Source of the DNA: Patescibacteria group bacterium | GTDB taxonomy: Bacteria; Patescibacteriota; JABMPQ01; JAQVVF01 | Length of the DNA: 64,000 bases | Assembly (NCBI GenBank): GCA_041662665.1 | Contig: JBAZSC010000001.1 | Span: 321,511 to 385,510, forward strand | Direction: 5' to 3' | Part shown: positions 1 through 64,000 of the stretch, one piece after another | Layout of the letters: the number at the start of each line of letters is the position of its first letter | How positions within the stretch are numbered: the first letter of the stretch is position 1 | Position numbers and translations under genes: made by a program | Notes under the pieces: model-generated | Told to the model about the DNA's origin: nothing | Databases searched by the model: none | The model's input: only the letters and a program-made list of their open reading frames with translations

Positions 1-1822
1 CAGATTCAAGCTGGAAGACACCGACAGTTTGCGCTTTTTGCAACAAATCATAAGTAGTTTTATCATCCATTTCTAATTTAGTGAAATCTACTTTTACACC
101 ATGTACTGCTTCGATAATTTCCAAAGCTTTTTCAATAATTGTTAAGTTTGCTAATCCTAAAAAGTCCATTTTAAGAAGCCCCAAATTTTCAATTGCATGC
201 ATCTCGTATTGCGTTGTGATTTCTTCGTCTCCTCTTGTAGAAAATTGATATGGCGTATAAGTGTCTAGTGGATCTTTAGTAATTACAACTCCGCAAGCAT
301 GAGTTGAAGAATGTCTTGCAACACCTTCTAATTTTTTCGCAGAATCAAATAATACTTTTGCTTGTGGATCGCCATTATAAAAAGCTGTTAATTCAGGATT
401 TATCTTTAAAGCTTCAGAAATAGTTGAGCCCAATGGAATCATCTTTGCTGCTTTATCGCAATAATCGTAAGGATAGCTCAAAACTCTTCCGCAATCGCGA
501 ACTGCAGCTTTTGCAGCCATTTTTCCAAAAGTAACAATTTGAGCTACATGATCAGCTCCGTATTTTCTTTTTACATATTGCAAAACTTCGCCTCTCCTTG
601 TGTCAGCAAAATCCATATCAATATCAGGCATGCTTATTCTTTCAGGATTCAAAAATCTTTCAAATAATAAATCATTTTTAATTGGATCAAGATCAGTAAT
701 TCTCAATAAATAGGCGATTAGTGAACCTGCCGCGGAACCCCTGCCTGGGCCGACCACTATGCCAGTATCTTTTGCCCAATTCACAAAATCAGAGACAATC
801 AAAAAATAAGAAGCAAAGCCAGTTTTTTCAATAACTGACATTTCATAATCTAGTCTTTCCACAATTATTTTATCAAGCTCATTTCTTCCTTTACCAAATC
901 TCTTTGTCAAGCCTTCCTCGCATTGTTGTTTTAAATAATCCATTGGAGTCAAATCCTTTGGCACAACAAAAAAAGGAAGCTTAGTTTTGCCTAATTCTAT
1001 TTCAACATTGCATTGCTCAGCGATTTTTAAAGTATTTGAAATTGCTTCTGGAGTATTAATAAAATCTCTTTCCATTTCTTCGGTCGGTTTCATTGAAAAA
1101 TCTTCACCCATCATTGACATTCTCTTCTTATCATCAACTTTTTTTTGCAATTGAATGCATAGCAAAATATCCTGGATTCTGTCATCTTCTTTTTTTAGAT
1201 AATGAATATCATTTGTTGCAACCAATGGTGCTCCAATTTCTTTTGCAATTGCAATTAATTTTTCATTTGCTTCAGCTTGTTTTTTGATAGTCGCATGATG
1301 TTGAAGTTCAAGATAATAATTTTCTTTACCAAATATTTCTTGATATTTCAAAGCAGTTTCTTTTGCTAAATTTACATTACTTAAAGCTTCTCGAGCAATC
1401 TGTCCTTCAATGCATGCCGAAAGTCCTATCAAGCCTTTGCAATTACTTTTTAGTAATTCAAAATCAATTCTTGGTTTATAATAAAAACCTTCAACATGTG
1501 CTTTTGAAATTAATTTCAGCAAATTTTGGTATCCTTCTTGGTTTCTTGCAAGTAAAATCAAATGGTAAGGTCTTACATCAATGTGAGCGCGTTTATCACT
1601 CATTTTGTTTGGCGCAACATATGTTTCAACGCCAAGTATAGGTTTAATGCCCGCATCCTTGCAAGCTTGATAAAATTCAACAATTCCATACATTACACCA
1701 TGATCAGTCAATGCTACAGCTGGCATGCCCAATTCTTTTGCACGCGAAACCAGCTCGTCAATTTTTGGCAAGCCATCAAGTAGGGAATAGTGGCTATGTG
1801 TGTGAAGATGAACGAAAGGCAT
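1..1822 (-). CDS. dnaE: DNA polymerase III alpha subunit, N-terminal part (gene continues past window start)
   Basis: Absent from the ORF track because it runs off the edge. Reverse-strand translation from the ATG at 1822-1820 reads MPFVHLHTHSHYSLLDGLPKIDELVSRAKELGMPAVALTDHGVMYG, a PHP-domain N-terminus typical of DnaE. Confidence 0.85.
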   Translation of the reverse strand, partial: MPFVHLHTHSHYSLLDGLPKIDELVSRAKELGMPAVALTDHGVMYGIVEFYQACKDAGIKPILGVETYVAPNKMSDKRAHIDVRPYHLILLARNQEGYQNLLKLISKAHVEGFYYKPRIDFELLKSNCKGLIGLSACIEGQIAREALSNVNLAKETALKYQEIFGKENYYLELQHHATIKKQAEANEKLIAIAKEIGAPLVATNDIHYLKKEDDRIQDILLCIQLQKKVDDKKRMSMMGEDFSMKPTEEMERDFINTPEAISNTLKIAEQCNVEIELGKTKLPFFVVPKDLTPMDYLKQQCEEGLTKRFGKGRNELDKIIVERLDYEMSVIEKTGFASYFLIVSDFVNWAKDTGIVVGPGRGSAAGSLIAYLLRITDLDPIKNDLLFERFLNPERISMPDIDMDFADTRRGEVLQYVKRKYGADHVAQIVTFGKMAAKAAVRDCGRVLSYPYDYCDKAAKMIPLGSTISEALKINPELTAFYNGDPQAKVLFDSAKKLEGVARHSSTHACGVVITKDPLDTYTPYQFSTRGDEEITTQYEMHAIENLGLLKMDFLGLANLTIIEKALEIIEAVHGVKVDFTKLEMDDKTTYDLLQKAQTVGVFQLES

Positions 1823-1825
1823 ACG

Positions 1826-1947
1826 AATTTTCAATTATCAATTTACAATTTTCAATTAATTACTCAATTTTCAATTTTCAACTCGTCGTTTACTGAAAAT
1901 TGACGTTTGAAAATTTAATGGAAATTGGTCATTGATTATTGAAAATT
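1826..1947. repeat. Long AT-rich word-built inverted repeat (ttttcaat / aattgaaaa words)
   Basis: The left arm aattttcaattatcaatttacaattttcaatt... faces the right arm ...aattggtcattgattattgaaaatt across a short loop. Confidence 0.7.
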
Positions 1948-2550
1948 TTATTTATGCTTGCTTTGAAAATAATAAACCGTTCCAACAACAAGAATTGCGA
2001 TTCCAGCTATTAATAAAATAATAAATAGAACCCAACTAAAAATCAGGTGGGAGAGCGAGACAAAAATATCGACTAGTATTCTGCCAAAACTTGTAGAATC
2101 AAGTAAAAAGATTGTTAAGAAAAAAATAAAAAAAATTAAAATATACTTTTTAAAAAAATCTTTTGGACTTGGCAAGAAAGTCTGTAAATATAGTTTTGTT
2201 TTTTTGAATGCTGATATTTTCTTTTTTCTATAATCACTCAAATCAGTTATCGCTTGATAATAAATTTCCAAGTTTTTAATTGTCTCAATTTTTGTCAGAG
2301 TAAAATTTTCTTTTTCGACAATTTTTTTGCATAATGCTCTTGTTTTTTCTAATTCATTTGCATCTGTATAAACAAAGCTTAAAGCCGAGATTTGTCTTTC
2401 TAAATCATCGCCTGGCAAATCAAAATCAGACACTGCTTCTTTAAAAAGTTTTTCAGTTTCAACTAAAGCCATCATATTTCCAGAATCAGTTTTTTCTGAT
2501 AAATATTTTTCTACTTTTTCCCATGACAATTCTTTGTTTTTTTCAGACAT
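1948..2550 (-). CDS. Hypothetical membrane protein (soluble N-terminal half, C-terminal TM helices)
   Basis: 200-aa ORF. The C-terminal half is hydrophobic (ILIFFIFFLTIFLL, VLFIILLIAGIAILVVG). I recognise no family. Confidence 0.5.
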   Translation of the reverse strand: MSEKNKELSWEKVEKYLSEKTDSGNMMALVETEKLFKEAVSDFDLPGDDLERQISALSFVYTDANELEKTRALCKKIVEKENFTLTKIETIKNLEIYYQAITDLSDYRKKKISAFKKTKLYLQTFLPSPKDFFKKYILIFFIFFLTIFLLDSTSFGRILVDIFVSLSHLIFSWVLFIILLIAGIAILVVGTVYYFQSKHK

Positions 2551-2615
2551 TTTTTATGTGATTTACGAATTTACCTTACAGATTATTATATAATAAAACA
2601 TACTTAAACTCAAAC

Positions 2616-2644
2616 AAAAAGCGGACCCTTCTGATCCGCTTTTT
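2616..2644. terminator. Bidirectional intrinsic terminator
   Basis: aaaaagcggacccttctgatccgcttttt: stem agcgga/tccgct flanked by an A-run and a T-run, lying between two minus-strand genes. Confidence 0.6.
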
Positions 2645-2651
2645 GGGAATT

Positions 2652-5393
2652 TTATTGTGCTACTTTACTGAAATCAGCGCTATTTAGGAATTCCTTTTTT
2701 ATTTCTTGAATTGATTTTTCAGTGCTATCCCAGTAGTTAACTCCGCCAACATCCGCTGCTCTAGCGTACAAAGTTTCATATAATTCTACAATTGCAGCTT
2801 TGCGGCCACTACTTTTTTCTATAGAAGCCAATCTATCATTATATTCTTTACTCGTCGCCAGTTTTTGTCTCATTTCTTTTGCATTTGATAATTTTGTCAA
2901 TGAAGCAATTCCAGTTTGGTCACCGCCACGTTTTAACACAATTTCATATGCAAGATTAGCTTGGGCTTTTTTCTGCTCATCTGCAGGCATTGCCGAAATA
3001 TTTCCAACTGATTCAGGGCTTACTGATATTGCAAATTTTGCGCCTACTATATCAATCTTATTATCATCATCTCTTTCAACTTGCTTTAGCCAATAATCAA
3101 CGCCATTCGGATCAGAAATTTTATCTAAATTATCAGCATAGATTCTATCATGTATTTTTCGATACAGCATTTCTATCGTTTTTTTATTGCCAATCTTTTT
3201 TTCAGTTGCTTGAATACGTTTGTCAAATTCTCCAAATTTTCTGTCATTTAGCAATGTAAACTGTACTCCTTTAAGACTTAATGGCTCTTGTCCTTCTGGT
3301 TTATAGAAAAAGCTTGGACCGCCAGCTCTTAAAGAGTTATCTGGTTGTTCATATTTTTCCAATTCAAAAGTATCGCCCAAAACTAAATTATAATAATAGA
3401 GAATAGTTTGAAATCTGTTTAAAGTTTTGAATTCTGAAGAATTTGAGGATTTATCGCCAAAACTTACTTGAAAATAATATGGTTTTCTACCATTTACAAA
3501 TCCGGCATCATTTTTATCTGACAATTGACCGCCTTGTAGATTTTCTAAAACGACATAATAAAGATCTTTTGTTTTATCATAATGCGTTTGTGCAGTTGTT
3601 TGATTTTCAAGAATAACAAAGCCATTAGCATCAGTTTGAATATTTTTTGGATCAACTGTTCCGTATGTAAATATTAAATCCTGATTTTTATAACTATCAT
3701 TGCCAACTTTCCATGTAATGATCTCACGATTTTCATTTCTTGGGATTACAGTTGGATTTACCATTAGAGCAGGTTCATTTCCATTATTTAAAACCGCCTC
3801 GCATTTATCATTTACCAAAACTTGACCTTCAGGACAATTGCCTTGAACTGATGTGCATTCTTCTGTACATCCATTTCGAGTCGTTCCAATAGGACAAACA
3901 AAATTATCCAAGCATACATTTCCTCCGTCATCTGGCGGTATAGGAGCTGTGCATTCTCCATTAACTATTTCTTGACCTTCTTCGCATTGTGTTGCGATAT
4001 TTGCGACAAATTTAATGGAAGTTAAAACTAAATGTGATGGCATTGTCACAACAACTGCAGAATTTACTTGTGTTGGTGGCATGCCTGGAACATCGCCCAA
4101 AGCGCCAACACAAGTATATAATTTTTGATAATTAGTAATTCCCGGATTTTTGGAGAAAAATTCTCCCATTAAGTAATCATTAAAATATTTAATTGGTTCT
4201 TTTAAGTGTTGTCCGGCAATACAAGTGGGCGCATCAACATTAATATCGGCATTGCCTTCAACTGGCAAATAGATCGGAGAAGTTCCACCCTGTCCTTCCA
4301 AAAGCCCAAAGTTATTACTGCCAAAATTATATCTTTGATTATAAACTTGCATAAAAGGACCGCTTCCATCTTTAGAATATTTATAAATTACAGCATATTG
4401 TAATTTTTTTCCTTGAGCATTTTGAGGCACATCATAAGCAAAATGATCTATATTATTTTGCATCGGAATCAACGGAATTCTCACCCATGTATTACCTTCA
4501 TTAAAGCTTACTAAAAATTTAATATTCTCAAAGAATGTCTTTTGATTGCTCGATGGGCTATAAGCAATGTCTCCTGTAACATTTCCAAAATTATTACTTG
4601 TATTTGCTAAATTATCTGAGAAAAAAAGACCATCAGTAAATTCTTTTTTAAAAGTACTATCAAAAAATGGTTGAACAGTACCAACGTTAGCATTTGAAAC
4701 ATTATTGAAAGTATAATCAGCCGGTTTGCCCTCATCTACTGTTAAAGCAATTTTATTGCTTACAATTCCGCAGATGCCAACTTGAATTTCAGAAGATCCT
4801 TGACCTATAGGCATTACTGTTCCATTGTTATAAACAAATAAAGCATCAGGATTATTTGATGACCATCTCAATAAATCGCTCCAGGCAACTGTGTCAAAAT
4901 TTACAAAATAATTTTTAAGATCAATATCTTGTATTGTTGAAGTATTTGCATCAATATCTTGAGAATTAATTTTTATCTTTACGAATTTATCAAGGCTTGG
5001 TTCATTTATTGAATTAGAATCAATTGCGGTCTGATTATTTGCAGTGCTAATTTCGATAGAAGATATTTTTTGTTTTAATTCATTAGGACAAAGATAGCCA
5101 ATTTTATCAGGACTCAAATCTCTATCAAAACTTGATTTATTGCTGTATATCGATAAATTTTTTTGAGCGAAACCTGCTTGAGGATTTAATTTTACATCAT
5201 CCTTCAAAACCAAATGTTCAGAATTAGAAAAATCTTCATCTACAGTTATTGACTGATCTAAAACTACTGCAGCAAAATACCAAATAGTAGTTCCAATTCC
5301 AACAGCAACTAGAATTGCTAAAACGATACCAGTTACAGTTCTGACTTTGCTGCTTGATGTCGTTTTTGTTATTGTTTTCTTTTGATTATTCAT
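2652..5393 (-). CDS. Giant N-terminally anchored surface protein, paralog 1 (Cys-rich EGF-like middle, DUF4214-like C-terminal repeats)
   Basis: 913-aa ORF with one N-terminal TM helix (GIVLAILVAVGIGTTIWYFAAVV). The central Cys-rich stretch is CEEGQEIVNGECT...CPEGQVLVNDKCE. The C-terminal block is shared with the next two genes (FKTLNRFQTILYYYN, DRIYADNL, GVDYW, ELYETLYARAADVGGVNYWDS). Confidence 0.8.
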   Translation of the reverse strand: MNNQKKTITKTTSSSKVRTVTGIVLAILVAVGIGTTIWYFAAVVLDQSITVDEDFSNSEHLVLKDDVKLNPQAGFAQKNLSIYSNKSSFDRDLSPDKIGYLCPNELKQKISSIEISTANNQTAIDSNSINEPSLDKFVKIKINSQDIDANTSTIQDIDLKNYFVNFDTVAWSDLLRWSSNNPDALFVYNNGTVMPIGQGSSEIQVGICGIVSNKIALTVDEGKPADYTFNNVSNANVGTVQPFFDSTFKKEFTDGLFFSDNLANTSNNFGNVTGDIAYSPSSNQKTFFENIKFLVSFNEGNTWVRIPLIPMQNNIDHFAYDVPQNAQGKKLQYAVIYKYSKDGSGPFMQVYNQRYNFGSNNFGLLEGQGGTSPIYLPVEGNADINVDAPTCIAGQHLKEPIKYFNDYLMGEFFSKNPGITNYQKLYTCVGALGDVPGMPPTQVNSAVVVTMPSHLVLTSIKFVANIATQCEEGQEIVNGECTAPIPPDDGGNVCLDNFVCPIGTTRNGCTEECTSVQGNCPEGQVLVNDKCEAVLNNGNEPALMVNPTVIPRNENREIITWKVGNDSYKNQDLIFTYGTVDPKNIQTDANGFVILENQTTAQTHYDKTKDLYYVVLENLQGGQLSDKNDAGFVNGRKPYYFQVSFGDKSSNSSEFKTLNRFQTILYYYNLVLGDTFELEKYEQPDNSLRAGGPSFFYKPEGQEPLSLKGVQFTLLNDRKFGEFDKRIQATEKKIGNKKTIEMLYRKIHDRIYADNLDKISDPNGVDYWLKQVERDDDNKIDIVGAKFAISVSPESVGNISAMPADEQKKAQANLAYEIVLKRGGDQTGIASLTKLSNAKEMRQKLATSKEYNDRLASIEKSSGRKAAIVELYETLYARAADVGGVNYWDSTEKSIQEIKKEFLNSADFSKVAQ

Positions 5394-5541
5394 ATTATTT
5401 TTTTATTTTTTTTGGCATTTAAAATTAAAATCATAAATTTAGTATACATTATTTTATAAAAATCGTAAACAAATATTTAGTAACAAAGGAAAAAAATCAA
5501 AATAAAAACGGGCTTAATTCAGCCCGTAATATTTTATCAAA

Positions 5542-8500
5542 CTATTCAGAAGCTGCAGTTCTAAATTCATCGCTATTTAGGAATTCTGCTTTGATCTCTG
5601 GTATCGATTGTCCTGTACTATCCCAGTAATCAACACCTGCTTTATCAGCTGGTCTTGCATAAATTGTCTCATATAATTCTGTAATTGCGCCTTTTTTGCC
5701 AGATGCTTTTTCAATATCTATTAATCTCTGATTATATTCCTGGCTATTAAACAGATTTTCTCTCATTCCTAGTTGGCTATCAAATGTATCCATTAAGTAT
5801 TTCACGCCATTTTTATCACCAGCGCGTTTTAGTACAACTATATAGGCAAATTCTGCTTGAGCTTCATTTTCACTAGCTGCCATTTCTGCTAATTGATCTC
5901 GATATTCATTACTTACAGAAATTCCGTATTTAACTGCTGATTTGTTCAAGCGATCTGCTTCAGCAATATCAGTCATTTGACTTAGCCAGAAATCAGCTCC
6001 TTCACCAGCAAACTTGTATAAATTATCATCGTAGATTCTATCCAAAATCTTTTTATACAACCAAGTCACCAAATTCATATTTTTCTTTTTCTTGTCCAAT
6101 GTTTCATCAAAGACTTTGAATTTGCGGTCATTGATCATTGCAAATCTGATGCCAGGCAAGCTTAGATTTGTATCGTACCAGAATTTTACGCCGCCATTTT
6201 GTTCTTTATTCCAGTCATAATCTTTAGTCAAATCATAATTTCTGTCAAAGATCCAATTGTAATAGTAGAGGACTGTTCTCATGCGATTTAGCGTTTTGAA
6301 GCTTGCTAGAGTAGTTGTTTTGTTGCTATCAACATACAAGCCCTTATCTCCAACCATGAAGCGATAATAATATTTCATTCTTCCATCAGTAAAGCCATTA
6401 TCATTGAATCCTTGCTTTTCTCCACCTTCCAATTTTCTTAATACCACATAATATTGATTAGCTTTATCATCATATCTTACTTCTGCTTCTTTGTTTAAAT
6501 TATTCTTATCAGTTCCATATTTGAATGTTAAAGTCTTAGCGTCAAAAGCAGTTTTAACTTCATTTTTTGAATTATCATCATTGCCTAAAATTTTCACAAT
6601 TACGCGATCACTGCCTCTGAAAATATTAGTTGCAGTTACAGAAACATTTGGCAATCCTTGCATTCCAGTTGTATCTGTTTCAATGTCGCTCGGATTCTGT
6701 GTGCCTGGATCAACTTGATCACCAACATTTTCTCCATCACTAGTAGATTCAGCAACATTGATTTGAATAGTATTTGAACTGATAGGTGAATTACCAAGAA
6801 AAGTCAATTTTGCATTATAAACACCTGGATTTTCATATGTATGTTTTGGAGATTTCAGATTTGTGAAACTAGCTGATCCTTGCTGATCTCCAAACACCCA
6901 TCCGTAAGAAGCTGAGTTAATGCTACCTTCTTTAATACCAAATTGAACTTCGCAAGGCGCTTTATCGCATGATGTAGGGGTTGCTGTAATCGTCGCTGCT
7001 TGTCCTACTGGAGTTGGCGTTGTTGCTGTCGCTGAAGTTGTAGCTACCTTAAATTTTAAATTAGTTAAAATCAAATCAGAAGGTAACGTTACTACTGCAA
7101 TCGATCTTAACTCAAAATCACCACCAGCGATATAGTTTTCTTTTTGATAGTTTGAAATACCTGGTTCTTTAGAAGCAAAAGGGCTCATTAAAAAATCATC
7201 ATAAAGTTCTGCATTATAAGCATGTCTGGCTAATTCTTGATCAGTAATACGCGTATAGTCATTTTGAAACTCAATATTTGAAGAAACATTATTCTGATTC
7301 AAAAACAAAACTTTATTTTGAGCAAGACCATCTGTATTATTGCCTGGTGTATAAAATATCCCTTTTACTTCTTCTCCTCCAAGAAGTGGTTTACTTTTTA
7401 CAACATTAGGAAGACTCTTGGAAATATCCTTATTATATTGATATGCCACAGCCCATTTCAATTTTTTACTTTTTAGTAAGCTGTCGTCTGGAACATTATA
7501 AGAAAATGAAAAACCATCTGTCGTTTTTGTGTTAGAAATTGGCACAAAATTCCAAGACTCTCCATCGTCAAAACTAAAATATAGTTGGACTTGTGATTTT
7601 ATTACTTGATCATCATTATATTTCAAGAAACCTTCTACATTTTTTATTACATTATTTTCATTTTTTATTTTTCCTGCAAGAGTATTTATTATATTATCAG
7701 AACTAATGCTTCCTGAAATTTCACCAATGTAATCTTTTGATGTAACTAATCTATTAGTATATTTATTAGCAAAAAAACTTTTTGTTGTGCCAATTCCAGC
7801 TGTTGTAGTATTATCAAAAGTATATTTCTCAGTTGGTTGAGAAACATTTTGCCCTGGATTAACATCAATGACAATATTCAATACATCCGTGTTTGATTTA
7901 TCGCACAAATTCATAAAAACACCAGCAGCACCTGGCATAACTGGCCATACAGATCCATTATTTTGTACGATTAATTTGGTTGGATCTGTTACCCATCGTA
8001 CTAAATCTGATAATTTTACATCAGGTTTATTCTTAATTAGTGTTTTTAAATCTATATTTGATCCTTTTAAATTAAAAGTACTTGAATTCAAATCAACATT
8101 GTTGCCATTAATTTTCAGCTTTATGAAATTTTCGAATTTTGTTGCGTTATTAGATAAATCACTAGTATTTATATGATAATAATTTTGATAATCCGGATCA
8201 CTTGAATGCTGTAAGGCTTCACTATCAACATAAAGTTCTACTGTATCTATTGCATCCTTTAACTGTTTCGGACAAATATTATTTTGTTCTCTATTCGAAA
8301 AACTTTTATCCGTACTTGGTAGAATTAATTTATCATCTCTGTCGCTACTATCTCGAATATTTAATGCTTCTTTTTTCAGATTCATATGATCTACTTTTCC
8401 AAAACTTTCATTTATGTATTCAGATGAAAATGTTGGCGCGACCGCAAAATTCCAAATCGCAAAACCAATTCCAGCTAAAGCTGCTACTCCCGCGACAATA

Positions 8501-8553
8501 CCCACAATCAAGCCGGTTTTTGACCGAGTCTTGACACTTGTATCAGTTGTCAT
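5542..8553 (-). CDS. Giant N-terminally anchored surface protein, paralog 2 (PKD-like domain, DUF4214-like C-terminal repeats)
   Basis: 1003-aa ORF with an N-terminal TM helix. It has a PKD-like segment (YGWVFGDQQGSASFTNLKSPKHTYENPGVYNAKLTF). Its C-terminal ~330 aa are colinear with paralog 3 (RMKYYYRF, TLNRMRTVLYYYNWIFDR, LVTWLYKKILDRIYDDNLYKF, ELYETIYARPADKAGVDYWDST). Confidence 0.8.
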   Translation of the reverse strand: MTTDTSVKTRSKTGLIVGIVAGVAALAGIGFAIWNFAVAPTFSSEYINESFGKVDHMNLKKEALNIRDSSDRDDKLILPSTDKSFSNREQNNICPKQLKDAIDTVELYVDSEALQHSSDPDYQNYYHINTSDLSNNATKFENFIKLKINGNNVDLNSSTFNLKGSNIDLKTLIKNKPDVKLSDLVRWVTDPTKLIVQNNGSVWPVMPGAAGVFMNLCDKSNTDVLNIVIDVNPGQNVSQPTEKYTFDNTTTAGIGTTKSFFANKYTNRLVTSKDYIGEISGSISSDNIINTLAGKIKNENNVIKNVEGFLKYNDDQVIKSQVQLYFSFDDGESWNFVPISNTKTTDGFSFSYNVPDDSLLKSKKLKWAVAYQYNKDISKSLPNVVKSKPLLGGEEVKGIFYTPGNNTDGLAQNKVLFLNQNNVSSNIEFQNDYTRITDQELARHAYNAELYDDFLMSPFASKEPGISNYQKENYIAGGDFELRSIAVVTLPSDLILTNLKFKVATTSATATTPTPVGQAATITATPTSCDKAPCEVQFGIKEGSINSASYGWVFGDQQGSASFTNLKSPKHTYENPGVYNAKLTFLGNSPISSNTIQINVAESTSDGENVGDQVDPGTQNPSDIETDTTGMQGLPNVSVTATNIFRGSDRVIVKILGNDDNSKNEVKTAFDAKTLTFKYGTDKNNLNKEAEVRYDDKANQYYVVLRKLEGGEKQGFNDNGFTDGRMKYYYRFMVGDKGLYVDSNKTTTLASFKTLNRMRTVLYYYNWIFDRNYDLTKDYDWNKEQNGGVKFWYDTNLSLPGIRFAMINDRKFKVFDETLDKKKKNMNLVTWLYKKILDRIYDDNLYKFAGEGADFWLSQMTDIAEADRLNKSAVKYGISVSNEYRDQLAEMAASENEAQAEFAYIVVLKRAGDKNGVKYLMDTFDSQLGMRENLFNSQEYNQRLIDIEKASGKKGAITELYETIYARPADKAGVDYWDSTGQSIPEIKAEFLNSDEFRTAASE

Positions 8554-8710
8554 TTGTTTTAATTAATTTATTATTTAAAAATTTAATAAAAAATAAAAAT
8601 TTTTATTCAAATATTTACAAATATATTTTGCAATCAAACTTAAAATTGACTGAATATATTATATCATAAAAAATGAAACATCATATCAACAGCTTTAACA
8701 ATTCGTATTT

Positions 8711-11605
8711 TTATTTTAAAACATTTGTAAATTCATCGCTCTTTAAGAAATCCTCTTTAATTTGTGGGATTGTCTTATTGCTTTCTGCCCAATAATCAAC
8801 TCCAGCAACATCAGCAGGCCTTGAATACAATGTTTCATATAGTTCAGCAATTGCTGCTTTTCTGCCATTATCTTTTTCAATTGTTTCTAGTCTATTATTG
8901 TATTCAAAACTATTTGCCAAATCTTCGCGCATTCTTTTTTGAGAATCCTTGAAAGTATCAACTAAATAATTTACACCGCCTTGATCACCACCACGTTTCA
9001 AAACAACATTGTAAGAAAATTCTGCATTCGCTTCATTTTTTGCTGCAAATAATTCTTGCAATTCATTTCTTGATTCAGTGCTTGCGCTAATTGCAAATTT
9101 TACGCCTTCTCTGGAAATTCTATCTCTGGATCTTATTTTTGTCATTTGTCGATACCAATAATTTACTCCATCATCATCTGCGAATTTATACAAATTATCG
9201 TCATAAATTCTATCTAAACTTTTTTTATATAGCCAAGTTACTAATTTTTTAGTTACTTTTTTCTTATTTAAATAATTATTAAATTCTTTGTATTTTCGAT
9301 CATTTAACATCATAAATCTAATGCCAGGCAAGGTGATATTAGTATCGTACCAGAAATTTACGCCGCCATCTTGGACTTTTGCAAAATCATATTCTTTATT
9401 TAAATCATATTTTCTATCAAAGATCCAATTGTAATAATAGAGGATTGTTCTTTTTCTATTTAAAGTTAAAAATGTACCAAGAGTTGTTTTCTTTTCGCTA
9501 TCCAAGAAAATTCCTTTATCTCCAATAGAAAAGCGATAATAATATTTCATTCTGCCATCATTAAAGCCATCTTGATTAAATCCATCTTTTTCACCGCCTT
9601 GTAAATCTCTTAATACCGCATAATATTTATTTGCTTTACTATCAAAATATACCTTTGCATTTTTATCAAGATTATTCTTGTCAGTTCCATAATTAAATTT
9701 AAGATTATTGCTATCAAGAGCATTATCTAGTTTATTATTTGCATCAGTATCATTGCCAGAAATCTCTGCAATAACTCGATTTGCGCCTCTATAGATGTAT
9801 GTTGTTGTACCGGAAATATCACCATTTGGATTTGGATCATTTGGATCAGGTAATGGAGGATTAGGATCACCAGGTCCGTCAGGTCCATCAGGATCAACTT
9901 CGTCAGTTTTTGTAGCTGTGTAAGAAATATCTAAGTTATCAATATTTAAATATGTATTTGGAATAACCAAAATAGAAAATTCTTTTCTAGCCACTAATAC
10001 AGGAATTCCACCAGATATTATATAGGAAACTCTTATTTTTCCAAAACCAGATTTTTTTCCATTCATTGATACTCCAACTAACGGAAGGTTAGAAAGTTGT
10101 CCAACACGTTGAGAAGCGCTAACATTTTTGTTTTCTTTCGTATTATCAAAGACCTGAACAATATCCGGAGTCAAGCTTTCAATCGTTACATTTGCTTTTT
10201 CAAATCGTGAATCTATGTCATTAGGACCTAAATCTGGCCAAAAAGATTTTTCTAAAAAATAAAATTCTTTAGTTGCATCAGGGCTTGCGACTAAAATTCC
10301 TCCTGGTACTAAATCTTTTTCCAGCATTGGATTTTCGTCACTATTTTGATTTATATTAAAAACTTCAGAACCTGTCATTCCAATTTCAAAATTATCAGCA
10401 GCTCCGCCATTTTCAAAATTTTCATTTTCTTGAAGATTTTCAGCTTGTGCGAGAACTTGTGAATGAAGACCAGTTTCATCAGACTGAATAATTGCTGCCC
10501 ATTTTAGTTCATTACCATCAGAATTAGTGAAATCATAACGAAAACCTTTGCCTGGCATTTTATCTATCCAATTGTCAGATTCATTTGAGATATTATTCCA
10601 GTTTGTTCCGTCATTTGAAAAACTGGATGGAGTATACCAAGTCGCTCCATTATCATTAGAAGCTAATAAAATGATTGTTCCTTTTATATTTTTAGGGCTA
10701 TTTGGCAACAAGATACCGTCAATATCTGCTATTTTTAAATTAATTTCTGCAGATTTTATATTATAATTATCATTTAAATTAGTTGAAATATTCTTTGATA
10801 CAGTCAAGCCTTGGATAAATCTAGTATCCAAAATTTGATTTGTTGGATCAAAAATATCAAAACCAGAATTTTGCACTGGAAATTTATAATTATCTTTGTA
10901 TTCTCCGCAAGCGCTTAGTTGCAAAGTTGCTTCCGAATCAGGAGAAATCGGCAAAATACGCGGTTTTTTTGTTCCATAAAAATCATTATAGACAATTGCT
11001 GAAACAGGCGTCTGTGAATCAATCATTGCTAATGCATTTGGATTATTTTCGCCGTTGTCTCTTCTTGCTGTTAAATTAAGATCATATGGTAATGTTGTAT
11101 ATTGTCCTAAATGTGCATCATCAAAATTTAAAACTTGTTCTTGAAGTTGTACATTATTTTTAGTCAAAGGACTAGCTATGATAGTGGCCATTTGCGAAAG
11201 AGAAATATCATTTGTACAAGTGTCATTTGAACAAAAGGTACCGCAAAGTTGTTTTGTGTAGTTAACATTTCGATCTAAAGGAGCATTTTGCCTTTTTAGA
11301 TTTATCAAGACATTTGGTTTTAAAACATCTCTGCCACCTTCAACAACCATTTGTGCATCAGTTTTAGTTTGATCAATATTATTATTGTTCGCAAAGCTTT
11401 CCAAAAAACTGCATTTAAATGTTCCATCATCTTGAGTCTGGCATCCAGAGGGTGGAATAATTCCAGCGAAAAAAATCGCAGTTCCAATTGCTGTTATCAC
11501 AACCAGAGCAGTAACAATACCAACTACAACTCTTGATCGAGTAGAAACTCTAGTCTTTGTTTGGATGCTTTCTATTAGATTATTCGTATTGTTTTTGTTG
11601 TTCAT
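8711..11605 (-). CDS. Giant N-terminally anchored surface protein, paralog 3 (Pro/Asp-rich linker, DUF4214-like C-terminal repeats)
   Basis: 964-aa ORF with an N-terminal TM helix and the linker DPDGPDGPGDPNPPLPDPNDPNPNGD. The C-terminal block is near-colinear with paralog 2 (RMKYYYRFSIGDKG, TLNRKRTILYYYNWIFDRKYDL, ELYETLYSRPADVAGVDYW). Confidence 0.8.
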   Translation of the reverse strand: MNNKNNTNNLIESIQTKTRVSTRSRVVVGIVTALVVITAIGTAIFFAGIIPPSGCQTQDDGTFKCSFLESFANNNNIDQTKTDAQMVVEGGRDVLKPNVLINLKRQNAPLDRNVNYTKQLCGTFCSNDTCTNDISLSQMATIIASPLTKNNVQLQEQVLNFDDAHLGQYTTLPYDLNLTARRDNGENNPNALAMIDSQTPVSAIVYNDFYGTKKPRILPISPDSEATLQLSACGEYKDNYKFPVQNSGFDIFDPTNQILDTRFIQGLTVSKNISTNLNDNYNIKSAEINLKIADIDGILLPNSPKNIKGTIILLASNDNGATWYTPSSFSNDGTNWNNISNESDNWIDKMPGKGFRYDFTNSDGNELKWAAIIQSDETGLHSQVLAQAENLQENENFENGGAADNFEIGMTGSEVFNINQNSDENPMLEKDLVPGGILVASPDATKEFYFLEKSFWPDLGPNDIDSRFEKANVTIESLTPDIVQVFDNTKENKNVSASQRVGQLSNLPLVGVSMNGKKSGFGKIRVSYIISGGIPVLVARKEFSILVIPNTYLNIDNLDISYTATKTDEVDPDGPDGPGDPNPPLPDPNDPNPNGDISGTTTYIYRGANRVIAEISGNDTDANNKLDNALDSNNLKFNYGTDKNNLDKNAKVYFDSKANKYYAVLRDLQGGEKDGFNQDGFNDGRMKYYYRFSIGDKGIFLDSEKKTTLGTFLTLNRKRTILYYYNWIFDRKYDLNKEYDFAKVQDGGVNFWYDTNITLPGIRFMMLNDRKYKEFNNYLNKKKVTKKLVTWLYKKSLDRIYDDNLYKFADDDGVNYWYRQMTKIRSRDRISREGVKFAISASTESRNELQELFAAKNEANAEFSYNVVLKRGGDQGGVNYLVDTFKDSQKRMREDLANSFEYNNRLETIEKDNGRKAAIAELYETLYSRPADVAGVDYWAESNKTIPQIKEDFLKSDEFTNVLK

Positions 11606-11721
11606 TTAATTATTTTAAAAATATAATGCTTATACAAAATTAATAAATCCAAACTAAACTAAAAGTTTGTACTAAAAAATTATTTGAGAACAAAATTTAA
11701 ATTTTTTATAAACTTTATAAA

Positions 11722-12021
11722 CTAGGAATTTTCGATAGGTTTGCTAATTTCTTTTACAACTCTTCTAGCTCTTTTTTTAAATTCATTTACTCCAGTTTTT
11801 GTTTGCTCTGAAATTTCTTGCGCTTTTTTCATGCCTGCTTCTTTTAATTCATCAGCTTTTTCCATTCCAGCTTCTTTCCATTCATTAGCTTTTTTCTTAA
11901 TATCTTCTCTAGTTTCTTTTCCTGATTTTGGCGCATATAAAATTCCTAAGGCAGCTCCAATTAAAGCGCCTAAAACGATTCCTCCGATTAAACTGCCACC
12001 GTTGCAATTGTTGCATGACAT
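11722..12021 (-). CDS. YtxH-like small membrane/stress protein
   Basis: The Gly-rich N-terminus GGIVLGALIGAALGILYAPKSGKETREDIKKK matches the YtxH signature. It is followed by a K/E-rich helix. Confidence 0.65.
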   Translation of the reverse strand: MSCNNCNGGSLIGGIVLGALIGAALGILYAPKSGKETREDIKKKANEWKEAGMEKADELKEAGMKKAQEISEQTKTGVNEFKKRARRVVKEISKPIENS

Positions 12022-12143
12022 AATGTTTGTTTTAATTTTTAAATTCTAATTAATAATTTCTATCTAATTTCTAATTAATTAATTTTCAATTCAATTTAAT
12101 GTTTGTTAAAAAATTAGAAATTGAAAATTAGAAATTTAGTAAT

Positions 12144-12449
12144 TTATTCTTGTTTAAAAGCTCCTACGATATTTCTAACTTTTTTAAAAACTTGCGAAAC
12201 AGATGCAATTGGTTTTAATAAATTGTTATTGATATCTTGGATCGTTGTTGTTAAACCATTAACTGTAGTTGTCAAATCGCGAACCATTGGATCAATTTCG
12301 TTTAATTTTCTGTTGACATCTTCAACAGTTTTTTTTGATTCTTGGACAATCTTTGTAAGATTGAATACAAGATGACACAAGAATCCTGTAAATGCCAAAA
12401 TTGCTATGCTCGACGCAATAAGCAAAATGTCGTTGCTTGTTTCTAACAT
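12144..12449 (-). CDS. DUF948-like membrane protein
   Basis: 101 aa with an N-terminal TM helix followed by a helical region. It is adjacent to a YtxH-like gene, a pairing common in other bacteria. Confidence 0.55.
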   Translation of the reverse strand: MLETSNDILLIASSIAILAFTGFLCHLVFNLTKIVQESKKTVEDVNRKLNEIDPMVRDLTTTVNGLTTTIQDINNNLLKPIASVSQVFKKVRNIVGAFKQE

Positions 12450-12620
12450 GTGTTTAATTGTTAATTTGTTTTAATAAAACATTTATTACATATATAATAA
12501 CATGATTAAATATAGTCAACAACTGTTGATAACCCGAGATTGTTTTATTGTTTTTTTGTTTTATTGTTTTTTATGTAAAATTATGTTATTTTAAAATCAA
12601 AATAAATATAAACAAAAATT

Positions 12621-13466
12621 ATGGCCAAACAAATTCCACATGAAGAATATATAGAATATGAACAAAAGCAAGTTTCAAAAGATTTTGATCGAAAAAGAAT
12701 GATTTTGAAATATGAAAAAACTGTTATGATAGCAATAATTGTTGTAGTTGTTTTAATTGTTTCGGCAACAATTGGTTTTCTAGTCTATCGCCAAAACAAA
12801 CCAATCGAAAATCAGGCAATCAATCAAACTGTTGAAGCTCCTCCAGCAGGTTTTGCAATCACTACCAAACAAGTTGACATTATAAAAGAAAGTGAAAATA
12901 AATATGATGCTTTTCTTAGAGTTGTTGATTCTGACCAGAATTGGGGAGTGTCAAAATTAGATTATAAAATTTCGTTGAAAGGAGCTGACAAAAGTGTTGT
13001 TGGCGAAAGAACAGGAGTAACCTACATTTTGCCAAATCAAGAAAAATCAATTATTGAACTTGGAATTGATACTACAGCAGCAGCAGCCTCAGTTACAACT
13101 GATTTACAAATTAAAGAAGTTCAAAAATTAACTGAATCGCCAGCATTAAATTTTACAACCGAAAATTTAGCTTATCAGGTCGCGGATAACAAAAGCAAAG
13201 TTACTGGCACAATTGTCAATCAAACACTTTTTGGTTTTCCTGAAATTATGATTAATGTCTTAGTTTATGAAGAAAATAAATTAGTTGGCTATAATTATAC
13301 AACTGTCAATGATTTGACTCCAAATCAAAAAAGAGATTTTACAGTTTTCTGGCGCAAAGATCTCAATGTTAAAAATCCCAAAATAGTAGTTGAACCATAC
13401 GTTAATCCATTTAATTCTCAGCCATTCTTAGATATTTACAGTCAAGGACAGATGCTGGAATATTAA
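12621..13466 (+). CDS. Hypothetical single-pass membrane protein
   Basis: 281-aa ORF with a TM helix (VMIAIIVVVVLIVSATIGFLVY). I recognise no family. Confidence 0.55.
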   Translation: MAKQIPHEEYIEYEQKQVSKDFDRKRMILKYEKTVMIAIIVVVVLIVSATIGFLVYRQNKPIENQAINQTVEAPPAGFAITTKQVDIIKESENKYDAFLRVVDSDQNWGVSKLDYKISLKGADKSVVGERTGVTYILPNQEKSIIELGIDTTAAAASVTTDLQIKEVQKLTESPALNFTTENLAYQVADNKSKVTGTIVNQTLFGFPEIMINVLVYEENKLVGYNYTTVNDLTPNQKRDFTVFWRKDLNVKNPKIVVEPYVNPFNSQPFLDIYSQGQMLEY

Positions 13467-13545
13467 CCATTAACAATTAACCTTTAACCTTTAACTTTTA
13501 ACAGCTGGTGTTAACTGTTGATTGTTAATTGTTAACTGTTGAATC

Positions 13546-14646
13546 GTGCTCAAGTTTCTCCAAATTTTTAAAAAACTTGATTGGTTTTTATTTTCGTCAA
13601 TGATTTTATTGGCGATTTTAGGTTTAGCAGCAATTATTAGCACTACTTATCAGCAAGGATTGCAGGATTTTGTTATTAAGCAAATTATTGCAGTGATCTT
13701 AGGCCTAGTCTTATTTTTTATATTAATAATATTAGATTATCGAATTTTTCAAAGCTATGCATATATTCTTTATGCCTTTTTCACAATTTCATTAGTTTTA
13801 GTACTTTTTTTCGGTACAATTTTTCAAGGTACAAAAGGCTGGTTTAATCTCGGATTCTTTCAGTTTCAGCCAGCAGAGTTTATAAAAATTGCCTTGATTA
13901 TTATTTTAGCTCGATATTTTGTCTATGCAAAAAAACAAAGTATTTTGAAACATGTAATTGTTTCCGGAATTATCATGGCTATTCCTTCCTTCTTAATTAT
14001 GTTGCAACCTGATATGGGTTCAGCATTAGTTCTGGTTGTTATTTGGTTTGGCATGTTGTTGATTTCTGGGTTAAAACGTTCTTATGTTATGACAATTGCC
14101 ATTATTGGTCTTGCACTCGCATCTATTGTCTGGAATTTCTTTTTATATGATTATCAAAAAAATAGAATTACTAGTTTTATTAATCCTGAAAATGATCCAT
14201 TAGGTCAAGGTTATAACATGATTCAAGCCAAAATTGCCATTGGTTCAGGTGAATTGTCTGGTCAAGGTTTAGGCCATGGCAGTCAAAGTCAATTAAAATT
14301 TTTGCCAGCCCAGCATACCGATTTTATTTATGCTGTAATTTGCGAAGAACTTGGTTTTATTGGCAGCGCATTTTTATTAGTTTTATTTTTCGTACTTATC
14401 TTTAGAATTCTAAGAACAGCTATGAAAGCGCGCGATGAATTTGGATTAATGGTTTGTTGTGGTATTGCAATTGGTTTCACTTTTCAGATTCTTGTTAATA
14501 TTGGAATGAATTTAAGTATAATGCCAATTGCTGGAGTTCCATTGCCATTAGTTAGCTATGGAGGTAGCGCCATGATTGCCAGCATGATTTCATTAGGAAT
14601 CGTTCAAAGCATCTTTGTAAGAATTAAAGGACTAGAATTCAAATAG
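13546..14646 (+). CDS. SEDS family peptidoglycan polymerase (FtsW/RodA/SpoVE family)
   Basis: 366 aa and polytopic. Conserved blocks are FQPAEFIKIALIIILA, LQPDMGSALV, TDFIYAVICEELGFIG and PLPLVSYGGSAM. Confidence 0.85.
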   Translation: MLKFLQIFKKLDWFLFSSMILLAILGLAAIISTTYQQGLQDFVIKQIIAVILGLVLFFILIILDYRIFQSYAYILYAFFTISLVLVLFFGTIFQGTKGWFNLGFFQFQPAEFIKIALIIILARYFVYAKKQSILKHVIVSGIIMAIPSFLIMLQPDMGSALVLVVIWFGMLLISGLKRSYVMTIAIIGLALASIVWNFFLYDYQKNRITSFINPENDPLGQGYNMIQAKIAIGSGELSGQGLGHGSQSQLKFLPAQHTDFIYAVICEELGFIGSAFLLVLFFVLIFRILRTAMKARDEFGLMVCCGIAIGFTFQILVNIGMNLSIMPIAGVPLPLVSYGGSAMIASMISLGIVQSIFVRIKGLEFK

Positions 14647-14716
14647 TTGTCAAAATTGTTTTATTGTTTTATTATTAAATTGTTATGGGAACTTCTAGTT
14701 TAACCGATTTTTATTT

Positions 14717-15052
14717 ATGCTAAATAACTCTAAAAAAGAATCATCATTTTTAGATAAAGTCAAATGGTTATCCATTTGTCCATTTTGTAATACAAAATTC
14801 AGTATTGATCAAGCCAGAATTATTTCTGAAAAAAAGGATTCTTTCCTTTTACATGCTTATTGCCAAAAGTGCAAATGTTCAGTTTTAGCGAGTTTAATAG
14901 CTAATCCGATGGGTATTAGTTCTATTGGCCTAGTTACTGATTTAACATATGAAGATGTCTTAAGATTCAAAAAGGCAAGTGAAATAAATTCTGATGACAT
15001 TATTTGTGCATATCAAGATCTATCAAAAACAAAATATAAATTTAAAAATTAG
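14717..15052 (+). CDS. Hypothetical zinc-ribbon protein
   Basis: 111-aa ORF with the CPFC ... CQKCKC cysteine pairs. Confidence 0.45.
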   Translation: MLNNSKKESSFLDKVKWLSICPFCNTKFSIDQARIISEKKDSFLLHAYCQKCKCSVLASLIANPMGISSIGLVTDLTYEDVLRFKKASEINSDDIICAYQDLSKTKYKFKN

Positions 15053-15200
15053 TATTGCCAAAAAAAATAAAGATGCTATACTTATTCATGATTGATTTTG
15101 CGAAAAATAGTCTTTTTATTTTTATTAAATTTATAATTGTTAGCGGTTCTTAAGTTAAACTAATTCTGTTAACTGTTAACTGTTAACTGTTTACTAATCT

Positions 15201-15902
15201 ATGTCAGAACCAAAATTAGAAGCAAAGACCAGAGACCTAAAAAAATCTTTGAATGAATCTAGAAAAAACAAGATGATTCCAGCTGTTTTGTATGGAAAAA
15301 ATTTCAAACCATTACACATTGAGCTAAAATACAATAATTTCGTTAAGATTTATAAAGAAGAAGGCGAGAGTACAATTATTGCTTTGGATATTGATGGCAA
15401 AAAAGAAAACGCTCTTATTAAGGATGTTCAATTTGATCCGATCAAAGATACTGTTATTCATATTGACTTTTTAAGAGTTGACATGAATCAAAAAATCACT
15501 GCAAATGTTGAATTAAAATTTATCGGTCTATCAAAAGCTGTTAAAGATTTAGAAGGTATTTTAGTCAAAAATATCAATGAAATTGAAGTTGAATGTTTGC
15601 CAGCTAATTTGCCAAAAGAAATAATCGTTGATATTTCATCTCTTAACACATTTGAAGACGTTATTAAAATAAAAGATCTTCCTCTTCCTCAAGATGTTCA
15701 TACAGCATTAGATCAAGAAGAAGTTGTCGCAACAGTAACTCCTCCTCGTTCAGAAGCAGAGCTTGAATCTTTAAAAGAAGATGTTGAAGAAGATGTTGAA
15801 AAAGTAGAAGGTGTTAAAAAGGAAGAGCCAGAAGCAAAAGAAGAAGCTACAGAAACAGAAAGCAAAGCTGTTCCAGAAAAAAAAGAAGCTAAAAAAGAAT
15901 AA
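15201..15902 (+). CDS. rplY: 50S ribosomal protein L25/Ctc-type with acidic C-terminal tail
   Basis: IPAVLYGK ... ALIKDVQFDPIKDTVIHIDFLRV is typical of the L25/Ctc family. Confidence 0.85.
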   Translation: MSEPKLEAKTRDLKKSLNESRKNKMIPAVLYGKNFKPLHIELKYNNFVKIYKEEGESTIIALDIDGKKENALIKDVQFDPIKDTVIHIDFLRVDMNQKITANVELKFIGLSKAVKDLEGILVKNINEIEVECLPANLPKEIIVDISSLNTFEDVIKIKDLPLPQDVHTALDQEEVVATVTPPRSEAELESLKEDVEEDVEKVEGVKKEEPEAKEEATETESKAVPEKKEAKKE

Positions 15903-15952
15903 TTAAAAAGGCAAAAGCCAGATCATGGTTTTTGCCTTTATTTTTATAAAAG

Positions 15953-16213
15953 ATGCCTCAAAAACAAATAATCACACCGAAAGAATTTTCTGCTATTCGG
16001 CTTTCATTACAGTTTGGCTATACGATTATAATTCCTTTAATAATTTTTTTACTGATTGGCATTTTTCTTGATAATCGGTTCAAGACATCACCATTATTCA
16101 TTTTTATTGGTGTTATTCTCTCGATAGTTATCTCGACAATCGGTATCTATAAAGCAATTTTACCTTTTTTGGAAATATCTAAAAAAGATAATAATCCTAA
16201 AGATAAAAAATAA
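15953..16213 (+). CDS. Small membrane protein at the head of the atp operon (AtpZ/AtpI-like)
   Basis: 86 aa with two TM helices, located immediately upstream of atpB. Confidence 0.5.
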   Translation: MPQKQIITPKEFSAIRLSLQFGYTIIIPLIIFLLIGIFLDNRFKTSPLFIFIGVILSIVISTIGIYKAILPFLEISKKDNNPKDKK

Positions 16214-16247
16214 ATAGGGAACAAGAAATTTTGTTCCAGATAAATAT

Positions 16248-17165
16248 ATGAAGATATCTTTAGTCGCAGAAGAATTATTTCATATCGGAGGTTTTCCTAT
16301 TACTAATACTCTAATTGTTTCTTGGATTGTAATGGCTGTTTTGGTTATTGTTTCAATTTTAGCGACTAGAAACATGAAGCTTGTTCCAACTGGTTTACAA
16401 AATTTGATGGAAACAGTTATCGAAATGCTTTTCAAGCTTTTTAATACAATCACTCAAAGCGAAAAATTGACTCGCAAGTTTTTTCCACTTGTTGCAACTA
16501 TCTTTTTATTTGTAATAATGTCTAATTGGACTGAAGCTTTACCAGGATTAGATAGTATTGGTTTAAAACCACAGCACGAGGTTACAGCTGAAAAAACAGT
16601 TAGCTCTGGCTTGCCAAGTTTAATTGCTATTGTCAAAGCCAGTAAAAATGAAGGACCAGAATCAATCAATGCATACGAGAATGCTGAAAAAGCTGATACT
16701 TTAAATATTGAATCAAAGCCAGGAGAGGAAGATGCCGAAGGTGCAACAGAATCAAAAGCAGAAGAGCACATTATTCCTTTTCTTCGTTCTCCAAGTTCTG
16801 ATTTAAACTTCACTTTAGCGTTAGCTATAATTGCTGTTGTTAGTATTCAAGTTTTTGGAGTTGTCTTGGTTGGCTTTAGAAATTATTCAAAAAAATTCTT
16901 TAATTTTTCTGGCCCAATTCAGTTTGCTGTTGGATTGCTTGAGCTTGTCTCAGAATTTTCAAAATTACTTTCATTCTCTCTTCGTCTCTTTGGCAATATT
17001 TTTGCTGGTGAAGTCTTATTGATTGTTATTTCATTTTTAGTTCCGTATTTAGTTCCAATTCCTTTTATGGGAATGGAATTATTTGTTGGCTTCATTCAAG
17101 CTTTGATTTTTTCAATGTTGACCTTAGTTTTTCTTACAATGGCTGCAACAGCTGAAGAACATTGA
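16248..17165 (+). CDS. atpB: F0F1 ATP synthase subunit a, with a ~70-aa acidic loop insertion
   Basis: Conserved SPSSDLNFTLALAI and LSFSLRLFGNIFAGE motifs. An extra hydrophilic segment (approx nt 16550-16780) precedes the first motif. Confidence 0.85.
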   Translation: MKISLVAEELFHIGGFPITNTLIVSWIVMAVLVIVSILATRNMKLVPTGLQNLMETVIEMLFKLFNTITQSEKLTRKFFPLVATIFLFVIMSNWTEALPGLDSIGLKPQHEVTAEKTVSSGLPSLIAIVKASKNEGPESINAYENAEKADTLNIESKPGEEDAEGATESKAEEHIIPFLRSPSSDLNFTLALAIIAVVSIQVFGVVLVGFRNYSKKFFNFSGPIQFAVGLLELVSEFSKLLSFSLRLFGNIFAGEVLLIVISFLVPYLVPIPFMGMELFVGFIQALIFSMLTLVFLTMAATAEEH

Positions 17166-17316
17166 TTCCAAGTAATTAGCAATCAGTAATTAGTAACTAG
17201 CAACCATTAAAAGTTTTTTGTTACTAATTACGGTTTACCAATTATTAATTCCTAGCAGTCAATTGCCGACTCAAAACAAAAACTTTTAGTCGTAAGCATG
17301 GCTGTTAGACAATAAC

Positions 17317-17544
17317 ATGGATTTAGCAGTAGCAAAGGTCGTGTTCGCTGGCATTACAATTGCCATCGGCGCAGTAGGCCCAGCATTGGGTATCGGATTA
17401 TTGGCTGGAAAAGGTTTGCAAGCGATTGGTCGCAATCCTGAAGCAGCTCCAAAAATTCAAACAGCTATGATTCTAGCTATGGCTTTCACTGAAGCCATCG
17501 CTATTTATGCATTAGTTGTTGCATTGATTATCAAATTCGTTTAG
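17317..17544 (+). CDS. atpE: F0F1 ATP synthase subunit c
   Basis: 75 aa. GIGLLAGKGLQAIGRNPEA ... AFTEAIAIYALVVALI is a typical c-subunit hairpin. Confidence 0.9.
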   Translation: MDLAVAKVVFAGITIAIGAVGPALGIGLLAGKGLQAIGRNPEAAPKIQTAMILAMAFTEAIAIYALVVALIIKFV

Positions 17545-17654
17545 TAAGTTTTACAGATCAGCACAAGTAACAAGATTAGTTACTTGTGCAAATTTGTAAG
17601 AATTGCGTTGAATATTTTTAATTTTTCATTTTTACTTTTTAATTTTTTAAAAAT

Positions 17655-18167
17655 ATGGAAGTCTTTACTCAACTAGGTATCAAGCCATTACTATTAGTAG
17701 CACAAATCATTAATTTTTTAATATTAATGTTTTTATTAAAAAGATTTTTATACAAACCTATTTTAAAAATGCTTGATGACAGAAAAAAGAAAGTTGAAGA
17801 AAGCATGCAACAAGCAAAAGATATTGAACAACAATTGCAGAATGCTGAAAAAATGAAATTAGAAAAGCAGGAAGAGGCAAAAAAGCAAGCTTCCAAAATT
17901 CTTGATCAAGCCAAAAAAGATGCGGAAATGGTCAGAAAAGATATTTTGACAAAATCAGATGATGATGCAAAAAGAGTTATAAAAAAAGCAACTGATGAGA
18001 TGAAAGGCGAAAAAGAAAAAATGTTAAGTGATGTAAAAAAACAAGCTGCTGATCTTACAATGCTTGCTACTCAGACAGTTCTAAAGAAGGGCTTAGATGA
18101 ACAAAGGCAACGTGAATTAATCGGTGAAGCAATCCAAGAAATTGACAATTTTAAAATTAAGTCTTAA
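17655..18167 (+). CDS. atpF: F0F1 ATP synthase subunit b
   Basis: N-terminal TM helix, a long charged helix, and its position in the operon. Confidence 0.8.
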   Translation: MEVFTQLGIKPLLLVAQIINFLILMFLLKRFLYKPILKMLDDRKKKVEESMQQAKDIEQQLQNAEKMKLEKQEEAKKQASKILDQAKKDAEMVRKDILTKSDDDAKRVIKKATDEMKGEKEKMLSDVKKQAADLTMLATQTVLKKGLDEQRQRELIGEAIQEIDNFKIKS

Positions 18168-18178
18168 AGAAAAAATTT

Positions 18179-18718
18179 GTGCAAAAAGGTTTATTAGAAA
18201 TTAAACAATATGTCGAAGCATTTTACAGTCTTGCCAAGCAAGAAAATATTTTGGATAAGATAAATTTAGAATTACAACTTTTTATTGCCAAAGTATCCGA
18301 AGATTTGAAATTAAAAAAATATCTTTCTAATCCAATTGAAAATATTGCTGATAAAAAAGCAACTATTAAAGATTTATTCCAGGATCAATTATCAACTTAT
18401 ACCCATAATTTTATTTACATTTTTTTGAAAAAGAATGAATTAGAAGTTTTAGAATCAGCTCAATTATATTTAGAGAAATTGATTAAGGAAAGACAGAATG
18501 TTATTGACGCCAAAATTGTTTCTGCAATTCCTTTGACAAAAGAAGAAGAAACCCAGATCAAAGAAAAATTAGCTTCTCAAACTAACAAAAAAATTAATTT
18601 AAATATTACTGTCGATCCAAATATTTTAGGCGGCTTAGTTATCCAAACTAAAGACCAAATGATCGATGCCAGTCTTTTAGGCAAAATCAACAATTTAAGA
18701 CATTCAATAGTTGACTAG
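18179..18718 (+). CDS. atpH: F0F1 ATP synthase subunit delta
   Basis: Operon position, plus the C-terminal ILGGLVIQTKDQMIDASL motif typical of OSCP/delta. Confidence 0.75.
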   Translation: MQKGLLEIKQYVEAFYSLAKQENILDKINLELQLFIAKVSEDLKLKKYLSNPIENIADKKATIKDLFQDQLSTYTHNFIYIFLKKNELEVLESAQLYLEKLIKERQNVIDAKIVSAIPLTKEEETQIKEKLASQTNKKINLNITVDPNILGGLVIQTKDQMIDASLLGKINNLRHSIVD

Positions 18719-18817
18719 GGCTTAGTTTCTTAGGTACTTAGGTTTCATTTCCCTAGGTTCCTAAGTACCCAAGCCCTAAGTATCTAAAATAAGTAACTAA
18801 TCTAACACTTTAAATTT

Positions 18818-20404
18818 ATGGCAGAAACAATATTAGAATCATTAAAAGACAAGATTAAATCTTTTGAAGCGAAAACTAAATTAGATAAAATTGGCATTGT
18901 CACAAAAATCGGTGATGGCATTGCTCAAGTTTATGGCCTTTCCGACTGTGCAAGTTTAGAAATGCTTGAATTTGTAACATCTGAAAATGAATCAGTTTTT
19001 GGTGTTGCTTTGAACTTGGAAGAAGATAATGTTGGTGTCATTATTTTGGGAGATTATCTAAAGATTAAAGAAGGCGATACTGTAAAATCAACTGGTAGAA
19101 TTCTTGAAGTTAACGTCGGCAATAATTTAGTCGGTCGTGTTGTTAATGCATTAGGCGAGCCAATTGATGGCAAAGGTGAGATTAAAGCAGATAAGAATTA
19201 TCCAATTGAAAAAATTGCTCCTGGCGTTTTGGCCAGACAAAATGTTGATACCCCAGTTCAAACTGGTATTAAAGCTATTGATTCAATGATTCCTGTTGGT
19301 CGAGGACAAAGAGAATTAATTATTGGTGATCGTCAAACTGGAAAGACAGCTATTGCTTTGGATACAATTATTAATCAAAAAGGAAAAAATTTGATTTGTA
19401 TCTATGTTGCTATCGGCCAGAAAGAATCGAAGATTGCTAGAATTGTTAACGAGTTAGAAAAGAATGGTGCTATGGAGCACACAATTGTTGTTGTTGCTGG
19501 TGCATCTGATCCAGCTCCATTATGGTATATTGCACCATACACAGGTTGCGCAATGGGCGAGTATTTTATGGATAACAAAAAAGATGCTTTAATTATTTAT
19601 GATGATTTATCCAAGCATGCTTGGGCTTATCGTCAGATTTCATTATTACTTAGACGTCCACCAGGTCGCGAAGCTTATCCAGGCGATATTTTTTATCTTC
19701 ACTCCAGACTTTTGGAAAGAGCAGCTCGTCTTAATGAAAAATTAGGCGGAGGCTCATTAACGGCTCTTCCAATCATTGAAACTCAAGCTGGTGATATGTC
19801 TGCTTATATTCCTACAAACGTTATTTCTATTACTGATGGCCAGATTATTTTGGAATCAGATCTATTTTATGCAGGTACACGTCCAGCTGTAAATCCAGGT
19901 CTTTCAGTTTCACGTGTCGGTTCAGCTGCTCAAACAAAAGCCATGAAAAAAGTTGCTGGCAAAATCAGATTGGACTTGGCTCAATTTAGAGAATTAGCTG
20001 CTTTTGCTCAATTTGGTTCTGAATTAGACAAAGAAACACAAAACAAATTAGAGCGAGGTAAAAGAGTTACAGAAATTTTGAAGCAAGGACAATATAGTCC
20101 GCTTTCAGTTGGCAATCAAGTTACAATTATTTTTGCTGCCACAAAAGGTTTATTGGATGATATTAAGGTTGAAAAAGTCGCTGAATTTGAAAGTAAATTG
20201 CATGAAAATTTCAATAATGAAAGAAAAGAATTATTAAAAAAGATTGAAGAAACAAAAGATTTCGATACTGTTGAACCAGAATTAATTTCTGCAATTGAAG
20301 ATTTCAAAAAGAATGTTGTTCCAAAAGAATGGTTTGTTGTAAAAGAATCCGCCTCCGCTGATGCTTCGGCGGACAAGGAAGAAAAGCAAGATGAGAAAAA
20401 ATAA
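18818..20404 (+). CDS. atpA: F0F1 ATP synthase subunit alpha (with an acidic C-terminal extension)
   Basis: Walker A motif GDRQTGKT, plus the [20 protein letters not shown] block. Confidence 0.95.
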
Positions 20405-20430
20405 TTTTTTTAAAAAATAGCTAAAAAAAT

Positions 20431-20799
20431 ATGGGAGAAGGAGAACCAAAAGAATTACCTAAAGAAATATACTCAGAAAATAGAAAAAAGATTCTGGAAT
20501 GCAAAAAATGGATAGAGGTTTTTCGTGAGCAAATAGATGGAGTATTGCAAAAAATTGAAGAGACCCAAAATGAAATGCAACAAATGTTAGAATCTGGTAG
20601 TGAGCTTTCTATTAATACAGAAAAAGGCAAAGAAAGATTTTCAGATTATCAGCAACGTTCCATTGATGGCTTGAAAGAATTATTAGAAGTATCCAAAAAG
20701 GAAAAAGAAAATCAAGAAAGATTACTTCAATATTTAGAAGAACAAGAAAAATATCTTACGGAGTTAGCAACTAGTGTTAGCGATCAGCAGAGTAATTAA
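20431..20799 (+). CDS. Hypothetical coiled-coil protein inserted between atpA and atpG
   Basis: 122-aa E/K/Q-rich ORF with no recognisable domain. An ORF at this position in the operon is unusual. Confidence 0.45.
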   Translation: MGEGEPKELPKEIYSENRKKILECKKWIEVFREQIDGVLQKIEETQNEMQQMLESGSELSINTEKGKERFSDYQQRSIDGLKELLEVSKKEKENQERLLQYLEEQEKYLTELATSVSDQQSN

Positions 20800-20894
20800 T
20801 TTATTTCTTAAAATAAAGGTTTTAAGAAATTAAAAATTTGTATTTTAAATTTATTTAGGGTTTAGGATTTATAGTTTGGAATTTTTATAATAAT

Positions 20895-21809
20895 ATGGCC
20901 TCAACTAGAGATATCAAAAGAAGAATAAAATCAATTAATAACACTCGCCAGATCACCAAAGCAATGCAGATGGTTTCTGCTGCTAAGATGAAAAAAGCGC
21001 AAGTGGCTGCTTTGCGTACTCGATATTATGCAAATACTGCACTAGAAGTTTTAGGAAGCATATCAGAAAATATGCAAAAAGGAGCTCATCCATTATTGAA
21101 TAAAAGAGATGTTAAAAAAATATTGTTGATTATTATTTCTCCTGACAAAGGTCTTTGTGGCGGATTAAATTCAAATCTTTTCAAAAAAGTTTTAAAATTT
21201 TTAGACAAAGCCAAAAAAGAAAACAAAGAATTAGATTTTATTTGTGTTGGCAAAAAGGGAATTGATTTTGCTAAAAAAATTGGCAATATTATTGCTGAAT
21301 ATGAAAAAATTGGCGATAAAATTAAAATTACTGATGCCACTTCCATTGCCCAAATTCCAATCAATAATTTTACGAATTCGAAATACGATCAAGTTAATAT
21401 TATTTTTACCGAATATGTTTCGACTCTGAAGCAAGAAGCTCGAGAACAACAGATTTTGCCATTCGAAAAAGACAAATTGATTGACCTGACAAAAGCTGGT
21501 AAAAAAGAAGAAGAAAAAATTGAAGAAAAGATTTTAAATAAATCAAAAGCAGATTACCTTTTTGAACCATCAGCCAGACAAATTTTAGCAACTTTATTGC
21601 CAAGATTAGTTGATATGCAAGTTTATCAAGCAATTGTTGAATCAAATGCTTCAGAACATTCTGCCAGAATGGTTGCCATGCAAAATGCGTCTGAAAATGC
21701 AAAAGACATGATTGCAGATTTAAGCTTCACATATAATCAAGCTCGCCAAGCAAACATTACTCGCGAATTATCAGAAATCACTGCTGGTGCCGAGGCATTG
21801 AAGAAATGA
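20895..21809 (+). CDS. atpG: F0F1 ATP synthase subunit gamma
   Basis: N-terminus RDIKRRIKSINNTRQITKAMQMVSAAKM and C-terminus ITRELSEITAGAEAL. Confidence 0.9.
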   Translation: MASTRDIKRRIKSINNTRQITKAMQMVSAAKMKKAQVAALRTRYYANTALEVLGSISENMQKGAHPLLNKRDVKKILLIIISPDKGLCGGLNSNLFKKVLKFLDKAKKENKELDFICVGKKGIDFAKKIGNIIAEYEKIGDKIKITDATSIAQIPINNFTNSKYDQVNIIFTEYVSTLKQEAREQQILPFEKDKLIDLTKAGKKEEEKIEEKILNKSKADYLFEPSARQILATLLPRLVDMQVYQAIVESNASEHSARMVAMQNASENAKDMIADLSFTYNQARQANITRELSEITAGAEALKK

Positions 21810-21909
21810 TGTGTTAGTCACTAATATCTTAATATCCGAATTTCCGAATATCTTCGTGTTTAAATAATGAGATATTAAGAAATTCGGAAATTAAGAAATT
21901 ATAATTTAA

Positions 21910-23292
<1,383 letters not shown>

Positions 23293-23293
23293 C

Positions 23294-23403
23294 TAAATCC
23301 CAAATTACAAATTCCAAACAAATTACAAATAACAAGCCACAAAATAATTTTTGTAATTTGTATTTTGGATATTGTAATTTGTTTGGGATTTGAAATTTGT
23401 AAT
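23294..23403. repeat. Word-built inverted repeat (aaattac/aaatccc/aaattcc words) after atpD
   Basis: ctaaatcccaaattacaaattccaaacaaattacaaat... faces ...tgtaatttgtttgggatttgaaatttgtaatt. Pairing is imperfect and operates at the level of words. Confidence 0.7.
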
Positions 23404-23413
23404 TTTTTATAAA

Positions 23414-23839
23414 ATGTCTAAATTAATTTTAGAAATCATCAGTTTAGAAAAGCAGGTTTTTAATAACGAAGTTGACTCCGTTATTTTGCCAACCGAAGAA
23501 GGTGAGATCGGAATTTTGCCAAACCATGTCCATTTAGTTACCTCATTAGCTCCTGGAGAAATCAAAATTAAGCAAGGCAATGAAGAAACGGTTTTGGCTT
23601 GTTCTGGAGGTTTTGCGCAAATTAATCCAGATAAGGCAATTGTTTTAGCTGATGCTGCCGAACACGCCGAAGAAATTGATGAACAAAAAGCAGAAGAAGC
23701 GATAAAAAAAGCCAAAGAAACAATGGCAAAGAAAGATTTGAAAAAAGAAGAATATGAAGAAGCAGCTGCTGAAGTTCGTCGTTCATTGGCTAGACTTAAG
23801 GTTGTCAAGAAAAGAAGATCAAAGAAAGCCTATCGTTAA
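23414..23839 (+). CDS. atpC: F0F1 ATP synthase subunit epsilon
   Basis: The start is moved to the internal MSKLILEIIS. The ILPNHVHLVTSL motif and operon position support the call. Confidence 0.85.
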   Translation: MSKLILEIISLEKQVFNNEVDSVILPTEEGEIGILPNHVHLVTSLAPGEIKIKQGNEETVLACSGGFAQINPDKAIVLADAAEHAEEIDEQKAEEAIKKAKETMAKKDLKKEEYEEAAAEVRRSLARLKVVKKRRSKKAYR

Positions 23840-23965
23840 AATCCCAAATAACAAATCCCAAAAAACAAACAAATCACAAATTCCAAATCACAAACCTTCG
23901 CAGTCAACTTTTGTAATTTGTTTTTTGTAATTTGTTTGGGATTTGGGATTTGTAATTTTATTTTT

Positions 23966-24403
23966 ATGCCATACAATTTTATCAACGAACATCACGCCGA
24001 AGCAGCTGCATTATTTTGCATAGATTTTAGATTTAAAGATGCAGTAATCAAATTCTTAAGTCAAGAATTAAAATTAAAAAAAGCAGATATTATTGTTTTG
24101 GCTGGCGCTTCAAAAAATTTTGCTGATCCAAAAGATTTGGCCAATAAAAAAACAGCTTTGACTCAATTAGAAATTTCAGCAAAATTGCACGGCATTAAAA
24201 AAATTATTTTAATTGATCATGCTGATTGCGGTGCTTATGGCGGATTAAAAGCTTTTAACAATGATGCAGAATTAGAAAAAAAAGCTCATCTCAAAAATCT
24301 AAAAAAAGCGCAGAGCATTTTATCAAAGAAATTTAAAAGCATTGAAATAATTTTGTATTTCGCAAATCTTAAAAACAAAAAAATAATATTTGAGAAAGCC
24401 TAG
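23966..24403 (+). CDS. Hypothetical protein
   Basis: The start is moved to MPYNF because the upstream part of the track ORF overlaps a word hairpin. It contains IDHADCGAYGG. I assign no family. Confidence 0.5.
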   Translation: MPYNFINEHHAEAAALFCIDFRFKDAVIKFLSQELKLKKADIIVLAGASKNFADPKDLANKKTALTQLEISAKLHGIKKIILIDHADCGAYGGLKAFNNDAELEKKAHLKNLKKAQSILSKKFKSIEIILYFANLKNKKIIFEKA

Positions 24404-24511
24404 TTACAGAAACTTATAACTGTCAACTGTTAACTTATAACTTTGCGGTTATTAACACCTGACAAAAAGTAATAAATATGTTATTTTAAATTTATCTACA
24501 AAGATAATTTT

Positions 24512-25096
24512 ATGTTAACAAAAAAAGACCTAAAAGAAATACTTAAAGAAGAATTTGATAAAAGAGATAAAAAATTAGATCAAAAGTTTGAAAAATCAGA
24601 AAATAAATTTGATCAAAAACTTAGTATTTTAGAAAAAAATTTTGATAACAAGCTAGATCTATTTGAGAAAAATATTGATATAAAATTAGGCGTTTTTCAG
24701 AAAAATGTTGATAAGAAGCTAGGTGTATTTGAGAATAAGATGGACAACAAAATTGATAATTTAGCTTTAATTGTCAAAAAAGGCTTTGATCAAGTTGATG
24801 AAAATTTCAAACTAGTATACAAAAAATTTGAACAAATTGATAAAGAATTTAGGCAGATCAGTAAACGATTTGACAATATGAACGTAGAGATATCTGAAAT
24901 TAAACAAAAAATAGAAATTATCGAATTAAGATTAACAAGTATTTCAAGCAAATTAGAACAATTAGAACGAGATGATTATAGAATCTCAAAAACAGAACAA
25001 GACGATGTTGATGTCTTAGCTTCAGATTTAGAGAATGTAAAAGGCAAAGTCAATGGTTTGGCATTACAAGTAAAAAAAATAGCTTTAAAACAATAA
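24512..25096 (+). CDS. Coiled-coil protein with ~11-aa periodic repeats
   Basis: Reiterated xKNxDxKLxxFE units (EKNFDNKLDLFEKNIDIKLGVFQKNVDKKLGVFENKMDNKID). Confidence 0.55.
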   Translation: MLTKKDLKEILKEEFDKRDKKLDQKFEKSENKFDQKLSILEKNFDNKLDLFEKNIDIKLGVFQKNVDKKLGVFENKMDNKIDNLALIVKKGFDQVDENFKLVYKKFEQIDKEFRQISKRFDNMNVEISEIKQKIEIIELRLTSISSKLEQLERDDYRISKTEQDDVDVLASDLENVKGKVNGLALQVKKIALKQ

Positions 25097-25113
25097 TTAA
25101 TAAATTTTAAAAC

Positions 25114-26316
25114 ATGGACAAAAAACCAAGTTTAGACATTAAATCAGGAAAAACATTTCAAATGAAACCAACTTTAAATTCAAAAGAAGTTATTAAATCT
25201 GATCAAAAAGCTGATCCTAAAAAATCAGATCAAGTTGTAAAAAAACCAAACAAGATTATTCAATTCTTCAAAGACAATCGCTGGGCACAAATTGTCGGAA
25301 TTATCGTTGCAGTTTTATTATTAATTGGAATTGGTTTCGGTATCTATTGGCTTATTACAAAAGACAAAGGAGTAACATTCCAAGAACAGCTCAAGATGGC
25401 AAAAGATCAGCCAAAAGAAATGGCAAGACGACTTGATGGAGTTATCGTGCCAACTGCTGATGCTAATAAATATCCTGTAGCAGTAATGATTGAAAATCTT
25501 GTTGATGTCCGTCCACAGCACGCATTAAGCCAAGCTCAAGTTGTTTATGAAACAGTTGTTGAAGGTAATATTACTAGATTCATGGCGCTTTATGCTGGAA
25601 ATCAGGCCGACGAAATTCATCCTGTCAGATCAGCTCGCCCATATTACTTGCAATGGGCTTCAGAATATGATGCGCTATATGCTCATTGCGGCGGTTCTCA
25701 AGAAGCTCTTGATGCAATTCTAAGTTTTGGCATCAAAGATCTAGATCAGATTGGCGCTGGCGCTCCATATTTCTGGAGAGGCGAAGGCGAAGCTCCTCAT
25801 AATCTTTTTGCATCAACAAAAACTTTAAATTTAGCCTTGCGTGACCGAAAATTAGATACAGTCAAGCCAAAATATGATTCCTGGAAATTCAAAGATGAAA
25901 TCAGAAAAGAAAATCGTCCAACAACAATTCAAGATATTAAAATTAATTTTGCTGGCGATTATTCAGTAGAATACAAGTATGATCCAGAAACAAATACTTA
26001 TCTTCGTTTCAATCCAATTGGTGTTGAGCACAAAGACGCAGTCAATGACAGCCAGATTGCTCCAAAAAATGTTGTAATTCAATATGTTCCAAAAGAACAA
26101 GTTATGGATGATTATGGCAGATTGCAATTAGTCGTAACGGGCGAGGGCAAGGTTCAAGTTTTCCGCGATGGCGAAATGGTAGAAGGAGCTTGGAAGAAAA
26201 ATAGCAGAACTGACAGAACAAAATTCTACGATTCTACAGGTTCAGAAATAAAACTAAATCGCGGCCAGACTTGGATCACAGTTGTGCCTGACGGTTTCAG
26301 TGTCGAAGTCCTGTAA
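25114..26316 (+). CDS. DUF3048-domain membrane-anchored protein (YerB-like)
   Basis: VAVMIENLVDVRPQHALSQAQVVYETVVEGNITRFMALY is characteristic of DUF3048. Confidence 0.7.
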   Translation: MDKKPSLDIKSGKTFQMKPTLNSKEVIKSDQKADPKKSDQVVKKPNKIIQFFKDNRWAQIVGIIVAVLLLIGIGFGIYWLITKDKGVTFQEQLKMAKDQPKEMARRLDGVIVPTADANKYPVAVMIENLVDVRPQHALSQAQVVYETVVEGNITRFMALYAGNQADEIHPVRSARPYYLQWASEYDALYAHCGGSQEALDAILSFGIKDLDQIGAGAPYFWRGEGEAPHNLFASTKTLNLALRDRKLDTVKPKYDSWKFKDEIRKENRPTTIQDIKINFAGDYSVEYKYDPETNTYLRFNPIGVEHKDAVNDSQIAPKNVVIQYVPKEQVMDDYGRLQLVVTGEGKVQVFRDGEMVEGAWKKNSRTDRTKFYDSTGSEIKLNRGQTWITVVPDGFSVEVL

Positions 26317-26331
26317 TTCGCGAATTGCACG

Positions 26332-26346
26332 AATGCCTTAAGACCA
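26332..26346 (-). repeat. Copy 1 of the 15-mer palindromic core TGGYCTTAAGGCATT (inverted on the plus strand)
   Basis: The plus strand reads aatgccttaagacca, embedded in the words cgaattgcac / ctaatctcacgaat. It starts 16 nt after the DUF3048 stop codon. Confidence 0.7.
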
Positions 26347-26411
26347 CTAATCTCACGAATATATAAAACCACGCTTTAAGCGTGGTTTTTAGTTTGATTT
26401 TTGATACAAAA

Positions 26412-26440
26412 TTGACAAAAATAATGTTAAGTGTTATACT
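26412..26440 (+). promoter_or_regulatory. Sigma70-type promoter of the NYN cassette
   Basis: TTGACA (26412-26417), a 17-nt spacer, then TATACT (26435-26440). Confidence 0.6.
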
Positions 26441-26483
26441 CAAAAATACTGTTATCGTGGTCCAGGGAAGGAGGAAAGACAGA

Positions 26484-27383
26484 ATGGAAAAGGACGCACA
26501 ACCTCGTATCGCTCTTTTTATCGACTTTGATAATATGCTTGATTTTCTTACTCCTGATTCAATTTCCAGATTACTAAATAAGCTTCGTGATCTTGGTAGA
26601 ATAGAGCATGCAGGAATTTATACTGATGTTTGTTTTGTTGCGAACTCCGGTAAAACAAAAGACTATGGAATCATTCTTCGTGCCTATGAACAGGGTTGTA
26701 AAATCTTTCATTGCCCAAAGCTAAATGGTCGAGAAAAGCCGAAAGATACAGTGGATGAGAATATTATCACTGATATCCATACGTTGCTTGAAACTCGACC
26801 TGACATTAGTCACTTTGTTCTCGCTTCCCATGATTCAAATTTTCTTAGGTCTGCAAATGCAGTTAGTTTTCGAGGTAAAAATCTTGTTGTTGTCATGAAT
26901 GATCCAGCAGGTAATAGGAGACTAGAACAAATTGCGGATGATGTCATTTTTCTAAGTGAGCTAGAAACGCCAGAAAATAAGGAACCAGCCCCTCCGAATA
27001 ATCCCTTGGCTGAATTCTTAAACCAAAGATTTGCAGATCCAGAAAGCCTATACAAAGCTGTGAGAGAACTTGGCCTCAACAAAAACGATAGGTTAAGACT
27101 TGCCCTAGATGCTGTAATTAATATTAATAGTATGCCTCAAGGAGAATATCCTTACAAATACCTTGTAGATTACCTAGCTCATCAGGGTCAATTCACTTTT
27201 GCTCAGCGAACAGATGAAGGCGCAATTAGAGGTGCGATAAATGATTTGATCGGTTGTAACATTTTACTCAGACAAACAAAACCTGATTTCAAATTCTATG
27301 TTCTAGATCCAACTCATATGTTTGTAATCGTCGCACTCAATTCTGTACATCTTGAAGTCCTCAAAGCTCTTTTGCAAGATTAG
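26484..27383 (+). CDS. NYN-domain (LabA-like) putative RNase; SD-led cassette gene
   Basis: Start reassigned to MEKDAQPRIALFIDFDNM, preceded by gggaaGGAGGaaagacaga. The IALFIDFDN and VLASHDSNF motifs are typical of NYN/LabA. The stop codon lies inside the hairpin agattag..ctaatct plus T-run. Confidence 0.7.
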   Translation: MEKDAQPRIALFIDFDNMLDFLTPDSISRLLNKLRDLGRIEHAGIYTDVCFVANSGKTKDYGIILRAYEQGCKIFHCPKLNGREKPKDTVDENIITDIHTLLETRPDISHFVLASHDSNFLRSANAVSFRGKNLVVVMNDPAGNRRLEQIADDVIFLSELETPENKEPAPPNNPLAEFLNQRFADPESLYKAVRELGLNKNDRLRLALDAVININSMPQGEYPYKYLVDYLAHQGQFTFAQRTDEGAIRGAINDLIGCNILLRQTKPDFKFYVLDPTHMFVIVALNSVHLEVLKALLQD

Positions 27384-27401
27384 ATCTACTCTAATCTTTT
27401 T

Positions 27402-28274
27402 TTATACCCAAATTATCATCACTCTCTCACATCCTCCTAAATCATTTTTGATTTCATATTTTGCTTCTGGCATTTTTTCTTTAACCAGATTTATCATTTT
27501 GTCTTTAAAAACTGGATCAATCTCAAAAAATATAATGCCATTTTTATTCAGATATCTTGGCGCTTGATCTAGTAATTCAGAATACAAAGTTGTTTCTTCT
27601 TTTACAATCAAAGCGGTTTTTGGTTCAAATTTTCTGACATCTTCTTCAGTTAAATCTAATTGTTCAACTGTAATATATGGTAAATTAGCGCAAATTATGT
27701 CAACTTTATTTTCAAGTAATGGTTCTAATAAATTTCCTTGCAATAACTCAACATTTGCTTTATTTTTTTCAACATTTATTTTTGCAACTTCTAGAGCATC
27801 ATAAGATAAATCAATTGCAAAAATTTTAGCATTTTCCAAATTTTTAGCCAGGCTTACAGCAATACATCCAGATCCAGTTCCGACGTCAGCAATTTTTAAT
27901 TCAAGTCTCGAAGACGCTCGGCTTTCTCCGGAAAAAGCCGAGCGTCTTAGTTTTTGTTCACGAATTACTTCTTCAACGAGTATTTCAGTTTCAGGTCTTG
28001 GAATTAAAACTCGTTTATCAACGTAAAAATTTAGTCCGAAAAATTCTTTATTATTAATAATATAGGCAATTGGCTCATGTTTCTTTCTTCTTTCTAAAAG
28101 CTGATTAAATTGTTCAATTTGTTTTTCGTTTAATTCAATTTCAGAATTCGCAAATAAATATTCTTTATTTTTTTTCAAAACAAAAGATAACAAAATTTCG
28201 CAATCCAAATCTGGAGAAGAAGAAATGCCTTTTAATTCTTTTATCGATTTATTTAATAAATTTTTTATAGACAT
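27402..28274 (-). CDS. prmC: Release factor glutamine N5-methyltransferase
   Basis: IADVGTGSGCIA SAM motif and the ICANLPY (NPPY-like) motif. It lies downstream of prfA. Confidence 0.85.
   Translation of the reverse strand: MSIKNLLNKSIKELKGISSSPDLDCEILLSFVLKKNKEYLFANSEIELNEKQIEQFNQLLERRKKHEPIAYIINNKEFFGLNFYVDKRVLIPRPETEILVEEVIREQKLRRSAFSGESRASSRLELKIADVGTGSGCIAVSLAKNLENAKIFAIDLSYDALEVAKINVEKNKANVELLQGNLLEPLLENKVDIICANLPYITVEQLDLTEEDVRKFEPKTALIVKEETTLYSELLDQAPRYLNKNGIIFFEIDPVFKDKMINLVKEKMPEAKYEIKNDLGGCERVMIIWV
27911..27948. repeat. 38-bp GC-rich near-perfect palindrome inside the prmC coding sequence
   Basis: aagacgctcggctttctccggaaaaagccgagcgtctt. It encodes ...SAFSGESRASSRL... just upstream of the SAM-binding motif. 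Confidence 0.8.
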
Positions 28275-28310
28275 TTTATTATTATGTTATTTTTAATTTT
28301 ATTATTCGCA

Positions 28311-29480
28311 TTATCCGATCCAATACCAGTTCGCGAGCATTACAGTAAACAAACTTAACATCATTGAAAATAGCATGATTATAAAATAATTTAACCATTC
28401 TCTTTTTATTGTAAATTTGGCAAGCAGAATAAAGACTGGAAATAAAACTAATGTAAATCTGGTCATAGAAATTAACGATCCAGTCAAGAAGGGAATTAAC
28501 AATGCCAAAAAACAATATAATCCATAAGACTTTCTTAATCTAAAAAATACAACAATAGATAAAATTAAAAAAGTTATAAAAAAGAAAAATTCAAAATCAT
28601 TTCTTAAAGAAAAAGCAAAATTTTGCGAAGGTTGAAAAATATCGTGGACATGATTTTTCAGATCAATCCATATGCCCCAAAAATCAAATCCAATCTTTCT
28701 GTCCCAAGCAGTTTGCGCCTGCATAAATAAAAAAGCATTTTTAAATTTGATCCATAAAAACAGCATATAACTTGCAAGACCAGCAGGCACCAGCAAAGTC
28801 CATAAAATATCTAATTTAATTTCTTTAAAACTAAATTTTCTTTGTTCAATATATTCTAAAATTAAAACCAGAAACAAGATAATGCCAATTGGACGACATG
28901 TGGCTACAAAAAAACCAAAGCTTGAAGCAATCGCAAATCTTCTAGTTCTCGCAAAATACAAACAAGCAACAGCTAAAAATATAAATAATGATTCAGTATA
29001 AATTGATGCCAGAAAAATCGCAGTTGGAAAAATCAAAAAATAAAAAACAGATTTTAGCGCAGAATTATTATCTTGCAATTCAATCTTAGCGAGCTTATAC
29101 AAAAAATAACAAACGCCAAAAGTAGCTAGCGTTGAAATGATTATTCCAGAAATTACTTGAGATTGAAAAACATAACTAAATATTTTAATCAACAACGGAT
29201 AAAGAGGGAAGAAAGCAGTATTGTACAAATTTTTTGCTTGATCAAAAAAATAACCAGATTTAGCAATTTCCAAATAAAAACCAGAATCCCATTTTACAAA
29301 ATACTGCAAAAATTCTGGTAGTTTATCAATAGACCAAGGACTTAAATGATCATAAGCATTATCTGTTGATAAAAAAAGTCTATATTTACCAAGAAAAGCA
29401 ATAAATTGTACAACAACACGCCAACCAATAAATAACAGAATGATGTTCCAGATTTCTTTTTTTGTTAGTTTTTGTTTCAT
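28311..29480 (-). CDS. Polytopic membrane protein, probable glycosyltransferase (PMT_2/mannosyltransferase-like)
   Basis: About 390 aa with many TM helices. The start is moved to MKQKLTKKEIWN because the track start overlaps the divergent promoter. The family call is tentative. Confidence 0.55.
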   Translation of the reverse strand: MKQKLTKKEIWNIILLFIGWRVVVQFIAFLGKYRLFLSTDNAYDHLSPWSIDKLPEFLQYFVKWDSGFYLEIAKSGYFFDQAKNLYNTAFFPLYPLLIKIFSYVFQSQVISGIIISTLATFGVCYFLYKLAKIELQDNNSALKSVFYFLIFPTAIFLASIYTESLFIFLAVACLYFARTRRFAIASSFGFFVATCRPIGIILFLVLILEYIEQRKFSFKEIKLDILWTLLVPAGLASYMLFLWIKFKNAFLFMQAQTAWDRKIGFDFWGIWIDLKNHVHDIFQPSQNFAFSLRNDFEFFFFITFLILSIVVFFRLRKSYGLYCFLALLIPFLTGSLISMTRFTLVLFPVFILLAKFTIKREWLNYFIIMLFSMMLSLFTVMLANWYWIG

Positions 29481-29524
29481 ATATTTTAAAAAAATGTTTT
29501 GACTTAATCGGTTTAGTAAAAAAC

Positions 29525-29553
29525 TTGACATTTACATAGCTGTATGCTATAAT
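29525..29553 (+). promoter_or_regulatory. Consensus sigma70-type promoter of the Cys-rich lipoprotein cassette
   Basis: TTGACA (29525-29530), a 17-nt spacer, then TATAAT (29548-29553). Confidence 0.65.
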
Positions 29554-29593
29554 TAAAAAAGTTCAATCCAGCTGCAGCAGAGGAGGAAAGAAG

Positions 29594-29968
29594 ATGAGAA
29601 GAACACTAATAGCAGTGATTTTCTTCAATCTCATTGGATTTGGTTTTGGTTGTACTCTCAAACCACAGCAATGCCCGTCACAAGGTCTTAAGATTGATGA
29701 AGGACAAGAAAAAAAAAGCTTGCTCATTGTTGAAGAAGCAAAAACTAGCGATTGTTGTGATCCCATTACCCATGGATTGATGAGTACGATTCACGGACGA
29801 GAAACCTATTTCTTTGATAGTTGTCATGGAGACAAGCCATTATATCCTCTTTGCAAGTTTTCTGCAAAGCGCGAATGTTGCGACCGTGCAACAGGACGAT
29901 GGGTTGGTTCTGACGGTTATCTTTCGACGCTTGTAACATGTAGTGGAACAGTTTTTTGTACTTTGTAA
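29594..29968 (+). CDS. Small Cys-rich secreted/lipoprotein; SD-led cassette gene
   Basis: SD agaGGAGGaaagaag precedes the ATG. The signal peptide MRRTLIAVIFFNLIGFGFGC has a lipobox-like Cys, and there are about 10 further Cys residues. The terminator gggccaatgtggctc plus T-run follows. Confidence 0.65.
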   Translation: MRRTLIAVIFFNLIGFGFGCTLKPQQCPSQGLKIDEGQEKKSLLIVEEAKTSDCCDPITHGLMSTIHGRETYFFDSCHGDKPLYPLCKFSAKRECCDRATGRWVGSDGYLSTLVTCSGTVFCTL

Positions 29969-30012
29969 GGGCCAATGTGGCTCTTTTTTTCTATAAAAAT
30001 TGGTGCAATTCG

Positions 30013-30027
30013 AGGCCTTAAGGCATT
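30013..30027 (+). repeat. Copy 2 of the 15-mer palindromic core
   Basis: aggccttaaggcatt, flanked by gtgcaattcg and agtgagattag. It abuts the prfA stop codon. Confidence 0.7.
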
Positions 30028-30034
30028 AGTGAGA

Positions 30035-31099
30035 TTAGTTTATCCCCATTTTGAGACGCTGATCTTCTTCTTTCAATTTATCAATTATTGGATCTAGGTC
30101 ACCGCCCAAAACATAGGGTATACCGTTAGTCGTAAATTTGATTCTATGATCAGTAACTCTATCTTGTGGAAAATTATAAGTTCTAATTTTTTCTGATCGA
30201 TCACCAGTTCCGATTTGCATTTTTCTTTCAGCTCCAGCTTTTTTTGTTCTCTCTTCTTCCTGTTGTGCTAGTACTCTTGATCTCAAAACTTTCATCGCTT
30301 TTGCTTTATTTTTTTGTTGAGATCTTTCATCTTGGCAGGAAGCAACAATGCCAGTAGGTAAGTGTGTAATTCTAATTGCTGAATAAGTTGTATTAACACT
30401 TTGTCCGCCAGCGCCTTGAGAACAAAAAGTATCAATTCTTAAATCTTTCGGTTCTATTTTAAATTCAACTTCTTCTACTTCTGGCAAAACAACAATTGTT
30501 ACAGTTGATGTTTGAATTCTACCTTGTTTTTCTGTTACTGGCACTCTTTGAACGCGATGAACGCCACTTTCATATTTTAAATCTCGATAAACATTATCGC
30601 CTTTGACCGCAAAAATAATTTCTTTAAAACCTCCAATACCTGTTCGATTAGAATTCATTATCTCAATTTTCCAACCTTTTTTTTCAGCAAATCTGGAATA
30701 CATTCTAAATAATTCTGCTGCAAATAAGGCAGCTTCCTCTCCACCAGCTCCAGCTCGAATTTCCATAATCGCATTTTTTGAATCATTTGGATCTTTTGGC
30801 AATAGCTCAACTTCTAAATCTTTCTTCAATTTTTCAAATTCTATTTTTAAATTAGTTAAATCTTCATTTGCCATTTCAATCAATTCTTTATCATTTTCAG
30901 ACTTAATTAATTCTTCATTATCTTTAATTTGTTTCGTTATTTCCTCATATTTATTTATCAAATCAACAGTATCTCTTAATTCAGCAGCTCTTTTAGATAA
31001 TTTTGTCAATTTTAAACTGTCTGAAACTATTTCAGGAGAGCTTAATTCTTGATTTATTTTATTATATTCTTCTTTAATCTTTTTTAATTTTTCTTCCAT
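30035..31099 (-). CDS. prfA: Peptide chain release factor 1
   Basis: GGQ motif (SQGAGGQSVNTTYSAIRITHLPTG) and a PVT tripeptide (RVQRVPVTE). Confidence 0.9.
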   Translation of the reverse strand: MEEKLKKIKEEYNKINQELSSPEIVSDSLKLTKLSKRAAELRDTVDLINKYEEITKQIKDNEELIKSENDKELIEMANEDLTNLKIEFEKLKKDLEVELLPKDPNDSKNAIMEIRAGAGGEEAALFAAELFRMYSRFAEKKGWKIEIMNSNRTGIGGFKEIIFAVKGDNVYRDLKYESGVHRVQRVPVTEKQGRIQTSTVTIVVLPEVEEVEFKIEPKDLRIDTFCSQGAGGQSVNTTYSAIRITHLPTGIVASCQDERSQQKNKAKAMKVLRSRVLAQQEEERTKKAGAERKMQIGTGDRSEKIRTYNFPQDRVTDHRIKFTTNGIPYVLGGDLDPIIDKLKEEDQRLKMGIN

Positions 31100-31223
31100 A
31101 TAATTTAATTATTTTATTTATCTGTGTCTCTGTGTGCATCTGTAAAGTATCTGTGTAAGATTTGTGACACATTAATTATAACAAAAAACAGAGTATTAAT
31201 AAAAACACTCTGCTTTAAAATCG

Positions 31224-31490
31224 CTATTTATTTGCTGCTTTTTCTTTTCTAATTCTTGGCTTTTTTTCTTTCTTGTCTTGTGTAAATTTCAAGAATTTTT
31301 CTTGTCTTGCCTTGAATTTGTCAAGCATTCCAGCTGTATCAACAAATTTGGCTTTGCCAGTAAATGTTGGATGGCAAGCTGAGCAAATTTCAACATGCAT
31401 CTCCGGAATTGTAGATGCTGTTTTGATTGTATTCCCGCAAGCACATTTGATTGTTGCAGGACCAAATTTAGGATGGATTTTTTCTTTCAT
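31224..31490 (-). CDS. rpmE: 50S ribosomal protein L31
   Basis: MKEKIHPKF ... VEICSACHPTFTGK is a typical L31. Confidence 0.9.
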   Translation of the reverse strand: MKEKIHPKFGPATIKCACGNTIKTASTIPEMHVEICSACHPTFTGKAKFVDTAGMLDKFKARQEKFLKFTQDKKEKKPRIRKEKAANK

Positions 31491-31600
31491 GAGCTTAAAA
31501 ATATAAAAACCTAAAAATATAAAAATTTAGATTTATAAAACAATTATACACAAAACACAGAAAAATGCAAGAGTAAATAAAAAAACCGCTTCAAAGCGAT

Positions 31601-31819
31601 TTAAAATCCGAAAGATCTTGATTTCTTTTTATCAAGGTACAATCGTACTTGTTCAGGGGTAACAAGAGAAACTTTCACAGCCATATCTGCGACACATGCA
31701 CCACAAAATATTTTATTGCCCAAGTTTTTTAATTGTACGCCACATTCAAAATGAAAACCGTTTCCACAAATTGAACATGTCATTGCCGAGTTACTGCCAC
31801 AAACTTTGCACAATGCCAT
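31601..31819 (-). CDS. Stand-alone zinc-ribbon protein; SD-led cassette gene, paralogous to the N-terminus of the adjacent Prs
   Basis: Start reassigned to MALCKVCGS, preceded by GGAGGaaaggg. The pattern CxxC..CSIC..GNKIFCGAC..VTPEQ aligns with the Prs N-terminal domain. Confidence 0.6.
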   Translation of the reverse strand: MALCKVCGSNSAMTCSICGNGFHFECGVQLKNLGNKIFCGACVADMAVKVSLVTPEQVRLYLDKKKSRSFGF

Positions 31820-31917
31820 CCCTTTCCTCCTTTTCCTCTGCCAAAAGAACATTTATATTATACAAAAAATGCAAAGAATCGCAAGAGTAAATAAAAAAAC
31901 TGCCAAAAAGCAGTTAT

Positions 31918-33039
31918 CTAGTCAAAAAGTGCAGAAACAGAACCATACTCATAAATAGCCTTAATCGCATCAGCAATTAATTTATCAACAGACACAACTC
32001 TTATTTTTTCATGTAACTTTCTTTCTGGAATATGAACAGTATCAGTAACAGCTAGAAAATCTAGACAAGATAGTTGAATTCGTTCTGCTGCTCCTTCTGT
32101 CAATTCACCATGGATCCCACCTCCAACAACTTTTATTGCTCCATTTTTTAAGCAAGCTTGACCCATTTTAATCATTGTTCCAGCTGATTTCACAATATCA
32201 TCAATAATCAAAACAACTTTACCAGATACATTTCCAATAATCGTTATCTGATCAACTCTATCATCTGTAGTATCTCGACCTTCCTTGTGAGCAACGGCAA
32301 AGCCAACTCCGAATTTCCTAGCATAAGCGCCAACTACTTTGGCATAGCCTGCATCAGTCAAAAAAACAGTTCGATTAGAATCGATCAAATCAGCAAAAGC
32401 TTCTTTCAAAAGCAATGGTGTTGCCCAAAGATGATCAACCGGCTTGTTCGTAAAGCCTTGAATCGCACCAGCATGCAGATCCACAAAAACAAATCTATCG
32501 GCACCAGCTGTTTCAAACAAATCAATCATTAATCTTGCTGAAATAGCAATTCTTGGTTGAGTTTTTCTCTCTTGCCGTTGATAAGCAAAATCAGGAATCA
32601 CTACGCAAACTTCTTGAGCTGAAGCTTGTTTTGCGGCCCTTATCATTATTAGCAATTCTTCTCTAACCTTTGCACCAAGTTCATCTTCGCTAGCAACGGT
32701 TGGCTGAATAATAAAGACTCTTCTTCCTCTTAAGTTCTCAAGAAACTGAGGTCTCATTTCACTGCCTTCAAAATCAGTAAATCTCATTTTTCCAAGTTCA
32801 ACGCCCAGCTTATTACAAACTCTTTGTGCCAAAAGCTCATTAGATCTGCCAGAAAAGATTGCTAATTGATGAGGAGTAACAGATCTATAGAGAGTTTTGC
32901 CACAATCGCGACAAATAAATTTTTTTCCAATTTTTGTCAGGCATTGCGAACAAAAACATTGATCGCAGAACATACAAATTCCTTCTGCCGAATTTTCTTG
33001 ATGCAAGATGCAATGAACTCCAAAACTTTTTTCTGTCAT
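31918..33039 (-). CDS. prs: Ribose-phosphate pyrophosphokinase fused to an N-terminal zinc-ribbon domain; SD-led
   Basis: Start reassigned to MTEKSFG, preceded by aAGGAGGagaga. The Prs blocks are RVFIIQP, IPDFAYQRQERK and VVLIIDDIVKSAGT. The N-terminus is CMFCDQCFCSQCL..GKKFICRDCG. Confidence 0.8.
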   Translation of the reverse strand: MTEKSFGVHCILHQENSAEGICMFCDQCFCSQCLTKIGKKFICRDCGKTLYRSVTPHQLAIFSGRSNELLAQRVCNKLGVELGKMRFTDFEGSEMRPQFLENLRGRRVFIIQPTVASEDELGAKVREELLIMIRAAKQASAQEVCVVIPDFAYQRQERKTQPRIAISARLMIDLFETAGADRFVFVDLHAGAIQGFTNKPVDHLWATPLLLKEAFADLIDSNRTVFLTDAGYAKVVGAYARKFGVGFAVAHKEGRDTTDDRVDQITIIGNVSGKVVLIIDDIVKSAGTMIKMGQACLKNGAIKVVGGGIHGELTEGAAERIQLSCLDFLAVTDTVHIPERKLHEKIRVVSVDKLIADAIKAIYEYGSVSALFD

Positions 33040-33196
33040 TCTCTCCTCCTTGGCAAGGATTTCTCCTTGCATTAAACGGAATGAACTTCATTTCATAATC
33101 TACCTATTTTGTAACAATCAAAAAAGAAACAACCTAGAATTTATTGTCCGCCGTAGTCCCGCAGGACGAAGGCGGATTGAATTTTAAGGAACAAAA

Positions 33197-34843
33197 TTAT
33201 TTTATTTTTTTAATCATGTAGCTATCCTGAAATTTATATCCTTGTTTTCGATAATAATCTCTAACACCGACACCAGAAATAACTGCAATTTTGTTTAATC
33301 TAAATTCTTTTTTAACAATTTTTTCTGCTTCTTTCATCAAACTTTTACCTAAGCCCATGTGTTGTGAAGCCTTCAAATTTTTCTTATCAATTTCAACCAT
33401 TTGTCCTAAACTTTTCAATTCTCTAATTATAGCACAATTATTTAATACATTAATATAATGTTTTTCATGAGTAAAATATTGTGATGGAATTCTTAATCTA
33501 AGATAAGCTAATATTTTATTATTTTTTTCATCCTCATAGCTTAGAAAAATTTCTTTTCCATTTGAGGCATTATAATCCATCCTGGTTAATTTTATATCTC
33601 CCATTTCCCATTTCCCATTTCTCACTTCACGACATCGAATGCATTTGCACAACAAATTTTGTTCAATCATTTTTGCATGAACAACTTGTCTAATATTTGA
33701 CATTTTATTTCCAGCCACAATATCTGGAGCCGGAATATCTCGACCAAGTCTCATTATTCTAACATATTTTGGAATTTTTTGTTTAATTTTAATTAGCAAT
33801 TCAACAATTTCTTTATCGCTGTATGGTTTATATTTTCCTGCTTTCCAAACTTTATATAATTTAGAATTCTTCGTCAAAACACAAGGATAAATTTTTAACA
33901 TATCAGGCTGAAAAGAAGAATCAGAAAATAATTCTTCAAACATTTGCAAATCTTTATTATTATTACTTTTTGGTAAATTCGGCATCATGTGATAATTGAT
34001 TTTAAAACCTGCATCTTTCAGCAATTGTGTTGCCTGTATAGTTTTATCAATCAAATGTCCGCGATTATTGAACTTTAAAACATTATCATAAATACTTTGC
34101 ACGCCTAGTTCAATTCTGGTAGCTCCAAGTTTTCGCATTCTGATTACTTCTTTCTCATCAATCAAATCAGGTCTTGTTTCAAGAGTCATTCCAATAATTC
34201 TATGTTTCGCTTTTTCATTTCGCTTTTGTTCGTCAGTTAAAGTCGTTTGTTTATTTGTTTTATTGTTTTTTTGTTTATTAAAATGATTAGCCGTTTTAAA
34301 ACATTTTAACACAAAATTATTTTGATAATTTTTTGGTAGGGCAGTCCACGATCCTCCCATAATAATCAGCTCAATTTTATCAGTTTTATGTCCGCAAATA
34401 TTTAATGCTTCTAATCTTGTTTCAATCTGTTTTTTTGGCGAGTAATTACAAAGAATTGCTCTCATTACAGCTGGCTCATCATTCAAGTAGCTTTTTGGCA
34501 TTTTTGGTTGACTCGGACAATACAAACATTTTCCAGGACATTTGTATGGCTTTGTAAAAATTGCAATTGAAGCAATGCCAGATAATGTTCTGGTCTTTTG
34601 TTTTTTTAATAATTCCTCAAAATTTTTGTCTTGCTTAATCTTTTTCTCTTTGATTAAATTTCTATAAACTGATAAAATATTAATATTAGTTAGTAAATTG
34701 CATTTATATTTTTTCGAAATCTTTCTTTTTTCCAATTCAAATTTGGATCTTAAAAAAGATTTTTGCTTCAAAGTTTTAATTATAAGTTCTTCAACTGGTT
34801 TCATAAGACTAATTATATTATAATAATAAACCATTTTTGTCAA
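33197..34843 (-). CDS. Elp3-like radical SAM / GNAT acetyltransferase (tRNA uridine-34 carboxymethyl synthase family)
   Basis: A CPGKCLYCP radical-SAM cluster motif, about 540 aa in length, and a C-terminal GNAT-like end (VISGVGVRDYYRKQGY). The true start may be the internal MKPVEEL. Confidence 0.75.
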   Translation of the reverse strand: MTKMVYYYNIISLMKPVEELIIKTLKQKSFLRSKFELEKRKISKKYKCNLLTNINILSVYRNLIKEKKIKQDKNFEELLKKQKTRTLSGIASIAIFTKPYKCPGKCLYCPSQPKMPKSYLNDEPAVMRAILCNYSPKKQIETRLEALNICGHKTDKIELIIMGGSWTALPKNYQNNFVLKCFKTANHFNKQKNNKTNKQTTLTDEQKRNEKAKHRIIGMTLETRPDLIDEKEVIRMRKLGATRIELGVQSIYDNVLKFNNRGHLIDKTIQATQLLKDAGFKINYHMMPNLPKSNNNKDLQMFEELFSDSSFQPDMLKIYPCVLTKNSKLYKVWKAGKYKPYSDKEIVELLIKIKQKIPKYVRIMRLGRDIPAPDIVAGNKMSNIRQVVHAKMIEQNLLCKCIRCREVRNGKWEMGDIKLTRMDYNASNGKEIFLSYEDEKNNKILAYLRLRIPSQYFTHEKHYINVLNNCAIIRELKSLGQMVEIDKKNLKASQHMGLGKSLMKEAEKIVKKEFRLNKIAVISGVGVRDYYRKQGYKFQDSYMIKKIK

Positions 34844-34856
34844 AGGTAATTAATTT

Positions 34857-34943
34857 AACTTATCTAATTAGTCTAACTAATCTAACTTATCTAATTAGTC
34901 TAACTAATCTAACTTATCTAATTAGTCTAACTAATCTAACTCG
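34857..34943. repeat. 27-bp tandem repeat, about 3.2 copies, each containing the palindrome ctaattag
   Basis: The unit aacttatctaattagtctaactaatct starts at 34857, 34884 and 34911. It lies in the divergent gap between the Elp3-like and methyltransferase genes. Confidence 0.85.
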
Positions 34944-34954
34944 TATTTTAAACT

Positions 34955-35671
34955 ATGGACAAAGAATACGCTCAAAAATTAATAGATAAAACCAAGCAGG
35001 ACTACAAATCCTTGGCTAAAGAGTTTTCCGCAACTCGTGCTTTTTCATGGCAAGAATTAGAAGATCTCGTAAAATTTATAAAGCCAAATCAAAATGTTCT
35101 TGATGCGGGCTGTGGCAATGGACGTCTTTATCAATTACTGAAAAATAAAAATATTAAATATTTAGGTATTGATAATAGCGAGGCATTAATTAATGAAGCT
35201 AAAACAAAATATCAATTTGGAAATTTCAGACAAATGGATTTGTTAGATCAACATTTTGAAGCAGAAACTTTTGACATAATTTTTTGCATTGCTGCTTTGC
35301 AACATATTCCATCTAAAGAATTCCGCTTGCAAGTTTTGCGAGATTTTTATCACATCTTAAAACCAAATAGTTATTTATTAATGACTAATTGGAATCTTTG
35401 GCAAGCAAAATATTTTTGGCAAACTATTAAATATTCATTTTTAAGTATTGCTGGCAAGCACAAAGAATTAGATTTGAAAGATGTTTATATGCCATGGAAA
35501 GCAAGATTTGGCGTTGTTGATCGTTATTATCATGCTTTCACCAAAAAAGAATTGGCAAGTTTATTGCAAGAAGTTGGTTTTAAAGTAGAAGATCAGTATT
35601 ATGTTAAAAAAGGTGAAAAATCAAATTGGCGAAATGGATATAATCTAATTACGATTGCTAAAAAAATATAG
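34955..35671 (+). CDS. Class I SAM-dependent methyltransferase, Trm9-like
   Basis: EFSATRAFSW...VLDAGCGNGRLY resembles the FSxTR..W plus GCGNG signature of Trm9/ALKBH8-type methyltransferases. Confidence 0.65.
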   Translation: MDKEYAQKLIDKTKQDYKSLAKEFSATRAFSWQELEDLVKFIKPNQNVLDAGCGNGRLYQLLKNKNIKYLGIDNSEALINEAKTKYQFGNFRQMDLLDQHFEAETFDIIFCIAALQHIPSKEFRLQVLRDFYHILKPNSYLLMTNWNLWQAKYFWQTIKYSFLSIAGKHKELDLKDVYMPWKARFGVVDRYYHAFTKKELASLLQEVGFKVEDQYYVKKGEKSNWRNGYNLITIAKKI

Positions 35672-35673
35672 TA

Positions 35674-35702
35674 TTGACATTATTAGTATTTTTGTATAAA
35701 AT
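35674..35702 (+). promoter_or_regulatory. Sigma70-type promoter of a secreted-protein cassette
   Basis: TTGACA (35674-35679), a 17-nt spacer, then TAAAAT (35697-35702). Confidence 0.6.
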
Positions 35703-35736
35703 AATTAGTCTTAATTCAGTCAAGGAGGAGGAAGAG

Positions 35737-36198
35737 ATGAGAAGAGCAGTTCTGATTGTTCTCTCTGCAATTATATTCAGTTCCAATGCCTTTGCACAAA
35801 AACAACTCACTGTTCCAAAAGAAATTGTTGTAGAAATGGAAAAAACTGGTTGTCAAGTTATCCCATCTTACGTTAGTACTCAGAGCAATTACATCAACTT
35901 TGACATTGATAACCAAAATATCCCAAAATGTGTTGTCATTCCGATCGCAGCCAATTTCTCAACGCTTACTTTCCTTGTCCAAGCGCCATACAATTATGAT
36001 GTTACGGCTGAATTTTCTGATGGCAATCTGCAATTTTACAGGCATCAGAAAGAACGAAGTAAGCTTCAAATCAATCTCTGGAATTGCTTCAATCTTGGTC
36101 GTAATAGTTGGCTATTCGTCAAAGTTTCTATCTATAATCAAGATCCCAAAGCTCAACCAAACCAGAAAATTTATTTCGGAGCTCGTGCCAGGCAATAG
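35737..36198 (+). CDS. Small secreted protein; SD-led cassette gene
   Basis: Start reassigned to MRRAVLIVLSAIIFSSNAFAQ (signal peptide), preceded by cAAGGAGGAGGaagag. The terminator agatcggtttaccgatct plus T-run follows. Confidence 0.6.
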   Translation: MRRAVLIVLSAIIFSSNAFAQKQLTVPKEIVVEMEKTGCQVIPSYVSTQSNYINFDIDNQNIPKCVVIPIAANFSTLTFLVQAPYNYDVTAEFSDGNLQFYRHQKERSKLQINLWNCFNLGRNSWLFVKVSIYNQDPKAQPNQKIYFGARARQ

Positions 36199-36335
36199 CT
36201 CATTTCAGATCGGTTTACCGATCTTTTTTATTTCTCTTGCCAAAATTTTTTTCTCATGTTATATTGCTAACAGTAAACCATTAACACTTCACAGTTAACT
36301 GTTAAATGTTAAAAGTTAATTGTTAATACACCACA

Positions 36336-36456
36336 CGTTTTCCGACCACCAGCCTTCCTCTCATTAACAAATCTTGTTAAATTGAGTGGCATGGTGGAAT
36401 GACGAAAACGGCGGACTAAGGACAAATCTTCTTAGTTCGCCATGGGCGAATTTTTT
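36336..36456 (+). ncRNA. Candidate structured RNA / attenuator-like leader upstream of rpsB
   Basis: Long helix cgttttc..ccacc..gcc / ggc..ggtgg..gaaaacg (36336-36410). A 10-bp hairpin gcggactaag/cttagttcgc (36411-36440) overlaps a small terminator ttcgcc-atg-ggcgaa plus T6 (36436-36456). Confidence 0.3.
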
Positions 36457-36548
36457 AATTTTGTTATTAATTTTAGTTATTTATAATTTAGTTATTTTGT
36501 TATTTTTGTTATAATACAAAGTACTAGATTATATAATCAAATCTAATT

Positions 36549-37289
36549 ATGAAGACCCCAACGATTCAAGAGCTACTAAAGGCAGGTGCACATTTTGGCC
36601 ACAAAGCAGCAAAATGGAATCCAAAAATGAAACAATATGTCTTTGCAAAAAAAGAAGGCATTTATATTATCAACCTTTCCAAAACAAAAGAAATGCTTGA
36701 AAAAGCATTAGAATATGTTGCCGAAATTGCCAAAAAAGGCGGAAAAATTGTTTTTATCTGCACAAAAAGACAAGGCAAAGATATTGTTAAAAAAGCTGCA
36801 ATTTCTTGCAATATGCCTTATGTTACAACAAGATGGCTTGGCGGAACTTTGACAAATTTCAAAACAATTCACAACTTAATTCAAAAATTAAGAACATTGG
36901 AAAGAAAAAAAGAAACTGGTGAAATGGAAAAGAATTATACAAAATATGAAAAGCAATTAATGCTTGAAGATATTGAAAAATTAAATAACAAAATCGGTGG
37001 TTTGAAGAATTTAGACAAATTGCCAGAAGCTTTATTTTTAATCGATGTTATGGATAACAAATCAGCAGTTAAAGAAGCAAGAGTTGTCAATCTTCCAACA
37101 GTTGCATTAGTTGATGCAAATGCCAATCCAGAAATCATCAATTATCCAGTTCCTTGCAATGATGATGCTATCAAAGTTATTGATTTAATGGCAAATACAT
37201 TTGCAGAATGCATTAAAGAAAATTATAAAGAACAAAAGCCAACAGTAGGCAATGTAACAAAAGTTACAGGCCCACAAAATTTGAGATAA
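36549..37289 (+). CDS. rpsB: 30S ribosomal protein S2
   Basis: LLKAGAHFGHKAAKWNPKM and TTRWLGGTLTNF motifs. Confidence 0.95.
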   Translation: MKTPTIQELLKAGAHFGHKAAKWNPKMKQYVFAKKEGIYIINLSKTKEMLEKALEYVAEIAKKGGKIVFICTKRQGKDIVKKAAISCNMPYVTTRWLGGTLTNFKTIHNLIQKLRTLERKKETGEMEKNYTKYEKQLMLEDIEKLNNKIGGLKNLDKLPEALFLIDVMDNKSAVKEARVVNLPTVALVDANANPEIINYPVPCNDDAIKVIDLMANTFAECIKENYKEQKPTVGNVTKVTGPQNLR

Positions 37290-37302
37290 ATAATAAAATA
37301 AA

Positions 37303-38715
37303 ATGGAAAATCAAAATCAAACATCCTATGATGCTTGGTTGAAAGAGTGTGATTTTCTAGCAAAAGTCAGAAAAGAAAACCCAAAAAAGATAGAACGACA
37401 AAACCCAATTATCGAGGATCAAAAATTACTTCAAGATTACGGAATTGAAATAATTTCTGATCTACCTTTGGGTTTTTTGCGTTTTTCGCCAGCTGATTTC
37501 ATTGTTGAAGAAATTACTCAAGATGGCAGAATTACAACTATTGATCCAGAAAATGATCCAAGCTTAGCAGATCAAGAAGGCGAGACAGTTTATGCTGATG
37601 TAGTTAAAATTGGCATTCCAACATTAGAAGCAATTGATCGTATTGCCAAAAAATTGAATGTAGGCTTAGGACAAATTGGCTATTCTGGCATGAAAGATGC
37701 CATTGCTATTACTTCTCAAAAATTTAGTTTTAGAAAAATATCCAGAGATAAAATAAAAGAATTAAAACTTCCAAATATTTATTTAAAAAATATAATTGTT
37801 AGCAAAGGCGCTTTGCAACCAGGAAATTTGATTGGTAATAGATTTAATATTTTTATCCGAACAAAAGGTTTGTACGATCCAAATTTGTTATTAGAAAAAT
37901 TAAACCATATTAAAGAAGTTGGCTTTTATAATTTTTTTGGCAGTCAACGATTTGGCGGAGCTAGGGGAATTGGCCACAAGCTTGGTATAATTTTACTTCG
38001 TGGTGATTATGAGTTAGCAGTTAAAGCATTTTTAATTGCTCAAGGCAAGAATGAAATTCCATTAATCCAAGAATTAAGAAACAAAGCCAAAGCAATTTAT
38101 GGCAATTGGAATGATATGATCAAAATTTATGAACAAATGCCATATACTTTTTCTGGCGAAATAAGAGTTTTAAAAGCTTTGACGCATGAACCAAGTGATT
38201 ATATTAATGCCTTATTAGCAATCAAAGAACAAGTCAAACTTTGGGCTTATGCTTACGGTAGCTATTTATTTAATAAAAAAATCTCACAATTAGTTCGCAA
38301 CAAAATTAATCTGCCAGCTAAATTGCCATTATTTTTGAGCAATGAAAGATCAGACAAAGATTTGTATGAAGACTTTTTAGAAAGCGATAAAACAAAAAAT
38401 TTCCGAGAATCAGCTCGTCCATTTCCATTTATCCAGTTGCGTCATTATGAAGTTCCAACATTATTATCTCCAAAAATTAATTCTTTTACTTGTACAGAAG
38501 ATGGAGTTGCCATTAATTTTGAATTACACAAAGGTGCCTATGCCACAACATTTTTATCTCATATCTTTACTTTGACAATGGGCTTGCCATTGCCAAGTTG
38601 GGTCTCACAAAAAGAAATTGATACCTTAAAAATATTAGAGCTAGGCACAATAGAAAATATCAAAAAAGTTTTTGAAGAATACTGGTCAAATGTTTTAACA
38701 AATTCTGGTAAATAA
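37303..38715 (+). CDS. truD: tRNA pseudouridine synthase D
   Basis: GYSGMKDAIAITSQKFS (GxKD motif) and FGSQRFG are typical of TruD. Confidence 0.8.
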   Translation: MENQNQTSYDAWLKECDFLAKVRKENPKKIERQNPIIEDQKLLQDYGIEIISDLPLGFLRFSPADFIVEEITQDGRITTIDPENDPSLADQEGETVYADVVKIGIPTLEAIDRIAKKLNVGLGQIGYSGMKDAIAITSQKFSFRKISRDKIKELKLPNIYLKNIIVSKGALQPGNLIGNRFNIFIRTKGLYDPNLLLEKLNHIKEVGFYNFFGSQRFGGARGIGHKLGIILLRGDYELAVKAFLIAQGKNEIPLIQELRNKAKAIYGNWNDMIKIYEQMPYTFSGEIRVLKALTHEPSDYINALLAIKEQVKLWAYAYGSYLFNKKISQLVRNKINLPAKLPLFLSNERSDKDLYEDFLESDKTKNFRESARPFPFIQLRHYEVPTLLSPKINSFTCTEDGVAINFELHKGAYATTFLSHIFTLTMGLPLPSWVSQKEIDTLKILELGTIENIKKVFEEYWSNVLTNSGK

Positions 38716-38806
38716 TTCTGCGTTTTCTGCGTTCGATTCTGCGTATTTCTGCGGAATCGTTTTTAACGCAGACTAACGCAGAATCTAACGCAGAACGTGC
38801 AGAAAA
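38716..38806. repeat. Word-built inverted repeat (ttctgcg / cgcagaa words)
   Basis: ttctgcgttttctgcgttcgattctgcgtatttctgcgg faces aacgcagactaacgcagaatctaacgcagaacgtgcagaa. Confidence 0.75.
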
Positions 38807-38829
38807 TAATCTACACGTTTTTTTTGTGC

Positions 38830-38860
38830 AAAAAAAAGACCGACTCGGACGAGTCAGTCT
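38830..38860 (-). terminator. Intrinsic terminator of high-GC cassette C
   Basis: The minus strand reads agactgactcgtccgagtcggtct followed by T8. Confidence 0.7.
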
Positions 38861-38905
38861 AGGTAGGGTGCGAAAGGAACGGGTGTTGTGAGTGTGTGGG
38901 TAGGT

Positions 38906-39493
38906 CTATCGGGTGGGGGGGCTCAGCGTGTAGGTGTAGCGACCGGGGGCGAAGCTGATGTGCAGCTCTTCCTGGGTCACCATGCCGTCGCGGGGGACTG
39001 GCACGTTCACGGTGTCGAGCCTGTACAGCTCTTCACCCTTCTCGTTGACGTTGGCCCAGACGTTGCAGTAGGGTGTGGTCTGGTTGAAGAGGTTGACGAC
39101 ACGATCGGGCAGCTTGAGATCTTTTCCTGTCTGAGTGAGCACCAGCTGCAGGAACCTCTTCCTGCCACGCTTATCCTCACGCCAGAACCAGAAGGCATCC
39201 GTCACCTTGTAGCCAGCCATGCCGAGCTCGCTCAGGAGTGCGCTCATGTCGACCATCTGCCGATTGGCAGCGATGTTCGTGCCGGTGTCATCCATGCCGT
39301 CTCTCTTGACACCGAACTCGATTCCGAGATCCTTTGCCTCCTTGCGGTGCTTCGCAGCCACCGCCTTTGCATCGTACTCCTTCTGAGGGAGCAGAGCCTC
39401 GATCCAGCCGCCGATTCCGGCGACCTTCACGAGGATGATGAGGGGCATGAGCCCCAGACCTTCGAACTGATCAACCAGGACCGTGCGGCTCAT
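38906..39493 (-). CDS. High-GC (about 60%) SD-led ORF of unknown function, 195 aa (module C)
   Basis: Start reassigned to MSRTVLVDQFEG, preceded by acaGGAGGtttccg. Codons mostly end in G or C. There is one hydrophobic segment (LGLMPLIILVKVAGIGGWIEALL). I recognise no family. The plus-strand ORF 38888..39583 is its antisense shadow. Confidence 0.65.
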   Translation of the reverse strand: MSRTVLVDQFEGLGLMPLIILVKVAGIGGWIEALLPQKEYDAKAVAAKHRKEAKDLGIEFGVKRDGMDDTGTNIAANRQMVDMSALLSELGMAGYKVTDAFWFWREDKRGRKRFLQLVLTQTGKDLKLPDRVVNLFNQTTPYCNVWANVNEKGEELYRLDTVNVPVPRDGMVTQEELHISFAPGRYTYTLSPPTR

Positions 39494-39542
39494 CGGAAAC
39501 CTCCTGTCAGTGGTGGCACTCACCCCGATTCCAGGGCTTTTC

Positions 39543-39571
39543 ATCATATCACAGCACCCTATTTTTGTCAA
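39543..39571 (-). promoter_or_regulatory. Sigma70-type promoter of module C
   Basis: On the minus strand, TTGACA (39571-39566), a 17-nt spacer, then TATGAT (39548-39543). Confidence 0.6.
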
Positions 39572-39657
39572 TGGCATTTTTGAAGTGGGAAGTGGGATCT
39601 TGGGATATGAGAAATGGGAACCTTAAATAAGCCAAAAAAAGATATTTGTGCGATTAG

Positions 39658-39672
39658 TGGCCTTAAGGCATT
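39658..39672 (+). repeat. Copy 3 of the 15-mer palindromic core TGGCCTTAAGGCATT
   Basis: Identical 15-mer to copy 4, with flanks atatttgtgcgattag / cgtgcgatttg. It lies just 3' of the MYG1 terminator. Confidence 0.75.
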
Positions 39673-39730
39673 CGTGCGATTTGTAAGCATAAAAAAAGAG
39701 GTAAAAACCTCTATCTAAAAGAACGCTTAA

Positions 39731-40708
39731 TTATGCTTTGAGTGCAACCTTCGCTAGTGCAATCGCTCCTTCTCTTGATTTCGCTACTACAATATGCCCA
39801 TCTTTATGGCAGTTATCAGCATCAGCAACTCCAGTCAATTTGACCAAAGTTGAGCCGCGCTGTCCATGCCATGCTTTTGGCAAGTTTTTACGATAGCGTT
39901 TGCCAGTCCCATATCCAGCATTCACAACATGTACCATCCAGCCATTGTTAACGCGATGAACAACAAATTTGATCAGCGGTAATTCTTTAACAACTGATGA
40001 CCAAGGCATCGGATCATTCAATACAACAATTCTTGGATCATCAGATTCAGGTACCGCTTTCAACACCAGCTCTTCAGCTCTGATGACGCCTGCAGCTCTT
40101 GCAATTGTCCTTTTTAGATAGACCTTGGCAAATTCCAAAGCTTCAAAAAAAGCAACATCTGGATCTCGATCATTTTCATCCCAAGCTGGATTATAATTAT
40201 CAATCACATTTGAAATAGTGTGTGCAGAGATATCTTCCACTTTTCCTTGAAAAATCTTGTAGCCATTGTCCTGTGCATCAATTGGAATCACCAGCCACTT
40301 TTCTACAAGCTTAGCTACTTTTTCATTTCCATCACAAATTGCTACTCCAAACTTTTTCCAGACCAATCCAAAAGAAGCATAGGGCAGATGTGCGGTCACT
40401 TTCTTGCCAAACAATTTCCACATCAGCAAGTTGATAATATGCTTGAAAATCCAAGCAAACCGCAAGACTTTGAAAAAGCCTTCACGTATTCCAGCTCCGC
40501 CAAACATGTGATGATCAAAGTCGCCAGTATTTGGATCATTTTCGCCGCCGACATCAACTCGAAAATCAGCCTTTTCGTAAACTTCCTGATCGCGAGTCCG
40601 AAAAATTTGAATGATAAAGAGCAATGCCAATGCTGCACACGCAAACACATCATCAGCATGAAACCTTCCATTATGCGTTGCAACAACCTTATGTTCCTTC
40701 TCAATCAT
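39731..40708 (-). CDS. MYG1/UPF0160 family metal-dependent hydrolase; SD-led cassette gene
   Basis: The N-terminus VATHNGRFHADDVFACAAL is the MYG1 signature. The SD is GAGGAGGaagaggaa. The terminator agaggtttttacctct plus T-run follows. Confidence 0.8.
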   Translation of the reverse strand: MIEKEHKVVATHNGRFHADDVFACAALALLFIIQIFRTRDQEVYEKADFRVDVGGENDPNTGDFDHHMFGGAGIREGFFKVLRFAWIFKHIINLLMWKLFGKKVTAHLPYASFGLVWKKFGVAICDGNEKVAKLVEKWLVIPIDAQDNGYKIFQGKVEDISAHTISNVIDNYNPAWDENDRDPDVAFFEALEFAKVYLKRTIARAAGVIRAEELVLKAVPESDDPRIVVLNDPMPWSSVVKELPLIKFVVHRVNNGWMVHVVNAGYGTGKRYRKNLPKAWHGQRGSTLVKLTGVADADNCHKDGHIVVAKSREGAIALAKVALKA

Positions 40709-40742
40709 TTCCTCTTCCTCCTCTTCGTTTTCGCAGCTAATT

Positions 40743-40771
40743 AAAATATCAGAAAATAACTAAAATGTCAA
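40743..40771 (-). promoter_or_regulatory. Sigma70-type promoter of the MYG1 cassette
   Basis: On the minus strand, TTGACA (40771-40766), a 17-nt spacer, then TATTTT (40748-40743). Confidence 0.55.
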
Positions 40772-40800
40772 CTGAATGTAAAATATATTTGTGTTATTTG

Positions 40801-40815
40801 TGGCCTTAAGGCATT
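40801..40815 (+). repeat. Copy 4 of the 15-mer palindromic core TGGCCTTAAGGCATT
   Basis: tggccttaaggcatt with flanks atatttgtgttatttg / tgtgcatattcg. It lies just 3' of the TPR gene stop/terminator. Confidence 0.75.
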
Positions 40816-40847
40816 TGTGCATATTCGAGAGTATAAAAAATCAGCCG

Positions 40848-42353
40848 TTATTTCGACTGATCAACTCGGTTAAAGGACATTCCAAATGCGACTCTGTAGG
40901 CCGCGTACGCAGGTTCAAGGTACTCTCTTTCATCTGAACAAATATGTTGTTCACAACAAGTCAAGAAATAGTCAGCCTGTTTTTTGTCATGTCTCTTCGG
41001 CATTGTGAAAAAGTAGACAAAAGGCAGATACATTTCTGGCCTGCGTTTGTCATCATCAACCAGCATTTCCAAAGCTTGCAAAGTCCTCAGCATTTCAGAT
41101 AGCTTTGATCTGCCAATTCTTGATTTCTCAAGATAGATGAACAGAAGATTAACAGAAATTGCAGCAATGATTTCAGTATCATCAAAGGCCTTGATTGCTT
41201 CTTTGCATGTTGTTGCAAGAACATCAAGCCTTGTTGCTTTCATTTCTGGATCCGGAAGATGAGCGATTGTATGCCGATGTTCTTTCAGATGTCCAAGAAA
41301 TGCGCGTGTTGCCTGAATTGACTTTTCATCATCAACTCCAGCTTCGCGGCATTTTACCAAGTACTCGATTGCTTTCGCAAAAGTGCTTGGCTTTCTGGCA
41401 TAGAAAAAGACAAAAGCTGCATAGATTCTTGGTGGAACTCTGACACTCAAACCTTCAGCTTTTGCAAGCAGTTCATGCATTTCTTTTGATTTATCATCTC
41501 TGAATTTCTTTGACCATTCCAGATAGACATACAACAATCCTTCTATGGCTTGAATCAAGAAAGTAGGCGAATCTTGTAGATAGCTGATCGCTTCCAAAAA
41601 GAGCATCTCAGCTTCAGCAAGCTTTAGTCTTTGTTCATCAAGATCTTCAATCTCTTTGACAGCTTTGCGTTGATGTTCAGCATAAGCAGAACAAGCAGTT
41701 CCAACAAAGCTCAAGGCCAGAGATCTATTTTCTTTGAACTGAACAAAGAAAATCAATGCATCAGCAAACTTGTCCTTGGCGATCATCACTTCAATGTAAT
41801 CTTTCACCAGATAACCAACTTGTTTATTTTCACCATAATACTTCAGTAAGTGGGCAAGTTGAACTTGCGCTTTTTCAAAATCATCTTGAGCAAGATAGAT
41901 TCTTGCCATCATGCAATTTGCCTGACAAGAGAAGGGATTGATTCTCAAGGCGTCTTCAGCGTATTGCCTTGCATCATCAAATCTCTTTTGCTCGAGGCAA
42001 GTCTTAGCCTGAATCAGATAGAAATCAGTATCTTCATCAGAATCGCTAAACAATGCAGTGAGTTCGCTGATTTTTGCATTTTCGCGATCAGGAAAGAATC
42101 TCATCAAATAGCTTAGCTTTGCCATCGCCTGATCTTTTTGACCAGATTTATGCAAAGCATGAATCTGAAGATTCATTGCCAAACCATTGCAAGGATCTTC
42201 TCCAAGAGCTTTTTCGCAATGAACTAATACACCAGCAAAATCATTCTGTCCTAAACAAGTCGCCGCTTTTGCACAAGAATCAGGTTCAAGTGTTGATGAA
42301 TCACCAAGCAATTCAAGTAAATCACCAAGATTAAGATCTTCTGGCTCAGCCAT
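40848..42353 (-). CDS. TPR-repeat protein; SD-led cassette gene
   Basis: 501 aa with repeated A..Y...AL..(D/N)P helical-pair motifs (FDDARQYAEDALRINP, FEKAQVQLAHLLKYY). The SD is GAGGAGGaagaga. Confidence 0.7.
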   Translation of the reverse strand: MAEPEDLNLGDLLELLGDSSTLEPDSCAKAATCLGQNDFAGVLVHCEKALGEDPCNGLAMNLQIHALHKSGQKDQAMAKLSYLMRFFPDRENAKISELTALFSDSDEDTDFYLIQAKTCLEQKRFDDARQYAEDALRINPFSCQANCMMARIYLAQDDFEKAQVQLAHLLKYYGENKQVGYLVKDYIEVMIAKDKFADALIFFVQFKENRSLALSFVGTACSAYAEHQRKAVKEIEDLDEQRLKLAEAEMLFLEAISYLQDSPTFLIQAIEGLLYVYLEWSKKFRDDKSKEMHELLAKAEGLSVRVPPRIYAAFVFFYARKPSTFAKAIEYLVKCREAGVDDEKSIQATRAFLGHLKEHRHTIAHLPDPEMKATRLDVLATTCKEAIKAFDDTEIIAAISVNLLFIYLEKSRIGRSKLSEMLRTLQALEMLVDDDKRRPEMYLPFVYFFTMPKRHDKKQADYFLTCCEQHICSDEREYLEPAYAAYRVAFGMSFNRVDQSK

Positions 42354-42583
42354 TCTCTTCCTCCTCGTTTTTGCCTTTGACTTTCTGCTTTCTTTCTGTT
42401 ATTCTGAATCTGGAAGTTATCAATTTTATCCGCGTGCAATCCGATAAATCCGCGTTATTCGAAAAGCTGATTTTAACGGATTACATGCGGATAAAACTGA
42501 AAAATTAGTTATTTTGTTAAGAGCAAGAAAAAAAGAGCACTAAACATTATATAATATAATTATTAATTTGTCAATTTAAACGT

Positions 42584-43174
42584 ATGACACAAATAAAAAT
42601 GGAAGACGTCAAAAAATTACGCGAAATGTGTGGAGCTGGTTTTATGGACTGCAAAAAAGCTCTAGATGAAGCAAACGGAAATTATAATGAAGCAGTAAAA
42701 TTATTAAAGAAAAGAGGACAAGAGATCATGGCCAAAAAAGCTGGACGTGAAGCAACAGAAGGAATTATTGATTGCTATGTTCATGCTAATAAAAAAATTG
42801 GTTCAATGGTTGAAATCTTATGCGAAACAGATTTTGTCGCTAGAAATTCTGATTTTCAAGCTATGGCTCATGATATTGCAATTCAAGTTGCAGCTTCTAA
42901 TCCAATTTGTGTTTCACCAAATGATGTTCCAGCAGAAAAGTTAGCTGAATTAAAAAAAGAATGGCAAGAAGAAATCAACAAAATGGGCAAGCCAAAAGAA
43001 ATTGCAGATAAAATTATGGAAGGCAAAATTAAAAAATATTGTGAAGAAAACGCTTTAACAACTCAAGCCTTAGTTAAAGATCCAGAAAAAACTGTTCAAG
43101 AATTGTTGACTGAAACAACTGCAAAGTTGGGAGAAAAACTCGTGATAAAACGATTTGAACGTTTTGAAATATAA
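42584..43174 (+). CDS. tsf: Translation elongation factor Ts
   Basis: VKKLREMCGAGFMDCKKALDEANGNYNEAVKLLKKRG is a UBA-like EF-Ts N-terminus. Confidence 0.9.
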   Translation: MTQIKMEDVKKLREMCGAGFMDCKKALDEANGNYNEAVKLLKKRGQEIMAKKAGREATEGIIDCYVHANKKIGSMVEILCETDFVARNSDFQAMAHDIAIQVAASNPICVSPNDVPAEKLAELKKEWQEEINKMGKPKEIADKIMEGKIKKYCEENALTTQALVKDPEKTVQELLTETTAKLGEKLVIKRFERFEI

Positions 43175-43190
43175 ATTTAAAAATTAATAG

Positions 43191-43270
43191 TGTCATTCTG
43201 AGGCCTAAGCCGAAGAATCCCGTGATTGTTATCTGATTTACGGGATCCTTCACTGCGGTTCAGGATGACA
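43191..43270. repeat. GTCATYCTGAG-family hairpin repeat
   Basis: tgtcattctgaggcctaagccgaagaatcccg ... cgggatccttcactgcggttcaggatgaca. Confidence 0.75.
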
Positions 43271-43304
43271 GTATATTTTTCGTTATTACTTTTAAAACAA
43301 AATT

Positions 43305-44003
43305 ATGTACAACAGAATAATGCTCAAATTATCTGGTGAATTAATGATGGGCAACAAGGATTTTGGTATTGATCAAAAAACAGTTAGTAAATATGCTTCT
43401 CAAATTGTTGAATTAGTAAAAATGGGCAAACAAGTGATTGTTGAAATTGGAGCTGGAAATATTTATCGAGGTAGAGAAGAAAAAGAAATGAAAAGAACAA
43501 TTGCTGATAATTTAGGAATGTTAGGTAGTGTCATGAATGCAATAAATTTGCGAGAAGCTATTGATAAATTTGGCCATCAAGAAGCAAGAGCTTTGTCACA
43601 AATTTACATGCCATTTATTATTCAATATTACACTCCAGGAAAAGCAATTCATTATATGGATGAAAAAAAGATTGTTATTATGGGCGGAGGAACAGGAAAT
43701 CAATTTTTTTCAACTGACACTGGAGCAGTACTTCATGGATTGCAAACAGGATGCGATGTTGTTTTAAAAGCAACAAATGTTGATGGTGTTTATAATTCTG
43801 ATCCAAATGAAAATAAAGATGCAAAAAAATACGATACTCTTTCTTATGATGAAGTTTTGTCTAAAAAATTAGCAGTCATGGATCAAACAGCTTTTGCACT
43901 CGCTCGTGATAATGGATTGACAATCGTTGTTTTTAATGTTACAAAAGAAGGTAACTTGAAGAAAGCAGCAATGGGTGAGAAAATAGGAACGATTGTGAAG
44001 TAA
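43305..44003 (+). CDS. pyrH: UMP kinase
   Basis: IMLKLSGE ... GGGTGNQFFSTDTGAVL ... ATNVDGVYNSDP. Confidence 0.9.
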   Translation: MYNRIMLKLSGELMMGNKDFGIDQKTVSKYASQIVELVKMGKQVIVEIGAGNIYRGREEKEMKRTIADNLGMLGSVMNAINLREAIDKFGHQEARALSQIYMPFIIQYYTPGKAIHYMDEKKIVIMGGGTGNQFFSTDTGAVLHGLQTGCDVVLKATNVDGVYNSDPNENKDAKKYDTLSYDEVLSKKLAVMDQTAFALARDNGLTIVVFNVTKEGNLKKAAMGEKIGTIVK

Positions 44004-44112
44004 ATTAATATAATACGAATCTACAAATGGATGCTAATCTACGAAAATACGAATACGACAATTCGCATATTTGTAGATTAGCATAAAATTCGTAGATTCG
44101 TATTACATATAT

Positions 44113-44904
44113 ATGAAAATAATTGCAGGTATCAAATTTAATGTTTTAGACAAGATCTATAATTTTGACCAAAATAATATTATACTAAATAAGGGTGATA
44201 AGGTCATTGTTGAGACAGAACAAGGTACAGAAATTGGCACCGTTGTTTTTGCTAACAAAAATGTTGATGAAACAAAGCTTGAATTTGCTTTAAAGCCAAT
44301 TTTAAGAAAAGCAACAACAACTGATACTGAAAAGCTTGATAATTATAAGATTAAGCAGGAAGAAGCTTTAAAAGTATGCAAAGAATTAGTTGGCAAACAC
44401 AATTTAGATATGAAAATAGTTGCTGCTAATTATACTTTTGATGGTTCAAAAATAATTTTTTATTTTACTGCTGAAAGCAGAGTTGACTTCAGAGAATTAG
44501 TAAAAGACTTAACAAAAAAATTTCAAAAATCAATTCGCTTGCAACAAGTAGGATCCAGAGATGTTGCTGCAAAATGCGGCGGATGCGGAATGTGCGGTAA
44601 GGAATTATGTTGCACAAAATTCTTAAAAGATTTTGCTAGCATCACAACAGATATGGCACGAGAACAACAAATGGTTCAGCGAGGATCAGATAGAATTTCA
44701 GGTTGTTGCGGAAGATTATTATGTTGTTTAGCATACGAAACAGAATTATATCAAGATTTAGCTAAAGATTTTCCAACAGTTGGCAAAAGAGTTAGAACAA
44801 AACAAGGAGTTGGAACAGTTATTGGCAGAAATCTATTAACCAGAAATTTGGATATATTGCTTGATGATAAGACAAGAATATCAGTTAAGCTCCCGGAGAG
44901 ATAA
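44113..44904 (+). CDS. PSP1-domain protein (YaaT/RicT-like)
   Basis: The length, and the Cys cluster CGGCGMCGKELCC ... CCGRLLCCL near the C-terminus, are typical of the PSP1/RicT family. Confidence 0.7.
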   Translation: MKIIAGIKFNVLDKIYNFDQNNIILNKGDKVIVETEQGTEIGTVVFANKNVDETKLEFALKPILRKATTTDTEKLDNYKIKQEEALKVCKELVGKHNLDMKIVAANYTFDGSKIIFYFTAESRVDFRELVKDLTKKFQKSIRLQQVGSRDVAAKCGGCGMCGKELCCTKFLKDFASITTDMAREQQMVQRGSDRISGCCGRLLCCLAYETELYQDLAKDFPTVGKRVRTKQGVGTVIGRNLLTRNLDILLDDKTRISVKLPER

Positions 44905-45042
44905 TTTCTAATTATAAATTTCTAATTTCTATTAAATTCTTAATGAATTAATTTTCAAACCTAACGGCTAGTATAGACATTAGAAATTAATGCATTATTA
45001 ATTTAATAAAAATTAGAAATTAGAAATTGAAAATTAATAACG

Positions 45043-45678
45043 ATGTTTACATTGCAAACTTTAATTCCCGAAATAATTATTATTCTAGCCCTCGCTGGAA
45101 TTATTATGATTGCTGCAAAAAAATTTCCAGAAGTAGCGAAAATTAAAGTTGAGAATAAAAATAAAGAAAAATCATTATTTCAAAAAGCGGGCAAGTCAAT
45201 AATTGATTTTTCAGTAAGTGTAGCAAAAGCAGTTTTTGCTAGAATCGCTAATCTAAAAAATCTTAAAGATAAAATTAAAAAAGAAGAAAAAAAGGATGTT
45301 GATAATATCAGTAGACCAAGGCAAGAATTAAGAAAATTAATTCTCAATCGTCCAAAATCAAAACCGAAAGTTTTGCCAATTGCAAAAACGGAAACAAAAT
45401 CTCCAATCAGTTTGCGTGCAAAAGCTGAGCTTTTGACTGGAAAAAAAGAATACAAAGAAGCAGAAAAAGTTTATTTAGAATTAATTAAAAAAGATCCAAG
45501 AGATATAGTTGCATATAAAGGTTTAGGAAAAATATATTTTATTCAACAGATTTTAAGCGATGCGCAATCAGCTTATGAGCAAGCCGTAAAATTAAATCCA
45601 GATGATTTGGAATCTCAGACTGAAATTTACAAAATCAGAAATTTAAAAAAGGATTTGTCAATTAGAGGAAGGAAATAA
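45043..45678 (+). CDS. Membrane-anchored TPR protein
   Basis: An N-terminal TM helix and C-terminal TPR motifs (AEKVYLELIKKDP, AQSAYEQAVKLNP). Confidence 0.6.
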   Translation: MFTLQTLIPEIIIILALAGIIMIAAKKFPEVAKIKVENKNKEKSLFQKAGKSIIDFSVSVAKAVFARIANLKNLKDKIKKEEKKDVDNISRPRQELRKLILNRPKSKPKVLPIAKTETKSPISLRAKAELLTGKKEYKEAEKVYLELIKKDPRDIVAYKGLGKIYFIQQILSDAQSAYEQAVKLNPDDLESQTEIYKIRNLKKDLSIRGRK

Positions 45679-45789
45679 AATTTCATTCTGTCATCGCTGG
45701 TTAAATTTGTTGGTGTCAACAAATTTAACCAGCGAAGGATCCCATGATTTATTGCTGATTAATGGAATAATTGCGTAAACTTTTAACGG

Positions 45790-45972
45790 GCCGTTGTAGC
45801 TCAGTCGGCAGACCTGCCCGCCATCGCCCGAGCCATTGTAGCTCAGTTGGTAGAGCAATTCCATGGTAAGGAGTAGGTCACCGGTTCAATTCCGGTCAAT
45901 GGCTCAGGCGAGGGCAGGCGGGGTAATTCCATGGTAAGGAGTAGGTCGGCGGTTCGATTCCGCCCAACGGCT
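45790..45972 (+). tRNA. tRNA-Thr(GGU) interrupted between positions 23 and 24 (D-arm) by a 110-nt insertion
   Basis: The 5' part GCCGTTGTAGCTCAGTCGGCAGA (45790-45812) plus the 3' part GTAATTCCATGGTAAGGAGTAGGTCGGCGGTTCGATTCCGCCCAACGGCT (45923-45972) reconstitute a canonical 73-nt cloverleaf. It has acceptor GCCGTTG/CAACGGC, a D-stem with a G10-U25 wobble, and anticodon loop ATGGTAA. Confidence 0.6.
45832..45904 (+). tRNA. tRNA-Thr(GGU), complete, nested in the insertion of the outer tRNA
   Basis: GCCATTG TA GCTC AGTTGGTA GAGC A ATTCC ATGGTAA GGAGT AGGTC ACCGG TTCAATT CCGGT CAATGGC T: a full cloverleaf with anticodon GGT. Confidence 0.85.
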
Positions 45973-46056
45973 TTGCCCACCGAAGTTTTGCAAAGCAAAA
46001 CGAAGGAGGGCTTTGTCTTGATATTTTTTTAAAAAAAGATTAAAATATTAACAATT

Positions 46057-46139
46057 GGGTAGGTACCAAAGCGGTCAAATGGATCAGGCTGTAAACCTGA
46101 TGCCCTCGGGCTTCGCAGGTTCGAACCCTGCCCTACCCA
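46057..46139 (+). tRNA. tRNA-Tyr(GUA), class II with a long variable arm
   Basis: Acceptor GGGTAGG/CCTACCC, anticodon loop CTGTAAA, variable arm TGCCCTCGGGCTTC, and T-arm GCAGG TTCGAAC CCTGC. Confidence 0.9.
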
Positions 46140-46155
46140 AACGTGAATTTAAATC

Positions 46156-46226
46156 GCCCTCTTAGTTCAGTGGCAGAACAGCAGTTTTGTAAACTGCATA
46201 TGTCAGTTCGATTCTGACAGAGGGCT
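46156..46226 (+). tRNA. tRNA-Thr(UGU)
   Basis: Acceptor GCCCTCT/AGAGGGC, anticodon loop TTTGTAA, and T-arm GTCAG TTCGATT CTGAC. Confidence 0.9.
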
Positions 46227-46336
46227 TTCGAAAATTACAAATGTCAAATTCCAAATTCCAAACAAATTACAAATCACAATATACAAAATCTTTGTAATTT
46301 GTTTGGAATTTGTTATTTGTAATTTTATTTAATCTC

Positions 46337-47089
46337 ATGTCTCTTTTATCACAGGAGCTAATTAAATTAGGTCTATCTGACAAAGAAGCAAAAGTATATT
46401 TGGCTTCATTGGAATTAGGATATGACACAGTTTTAAATATTGCAAAAAAAGCAGGGATCAATCGACCAACTGCTTATTTTATTTTAGAGTCATTACAAAA
46501 AAAGGGGATTGTTACAACTTTTGAAAAAGATAAAAAAACTTATTTTGCATCCGAATCTCCTGACAAGTTAGTTACATTATTAAATCAGCAAAAAGAAGAT
46601 CTTAATCAAAAGCAAAAAGAATTTGAAAATATTTTGCCAGAATTTAAAGCTTTATTTAATTTGCCAACAGAAAAACCAACTGTCAGATTCTTTGAAGGCA
46701 GGCAAGGATTGTTATCAATGCGCGAGGATTTTTTGAAAACTACAGACAAAAAAATTGAGGCAATGTATTGTCTAGATGATCTTAACAAAGTTTTTACTCC
46801 TGAAGAAAATGCAAAGTTTACAGACAGAAGAGCTGAAAAAAATATTGAAACTTTCGCTATATATACTTCAATCAATGGTCCAACAAAAAGACCAAAGGCT
46901 CCAGGTGAAAGACGTTTTATTCCTTTCGATAAATTTCCTGTGACTGCTGATATTACAATATATAATAATAAAGTTGCCATTGCATCTTTGAAAGGAAAGC
47001 TATCAGGAGTAATTATTGAAAATAAAGAAATTGCTAATACAGTACGTTCACTATTTTATTTAGGTTGGGAATCAGCCAAAAAAGTATAA
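46337..47089 (+). CDS. TrmB-family transcriptional regulator
   Basis: The start is moved to MSLLSQELIKLGLSDKEAKVYLASLELGYDTVLNIAKKAGINRPTAYFILESLQKKGIV, which is a TrmB-type winged HTH. Confidence 0.75.
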   Translation: MSLLSQELIKLGLSDKEAKVYLASLELGYDTVLNIAKKAGINRPTAYFILESLQKKGIVTTFEKDKKTYFASESPDKLVTLLNQQKEDLNQKQKEFENILPEFKALFNLPTEKPTVRFFEGRQGLLSMREDFLKTTDKKIEAMYCLDDLNKVFTPEENAKFTDRRAEKNIETFAIYTSINGPTKRPKAPGERRFIPFDKFPVTADITIYNNKVAIASLKGKLSGVIIENKEIANTVRSLFYLGWESAKKV

Positions 47090-47098
47090 GAACATGCT

Positions 47099-47963
47099 AG
47101 AAACTCGGTTTTCTATTAATCAAAAAAATAAACTTATTGTAAGTAAAAACAAGGTATAAAAAATAATCATTTAATTAAGATAAAACCGAGTTTCGCGTGA
47201 ATTCAAAAATAGAAATGCGCAAAACAAATTTTACAAATGAATCATTTTATCATATCTACAATCGCGGTACTGAAAAACGCGATATTTTTTTGCAAAATTA
47301 TGATTATTTTCAATTTATTAAATTATTAAGAAAATATAAAAATAATTTAGTTGAAATAATCTGCTATTGCTTAATGCCGAATCATTTTCATTTATTGCTA
47401 AAACAATTAAATAATAATGGAATCAGCAAGTTCATGCATTTATTAACAATAAGTTATGCAAAATATTTTAACAAAAAATATGATCATAGCGGAGTTTTAT
47501 TTCAGGGAAAATTTAAAGATGTCCAGATTTTGAGCTATATTCAATTGCTAAATATTTCAAAATACATCCATATAAATCCAGCTAAAGATCAGAATATTTT
47601 ATTAAAACAAAAAATAATTACATTAGAAAATTATCCTTGGTCTTCTTATAAAGATTATATAAATATCAGAAACGGAACATTATGTAATAAAACCGAAATA
47701 ATAAATTGTGTAGAAGGTAATTTTGTAAAAGAGTATAAAGAATTAATAAAGGCACATTTGATGAATTATAATGAGAGAAATTTGGATAAATTAATACTTG
47801 AATGAGTGAAATAGAAACTCGGTTTTCTATTAATCAAAAAAATAAACTTAATGTAAGTAAGAACAAGGTATGAAAAATAATCATTTAATTAAGATAAAAC
47901 CGAGTTTCATCATGTTGTAAATAATTGACACACGAAACTCGGTTTCTTCGGAAACCGAGTTTC
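47099..47963 (+). mobile_element. IS200/IS605-like (RAYT-type) Y1 transposase element with hairpin-forming flanks
   Basis: The transposase ORF is flanked by two 96-bp direct repeats (47099-47194 and 47813-47908). Each repeat is bounded by gaaactcggtttt ... aaaaccgagtttc. A third minimal hairpin gaaactcggtttcttcggaaaccgagtttc lies at 47934-47963. Confidence 0.75.
47197..47805 (+). CDS. IS200-like / REP-associated tyrosine transposase (HUH Y1 family)
   Basis: FYHIYNRGTEKRDIF, the HUH motif in CYCLMPNHFHLLLKQ, and YIHINPAK. The track start is GTG. An ATG 18 nt downstream is an alternative start. Confidence 0.8.
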   Translation: MNSKIEMRKTNFTNESFYHIYNRGTEKRDIFLQNYDYFQFIKLLRKYKNNLVEIICYCLMPNHFHLLLKQLNNNGISKFMHLLTISYAKYFNKKYDHSGVLFQGKFKDVQILSYIQLLNISKYIHINPAKDQNILLKQKIITLENYPWSSYKDYINIRNGTLCNKTEIINCVEGNFVKEYKELIKAHLMNYNERNLDKLILE

Positions 47964-47984
47964 AAAGAATGTGTTAATTTTCGC

Positions 47985-48245
47985 GCAAAATAAAACCGGG
48001 CAAAAGCTCGGTTAAGGGAACAAAGGGCAAAAAATCGATTCATCCAATTGGCGTTCATTTTATTGTCTTCTCCGTCAGGAGTTGGGGGAGTCGCTTGGCA
48101 CTTATAACTGTTAACTTTCAACTGTTAACTAGTTTTCAGTCGCCCATGACGTCCTCCTCTACCAATGGGGTAGAGGTTAGCATCGCCATAGTTTCAGGCG
48201 CGCCTTCCTCGACCCAGGGAACCAAAGATCAAGATGATTTATAAC
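47985..48245 (-). ncRNA. Candidate noncoding transcript with a GC-rich 5' domain
   Basis: It is bounded by a consensus promoter (48251-48278, minus strand) and a hairpin plus T-run (minus strand aaccgagcttttgcccggttttatttt, near 47990-48015). The GC-rich segment at 48135-48225 contains the hairpin cctctacc/ggtagagg and the palindrome aggcgcgcct. Confidence 0.3.
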
Positions 48246-48250
48246 AATGT

Positions 48251-48278
48251 ATTATAGCAAGCCTGTAGTATTTGTCAA
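48251..48278 (-). promoter_or_regulatory. Consensus sigma70-type promoter (minus strand)
   Basis: On the minus strand, TTGACA (48278-48273), a 16-nt spacer, then TATAAT (48256-48251). Confidence 0.6.
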
Positions 48279-48481
48279 TAGATTTGGACAATTTAGTGTA
48301 ATTAGTAATGAGTAACTAGTAATTAGGCGAAAAAACTTGCAAAATTATTAATACCTGATATTATCAAAATTGTCAGTAATAATAGACAAAATAAGCTAAA
48401 ATAGCTTGTTTTTATTTTGCCTTGTTTAAAGCAAAATATGTCAAAATATCGAAAAAGATAATAAATATTTGTAAAAACCTC

Positions 48482-48510
48482 TTGACATGATAAAAATAGA
48501 GTAATATAAT
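48482..48510 (+). promoter_or_regulatory. Perfect consensus sigma70 promoter (plus strand)
   Basis: TTGACA (48482-48487), a 17-nt spacer, then TATAAT (48505-48510). Confidence 0.65.
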
Positions 48511-48574
48511 GCAGAGTTCTAAGCTCAAACCAAGCTCATTCCAAAATGTCAATCAGAGCAAACTAGTTTAACAG

Positions 48575-48654
48575 TCTAACCAGTTTAGGTTAACCAGTCT
48601 AACTAGTCTAACCAGTTTAGGTTAACCAGTCTAACTAGTCTAACCAGTTTAACC
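48575..48654. repeat. 32-bp tandem repeat, about 2.5 copies
   Basis: The unit tctaaccagtttaggttaaccagtctaactag starts at 48575 and 48607, with a partial copy at 48639. There are no unique spacers. Confidence 0.85.
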
Positions 48655-48663
48655 GCATTTCCG

Positions 48664-48751
48664 TCTATTTATTAGAGGAGGTGAAATGGTCTCCAGGGAA
48701 TAAATCTTTTCTTTAGTCCTTGCTGAGCCACTTCGGCCTCTAATAAATGGG
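48664..48751 (+). ncRNA. Hairpin-closed structured element containing an SD-led 5-codon mini-ORF
   Basis: A 15-bp closing stem: tctatttattagagg (48664-48678) pairs with cctctaataaatggg (48737-48751). Inside is aGGAGGtgaaATGgtctccagggaaTAA (MVSRE), with an inner stem caggga/tccttg and a cttcgg loop. Confidence 0.35.
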
Positions 48752-48974
48752 CAGAATGAAATTTCCAATTACCAATTTCCAATTCACAATAAATTTTCAA
48801 TAAGCAATTTTCAATGACGACAGTGACGATTTGAAAATTAGTAATTGGTCATTTATTGTAAATTGATAATTGGAAATTAGAGATATGTAATCAGTAACTA
48901 GTAATCAAAAAATTGATTCCTAAATACTGATTGCGTGCGAGAGGGGACCAAGAGTCCTCGAGGAGGAAAGGACA

Positions 48975-49196
48975 ATGGCGAATTGCATCATCTGCCACCA
49001 GCGCGTTGCGAGCGGCGGTGACCGGCATGCCAAGGGGCAGTGTCCGGCGAAGAAGAAGGAGCGCGAGCAGAAGGAGAACGAGGTGCAGGCCGGCGATCTC
49101 GCGACCCCGGGTCGCGGAGACGTCGTGCCGCTGGCCGGCAAGACCAGCACCCAGCTCTCCAACAAGGGCAAGTCCCGGGGGTCCAAGTCGGGCTGA
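48975..49196 (+). CDS. High-GC SD-led small basic protein, 73 aa (module A)
   Basis: The SD cGAGGAGGaaaggaca precedes the ATG. Of the overlapping ORFs here, this is the frame I picked because its codons mostly end in G or C. The protein is MANCIICHQRV...GQCPAKKKEREQKE... I recognise no family. Confidence 0.55.
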   Translation: MANCIICHQRVASGGDRHAKGQCPAKKKEREQKENEVQAGDLATPGRGDVVPLAGKTSTQLSNKGKSRGSKSG

Positions 49197-49392
49197 GCCT
49201 GACACGACCCACAAGACGAGCCCAAGTACTAGGTTCTAGTGTCGTTCCGTTTCATCCCCAAGTTCCCCAGATTTTTCTTCAGTTTTCCGCCAGTACCTTC
49301 CATGCCAGACTCTTGTCTGGCCCCACCTGAAATAATAATGATTACATTGTTATTTGAGGCGGTACATTAAAAAATGATCAATTTACAATTTT

Positions 49393-49547
49393 TCACCCTT
49401 CGGGTGACCACCCGCAGGGTGGCAATAAATTACCAATTACCAATTTTCAAAGCGACGATGGTCGTAATTGGAAATTGTTCATTGAAAATTTATTGGAAAT
49501 TGCAAAATTGGTAATTGCCACCCTACGGGTGGTCACCCGAAGGGTGA
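49393..49547. repeat. About 155-nt composite inverted repeat with GC-rich self-complementary ends
   Basis: tcacccttcgggtgaccacccgcagggtggcaa ... ttgccaccctacgggtggtcacccgaagggtga. The AT-rich ccaatt/aattgg words sit in the middle. Confidence 0.8.
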
Positions 49548-49639
49548 GAAATTAGGGTTTGCGGTAAAGCAAAGATCTTAAAAAAGATTTTCGCCTTGCT
49601 GCAAAGTGCAGCCTATAGCAGAGAAGGAAAAGTAAACGA

Positions 49640-49816
49640 TGAACGATCAGATGGACGCGGCGGACCGGCGGATCATGGACGAAACGACTGTTCGGCTCGA
49701 AGGCCGGCAGGTCAAGTCCAGCCAGGGAGCTGGTTCCAGGTCGGCAGAAGTGCCAATCTGGAAGATCCGCGCGAGCCGTCGTGCTCTCCCCGCCATGGCA
49801 GTCTACGGCGACTAGA
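49640..49816 (+). CDS. Possible high-GC small ORF, 58 aa (module B)
   Basis: Below the ORF-track length cut-off. ATG at 49640 with only a weak SD (agaaGGAaaagtaaacg). The protein is MNDQMDAADRRIMDETTVRLEGRQVKSS..., and the frame has mostly G/C-ending codons. Confidence 0.35.
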
Positions 49817-50061
49817 CCTACCCCCAACTCTTCAGTTTTCCGCTCGTACCCTCCTGTGGTCACTTTTCGTGGCCACCTCAGCTTAAGCAACGATGTGATC
49901 GTTGAGTAAGTAGAGAACGTTACAAAATTATCAATTTCCAATTTACAATTCTCAATAAATTTTCAATGAACGATTTCCAATGGCGATACTCGGTCTGAAA
50001 ATTGAAAATTGGTAATTTATTGGAAATTGTAAAATTGATAATTGGAAATTAAATCTAGCTT

Positions 50062-50106
50062 TCAGCAGTTTGCCTCAAATTATTTTGAGACACACTATTG
50101 ATAGCT
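50062..50106 (+). promoter_or_regulatory. Conserved ~45-nt leader element, copy 1
   Basis: tcagcagtttgcctcaaattattttgagacacactattgatagc. It is about 80% identical to copy 2 and contains the hairpin ctcaaa/tttgag. Confidence 0.45.
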
Positions 50107-50148
50107 ACATCTCGTCCTTTCACCAACTGAAGCACACAAGGAGGAAAA

Positions 50149-50814
50149 ATGCCAAGTAAAGACAAGCCAAGACATGTTTTTGTTAATTGCTTGTTTCATG
50201 AAAACGAAAGGCTTACAGTCACCAACAAGGATGGTGAATTAAAAGCCTGGGGATTTGATGGCGATGTAATAAGTATCATCTCGGAATCCATGTTGCTTAG
50301 CATATCGGGTTCCAATCTGCAACTTGATAAAAGAAAAAAAGCATTGTGTAGATATTTAAAGCTTTTCTTCAACGAAGGAAAACAACCTCCAGCAATTTGT
50401 TTTGAGCATGCAAGGAAGTTGGAATCTGTGTTGTTGCAAATGCGACGATTTCTTCCTAAGGAAAAAGCTAATGTCCAGATTTCTATGATTCCATATCAAG
50501 AAAGTCTGGATAAATGGGCAATCTGGGTAGCCGAAGTAAAAAGAAATAGAGATATTGAAGCTACGAGATTGTGGCGTGAGATTATTTCTAAGCATTTTCC
50601 AGATGATGAAAGTATTGCAGACGAGCAAGACGCAAAAGTGCTTGCTGATCGTCTGTCTTCTGAATGTGTTAGAGAATTATTTGATAAGATACGCAATACT
50701 GCACTTTACCGCAAATCAGAAAAATCTGAATTGCTGAAACAGATCGGATTGTACTTAGCAGAAAAAGCGTATGAAGAAGCAAAAATAAAACATGAAATAG
50801 ATTCTTGGAAGTAG
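50149..50814 (+). CDS. Hypothetical protein, 221 aa; SD-led cassette gene
   Basis: The SD cAAGGAGGaaaa precedes the ATG. GC content is intermediate. I recognise no family. Confidence 0.6.
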   Translation: MPSKDKPRHVFVNCLFHENERLTVTNKDGELKAWGFDGDVISIISESMLLSISGSNLQLDKRKKALCRYLKLFFNEGKQPPAICFEHARKLESVLLQMRRFLPKEKANVQISMIPYQESLDKWAIWVAEVKRNRDIEATRLWREIISKHFPDDESIADEQDAKVLADRLSSECVRELFDKIRNTALYRKSEKSELLKQIGLYLAEKAYEEAKIKHEIDSWK

Positions 50815-50943
50815 ATGACTGCATTTTAACCTCTGTATGTTTCCAGTTTTTATCAAGTTTTTAATGAATAATTTGCAATAGTTTGAAAATTAATTCATTG
50901 AAAATTTAATAAAAATTAATAATTAGAAATTAAAAATTCGCTG

Positions 50944-50987
50944 TCAGCCTTTTGCCTCAAATCATTTGGAGACAAAAGATTGATAGC
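50944..50987 (+). promoter_or_regulatory. Conserved ~45-nt leader element, copy 2
   Basis: tcagccttttgcctcaaatcatttggagacaaaagattgatagc. It lies upstream of high-GC module D. Confidence 0.45.
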
Positions 50988-51247
50988 CTGTCCCGTACTA
51001 TGTTTCTGGTGAATATAAAAAAACATTGATTACTTTAGGAATTTAATCAATGCAACAAACAATATTTATTAGATACTTAGTATGGGATTAATGCTAGAAC
51101 ACTGACAACTTGGAAGGTAAAAATAATAGTCAAAAGTGTTAACTGTTAAGTGTTAATGGTTAACTGTTTGAAGTTGGCACATCGCGGCCAGGCAAGGCCG
51201 CGTTCGCGCGCGAGTAGATTCCGCTTGTGTCAGAGGAGGAGAGCGAC

Positions 51248-53515
51248 ATGTCGACCAACTGCGAGCCGAAGAGCGTCAGCACCGTCAACACCGTCACCGA
51301 GGAGAAGGAGGTGAAGCCCGCCCGGGTGCGCAAGCCCCGGGTGAAGGTCGAGAAGGAAGAGCAGGAGCAGTTCAACGAGGATGGCACGAAGAAGGATGTG
51401 AAGGACGAGGCCCCGCCCAAGAAGCGGAGCCACCACAAGAAGGTCGAGAAGTCCGTCGCCGTCGAGACCGAGACCGCCGAGCCCGCCCCGCCCGCCGAGT
51501 CCACCCCCAAGGTGGCGTCGGTGGCGGTGGTCGAGCAGCCGGTCCAGGTCGCCCCGCCCGCCGCGCCCCAGCCCGAGCCCCCCAAGAAGGGCGAGGTCGA
51601 GGACGTCAACGAGGACGAGGACAAGGACGGCGAGAGCGAGGGTGAGGACGAGGAGCAGGAGACCAGCGAGGAGGCGCTGGAGGACGCCCAGATCAACGAC
51701 CTGGAGTTCCAGAAGAAGATGAGCGAGCTCCCCCGGCACGAGCAGATCCGGCGGCAGAAGGCCCGCAACCGGGTCATCACGAGCAACCGGCGCAGCCGCA
51801 AGACGGCGGCGCAGGACAAGAACCGCGCGGAGCACAACGAGATGCGCGAGGCCGGGCGGCCGGAGGTGAAGATCACCATCCCGGACCCCCTGATCTGCAG
51901 CGCCCACGCCGGTGAAGTCCTGAAGCTCGAGGACGCCTACTCGCTGAACAGCAGCGTGGTCTACGAGCTGACCCAGGTGAGCCAGGAAGGCAAGACCGAG
52001 GCGCAGACCAAGATCCTGAAGTTCGTGGTGAGCAAGCTCGCTCCGCTGTTCCGGTTCAACTGCGAGACCATCCCGGCCTACTGCAAGACGGTGGTGGACG
52101 TGCTGGCGAAGAACATCGCGGCCGTCCAGCCCCTCATCGCGCACGAGAAGAAGGCGCGGTGGGAGAGCCGGATCGTCATGCCCTACGCGGCCGCGCTCCG
52201 GCACTTCGCCGAGAGCAAGGCCGCGGTCGAGGGCAAGCAGCAGAACGTCAAGGACCGGCAGAACAAGGAGGCGTGGGCCTGGTTCGACGAGAACATCGGC
52301 AAGTTTCACGCCGAGCTGGTCGGGCTGCGCAGCGTCGAGGAGATCGTCGGCAAGATCGACATCCTGAACGGCCTGAACGACAAGTGTCTCGACACCTTGC
52401 GCCACCACTTCCTCGAGACCCTGCCCGTGATGCGCTACAGCGAGCCCGGCAAGATGCTGGGTCAGCTGCTGCGCGAGCGGGGCAAGAAGTACGAGCAGGT
52501 GCAGATCGAGGAGCAGCGGGCCCGCAAGGCCGAGGCCGACGAGAAGCGCAGGAAGGAGGAAGAGAAGGCTCTGGCCGGGCTGGGCGAGCTCGAAGGGCTG
52601 TTCGGTGGCGAGGAGAAGCAGGGCGAGGAGCAGGACGAGGAGCCCAGCGAGCGTGACGAGAACGAGAAGCGGATCGGCAAGTGGCTGGAGAAGCTTGTCG
52701 GCGGGAAGATGCACAGCGCGGCCGGGCTGATGACGCCCAGCGCCCTGCGCGAGATCTTCGCCGCGGATCCGGGCGCCGAGGTCTACTCGGCCTGCCCGTT
52801 CAGCCAGCAGGCGCCGGGGACCCAGTACTCCACCTACGTGAACCGGAAGGGCGACAACGAGCCCCTCTTCGCGACGGTGACGGTCCCGACCCTCGTGGTC
52901 GAGACCGACGACGAGGGTCAACCGATCTGCGACGGCAAGGGGCGGCCCAAGCCGTGGATCAACCCCCGTACGAGCAAGACGCAGTACGAGGGGCAGATCG
53001 CGGTGCTGACGAAGCACGAGGCCCGCTGGGCCGCGTCGATCCGCATCCGCCAGATGGCCGAGGAGCAGGTGAACAACGGCCGGTACGACTCGCTGGAGGA
53101 GGCCATCAACGGCATCCATCAGGAAGTCAACCAGGCCAAGACCAACCTCTGGGCGGCCAAGAAGGAGTTCAACGAGGCCAAGGTCTCCGGCGACCAGAGC
53201 CGCATCGACGCGGCCGAGGAGCGCCTGAACCAGGCCAAGGAGGTCATGAACCATCTGAGCGACGACCGTCGTCCGTGGTACCAGGGGATGCTCGAGGGAA
53301 GCCTCGGTGTCCTCAAGTACTACGATCTCAAGAACACGGTCGAGATGCTCAACAAGCCCCGTGAAGAGCGGCCCGCCAAGCGCAACACGCGCGGCGGCGG
53401 GACCCACGGCAACTACGAGCAGGAGCAGTCCCAGGGCGCGAGCGCGGAAGAGCAGGAGGCCTTCTTCCGCAGCCAGAACAACCAGAGCTTCGCCAACAAG
53501 GCCCGCCAGGTCTGA
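51248..53515 (+). CDS. High-GC, GC3-saturated SD-led ORF of unknown function, 755 aa (module D)
   Basis: ATG at 51248 preceded by caGAGGAGGAGagcgac (the track start at 51227 is GTG). By my manual read, about 30-odd of ~755 codons end in A or T. The protein is K/E/Q/N-rich with an acidic/basic low-complexity N-terminal ~200 aa. I recognise no domain. Confidence 0.75.
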   Translation: MSTNCEPKSVSTVNTVTEEKEVKPARVRKPRVKVEKEEQEQFNEDGTKKDVKDEAPPKKRSHHKKVEKSVAVETETAEPAPPAESTPKVASVAVVEQPVQVAPPAAPQPEPPKKGEVEDVNEDEDKDGESEGEDEEQETSEEALEDAQINDLEFQKKMSELPRHEQIRRQKARNRVITSNRRSRKTAAQDKNRAEHNEMREAGRPEVKITIPDPLICSAHAGEVLKLEDAYSLNSSVVYELTQVSQEGKTEAQTKILKFVVSKLAPLFRFNCETIPAYCKTVVDVLAKNIAAVQPLIAHEKKARWESRIVMPYAAALRHFAESKAAVEGKQQNVKDRQNKEAWAWFDENIGKFHAELVGLRSVEEIVGKIDILNGLNDKCLDTLRHHFLETLPVMRYSEPGKMLGQLLRERGKKYEQVQIEEQRARKAEADEKRRKEEEKALAGLGELEGLFGGEEKQGEEQDEEPSERDENEKRIGKWLEKLVGGKMHSAAGLMTPSALREIFAADPGAEVYSACPFSQQAPGTQYSTYVNRKGDNEPLFATVTVPTLVVETDDEGQPICDGKGRPKPWINPRTSKTQYEGQIAVLTKHEARWAASIRIRQMAEEQVNNGRYDSLEEAINGIHQEVNQAKTNLWAAKKEFNEAKVSGDQSRIDAAEERLNQAKEVMNHLSDDRRPWYQGMLEGSLGVLKYYDLKNTVEMLNKPREERPAKRNTRGGGTHGNYEQEQSQGASAEEQEAFFRSQNNQSFANKARQV

Positions 53516-53621
53516 ACCTTCCAACAACCCGCCCCCGGGACAAGTCCAAGCTTTAAGCTTGTAACCTTGCTCCCTGGCGCGCGGCACACTACCATTCCAG
53601 TTCTTTCATTCCCGTTCCTTC

Positions 53622-53650
53622 AGAAGACCCTTACCGGTCTTCTTTTTTTT
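53622..53650 (+). terminator. Intrinsic terminator of module D
   Basis: agaagaccc tta ccggtcttct followed by T8. Confidence 0.7.
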
Positions 53651-53701
53651 CACTAAGTTATCAGTTAACAGTTGAAAGTTATAAGTTACGTCAATTTACT
53701 C

Positions 53702-53730
53702 TTGCCATTTTTCAAGATTCCTGCTATCAT
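53702..53730 (+). promoter_or_regulatory. Sigma70-type promoter of rpmG
   Basis: TTGCCA (53702-53707), a 17-nt spacer, then TATCAT (53725-53730). Confidence 0.5.
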
Positions 53731-53773
53731 TGCAGTATAGCTTATAACTTACAACTTTTAACTTATAACTTCG

Positions 53774-53929
53774 ATGCCACAAGATAATCTCATTAAATTA
53801 GAATGCACTGTTTGCAAGAGCATTAATTATTATTCTCGCAAGAACAAAAAAGTTCTTAAAAATAAAATTGAGATCAAAAAATTCTGCAAGAAATGCAAGA
53901 AACATACTCTACACAAAGAGACTAAATAA
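53774..53929 (+). CDS. rpmG: 50S ribosomal protein L33
   Basis: Below the ORF-track cut-off. It translates to MPQDNLIKLECTVCKSINYYSRKNKKVLKNKIEIKKFCKKCKKHTLHKETK, a typical Zn-ribbon L33. Confidence 0.9.
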   Translation: MPQDNLIKLECTVCKSINYYSRKNKKVLKNKIEIKKFCKKCKKHTLHKETK

Positions 53930-54043
53930 CAAATTCCAAATTCCAAACAAATCCCAAATTACAAAAAACAAACCAATAAAACAATTTTGTAGTTTGTGAT
54001 TTGTAATTTGTTTGTGTTTTTGGGATTTGGGATTTTAACACAA

Positions 54044-54114
54044 GGGGATGTAGTTAAATGGTATAACTGCGGTCTCCAAAACCGCTGTCGAGGGTTCGAT
54101 TCCTTCCATCCCCG
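54044..54114 (+). tRNA. tRNA-Trp(CCA)
   Basis: Acceptor GGGGATG/CATCCCC, anticodon loop CTCCAAA, and T-loop TTCGATT. The usual rpmG-tRNA-Trp neighbourhood is present. Confidence 0.9.
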
Positions 54115-54138
54115 TTCTATTTATGCTACAATATTAAT

Positions 54139-54328
54139 ATGAGCACAAATAGTCGGGAAAATTTTTTAAAGATCTATGCCAATATACCATTGAGTATTAG
54201 GCAAGAGATTGTTATAACTTTAGATGATAAGCCAATCACATGGGATGTGGCTTTTTTTTGAGATTCAAAATAGTACTAAGAAAAGCAAAATAATTTTAGA
54301 AAAATTAGAATTATTAGAAATTATTTAA
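54139..54328 (+). pseudogene. Small ORF split by a frameshift at a T8 homopolymer
   Basis: MSTNSRENFLKIYANIPLSIRQEIVITLDDKPITWDVAFF stops at the TGA at 54259. With T7 instead of T8 (54252-54259) it would continue EIQNSTKKSKIILEKLELLEII to the TAA at 54326. Confidence 0.4.
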
Positions 54329-54337
54329 GATAATAAT

Positions 54338-54616
54338 ATGAAAAATAACGACACTTTAATTAAAAAAGCTGATGTTCAAAAAATCGCTGACAACGGAACA
54401 AGAATTTACGAAAAAGTAAAAACAGAATATGATCCAAAAGAAAAAGGAAAATTTTTAGCAATTGATATTGATAGCAAAAAATTATATTTAGGAAAAACAA
54501 GCATTGAGGCAGTTGAAAAGGCAAAGCAAGTACATCCAAACAAAGTTTTTTTTGTTGTTAAAATAGGCTACGATACCGTAGAATCAATGGCAAGATTATT
54601 TTCTAAAACAAAATAA
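54338..54616 (+). CDS. Small protein of the type found paired with retropepsin-like proteases (DUF5678-like; tentative)
   Basis: 92 aa. Its stop codon is 2 nt before the start of the protease-like gene. The family name is from memory and unverified. Confidence 0.4.
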   Translation: MKNNDTLIKKADVQKIADNGTRIYEKVKTEYDPKEKGKFLAIDIDSKKLYLGKTSIEAVEKAKQVHPNKVFFVVKIGYDTVESMARLFSKTK

Positions 54617-54618
54617 AA

Positions 54619-54987
54619 ATGATTAAGGGAATTTTTATTGAAAATACGCCTTTCATTAAAATTATTATTGGCTGGGAACAATCAATACAAACGCCTTTTG
54701 CAATACTTGATACAGGATTTACCGGTGATTTACAAGTTACTCCAAAAATTGCCAAAGAATTAGGATTAGAAGTAATTGAAGTTATCAAGATGCAAATGGC
54801 AAACGGACAAATTGTTGAAATTCCAGCTGCTCATGCCGTAGTTGTAATGGAAGGCAAAAAGGAATTAGTTCAAGTTTTAATTTCTGAAAATCTGCCTTTA
54901 ATTGGCATCAGCTTATTATCGAAATTTAAGTACAAAGCTATTCTAAATTGCAAACATAAAACAGTTGAATTAGAAAAAGCTAAATAA
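54619..54987 (+). CDS. Retropepsin-like (clan AA) aspartic protease
   Basis: ILDTGFTGDL contains the D-T-G active-site motif, and the protein is about 120 aa. Confidence 0.65.
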   Translation: MIKGIFIENTPFIKIIIGWEQSIQTPFAILDTGFTGDLQVTPKIAKELGLEVIEVIKMQMANGQIVEIPAAHAVVVMEGKKELVQVLISENLPLIGISLLSKFKYKAILNCKHKTVELEKAK

Positions 54988-55006
54988 ATTTCAATAAAAC
55001 AAAAAA

Positions 55007-55372
55007 ATGACAAAAGAAGACATAAAAGAAATGCGTAAGATAGTTTCTGAAACAACTGGAAAATTAATTAAGGATTCAGAAGAAAGAATGGAGAAAAAAA
55101 TGCGCATAGTTTTTTGCGAAGGCGCAGAAAAATTGATTTTGCCAAGTGTTAAAAGTATGATTAAAGATTCAGAAAATAAAATAGATCTTAAGTTGGAAAA
55201 ACAAAAAAAAGAAATTGTGCATGAATTACAAGATAGCAATGATGCTTTGGCTAAAGAAGTAAAAGATTTCAGAGAAGAACAGGCTTCGAAGAGTTATGTT
55301 TTGGAACAATTAGACGAAAAATATATTGATCATGAAAAGCGCATTATCGTTTTGGAAGAAAAAACAGCTTAA
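55007..55372 (+). CDS. Hypothetical coiled-coil protein
   Basis: 121-aa K/E-rich ORF. Confidence 0.5.
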   Translation: MTKEDIKEMRKIVSETTGKLIKDSEERMEKKMRIVFCEGAEKLILPSVKSMIKDSENKIDLKLEKQKKEIVHELQDSNDALAKEVKDFREEQASKSYVLEQLDEKYIDHEKRIIVLEEKTA

Positions 55373-55391
55373 ATTTTAATATAAAACAAAA

Positions 55392-56783
55392 ATGACAAAA
55401 AAATTATCAACAATTTTAGCGCTAATTTTCGGGCTATTTTTTTTGTTTCAAAATTCTCATGCAGCTAATCCTTGGCCAGCTGGAACTGGCACTGATATTG
55501 GCACAAATTTACCGCCAGACCCTATAGTTTATGAACCAAGCGGTCTTGCGTGGCAAAGCAGATTAGGTACTTTGTTTGTCGTAGGCGATTCAGGCAATAT
55601 TACAGAAATGACTAACGATGGCAGTATTTTACATAATTGGTATTATGGCAGCGCCTTTGATTTAGAAGGCATCGCCGTTGCCAATCCAGATTCTAATTAT
55701 GTTTATGTCGGTCGTGAAGATAATCGCACAATTTATGAATTTGATTTAAATACTTGGCAATTATCTGGAAAATCTTGGGATTTGTCATCTTGGATGCCGG
55801 ATATTCCAAATCAAGGCTTAGAGGCATTAACATATGTTCCAAATGGGGATCATCCATATTCTAATTCTGCTTCAGGTGGTTTATTTTACGCCGGTCATCA
55901 AAGTGATGGCAAAATTTATGTTTTTGATGTCAATTTAAGTGCTAGCGGTTCAGTCAATTTTATCAGCACAATTACTCCTCAAGCTGGAACAACAGATTTA
56001 TCAGGTCTTGATTTTGAGCCATCAACCCAAATTTTATATGCCATTTTTGATAGTTCAGATTTATTAGTAGAAATGCAAGCAAATGGCACAGTTTTAAATA
56101 GCTATAATGTGCCAGGAACAGCACAAGAGGGAATTTCTGTACAACCAAATTGTCCAAACACAACTACAAATATTTATTTAGCAGAAGATGCTACTCCACA
56201 GATTTTTAAATATTCAAATTATCCAAATTATTATCAAAATTGTACACAAGTTATTGAAGAGGAAGAAAGACAACAAGAAGAAGAGAATCTTCAAGACGAT
56301 TCAAGAATAACTTTAGTGCAAGCTTTAAATGGCTATACTTTAACTGGTCAAAAATTAATAATTTATTTCAAGAATTTACCAAGCAATTTAACAAAAGATT
56401 CAGCCTATTGGATGAAATGGACACAATATAATAAATATCCTCCAAAATGGATTAATAAAGAAAATAAGACTCTAAAAAGATATTGGCGTCTTGAAACAAA
56501 TCTCAAAAATTACGTTCCAGCTGATTCTACACAAAAATATAAGATTCAAGTTACTTTTAAATATAATAAAAAGCTTTATAATAATTTAAAGAAAAAACAA
56601 AGTGATCTAAAAAAATCAGATTTAATTTTAAAATTTAGAACAAAAAAAACAGAATGGAAAAAATTAACTAAATACTGGAAGAACACAAAAATTGTTCACG
56701 TCAAAAATAAAAGACAAATTAAAGTTAAATATTTTACGAAATTCAAAAAGACAAATTACTATTTCGGCATTGGCGTTGAATAG
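55392..56783 (+). CDS. Secreted beta-propeller-like protein (SdiA-regulated/YjiK-like N-terminal domain) with a Lys-rich C-terminus
   Basis: A signal peptide (FGLFFLFQNSHA), then YEPSGLAW...LFVVGDSG...DLEGIAV. Confidence 0.55.
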   Translation: MTKKLSTILALIFGLFFLFQNSHAANPWPAGTGTDIGTNLPPDPIVYEPSGLAWQSRLGTLFVVGDSGNITEMTNDGSILHNWYYGSAFDLEGIAVANPDSNYVYVGREDNRTIYEFDLNTWQLSGKSWDLSSWMPDIPNQGLEALTYVPNGDHPYSNSASGGLFYAGHQSDGKIYVFDVNLSASGSVNFISTITPQAGTTDLSGLDFEPSTQILYAIFDSSDLLVEMQANGTVLNSYNVPGTAQEGISVQPNCPNTTTNIYLAEDATPQIFKYSNYPNYYQNCTQVIEEEERQQEEENLQDDSRITLVQALNGYTLTGQKLIIYFKNLPSNLTKDSAYWMKWTQYNKYPPKWINKENKTLKRYWRLETNLKNYVPADSTQKYKIQVTFKYNKKLYNNLKKKQSDLKKSDLILKFRTKKTEWKKLTKYWKNTKIVHVKNKRQIKVKYFTKFKKTNYYFGIGVE

Positions 56784-56954
56784 TTTTTTTACGAGAATTA
56801 TGAATAATGAATCAGGAATCATGACTTGAATAATGAGTAATGAATTTAGAATTCGATATTCTTAATTCATGCTTCAAATCATGATTCATAATTCGTTATT
56901 CATAATTCTTTTTTGATTGACTTTATTTTAATCTCAGAATAAACTATACCAGTT

Positions 56955-58148
56955 ATGACAAGAAAACCAGAAATAATGAGCCCAATTCGCGATTTTGCCT
57001 CACTAGCCGCCTGCAAAAATTATGCAGATGCAGTCTATTTTGGCATCTCTGATAGTCTAAGCATGCGCGCTCATTCAGGTATTAAGATAGGCTATATGGC
57101 TAAATTCATTAAAAAATGCCACTCCTTTAAGATCAAGGCCTATCTAACAATTAATAGCGCTATCTATAATAACGATTTAACTAGAGCAGAAAAACTGATA
57201 AAAAAGGCTAAGGCATCAAAAATAGATGCCATTATCATCTGGGATTTGAGTTTAATTGAAATAGCTAAAAAATACCGCCTACCTTTTTTCATCTCAACTC
57301 AAGCCAATATTTGTAATTTTAAAACAGCCCAATTTTACCAAAAATTAGGCGCCAAAAGAATCGTTTTAGCGAGAGAAATGTCTTTAAAACAAATTAAAGA
57401 ATTAAGAAAAAAAGTTAAAATTGAAATAGAAACATTTGTTCATGGCGCAATGTGTTTGGCAATTTCTGGACGCTGTATTCTATCAAGCTATTTATATGAC
57501 ACATCTGCAAATTGCGGAGCCTGTGCACAGCCTTGCCGTAAAGAATGGATTTTGCAAGATTCAGAAGGAAACAAATTAGTTAATCAAGGCCAATATTTTA
57601 TGTCTGCCAAAGATTTGTGCATGATTAAATATGTTCCAGAATTAATTAAAGCAGGTATAGATTCATTTAAGATTGAAGGCAGACGCAGAGATCCAAGATA
57701 TATTGAAGTTACTTCTCGCTGTTATAAAGAAGCAGTTGATTCATATTTTGATAAAACCTTTAGCTTAGAAAAAGTAAAAAAATGGCAATCAGAATTAAAT
57801 ACTGTTTATAATCGAGGCTATTCAACTGGTTTTTATTTTAGCAAACCAGATAAGTCAGGCATTAGTTATGAAAAAGCTGATAATGCAAGCATTGTTAAAA
57901 AAGTTTTAATTGGCTATGTCACAAATTATTATGCTAATATAAATGTTGCTGAAATTGATTTAAAACATCATTCGCTAAAAATTGGTGATAAAATTTTAGT
58001 AGAAGGCAAGACTTCTTTCTTTGAACTAAAAATTAGTTCACTTGAAAATAATCATCATAAAATTCAGAAAGCTAAAAAAGGCGAAATTGTCGCTGTTAAA
58101 ATGGATAAGAGAGTAAGAAAAAATGACAAAATTTTTATTTTAGAATAA
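56955..58148 (+). CDS. Peptidase U32 family protein (PrtC/TrhP-like)
   Basis: PEIMSPIRDF...ADAVYFG, FVHGAMCLAISGRCILSSY and CAQPCR motifs. Confidence 0.8.
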   Translation: MTRKPEIMSPIRDFASLAACKNYADAVYFGISDSLSMRAHSGIKIGYMAKFIKKCHSFKIKAYLTINSAIYNNDLTRAEKLIKKAKASKIDAIIIWDLSLIEIAKKYRLPFFISTQANICNFKTAQFYQKLGAKRIVLAREMSLKQIKELRKKVKIEIETFVHGAMCLAISGRCILSSYLYDTSANCGACAQPCRKEWILQDSEGNKLVNQGQYFMSAKDLCMIKYVPELIKAGIDSFKIEGRRRDPRYIEVTSRCYKEAVDSYFDKTFSLEKVKKWQSELNTVYNRGYSTGFYFSKPDKSGISYEKADNASIVKKVLIGYVTNYYANINVAEIDLKHHSLKIGDKILVEGKTSFFELKISSLENNHHKIQKAKKGEIVAVKMDKRVRKNDKIFILE

Positions 58149-58150
58149 TT

Positions 58151-58226
58151 TGTCATTCTGAGCGAAGCGAAGAATCCCATTAATGAGCAATATAATCATG
58201 GGATCCTTCGCTTCGCTCAGGATGAC
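58151..58226. repeat. GTCATYCTGAG-family hairpin repeat
   Basis: tgtcattctgagcgaagcgaagaatcccat ... atgggatccttcgcttcgctcaggatgac. The arms are nearly perfectly complementary. Confidence 0.85.
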
Positions 58227-58286
58227 CGTAATAAAAAGGTCGAACCTTACACAAATTCCCCCGTAGAAAAAAAGGAGGGACGAGCA

Positions 58287-58592
58287 ATGGAGGGAATCAA
58301 TAACAGATATGTATTGATGGCTCTAATTGCCGATCCATACAATTCATCATATGGCAAAGCATTGAAGTCAGGTTTAGAAATTGAATTTCAGCTTTGGGAC
58401 GGTCGAATTATTTCAGTTAGCAATTTCAAAGAAGAGGGAAAAATTCCTGATTTTCGCACTTCAAACTATTGGTTTCCTGACCACATTGTTGTGCCATTGA
58501 TGGACAAGCTCATTATCGAAAATCGTTCCTTTGTTCTGAGTGCTGGACGCGGCGATTTGCGTTGTACTATTATTTGGCAGGTCAAGAGTTGA
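58287..58592 (+). CDS. Small hypothetical protein, paralog a; SD-led
   Basis: The SD aAAGGAGGgacgagca precedes the ATG. It shares LQLWDGRII and C..T(I/V)IW(Q/E)(V/F)K with the next ORF. Confidence 0.6.
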   Translation: MEGINNRYVLMALIADPYNSSYGKALKSGLEIEFQLWDGRIISVSNFKEEGKIPDFRTSNYWFPDHIVVPLMDKLIIENRSFVLSAGRGDLRCTIIWQVKS

Positions 58593-58622
58593 GCAAGTTT
58601 TCCACATACAAAGGAGTGAGAA

Positions 58623-58931
58623 ATGCTGATAAAAATGAAAGACAAGAAGGATCTGGCCTCATGGATTGTATTTCATCATGAATATCAAATAGATATAGAT
58701 AAAACTGATGAATTACAGCTTTGGGATGGTAGGATTATAGTAGGCAGACTTTTACCAGAGAATCCAGAAAAAGTTGACCTTTGGATAGAAAGAAACAACG
58801 TGCGTAGCAAGAGAAAGCTATTTAATCAACTTCTCGATCGATTGCTAAGCTCCAGATCTTCTTTTACAATCCAATGTGAAAATATTTTGAAGGTGTGCAG
58901 GTTTACTGTTATTTGGGAATTCAAAAAATAA
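58623..58931 (+). CDS. Small hypothetical protein, paralog b; SD-led
   Basis: The SD cAAAGGAGtgagaa precedes the ATG. The terminator aaggct...agcctt plus T-run follows. Confidence 0.6.
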   Translation: MLIKMKDKKDLASWIVFHHEYQIDIDKTDELQLWDGRIIVGRLLPENPEKVDLWIERNNVRSKRKLFNQLLDRLLSSRSSFTIQCENILKVCRFTVIWEFKK

Positions 58932-59016
58932 TTAAATGTACTTTTGTATCTAAGGCTTGATCATTTTTGATAGCCTTTTTTATTTACGCAAAGTAAAATT
59001 TAAGGTAAAATAACAC

Positions 59017-59092
59017 TGTCATCCTGAGCCACAGCGAAGGATCCCGTTAATGAACAATGGTCTCGAGATTCTTCACTGCGGTTCAGAATGAC
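59017..59092. repeat. GTCATYCTGAG-family hairpin repeat
   Basis: tgtcatcctgagccacagcgaaggatcccg ... cgagattcttcactgcggttcagaatgac. The two arms differ from perfect complementarity only by transition-type changes. Confidence 0.8.
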
Positions 59093-59106
59093 GGATTATA
59101 AATATC

Positions 59107-60573
59107 ATGAATCAAAATCCTACAGAAAATTTAAAAAAATATTTAGATTTAGCGAGAAAATCAAAAACTTTTGAATTTCTTAATATCTTAATATCAGAAT
59201 ATCCGAAGGCTAGTATCTATTTAGTCGGTGGTTTTGTGCGTGACCAAATTTTAGGTTTAGAATCCAAAGATTTAGATTTTGTTGTTACAAAAATTAAGGC
59301 AGATGATCTGAAAAAATTTTTAGGAAAATATGGTTCTGTAGAATTAGTCGGTGCTTCGTTTGGTGTTTTTAAATTTGTGCCAAAAGAATCAGAATTTATG
59401 AATCAGAAAATGGAAGCTTTTGATATTGCTCTTCCTCGAACAGAAAAATCTTTAGGAACTGGCGCATATCGAGATTTTGATGTCCAATCAGATCCAGAAT
59501 TGCCAATAGATGTTGATTTATCAAGACGCGATTTGACAATCAATGCCATTGCTTATGATATCAAAAATGATTCTATAGTTGATCCATATTTTGGTCAAAA
59601 AGATTTAGCTAATAAAATAATCAAAGCAGTTGGCGAGCCAAAACAAAGATTCCAAGAAGATTATTCCAGAATTTTAAGGGCAATAAGATTTGCTCTAAAA
59701 TTTAATTTTCAAATTGAAGATAATACTTGGCAAGCAATTAAAGATGACGCTCCAAAAATTTTAGATGCAGTTCCATTTGAAACAATTTCTAAAGAATTAT
59801 TGAAATCTTTAGACGCAAATCCAGTTAGATTTTTAGATCTTTATGATCAAAGCAAATTATTAAATATAATTTTGCCAGAAGTAGAAGAATGCAAAGGTGT
59901 TATTCAGCCAAAAGAATTTCATGAAGAAGGCGATGTTTATGAACATACAAAATTAGCGTTAACTTTTATTCCCAAAAATTCTACTGTCAGATTTAAACTA
60001 GCAACTTTATTGCATGACATTGGCAAACCAAGCACAACTAAAACTCCAGAAAAAGATGGTGTTGAAAGAGTGCGCTCTGACGAACATGCCGAAGTCGGTG
60101 CAGAAATTACTGGCTATATATGCAATCGCTTAAAATTGCCAAATAATTTATCAAACGAAATAGTTTGGCTGGTAAAATACCACATGTTTTTTGTTTCAGG
60201 AAAAGTTGAAGATATGCGTCCAAACACAATCAAAAAATATTTTATTGATAATCCAAAATTAGGTGATGAACTTTTGGATTTATATTATGTTGATACAAAG
60301 GCATCATTTGGTCCAACTCAAGAAAAAAATTTAGCAAGAATTACTGAAGTTCGCGATTATATTAATAATATGCGTGAACAATTTAGAAAATCAGAAATAA
60401 AAACTTTCCGACATGTTATCGATGGACAAGATATTATGAAAGAATTTAATTTAAAACCTGGAAAAGAAATTGGAGAATATTTGGAAAAAGCAGATAAATT
60501 TATTTTGGAATTTGTTACCAAAAATGGGGAAGAGCCTAGTAAAGAAGAAGTCCTAAAAAGTCTAAAATCCTAA
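59107..60573 (+). CDS. cca: CCA-adding enzyme / tRNA nucleotidyltransferase with HD domain
   Basis: YLVGGFVRDQILGLESKDLDF, RRDLTINAIAY and LLHDIGKP. Confidence 0.8.
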   Translation: MNQNPTENLKKYLDLARKSKTFEFLNILISEYPKASIYLVGGFVRDQILGLESKDLDFVVTKIKADDLKKFLGKYGSVELVGASFGVFKFVPKESEFMNQKMEAFDIALPRTEKSLGTGAYRDFDVQSDPELPIDVDLSRRDLTINAIAYDIKNDSIVDPYFGQKDLANKIIKAVGEPKQRFQEDYSRILRAIRFALKFNFQIEDNTWQAIKDDAPKILDAVPFETISKELLKSLDANPVRFLDLYDQSKLLNIILPEVEECKGVIQPKEFHEEGDVYEHTKLALTFIPKNSTVRFKLATLLHDIGKPSTTKTPEKDGVERVRSDEHAEVGAEITGYICNRLKLPNNLSNEIVWLVKYHMFFVSGKVEDMRPNTIKKYFIDNPKLGDELLDLYYVDTKASFGPTQEKNLARITEVRDYINNMREQFRKSEIKTFRHVIDGQDIMKEFNLKPGKEIGEYLEKADKFILEFVTKNGEEPSKEEVLKSLKS

Positions 60574-60702
60574 ATTCTAAATCCTAAACAAATTCAAATG
60601 ACTAAAATCAAAATGATCAAAAGTCGATTTGAAATTTAGTATTTGAATTTTTAATTTGTTTAGAGTTTAGGATTTAGTGCTTTGAGTTTTAATTAAAAAA
60701 AT

Positions 60703-61611
60703 ATGTTATACGATTTAATTATAATTGGTGCCGGACCAGCAGGTTACACATCAGCAATTTACGCAGCTAGATACAAAATCAATACTTTAGTTTTGGCAAA
60801 AGAAATCGGTGGTCTAGCAATGTCTGCTCCGAAAGTAGAGAACTGGCCAGGTGTTTTAGGAAAAACAGGAATTGAATTAATGGCTGATTTTAAAAAACAC
60901 GTTGAGCATTATGGTGTTAAAATTTTAATGGAAGAAATTTCAGATATTAAAAAAGAAAATAATCTTTTCACAATTTTAACAGAAACTCAACATTATCAAG
61001 CAAAGTCAATAATCTTAGCGCTAGGTTCAGAAAGACGAAAATTAAATATTCCTGGCGAAAAAGAATTAACTGGCAAAGGTGTTGCTTATTGCGCCACTTG
61101 TGATGCAATTTTCTGCAAAAATAAAATCATTGCAGTAGTTGGTGGTGGAAATTCAGCTGCTGTTTCAGCATTACTTTTATCTGAATATGTGAGCAAAGTT
61201 TACATGATTTATCGTAAATCAAAATTAAAAGCCGAACCAATATGGGTTGACCAGATTTTAAAAAATAAAAAAATAGAAATTATATATAATGCAAATGTAA
61301 TTGAAGCAAAGGGTGAAAAATTTTTAGAAAAAATTGTTTTAGACAATAAAAAAGAATTACAAGTTGGCGGATTATTTATAGAAATTGGAGCTAAACCTCA
61401 AACAGAATTAGCAAAATGTTTAAATGTTAAATTAGATAAAAATAATTTAATCATTATTGATCAAGCTTGCAAAACAAATGTTGACGGCGTATTTGCAGCT
61501 GGCGATATTACAACTGGCTCAAATGAATTAAAACAAATTGTAACTGCAGCATCCGAAGGTGCAATTTCCGCTACATCAGTTTATGAATACTTAAAGGCGA
61601 GTAACAAGTAA
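60703..61611 (+). CDS. trxB: Thioredoxin-disulfide reductase
   Basis: IIGAGPAGYTSAIYAAR, the redox-active CATCD motif, and GGGNSA. Confidence 0.9.
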   Translation: MLYDLIIIGAGPAGYTSAIYAARYKINTLVLAKEIGGLAMSAPKVENWPGVLGKTGIELMADFKKHVEHYGVKILMEEISDIKKENNLFTILTETQHYQAKSIILALGSERRKLNIPGEKELTGKGVAYCATCDAIFCKNKIIAVVGGGNSAAVSALLLSEYVSKVYMIYRKSKLKAEPIWVDQILKNKKIEIIYNANVIEAKGEKFLEKIVLDNKKELQVGGLFIEIGAKPQTELAKCLNVKLDKNNLIIIDQACKTNVDGVFAAGDITTGSNELKQIVTAASEGAISATSVYEYLKASNK

Positions 61612-61659
61612 CTAGTAACAAGTAACTAGGATGAGATAATACTGTCATTTAGTTTTTTA

Positions 61660-61688
61660 TCGACAAAAATATTATTTTGTAATATATT
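61660..61688 (+). promoter_or_regulatory. Putative promoter of an SD-led cassette
   Basis: TCGACA (61660-61665), a 17-nt spacer, then TATATT (61683-61688). Confidence 0.4.
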
Positions 61689-61730
61689 TATATATCGTAC
61701 TTTTTGATCGAGCCAAAGGAGGAGGAGAAA

Positions 61731-62111
61731 ATGGAAGAACGAATAACACAAAGTCTAGTAAAAACATGTTCTCTCTGTTTAAATAATTTTGCAGATTTGG
61801 TGGAAGTTTCAAAGATAGCCGGCTATGATTTTATGCTTCCAGATGATAAAGAAAAACATGTTATTGGTTTGATTCCAGATTGTGTAACTTATTTAGTTTT
61901 CATTCTCACAGAAGGAAAGTTCGAACTCAAGTCTGCAAATCAGATCTTCTCATCTCGTGGATTAGATTTTGTCGCAAGTGTAATGGAACGATTTGCCGGA
62001 GATTTTCATATCATTTATATCAAAGACAGCAGTTTCATTTACGAATTAAAGATTGAAAAAGGCAAAAGAACAGTTGAAAGAAGAGTCGAATTAGATGAGT
62101 TCCTTCATTAG
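61731..62111 (+). CDS. Hypothetical protein, 126 aa; SD-led cassette gene
   Basis: Start reassigned to MEERITQ, preceded by cAAAGGAGGAGGAGaaa. The terminator agatgattaatttcatct plus T-run follows. Confidence 0.55.
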   Translation: MEERITQSLVKTCSLCLNNFADLVEVSKIAGYDFMLPDDKEKHVIGLIPDCVTYLVFILTEGKFELKSANQIFSSRGLDFVASVMERFAGDFHIIYIKDSSFIYELKIEKGKRTVERRVELDEFLH

Positions 62112-62323
62112 ATGATTAATTTCATCTTTTTTTATTTCTTGTCTCAATCCGTCAAATTTGGTAAAATAACTATATAAAAATTCAATAAACAAATTCCAAA
62201 TCCTAAACAATTTACAAATTACAAAACACAAAATATCTTTGTAATTTGATTAAAAAAATTGTATTCCAATTTTTTTAATTGTGGTTTGTTTGGAATTTGA
62301 GATTTGTAATTTAATTTAACTTT

Positions 62324-63409
62324 ATGTTAAAAATTGTAATTCTAGCAGGAGGAACAGGAACTCGTTTTTGGCCACAAAGTAGAGAATCAACTCCAAAACA
62401 ATTCAGTAAAATCATTGCTGACAAGACAATGATTGAATTAACTTATGAAAGGTTTTTGGCTGATTTCAAAAAAGAAGATATCTATTTTTCAACCAATCAA
62501 AAATTCGCCAAAATTATTAAAAAAATATTTCCAAAAGTTAGCAAGGAAAATATTATTATTGAGCCAGAAAAAAGAGATACAGCACCAGCAATGGGTTTTG
62601 TTGCTGCATATTTAGACAACAAATTTCCAAATGATCCTATGGTTTTTATTCCATCAGATCATTATATTGCAGATGTTAAAAAATTTATCCAATCATTAAA
62701 GTTGGCAAGTAAATTTATTGAAAAAACTGGCAAGATGATGGACATTGCAATTACTCCAAATTTTCCAAGCACCGTTTTAGGATACACTCATATTGGCAAA
62801 AAAAGCCAAGAAACAAATGGCATTAAAATTTATGAATTTAAAGGTCATGTTGAAAAGCCAGATTACAAAACAGCAGAACGATATTTAAAAGCTGGCGATT
62901 ATTTATGGCATGCTAATTTTTATATGTGGACTCCAAAATTATTTTTAGAAGCTTACAAAAAATATTCACCAATCCATTACAAATCTTTAGCCAAAATTAA
63001 AGAATATTTAAAAAACAAAGATCTAAAAAAGGCAGATGATGAATTTAAGAAAATGCCAAAAGATTCAATTGATTATGCTATTACTGAAAAAATGGATCCA
63101 AAAGATGTCTTAATTATCAAAGGTGAATTTGGCTGGAGTGATATTGGCGCTTGGGATGTTTTGTATGATCAATTATCAAAAGAACAAGATGCTTCAAAGA
63201 ATATGGTCAAAGCAGTTTGGGAAGGTTTAGATACAACAGGCTGTTTAGTTTACGGCCCAAAGGATAAAATCATTGCCACAATTGGTGTAGATGATATGAT
63301 CATTATCGACACTCCTGATGCCTTATTAGTCTGTCCGCAAAGCAGAGCCCAAGATGTCAAGAAAATTGTGGAGAGTTTGAAAGCGAAGAAGAAGGAGAAA
63401 TATTTATAA
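62324..63409 (+). CDS. Sugar-phosphate nucleotidyltransferase (mannose-1-phosphate guanylyltransferase-like)
   Basis: The N-terminus ILAGGTGTRFWPQSRESTPKQF is typical of ManC/CpsB-type NTP transferases. Confidence 0.8.
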   Translation: MLKIVILAGGTGTRFWPQSRESTPKQFSKIIADKTMIELTYERFLADFKKEDIYFSTNQKFAKIIKKIFPKVSKENIIIEPEKRDTAPAMGFVAAYLDNKFPNDPMVFIPSDHYIADVKKFIQSLKLASKFIEKTGKMMDIAITPNFPSTVLGYTHIGKKSQETNGIKIYEFKGHVEKPDYKTAERYLKAGDYLWHANFYMWTPKLFLEAYKKYSPIHYKSLAKIKEYLKNKDLKKADDEFKKMPKDSIDYAITEKMDPKDVLIIKGEFGWSDIGAWDVLYDQLSKEQDASKNMVKAVWEGLDTTGCLVYGPKDKIIATIGVDDMIIIDTPDALLVCPQSRAQDVKKIVESLKAKKKEKYL

Positions 63410-63511
63410 TGAAGTATGAATAATGAATTATGAATTATGACTAGAATAATGAATCTAGAATAGAGAATCATTCTTTATTCATTATTCTTAATTCATAATT
63501 CTTGATTTAAC

Positions 63512-64000
63512 ATGGACATCATCAAAAAAGCAATCAGTAAAAATAATATTCAAGCAAATAAGCCATCAAAATATCTTAACCAAAAGAATTACAATCTCTC
63601 TAGGTTAATAATTGTTGCAGTTATTGCTGTTTTGTTTTTGTTTGCAATATATTTTAACCATCAATTTTATAAATCAAATAGCAAAACAAGCAAATTTATA
63701 GAATTCAATGTTTCGCAAGGAGAAAATATTTCACAAATTGCTAAAGATTTGCATAGCCAAAATTTAATTCGCAGCGAATTTTATTTTAAAACTTATGTTT
63801 CTTTGAAGCATGCAAGCCAAAAAATTAATCCAGGCAAATATGAGCTTAATCAAAAAATGAGCGTTGCTGATATTGCTGGCATGATCATCGGCAACAAATC
63901 TTCAAAGCAACAAAAAATAGTGATTATAGAGGGCTGGAATTCCAAACAAATTGCAGAATATCTTGGCGATCTATATGCAAAAATAATGCCAGCAAGAATG
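63512..64000 (+). CDS. mltG: Endolytic transglycosylase MltG/YceG-like, N-terminal part (continues beyond the window)
   Basis: Absent from the track because it runs off the edge. ATG at 63512, then a TM helix and FNVSQGENISQIAKDLHSQNLIRSEFYFKTY ... INPGKYELNQKMS. Confidence 0.7.
   Translation, partial: MDIIKKAISKNNIQANKPSKYLNQKNYNLSRLIIVAVIAVLFLFAIYFNHQFYKSNSKTSKFIEFNVSQGENISQIAKDLHSQNLIRSEFYFKTYVSLKHASQKINPGKYELNQKMSVADIAGMIIGNKSSKQQKIVIIEGWNSKQIAEYLGDLYAKIMPARM

Follow-up and report, generated by a model that had tools for sequence, protein, structure and literature searches.

The DNA analysed here (the window) is a 64-kb stretch of a Patescibacteria genome whose G+C content is 25-40% nearly everywhere, compared to 60-66% over 51.1-53.7 kb, which confirms the GC-rich stretch that a sequence-only reading had placed from about position 51175. 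This island carries a single gene, module D, with 66% GC in a genome of ~31% and a third-position GC content (GC3) of 0.956 against ~0.19 (core genes ~0.2). Three further GC-rich units, modules A, B and C, and a low-GC paralogue, x221, lie upstream of it. The features are as follows, with positions counted in the window.

38820..39560, minus strand: module A, CDS 38906-39493, 195 aa, GC3 0.81
48930..49330, plus strand: module B, CDS 48975-49196, 73 aa, GC3 0.88, a small basic Cys/His-containing protein
49560..49900, plus strand: module C, CDS 49639-49815, 58 aa, an arginine-rich peptide
50149..50814, plus strand: x221, low-GC (GC3 0.315) paralogue of the D central domain, with its own operator element at 50046-50105
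50928..50987, plus strand: AT-rich upstream element of D, with the palindromic operator-like site TTGCCTCAAATCATTTGGAG at 50952-50971, then TTGATAGC
51094..51130, plus strand: promoter block CTAGAACACTGACAAyTTGGAAGGT, with a promoter-like CTGACA-17-AATAGT (promoter scan)
51183-51202, plus strand: 5'UTR hairpin CGCGGCC-aggcaa-GGCCGCG, followed by an alternating GC tract to 51213
51233-51241, plus strand: Shine-Dalgarno site GAGGAGGAG, 6 nt before the ATG, as read from the sequence
51248-53515, plus strand: module D CDS, 755 aa, defined by composition, codon usage and the four-allele alignment A3
53516..53607, plus strand: proximal 3'UTR, ACCTTCCAAC right after the stop, then a ~55-nt stem-loop (alignment A4)
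53608..53650, plus strand: terminal 3' block ATTCCCGTTCCTTCAGAAGACCCTTACCGGTCTTCTTTTTTTT, 43 nt, with the intrinsic terminator stem 53622-53643 and then a T-run (terminator scan)

Both edges of the island are step-like: GC rises from 0.33 to 0.70 within 40 nt at ~51180 and drops from 0.50 to 0.25 at ~53640. The two junctions, which the sequence-only reading had wished to see validated, are bridged by independent assemblies, including ENA ERZ27249449 (7.7 kb; 99.93% identity across 5.8 kb including the island and 100% across the other 2.0 kb), Logan SRR18595301 (4.6 kb, spanning the junctions at 100% identity), a JGI contig and a 645-kb contig of an NCBI MAG. An IS200-like Y1 transposase gene lies 3.4 kb upstream and a tRNA-Trp 400 bp downstream, neither of which abuts the island. 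No flanking direct repeats or target duplication were found at the island, and no integrase was seen among the scanned neighbours.

Module D is a real, protein-coding gene. Its reading frame shows strong three-base periodicity, with GC1/GC2/GC3 of 0.652/0.385/0.956, and GC3 amounts to 0.87-1.00 in every 60-codon block. A or T is the last base in only 33 of 756 codons, in agreement with the 30-odd estimated by eye beforehand, and the choice among synonymous codons is almost absolute (AAG 67/67, AAC 36/36, CAG 43/44 and GAG 93/101); D codon usage is a mirror image of the resident one. The protein is rich in Glu (13.4%), Lys (8.9%), Gln (5.8%) and Asn (4.8%), as the sequence-only reading had described, and its lysine content equals the level of resident core proteins (9.2%). 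The GC excess therefore sits mainly at synonymous sites, as had been claimed; in addition, GC1 and GC2 exceed those of core genes (0.46-0.48 and 0.31, respectively), and compared to core proteins Ile, Asn, Phe and Tyr are halved, whereas Arg, Ala and Pro are raised. On the coding strand, G (804) outnumbers C (703), a skew of +0.07, whereas C exceeds G at 4-fold sites. D contains no A/T run of at least 4 in 2,268 nt; a motif of A/T-run avoidance was dropped, since this absence follows largely from GC3 itself. The antisense strand holds a 785-aa Leu/Gly/Val-rich ORF (51230-53587), which is broken into pieces in the L006 allele. [quoted passage not shown]

The Shine-Dalgarno site, 5' GC hairpin, C/A-rich start of the 3'UTR, pyrimidine box and terminator pointed out by the sequence-only reading are all present. 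The AT-rich upstream element of D is 78% identical to that of x221, and also lies 5' of the D alleles in the related genomes L005 and L006; its palindrome occurs at only two places in the window, upstream of D and of x221. The promoter block is kept upstream of D in L005 and L006 as well. Judged from the sequence, transcription probably starts near 51137, in which case the first ~35 nt of the 5'UTR would be AT-rich. All four alleles keep the 5' hairpin, in which 3 of 10 pairs show compensatory changes (alignment A6), and AGGAGG-type sites and an ATG precede all D alleles. The proximal 3'UTR outside the stems is C-rich and G-poor; the bases of the whole 3'UTR (53516-53650) are A25 C49 G21 T40. 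Its proximal part is 89.7% identical between the window and L005, above neighbouring housekeeping genes (79-86%). The terminal 3' block differs at one position among the window, L005, L006 and L164 (A4), where L005 reads ATTTCC; its 31-nt core is matched exactly by every locus with D and by none without it, and the block had no match in viral contigs. Thus the promoter region, 5'UTR hairpin and 3' block of D are far more conserved than its protein. Pairing of ACCUUCC at the start of the 3'UTR with the Shine-Dalgarno site or the upstream TTGGAAGGT looked suggestive in some units, with inconsistent p values of 0.00-0.73 against shuffles.

The D protein is arranged as follows, with invariant columns taken from alignment A3 and secondary structure from a low-confidence AF2 model.

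aa 1 to ~145: acidic/basic, disordered N-terminus
aa ~160-197: arginine-rich helix, conserved among alleles
aa ~212-405: central domain, x221-homologous, with invariant C217, H220, C279 and C380
between the central and C-terminal domains: linker, a charged coiled coil
C-terminal domain: strand-rich, with PGTQxST and FxTVxVPxxVV
aa ~603-672: coiled-coil insert, specific to the window allele
tail: RNxRG...HGN

The single-sequence AF2 model of D (pLDDT 46) is unusable as a structure. The N-terminus (MSTNCEPKSVS...), as read from the sequence, lacks both a signal peptide and a lipobox. Queries with single sequences as well as the allele alignment gave no match in Pfam, NCBIfam, PADLOC or PDB and nothing usable in PHROGs, where the sole match (PHROG 5083, E 1e-4) was rejected, being confined to the coiled-coil insert found only in the window allele. 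A bZIP-like reading of the arginine-rich helix was also dropped, as Pfam gives nothing even at E 10. The C-x2-H...C...C positions form a possible metal site. With its disordered charged N-terminus, arginine-rich helix, C-x2-H...C...C domain and RGG-like tail, the protein is most likely a nucleic-acid-binding factor, one that diversifies in conflict with host or phages.

Homologue searches revealed a family restricted to one site. Against 1.84 billion representative proteins, phmmer returned nothing but the cluster of the query itself and a single relative, P0004 (E 1e-42), which lies at the same site (TrmB, a C-like gene, D, rpmG) in MAG STF1_73 with a GC3 of 0.93. Further same-site alleles come from L006 (617 aa, GC3 0.93) and L164 (GC3 0.915). 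Four alleles (window, L005, L006 and L164) are thus known, and D is syntenic, between TrmB and rpmG, in all four clade genomes for which the region was recovered. Searches of 50,697 phage records and 72,556 plasmids (both by tblastn), of IMG/VR viral contigs, and of metagenomes with the D alignment gave nothing, and the island has no match in Rfam. Scans of metagenomes and genomes with the neighbouring TrmB turned up no additional close relatives apart from L005 and L006, the next best being 54% identical, and a word-indexed search with the four-allele profile was swamped by low-complexity words. In the libraries searched, D has no homologue outside the clade; its sole relatives are the same-site alleles in three related Patescibacteria genomes.

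Comparison of the alleles showed a locus that diverges in protein while holding its composition. GC3 is 0.92-0.96 across all D alleles versus ~0.2 in the core, whereas the alleles, or allele classes, are 31-39% identical in protein, compared to 87-100% for core proteins. The divergence covers the whole gene, not just a C-terminal stretch. The 4-fold sites of D alleles are 45-58% identical, saturated as a C/G mixture, whereas those of core genes (proteins 87-93% identical) are saturated as an A/T mixture. L005 and L164, which have near-identical genomes (core proteins 91-100%; 72-93% of 4-fold sites identical), carry different D allele classes: the centres of D are 34% identical, with 48/91 4-fold sites identical, compared to 80% and 15/18 over the first 60 codons. 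The allele breakpoints lie inside the conserved gene ends, and therefore old alleles have been swapped by recombination; module A follows the same swap pattern in these two genomes, and the D allele phylogeny disagrees with the core phylogeny. Altogether, the D locus is hypervariable, with anciently diverged alleles exchanged between close relatives by homologous recombination, and D is a long-term resident gene of a small Patescibacteria clade. A diversity-generating retroelement would show a template/variable repeat pair with adenine-specific differences; no repeat pair involving D was found in 38-54.5 kb. Within one allele class (L006/L164), pN is 0.21 versus a pS of 0.42 that is at its two-state ceiling, and the protein is under purifying selection; homologues and selection, whose lack the sequence-only reading had listed as a possible refutation, thus exist. 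NG86 dN/dS values between allele classes (~1.0-1.2) were rejected as meaningless, because the silent sites are two-state and saturated.

Modules A-D are four GC-rich single-gene transcription units between housekeeping genes, each with its own promoter-like site and intrinsic terminator, and are conserved in the clade; the known copies of all four families are at the same chromosomal sites of low-GC genomes. Module A has a TTGACA-17-TATGAT promoter, an AGGAGG site, a C/A-rich 3'UTR and a terminator. Its family has 8 members, and every member with recovered context sits between truD and tsf in the same clade; AF2 on the 8 sequences gave a pLDDT of 68.6 and a pTM of 0.70. Homologues of module B are at the same place in L006 and L164, and those of module C in L005 (64% identity) and L164. 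GC3 ranges over 0.63-0.88 in the module A family and 0.63-0.78 in that of module C. The layout recurs in another lineage (L030), where an AT-rich TTGACA-17-TATAAT promoter is followed by GC-rich sequence up to the terminator. Rfam microRNA-family matches at 48.7-50.0 kb were discarded as long AT-rich hairpins far below gathering thresholds. Repeats resembling D are missing from 38-54.5 kb, and the 64-kb window contains no further GC island of this type. The paralogue x221, which lies 430 bp upstream of D, shares 30-33% identity over ~196 aa with the L006/L164 class of D (E 3e-23 and 2e-21) and retains the Cys and His positions of the D family (C..H, C and C); comparison with the D allele of the window gave no detectable match.

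The locus partly resembles several known systems. At capsule and O-antigen loci, deeply diverged alleles are exchanged through conserved flanks; D shares the conserved ends, the very divergent centre and an allele phylogeny uncoupled from the core, but here the ends and UTRs of the gene itself serve as the conserved arms, and we know of no locus of that type with a composition maintained far from that of its genome. Like acquired islands and single-gene morons, D is a sharp compositional island in which one gene, encoding an orphan protein, has a promoter and a terminator to itself. However, acquired islands occur patchily in related genomes, have homologues in the donor and drift to the host composition, whereas D is syntenic, lacks an outside homologue in the libraries searched and holds its composition through saturating divergence. 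A-D are also unlike integron gene cassettes, which are promoterless ORFs followed by an attC site next to an integron integrase: they have their own promoter-like sites and intrinsic terminators, housekeeping genes lie between them, and no integrase was seen among scanned neighbours. Extreme GC3 at eukaryotic recombination hotspots is classically ascribed to GC-biased gene conversion, and the genes there share with D the near-saturated GC3, a weaker effect on the protein and the association with recombination; that effect is regional and gradient-like, whereas D has step edges at a single transcription unit. To our knowledge, such conversion is not known at hotspot-like strength in bacteria, for which Lassalle et al. 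reportedly proposed the process in 2015.

Two GC-richer loci of AT-rich bacteria are also comparable. The Borrelia vls cassettes have 49.1% G+C versus ~28.6%, from which the authors infer strong pressure to maintain it (PMC11499132). Both loci are hypervariable through recombination, with GC well above an AT-rich genome. They differ in that vls has a GC skew of ~0.52 with G-runs (D, ~0.07-0.1), an array of silent cassettes (~90% identical) beside one expression site (D, no silent copies in the window) and a surface lipoprotein product (D, without a signal peptide); the composition gap of D, 66% versus 31% with a GC3 of 0.96, is much larger. The lgr genes of Protochlamydia amoebophila are orphans of 41-43% versus 34.7% GC with their own AT-rich promoters and a codon usage like the rest of the genome, for which a foreign origin was proposed (PMC2216083). 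D is likewise an orphan, GC-richer than an AT-rich symbiont genome and led by its own AT-rich promoter, but the GC excess of lgr is small and its codon usage genome-like.

Since every D allele has a GC3 of 0.92-0.96, the composition is actively maintained and stationary, not that of an un-ameliorated import. With moderate confidence, we propose active maintenance of the GC-rich, structured transcript of D, a resident gene that diverges fast. The maintained trait most likely belongs to the transcript, because the GC edges are step-like, the UTRs are GC-rich and conserved, the hairpin is compensated and x221 is not GC-rich. Selection would keep the message poor in A and U and strongly folded all the way from the 5' hairpin through the terminator, while the conserved UTR elements and the shared operator would regulate how it is used; plausibly, this would give a cell living by RNA degradation an mRNA that is long-lived and nuclease-resistant. 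All four D alleles fold more stably than their synonymous-codon shuffles (z -4.4, -2.1, -3.9 and -3.0), compared to +0.8 to -1.7 for eight resident genes (seven core genes and MYG1). The low-GC x221 (z -5.3) and TPR500 (z -3.6) also show excess folding, and therefore this trait is not specific to GC-rich units. By our estimate, holding ~95% G/C at hundreds of silent sites in the face of strong mutation bias towards AT needs a 4Ne*s of ~4 per site, far above any codon or structure selection known to us in bacteria.

Such a demand is met more naturally by a per-site fixation bias. GC-biased gene conversion restricted to these loci, or a different local process of repair or mutation with an AT-to-GC bias, would drive every weakly constrained site to G/C, whatever its function, by biased mismatch resolution where recombination is unusually frequent. 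The A and D loci demonstrably recombine, and the pressure acts on all site classes (UTRs, GC1 and GC2), yet this explanation seems rather unlikely to us: the edges are step-like with no GC3 gradient in the flanking homologous truD, x221 stays at low GC3 only 430 bp off despite the same upstream element, the strand asymmetry of the 3'UTR (C >> G) is unpredicted by a strand-symmetric process, and a shift of GC3 from 0.19 to 0.95 would be unprecedented in bacteria. It is improbable that the alleles, sharing family and ends, are repeatedly imported from an unsampled GC-rich reservoir such as a plasmid, phage or relative, each resident allele being young and not yet ameliorated. The discordant allele phylogeny and the GC3 variation within the A and C families, as expected for different residence times, would fit, and protein libraries are incomplete, lacking the L006 and L164 alleles; but none of the protein, phage, plasmid and IMG/VR collections searched yielded such a relative, all known A-D copies occupy the same sites of low-GC genomes, and the reservoir would also need a resident-type AT-rich promoter and operator. 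The suggestion of a mobile or viral gene is weakly supported: exchange between close relatives by homologous recombination speaks for it, whereas phage, plasmid or viral-contig relatives, an integrase and a target duplication were all missing from the material searched.

The one-off recent transfer from a GC3-biased donor favoured by the sequence-only reading, for instance from the organism on which the episymbiont lives, is highly unlikely. Sharp edges of atypical composition, the tRNA-Trp and the IS200-like gene would suit it, but it is contradicted by syntenic alleles of equal GC3 in three other genomes with silent sites randomised between C and G, by conserved regulatory DNA of resident type, by lysine at the resident level with a GC2 of just 0.385, and by the failure to find a donor homologue. 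A distinct codon or tRNA regime, also raised there, cannot be the whole story. In this explanation, G/C-ending codons would make translation depend on a different tRNA supply, namely host tRNAs imported while feeding, or host ribosomes after message transfer. The inverted codon usage, the rapid protein divergence fitting host conflict, the typically GC-rich hosts of Patescibacteria and a report of host-parasite RNA traffic (10.64898/2026.06.21.733656) favour it; against this, UTRs and first and second codon positions are shifted too and promoter, operator and terminator are resident-type signals, which leaves it decidedly improbable. GC islands in AT-rich genomes are usually structural RNAs, and the D message is more stable than its shuffles; nevertheless, it is hardly conceivable that the island is a non-coding element, of RNA or DNA, whose ORF arose by accident, given the codon periodicity, a full-length frame preserved across four alleles with 31-69% shared residues and randomised silent sites, the Shine-Dalgarno site and ATG in all alleles and the missing Rfam match.

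Returning to the maintained transcript, a 2026 preprint describes a cultivated Patescibacteria parasite that eats host RNA and whose codon usage is complementary to that of its GC-rich host (10.64898/2026.06.21.733656). A bolder extension, which we regard as improbable, is that composition itself is selected and that the four messages of A-D work outside the cell's AU-rich RNA economy. In one version they would be pre-made, nuclease-proof and stored until host contact; in a radical version they would be passed to the GC-rich host, or translated with host tRNAs and ribosomes, and the conserved UTR blocks would serve as handling signals.

Compositional islands are routinely read as recent horizontal transfer, and for D such a reading fails: an extreme G/C regime (GC3 ~0.95 in a genome of ~0.2) is confined to single transcription units and has persisted through saturating divergence even as the protein changes rapidly. 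Whichever explanation holds, it would be new: very strong selection on message composition, or a local GC-biased fixation of a strength not known to be described in bacteria. Modules A-D constitute a small conserved orphan set with a shared UTR logic, a candidate for the host-interaction machinery of this episymbiont clade, and offer a testable link to the recently proposed feeding of Patescibacteria on RNA from GC-rich hosts.

Module D lies in an island of 60-66% GC at 51.1-53.7 kb, compared with 25-40% almost everywhere else in the window, in line with the sequence-only reading. The edges of this island are step-like, rising from 0.33 to 0.70 GC within 40 nt at ~51180 and dropping from 0.50 to 0.25 at ~53640. 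The ORF (51248-53515, forward strand) encodes 755 aa with GC1/GC2/GC3 of 0.652/0.385/0.956, and its GC3 is uniform over the whole length; the scarcity of A- or T-ending codons, previously judged by manual reading, was borne out by the count (33 of 756). Codon choice is one-sided, with AAG at 67/67, AAC at 36/36, CAG at 43/44 and GAG at 93/101. Compared to the resident genes, GC1 (0.65 versus ~0.47) and GC2 (0.385 versus ~0.31) are both raised; Ile, Asn, Phe and Tyr are halved, Arg, Ala and Pro are increased, and lysine stays at the resident level. A 785-aa antisense ORF is a shadow of the GC3 bias of D and is fragmented in another allele. The source is a Patescibacteria MAG (645-kb contig, NCBI protein MFA6296086.1), and the two composition junctions, singled out for checking in the sequence-only reading, are spanned by independent ENA, Logan and JGI assemblies at 99.9-100% identity, which excludes an assembly chimera.

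Besides D, the window holds three GC-rich single-gene units within 15 kb, the four being separated by housekeeping genes (truD, tsf, pyrH, tRNAs and rpmG); the core genes of the window have a GC3 of ~0.19.

Units accompanying module D
38906-39493, reverse strand: module A, 195 aa, GC3 0.81
48975-49196: module B, 73 aa, GC3 0.88
49639-49815: module C, 58 aa
50149-50814: x221, low-GC ORF 430 bp upstream of D with its own copy of the operator element, GC3 0.315

In each of the units A-D, an AT-rich promoter-like site and a strong SD precede the ORF, which is followed by a 3'UTR rich in C and poor in G and by a hairpin with a T-run. None of the four proteins matched Pfam, PHROGs, NCBIfam or PADLOC; the structure model of module A is moderately confident (pTM 0.70) and has no fold match among PDB or viral structures. 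Module A adjoins genes for a MYG1-family protein (Pfam E 1e-55) and for a 500-aa TPR protein (39731-42353, reverse strand), which have an intermediate GC3 of 0.33-0.34 versus 0.19 for the core; the pair also adjoins A in genome L169, as does the TPR gene in L006 and L170. Inside the modules, the independent ENA assembly departs from the window solely at 49010 in module B, by a silent G/C difference at a third position (GCG/GCC, Ala), the kind of swap expected under a G/C-only regime. In addition, the distant Patescibacteria genome L030 (TrmB neighbour 41% identical, background 37% GC) possesses two unrelated GC-rich single-gene units, namely a 339-aa lipoprotein-like ORF (8860-9879, forward strand, GC3 0.90) and a 173-aa ORF with an internal duplication (15333-15854, forward strand, GC3 0.84). 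Both share the build of A-D, with an AT-rich TTGACA-17-TATAAT promoter and GC-rich sequence up to a hairpin terminator, and units of this type may extend beyond the clade of the window.

A phmmer search against 1.84 billion representative proteins retrieved, apart from the cluster of D itself, a single relative, P0004 (686 aa, 33% identity, E 1e-42), encoded in MAG STF1_73 (L005) with the same neighbours (TrmB, C-like gene, D, rpmG). P0004 has a GC3 of 0.93 in a genome of ~30% GC; there, truD and tsf flank an A-like gene with a GC3 of 0.835, and the C-like gene has a GC3 of 0.78. Genome scanning with the neighbouring TrmB-family protein led to L006, which has A and B along with a D of 617 aa (GC3 0.93), and the eight-member module A family led to L164, carrying A, B, C and D (D GC3 0.915), as well as to a more distant pair of genomes in which A is the only such unit (GC3 0.88 and 0.63). 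Within the libraries searched, relatives of D are restricted to the same place in related genomes, and searches of phages, plasmids and viral contigs gave zero relatives.

Among the window genome, L005 and L006, core proteins share 87-93% identity. Where a 4-fold codon is conserved in their genes, the third base agrees in only ~45-63% of cases, nearly always as A or T, and therefore core silent sites are at or close to saturation. Identity among the D alleles is 31-37%, and at their own conserved 4-fold codons the third base agrees in 45-53%, nearly always as C or G; thus the G/C-only regime outlasted the randomisation of silent sites. An unmaintained import would have decayed under the AT-biased drift of the genome, and from these comparisons the composition of D is maintained rather than recent. 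In the L006/L164 allele class (D 69% identical), pN is 0.21 versus a pS of 0.42, and since this pS sits at the two-state ceiling, the D protein is under purifying selection.

The core genes of L005 and L164 are near-identical (91-100% protein identity, 72-93% of 4-fold sites the same), compared with only 39% identity for the D proteins and 33% for the A proteins. The D nucleotide sequences are 86% similar over the 5'UTR and the first ~175 nt of the CDS, and 82.5% over the last ~90 nt of the CDS and the 3'UTR, with no alignable nucleotide sequence in between. Over the first 60 codons, identity is 80% and 15 of 18 4-fold sites agree, whereas the centre is 34% identical with 48 of 91, as at random. 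Therefore, old allele classes move between close relatives by homologous recombination via the conserved gene ends, and every D allele class is GC-rich.

The non-coding parts are the most conserved portions of the D unit, which matched no Rfam family. The original description holds for the SD (GAGGAGGAG, 51233-51241), the 5' hairpin at 51183-51202, the C/A-rich 3'UTR and the terminator at 53622-53643. In the window, L005 and L006, D is preceded by an AT-rich element with a palindrome (CTCAAAnnATTTnGAG) and by the block CTAGAACACTGACAAyTTGGAAGGT, which holds a promoter-like CTGACA-17-AATAGT; within the window, the operator-like palindrome is confined to the regions upstream of D and x221. All four alleles retain the 5'UTR hairpin, and three of its ten pairs show compensatory changes. 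The 3'UTR opens with ACCTTCCAAC, has a stem-loop in three of the four alleles and closes with a 43-nt block that is identical across the four genomes, except for one L005 position, and occurs nowhere else; between the window and L005 the 3'UTR is 89.7% identical, versus 79-86% for the surrounding housekeeping coding sequences. The protein of x221 resembles the central domain of the L006/L164 D class (30-33% identity over ~196 aa, E 3e-23), with no detectable match to the D allele of the window, and retains four positions invariant in all D alleles (C217, H220, C279 and C380). The force that holds D at 96% GC3 leaves this neighbour unaffected.

Homology gave no function for D, and a single-sequence AF2 model was poor; the layout was taken from the four-allele alignment.

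Parts of the D protein
N-terminus: disordered, acidic/basic
Conserved arginine-rich helix: R163, Q166, R168, R169, R173, R175
Central helical domain: invariant C-x2-H...C...C positions
Linker: charged coiled-coil
C-terminal domain: strand-rich, PGTQxST and FxTVxVPxxVV
Tail: RNxRG...HGN

These alignment features suggest that D might bind nucleic acid and possibly has a metal site.

Several other elements were found in the region. Just upstream of modules B and C, a ~97-nt non-coding element (48659-48756, forward strand; copies in L005 at about 11452-11549, L006 at about 11406-11503 and L164 at about 3968-4065, reverse strand) is ~93-95% identical across four genomes with saturated silent sites. 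It adopts a single long rod-like hairpin fold (consensus -38 kcal/mol), includes an SD and a 5-codon mini-ORF (ATG GTC TCC AGG GAA TAA, MVSRE), and has no Rfam match. At 45787-45972 (forward strand), a complete tRNA-Thr(GGT) (45832-45905) is apparently nested in a second tRNA-Thr-like gene (5' part 45787-45812, 3' part 45925-45972), flanked by two mutually complementary GC-rich linkers, CCTGCCCGCCATCGCC and GGCGAGGGCAGG; ARAGORN and Rfam call only the inner tRNA-Thr. A gene for an IS200-like Y1 transposase (47197-47805, Pfam Y1_Tnp E 3e-10) sits between two direct repeats of 97 nt (47098-47194 and 47812-47908; 97% identity), and the ends of each repeat are complementary (TAGAAACTCGGTTTTC...AAAACCGAGTTTC); in related genomes, Y1_Tnp genes lie elsewhere in the same region. 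Moreover, many intergenic regions, including those between core genes, contain long AT-rich low-complexity inverted repeats with arms of 25-65 nt that are 82-95% complementary, several of which fall in related families (AATTTCCAATT..., GTTAACTGTTAA...). Rfam microRNA matches produced by these repeats are below threshold and spurious.

AT-rich inverted repeats
38716-38804
42414-42506
44902-45036
46231-46326
48759-48885
49387-49553
49925-50044
53655-53771

The pressure on the units reaches beyond codon choice, as the UTRs are GC-rich and GC1 and GC2 are raised; the flanking truD has no GC3 gradient. Against shuffles with protein and codon usage preserved, the D mRNAs of all four alleles fold more stably (z -4.4, -2.1, -3.9 and -3.0), and module A gave z -1.9, compared with +0.8 to -1.7 for eight resident genes (seven core genes and MYG1); excess folding is also found in x221 (z -5.3) and the TPR gene near A (z -3.6). 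We rank selection on the transcript first as the likeliest cause of the GC-richness of D, because the edges are step-like, the UTR structures are conserved and covary, folding exceeds that of the shuffles, and x221 is unaffected. Locus-restricted GC-biased conversion comes second: it fits the recombination demonstrated at the locus and the pressure on all sites, but neither the step edges nor the low GC of x221. Either force would have to be unusually strong.

An outside GC-rich reservoir or a one-off transfer is ranked lower than both, since relatives occur solely at the same place in related genomes, the G/C regime persisted through randomised silent sites, and the old allele classes swapped among close relatives are all GC-rich. 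The leading idea of the sequence-only reading, a recent transfer from a GC3-biased donor, is contradicted by the syntenic alleles, the randomised C/G silent sites and the lack of a homologue outside the clade in the libraries searched.

Among known systems, the nearest analogue is the vls locus of Borrelia, a hypervariable locus kept GC-rich in an AT-rich genome (49% G+C in a 28.6% genome, PMC11499132). However, the strong G skew, silent-cassette array and lipoprotein product that define vls are all absent from D. At least one defining test separates D from classical HGT islands, from integron cassettes, from structured RNAs and from phage or plasmid genes. As to a DGR target, a scan of 38-54.5 kb gave no repeat pair involving D, and the divergence of D spans the whole gene. 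To our knowledge, a GC3-saturated regime of transcription-unit size, maintained over deeply diverged alleles, has not been described in an AT-rich bacterial genome. Altogether, D is a real and conserved feature that the known kinds do not explain, whose function and maintaining force we infer. A recent preprint (10.64898/2026.06.21.733656) reports that a Patescibacteria parasite in culture imports host RNA and breaks it down, with a codon usage complementary to that of its GC-rich host; such an RNA-feeding lifestyle might be a setting for the GC-rich units.
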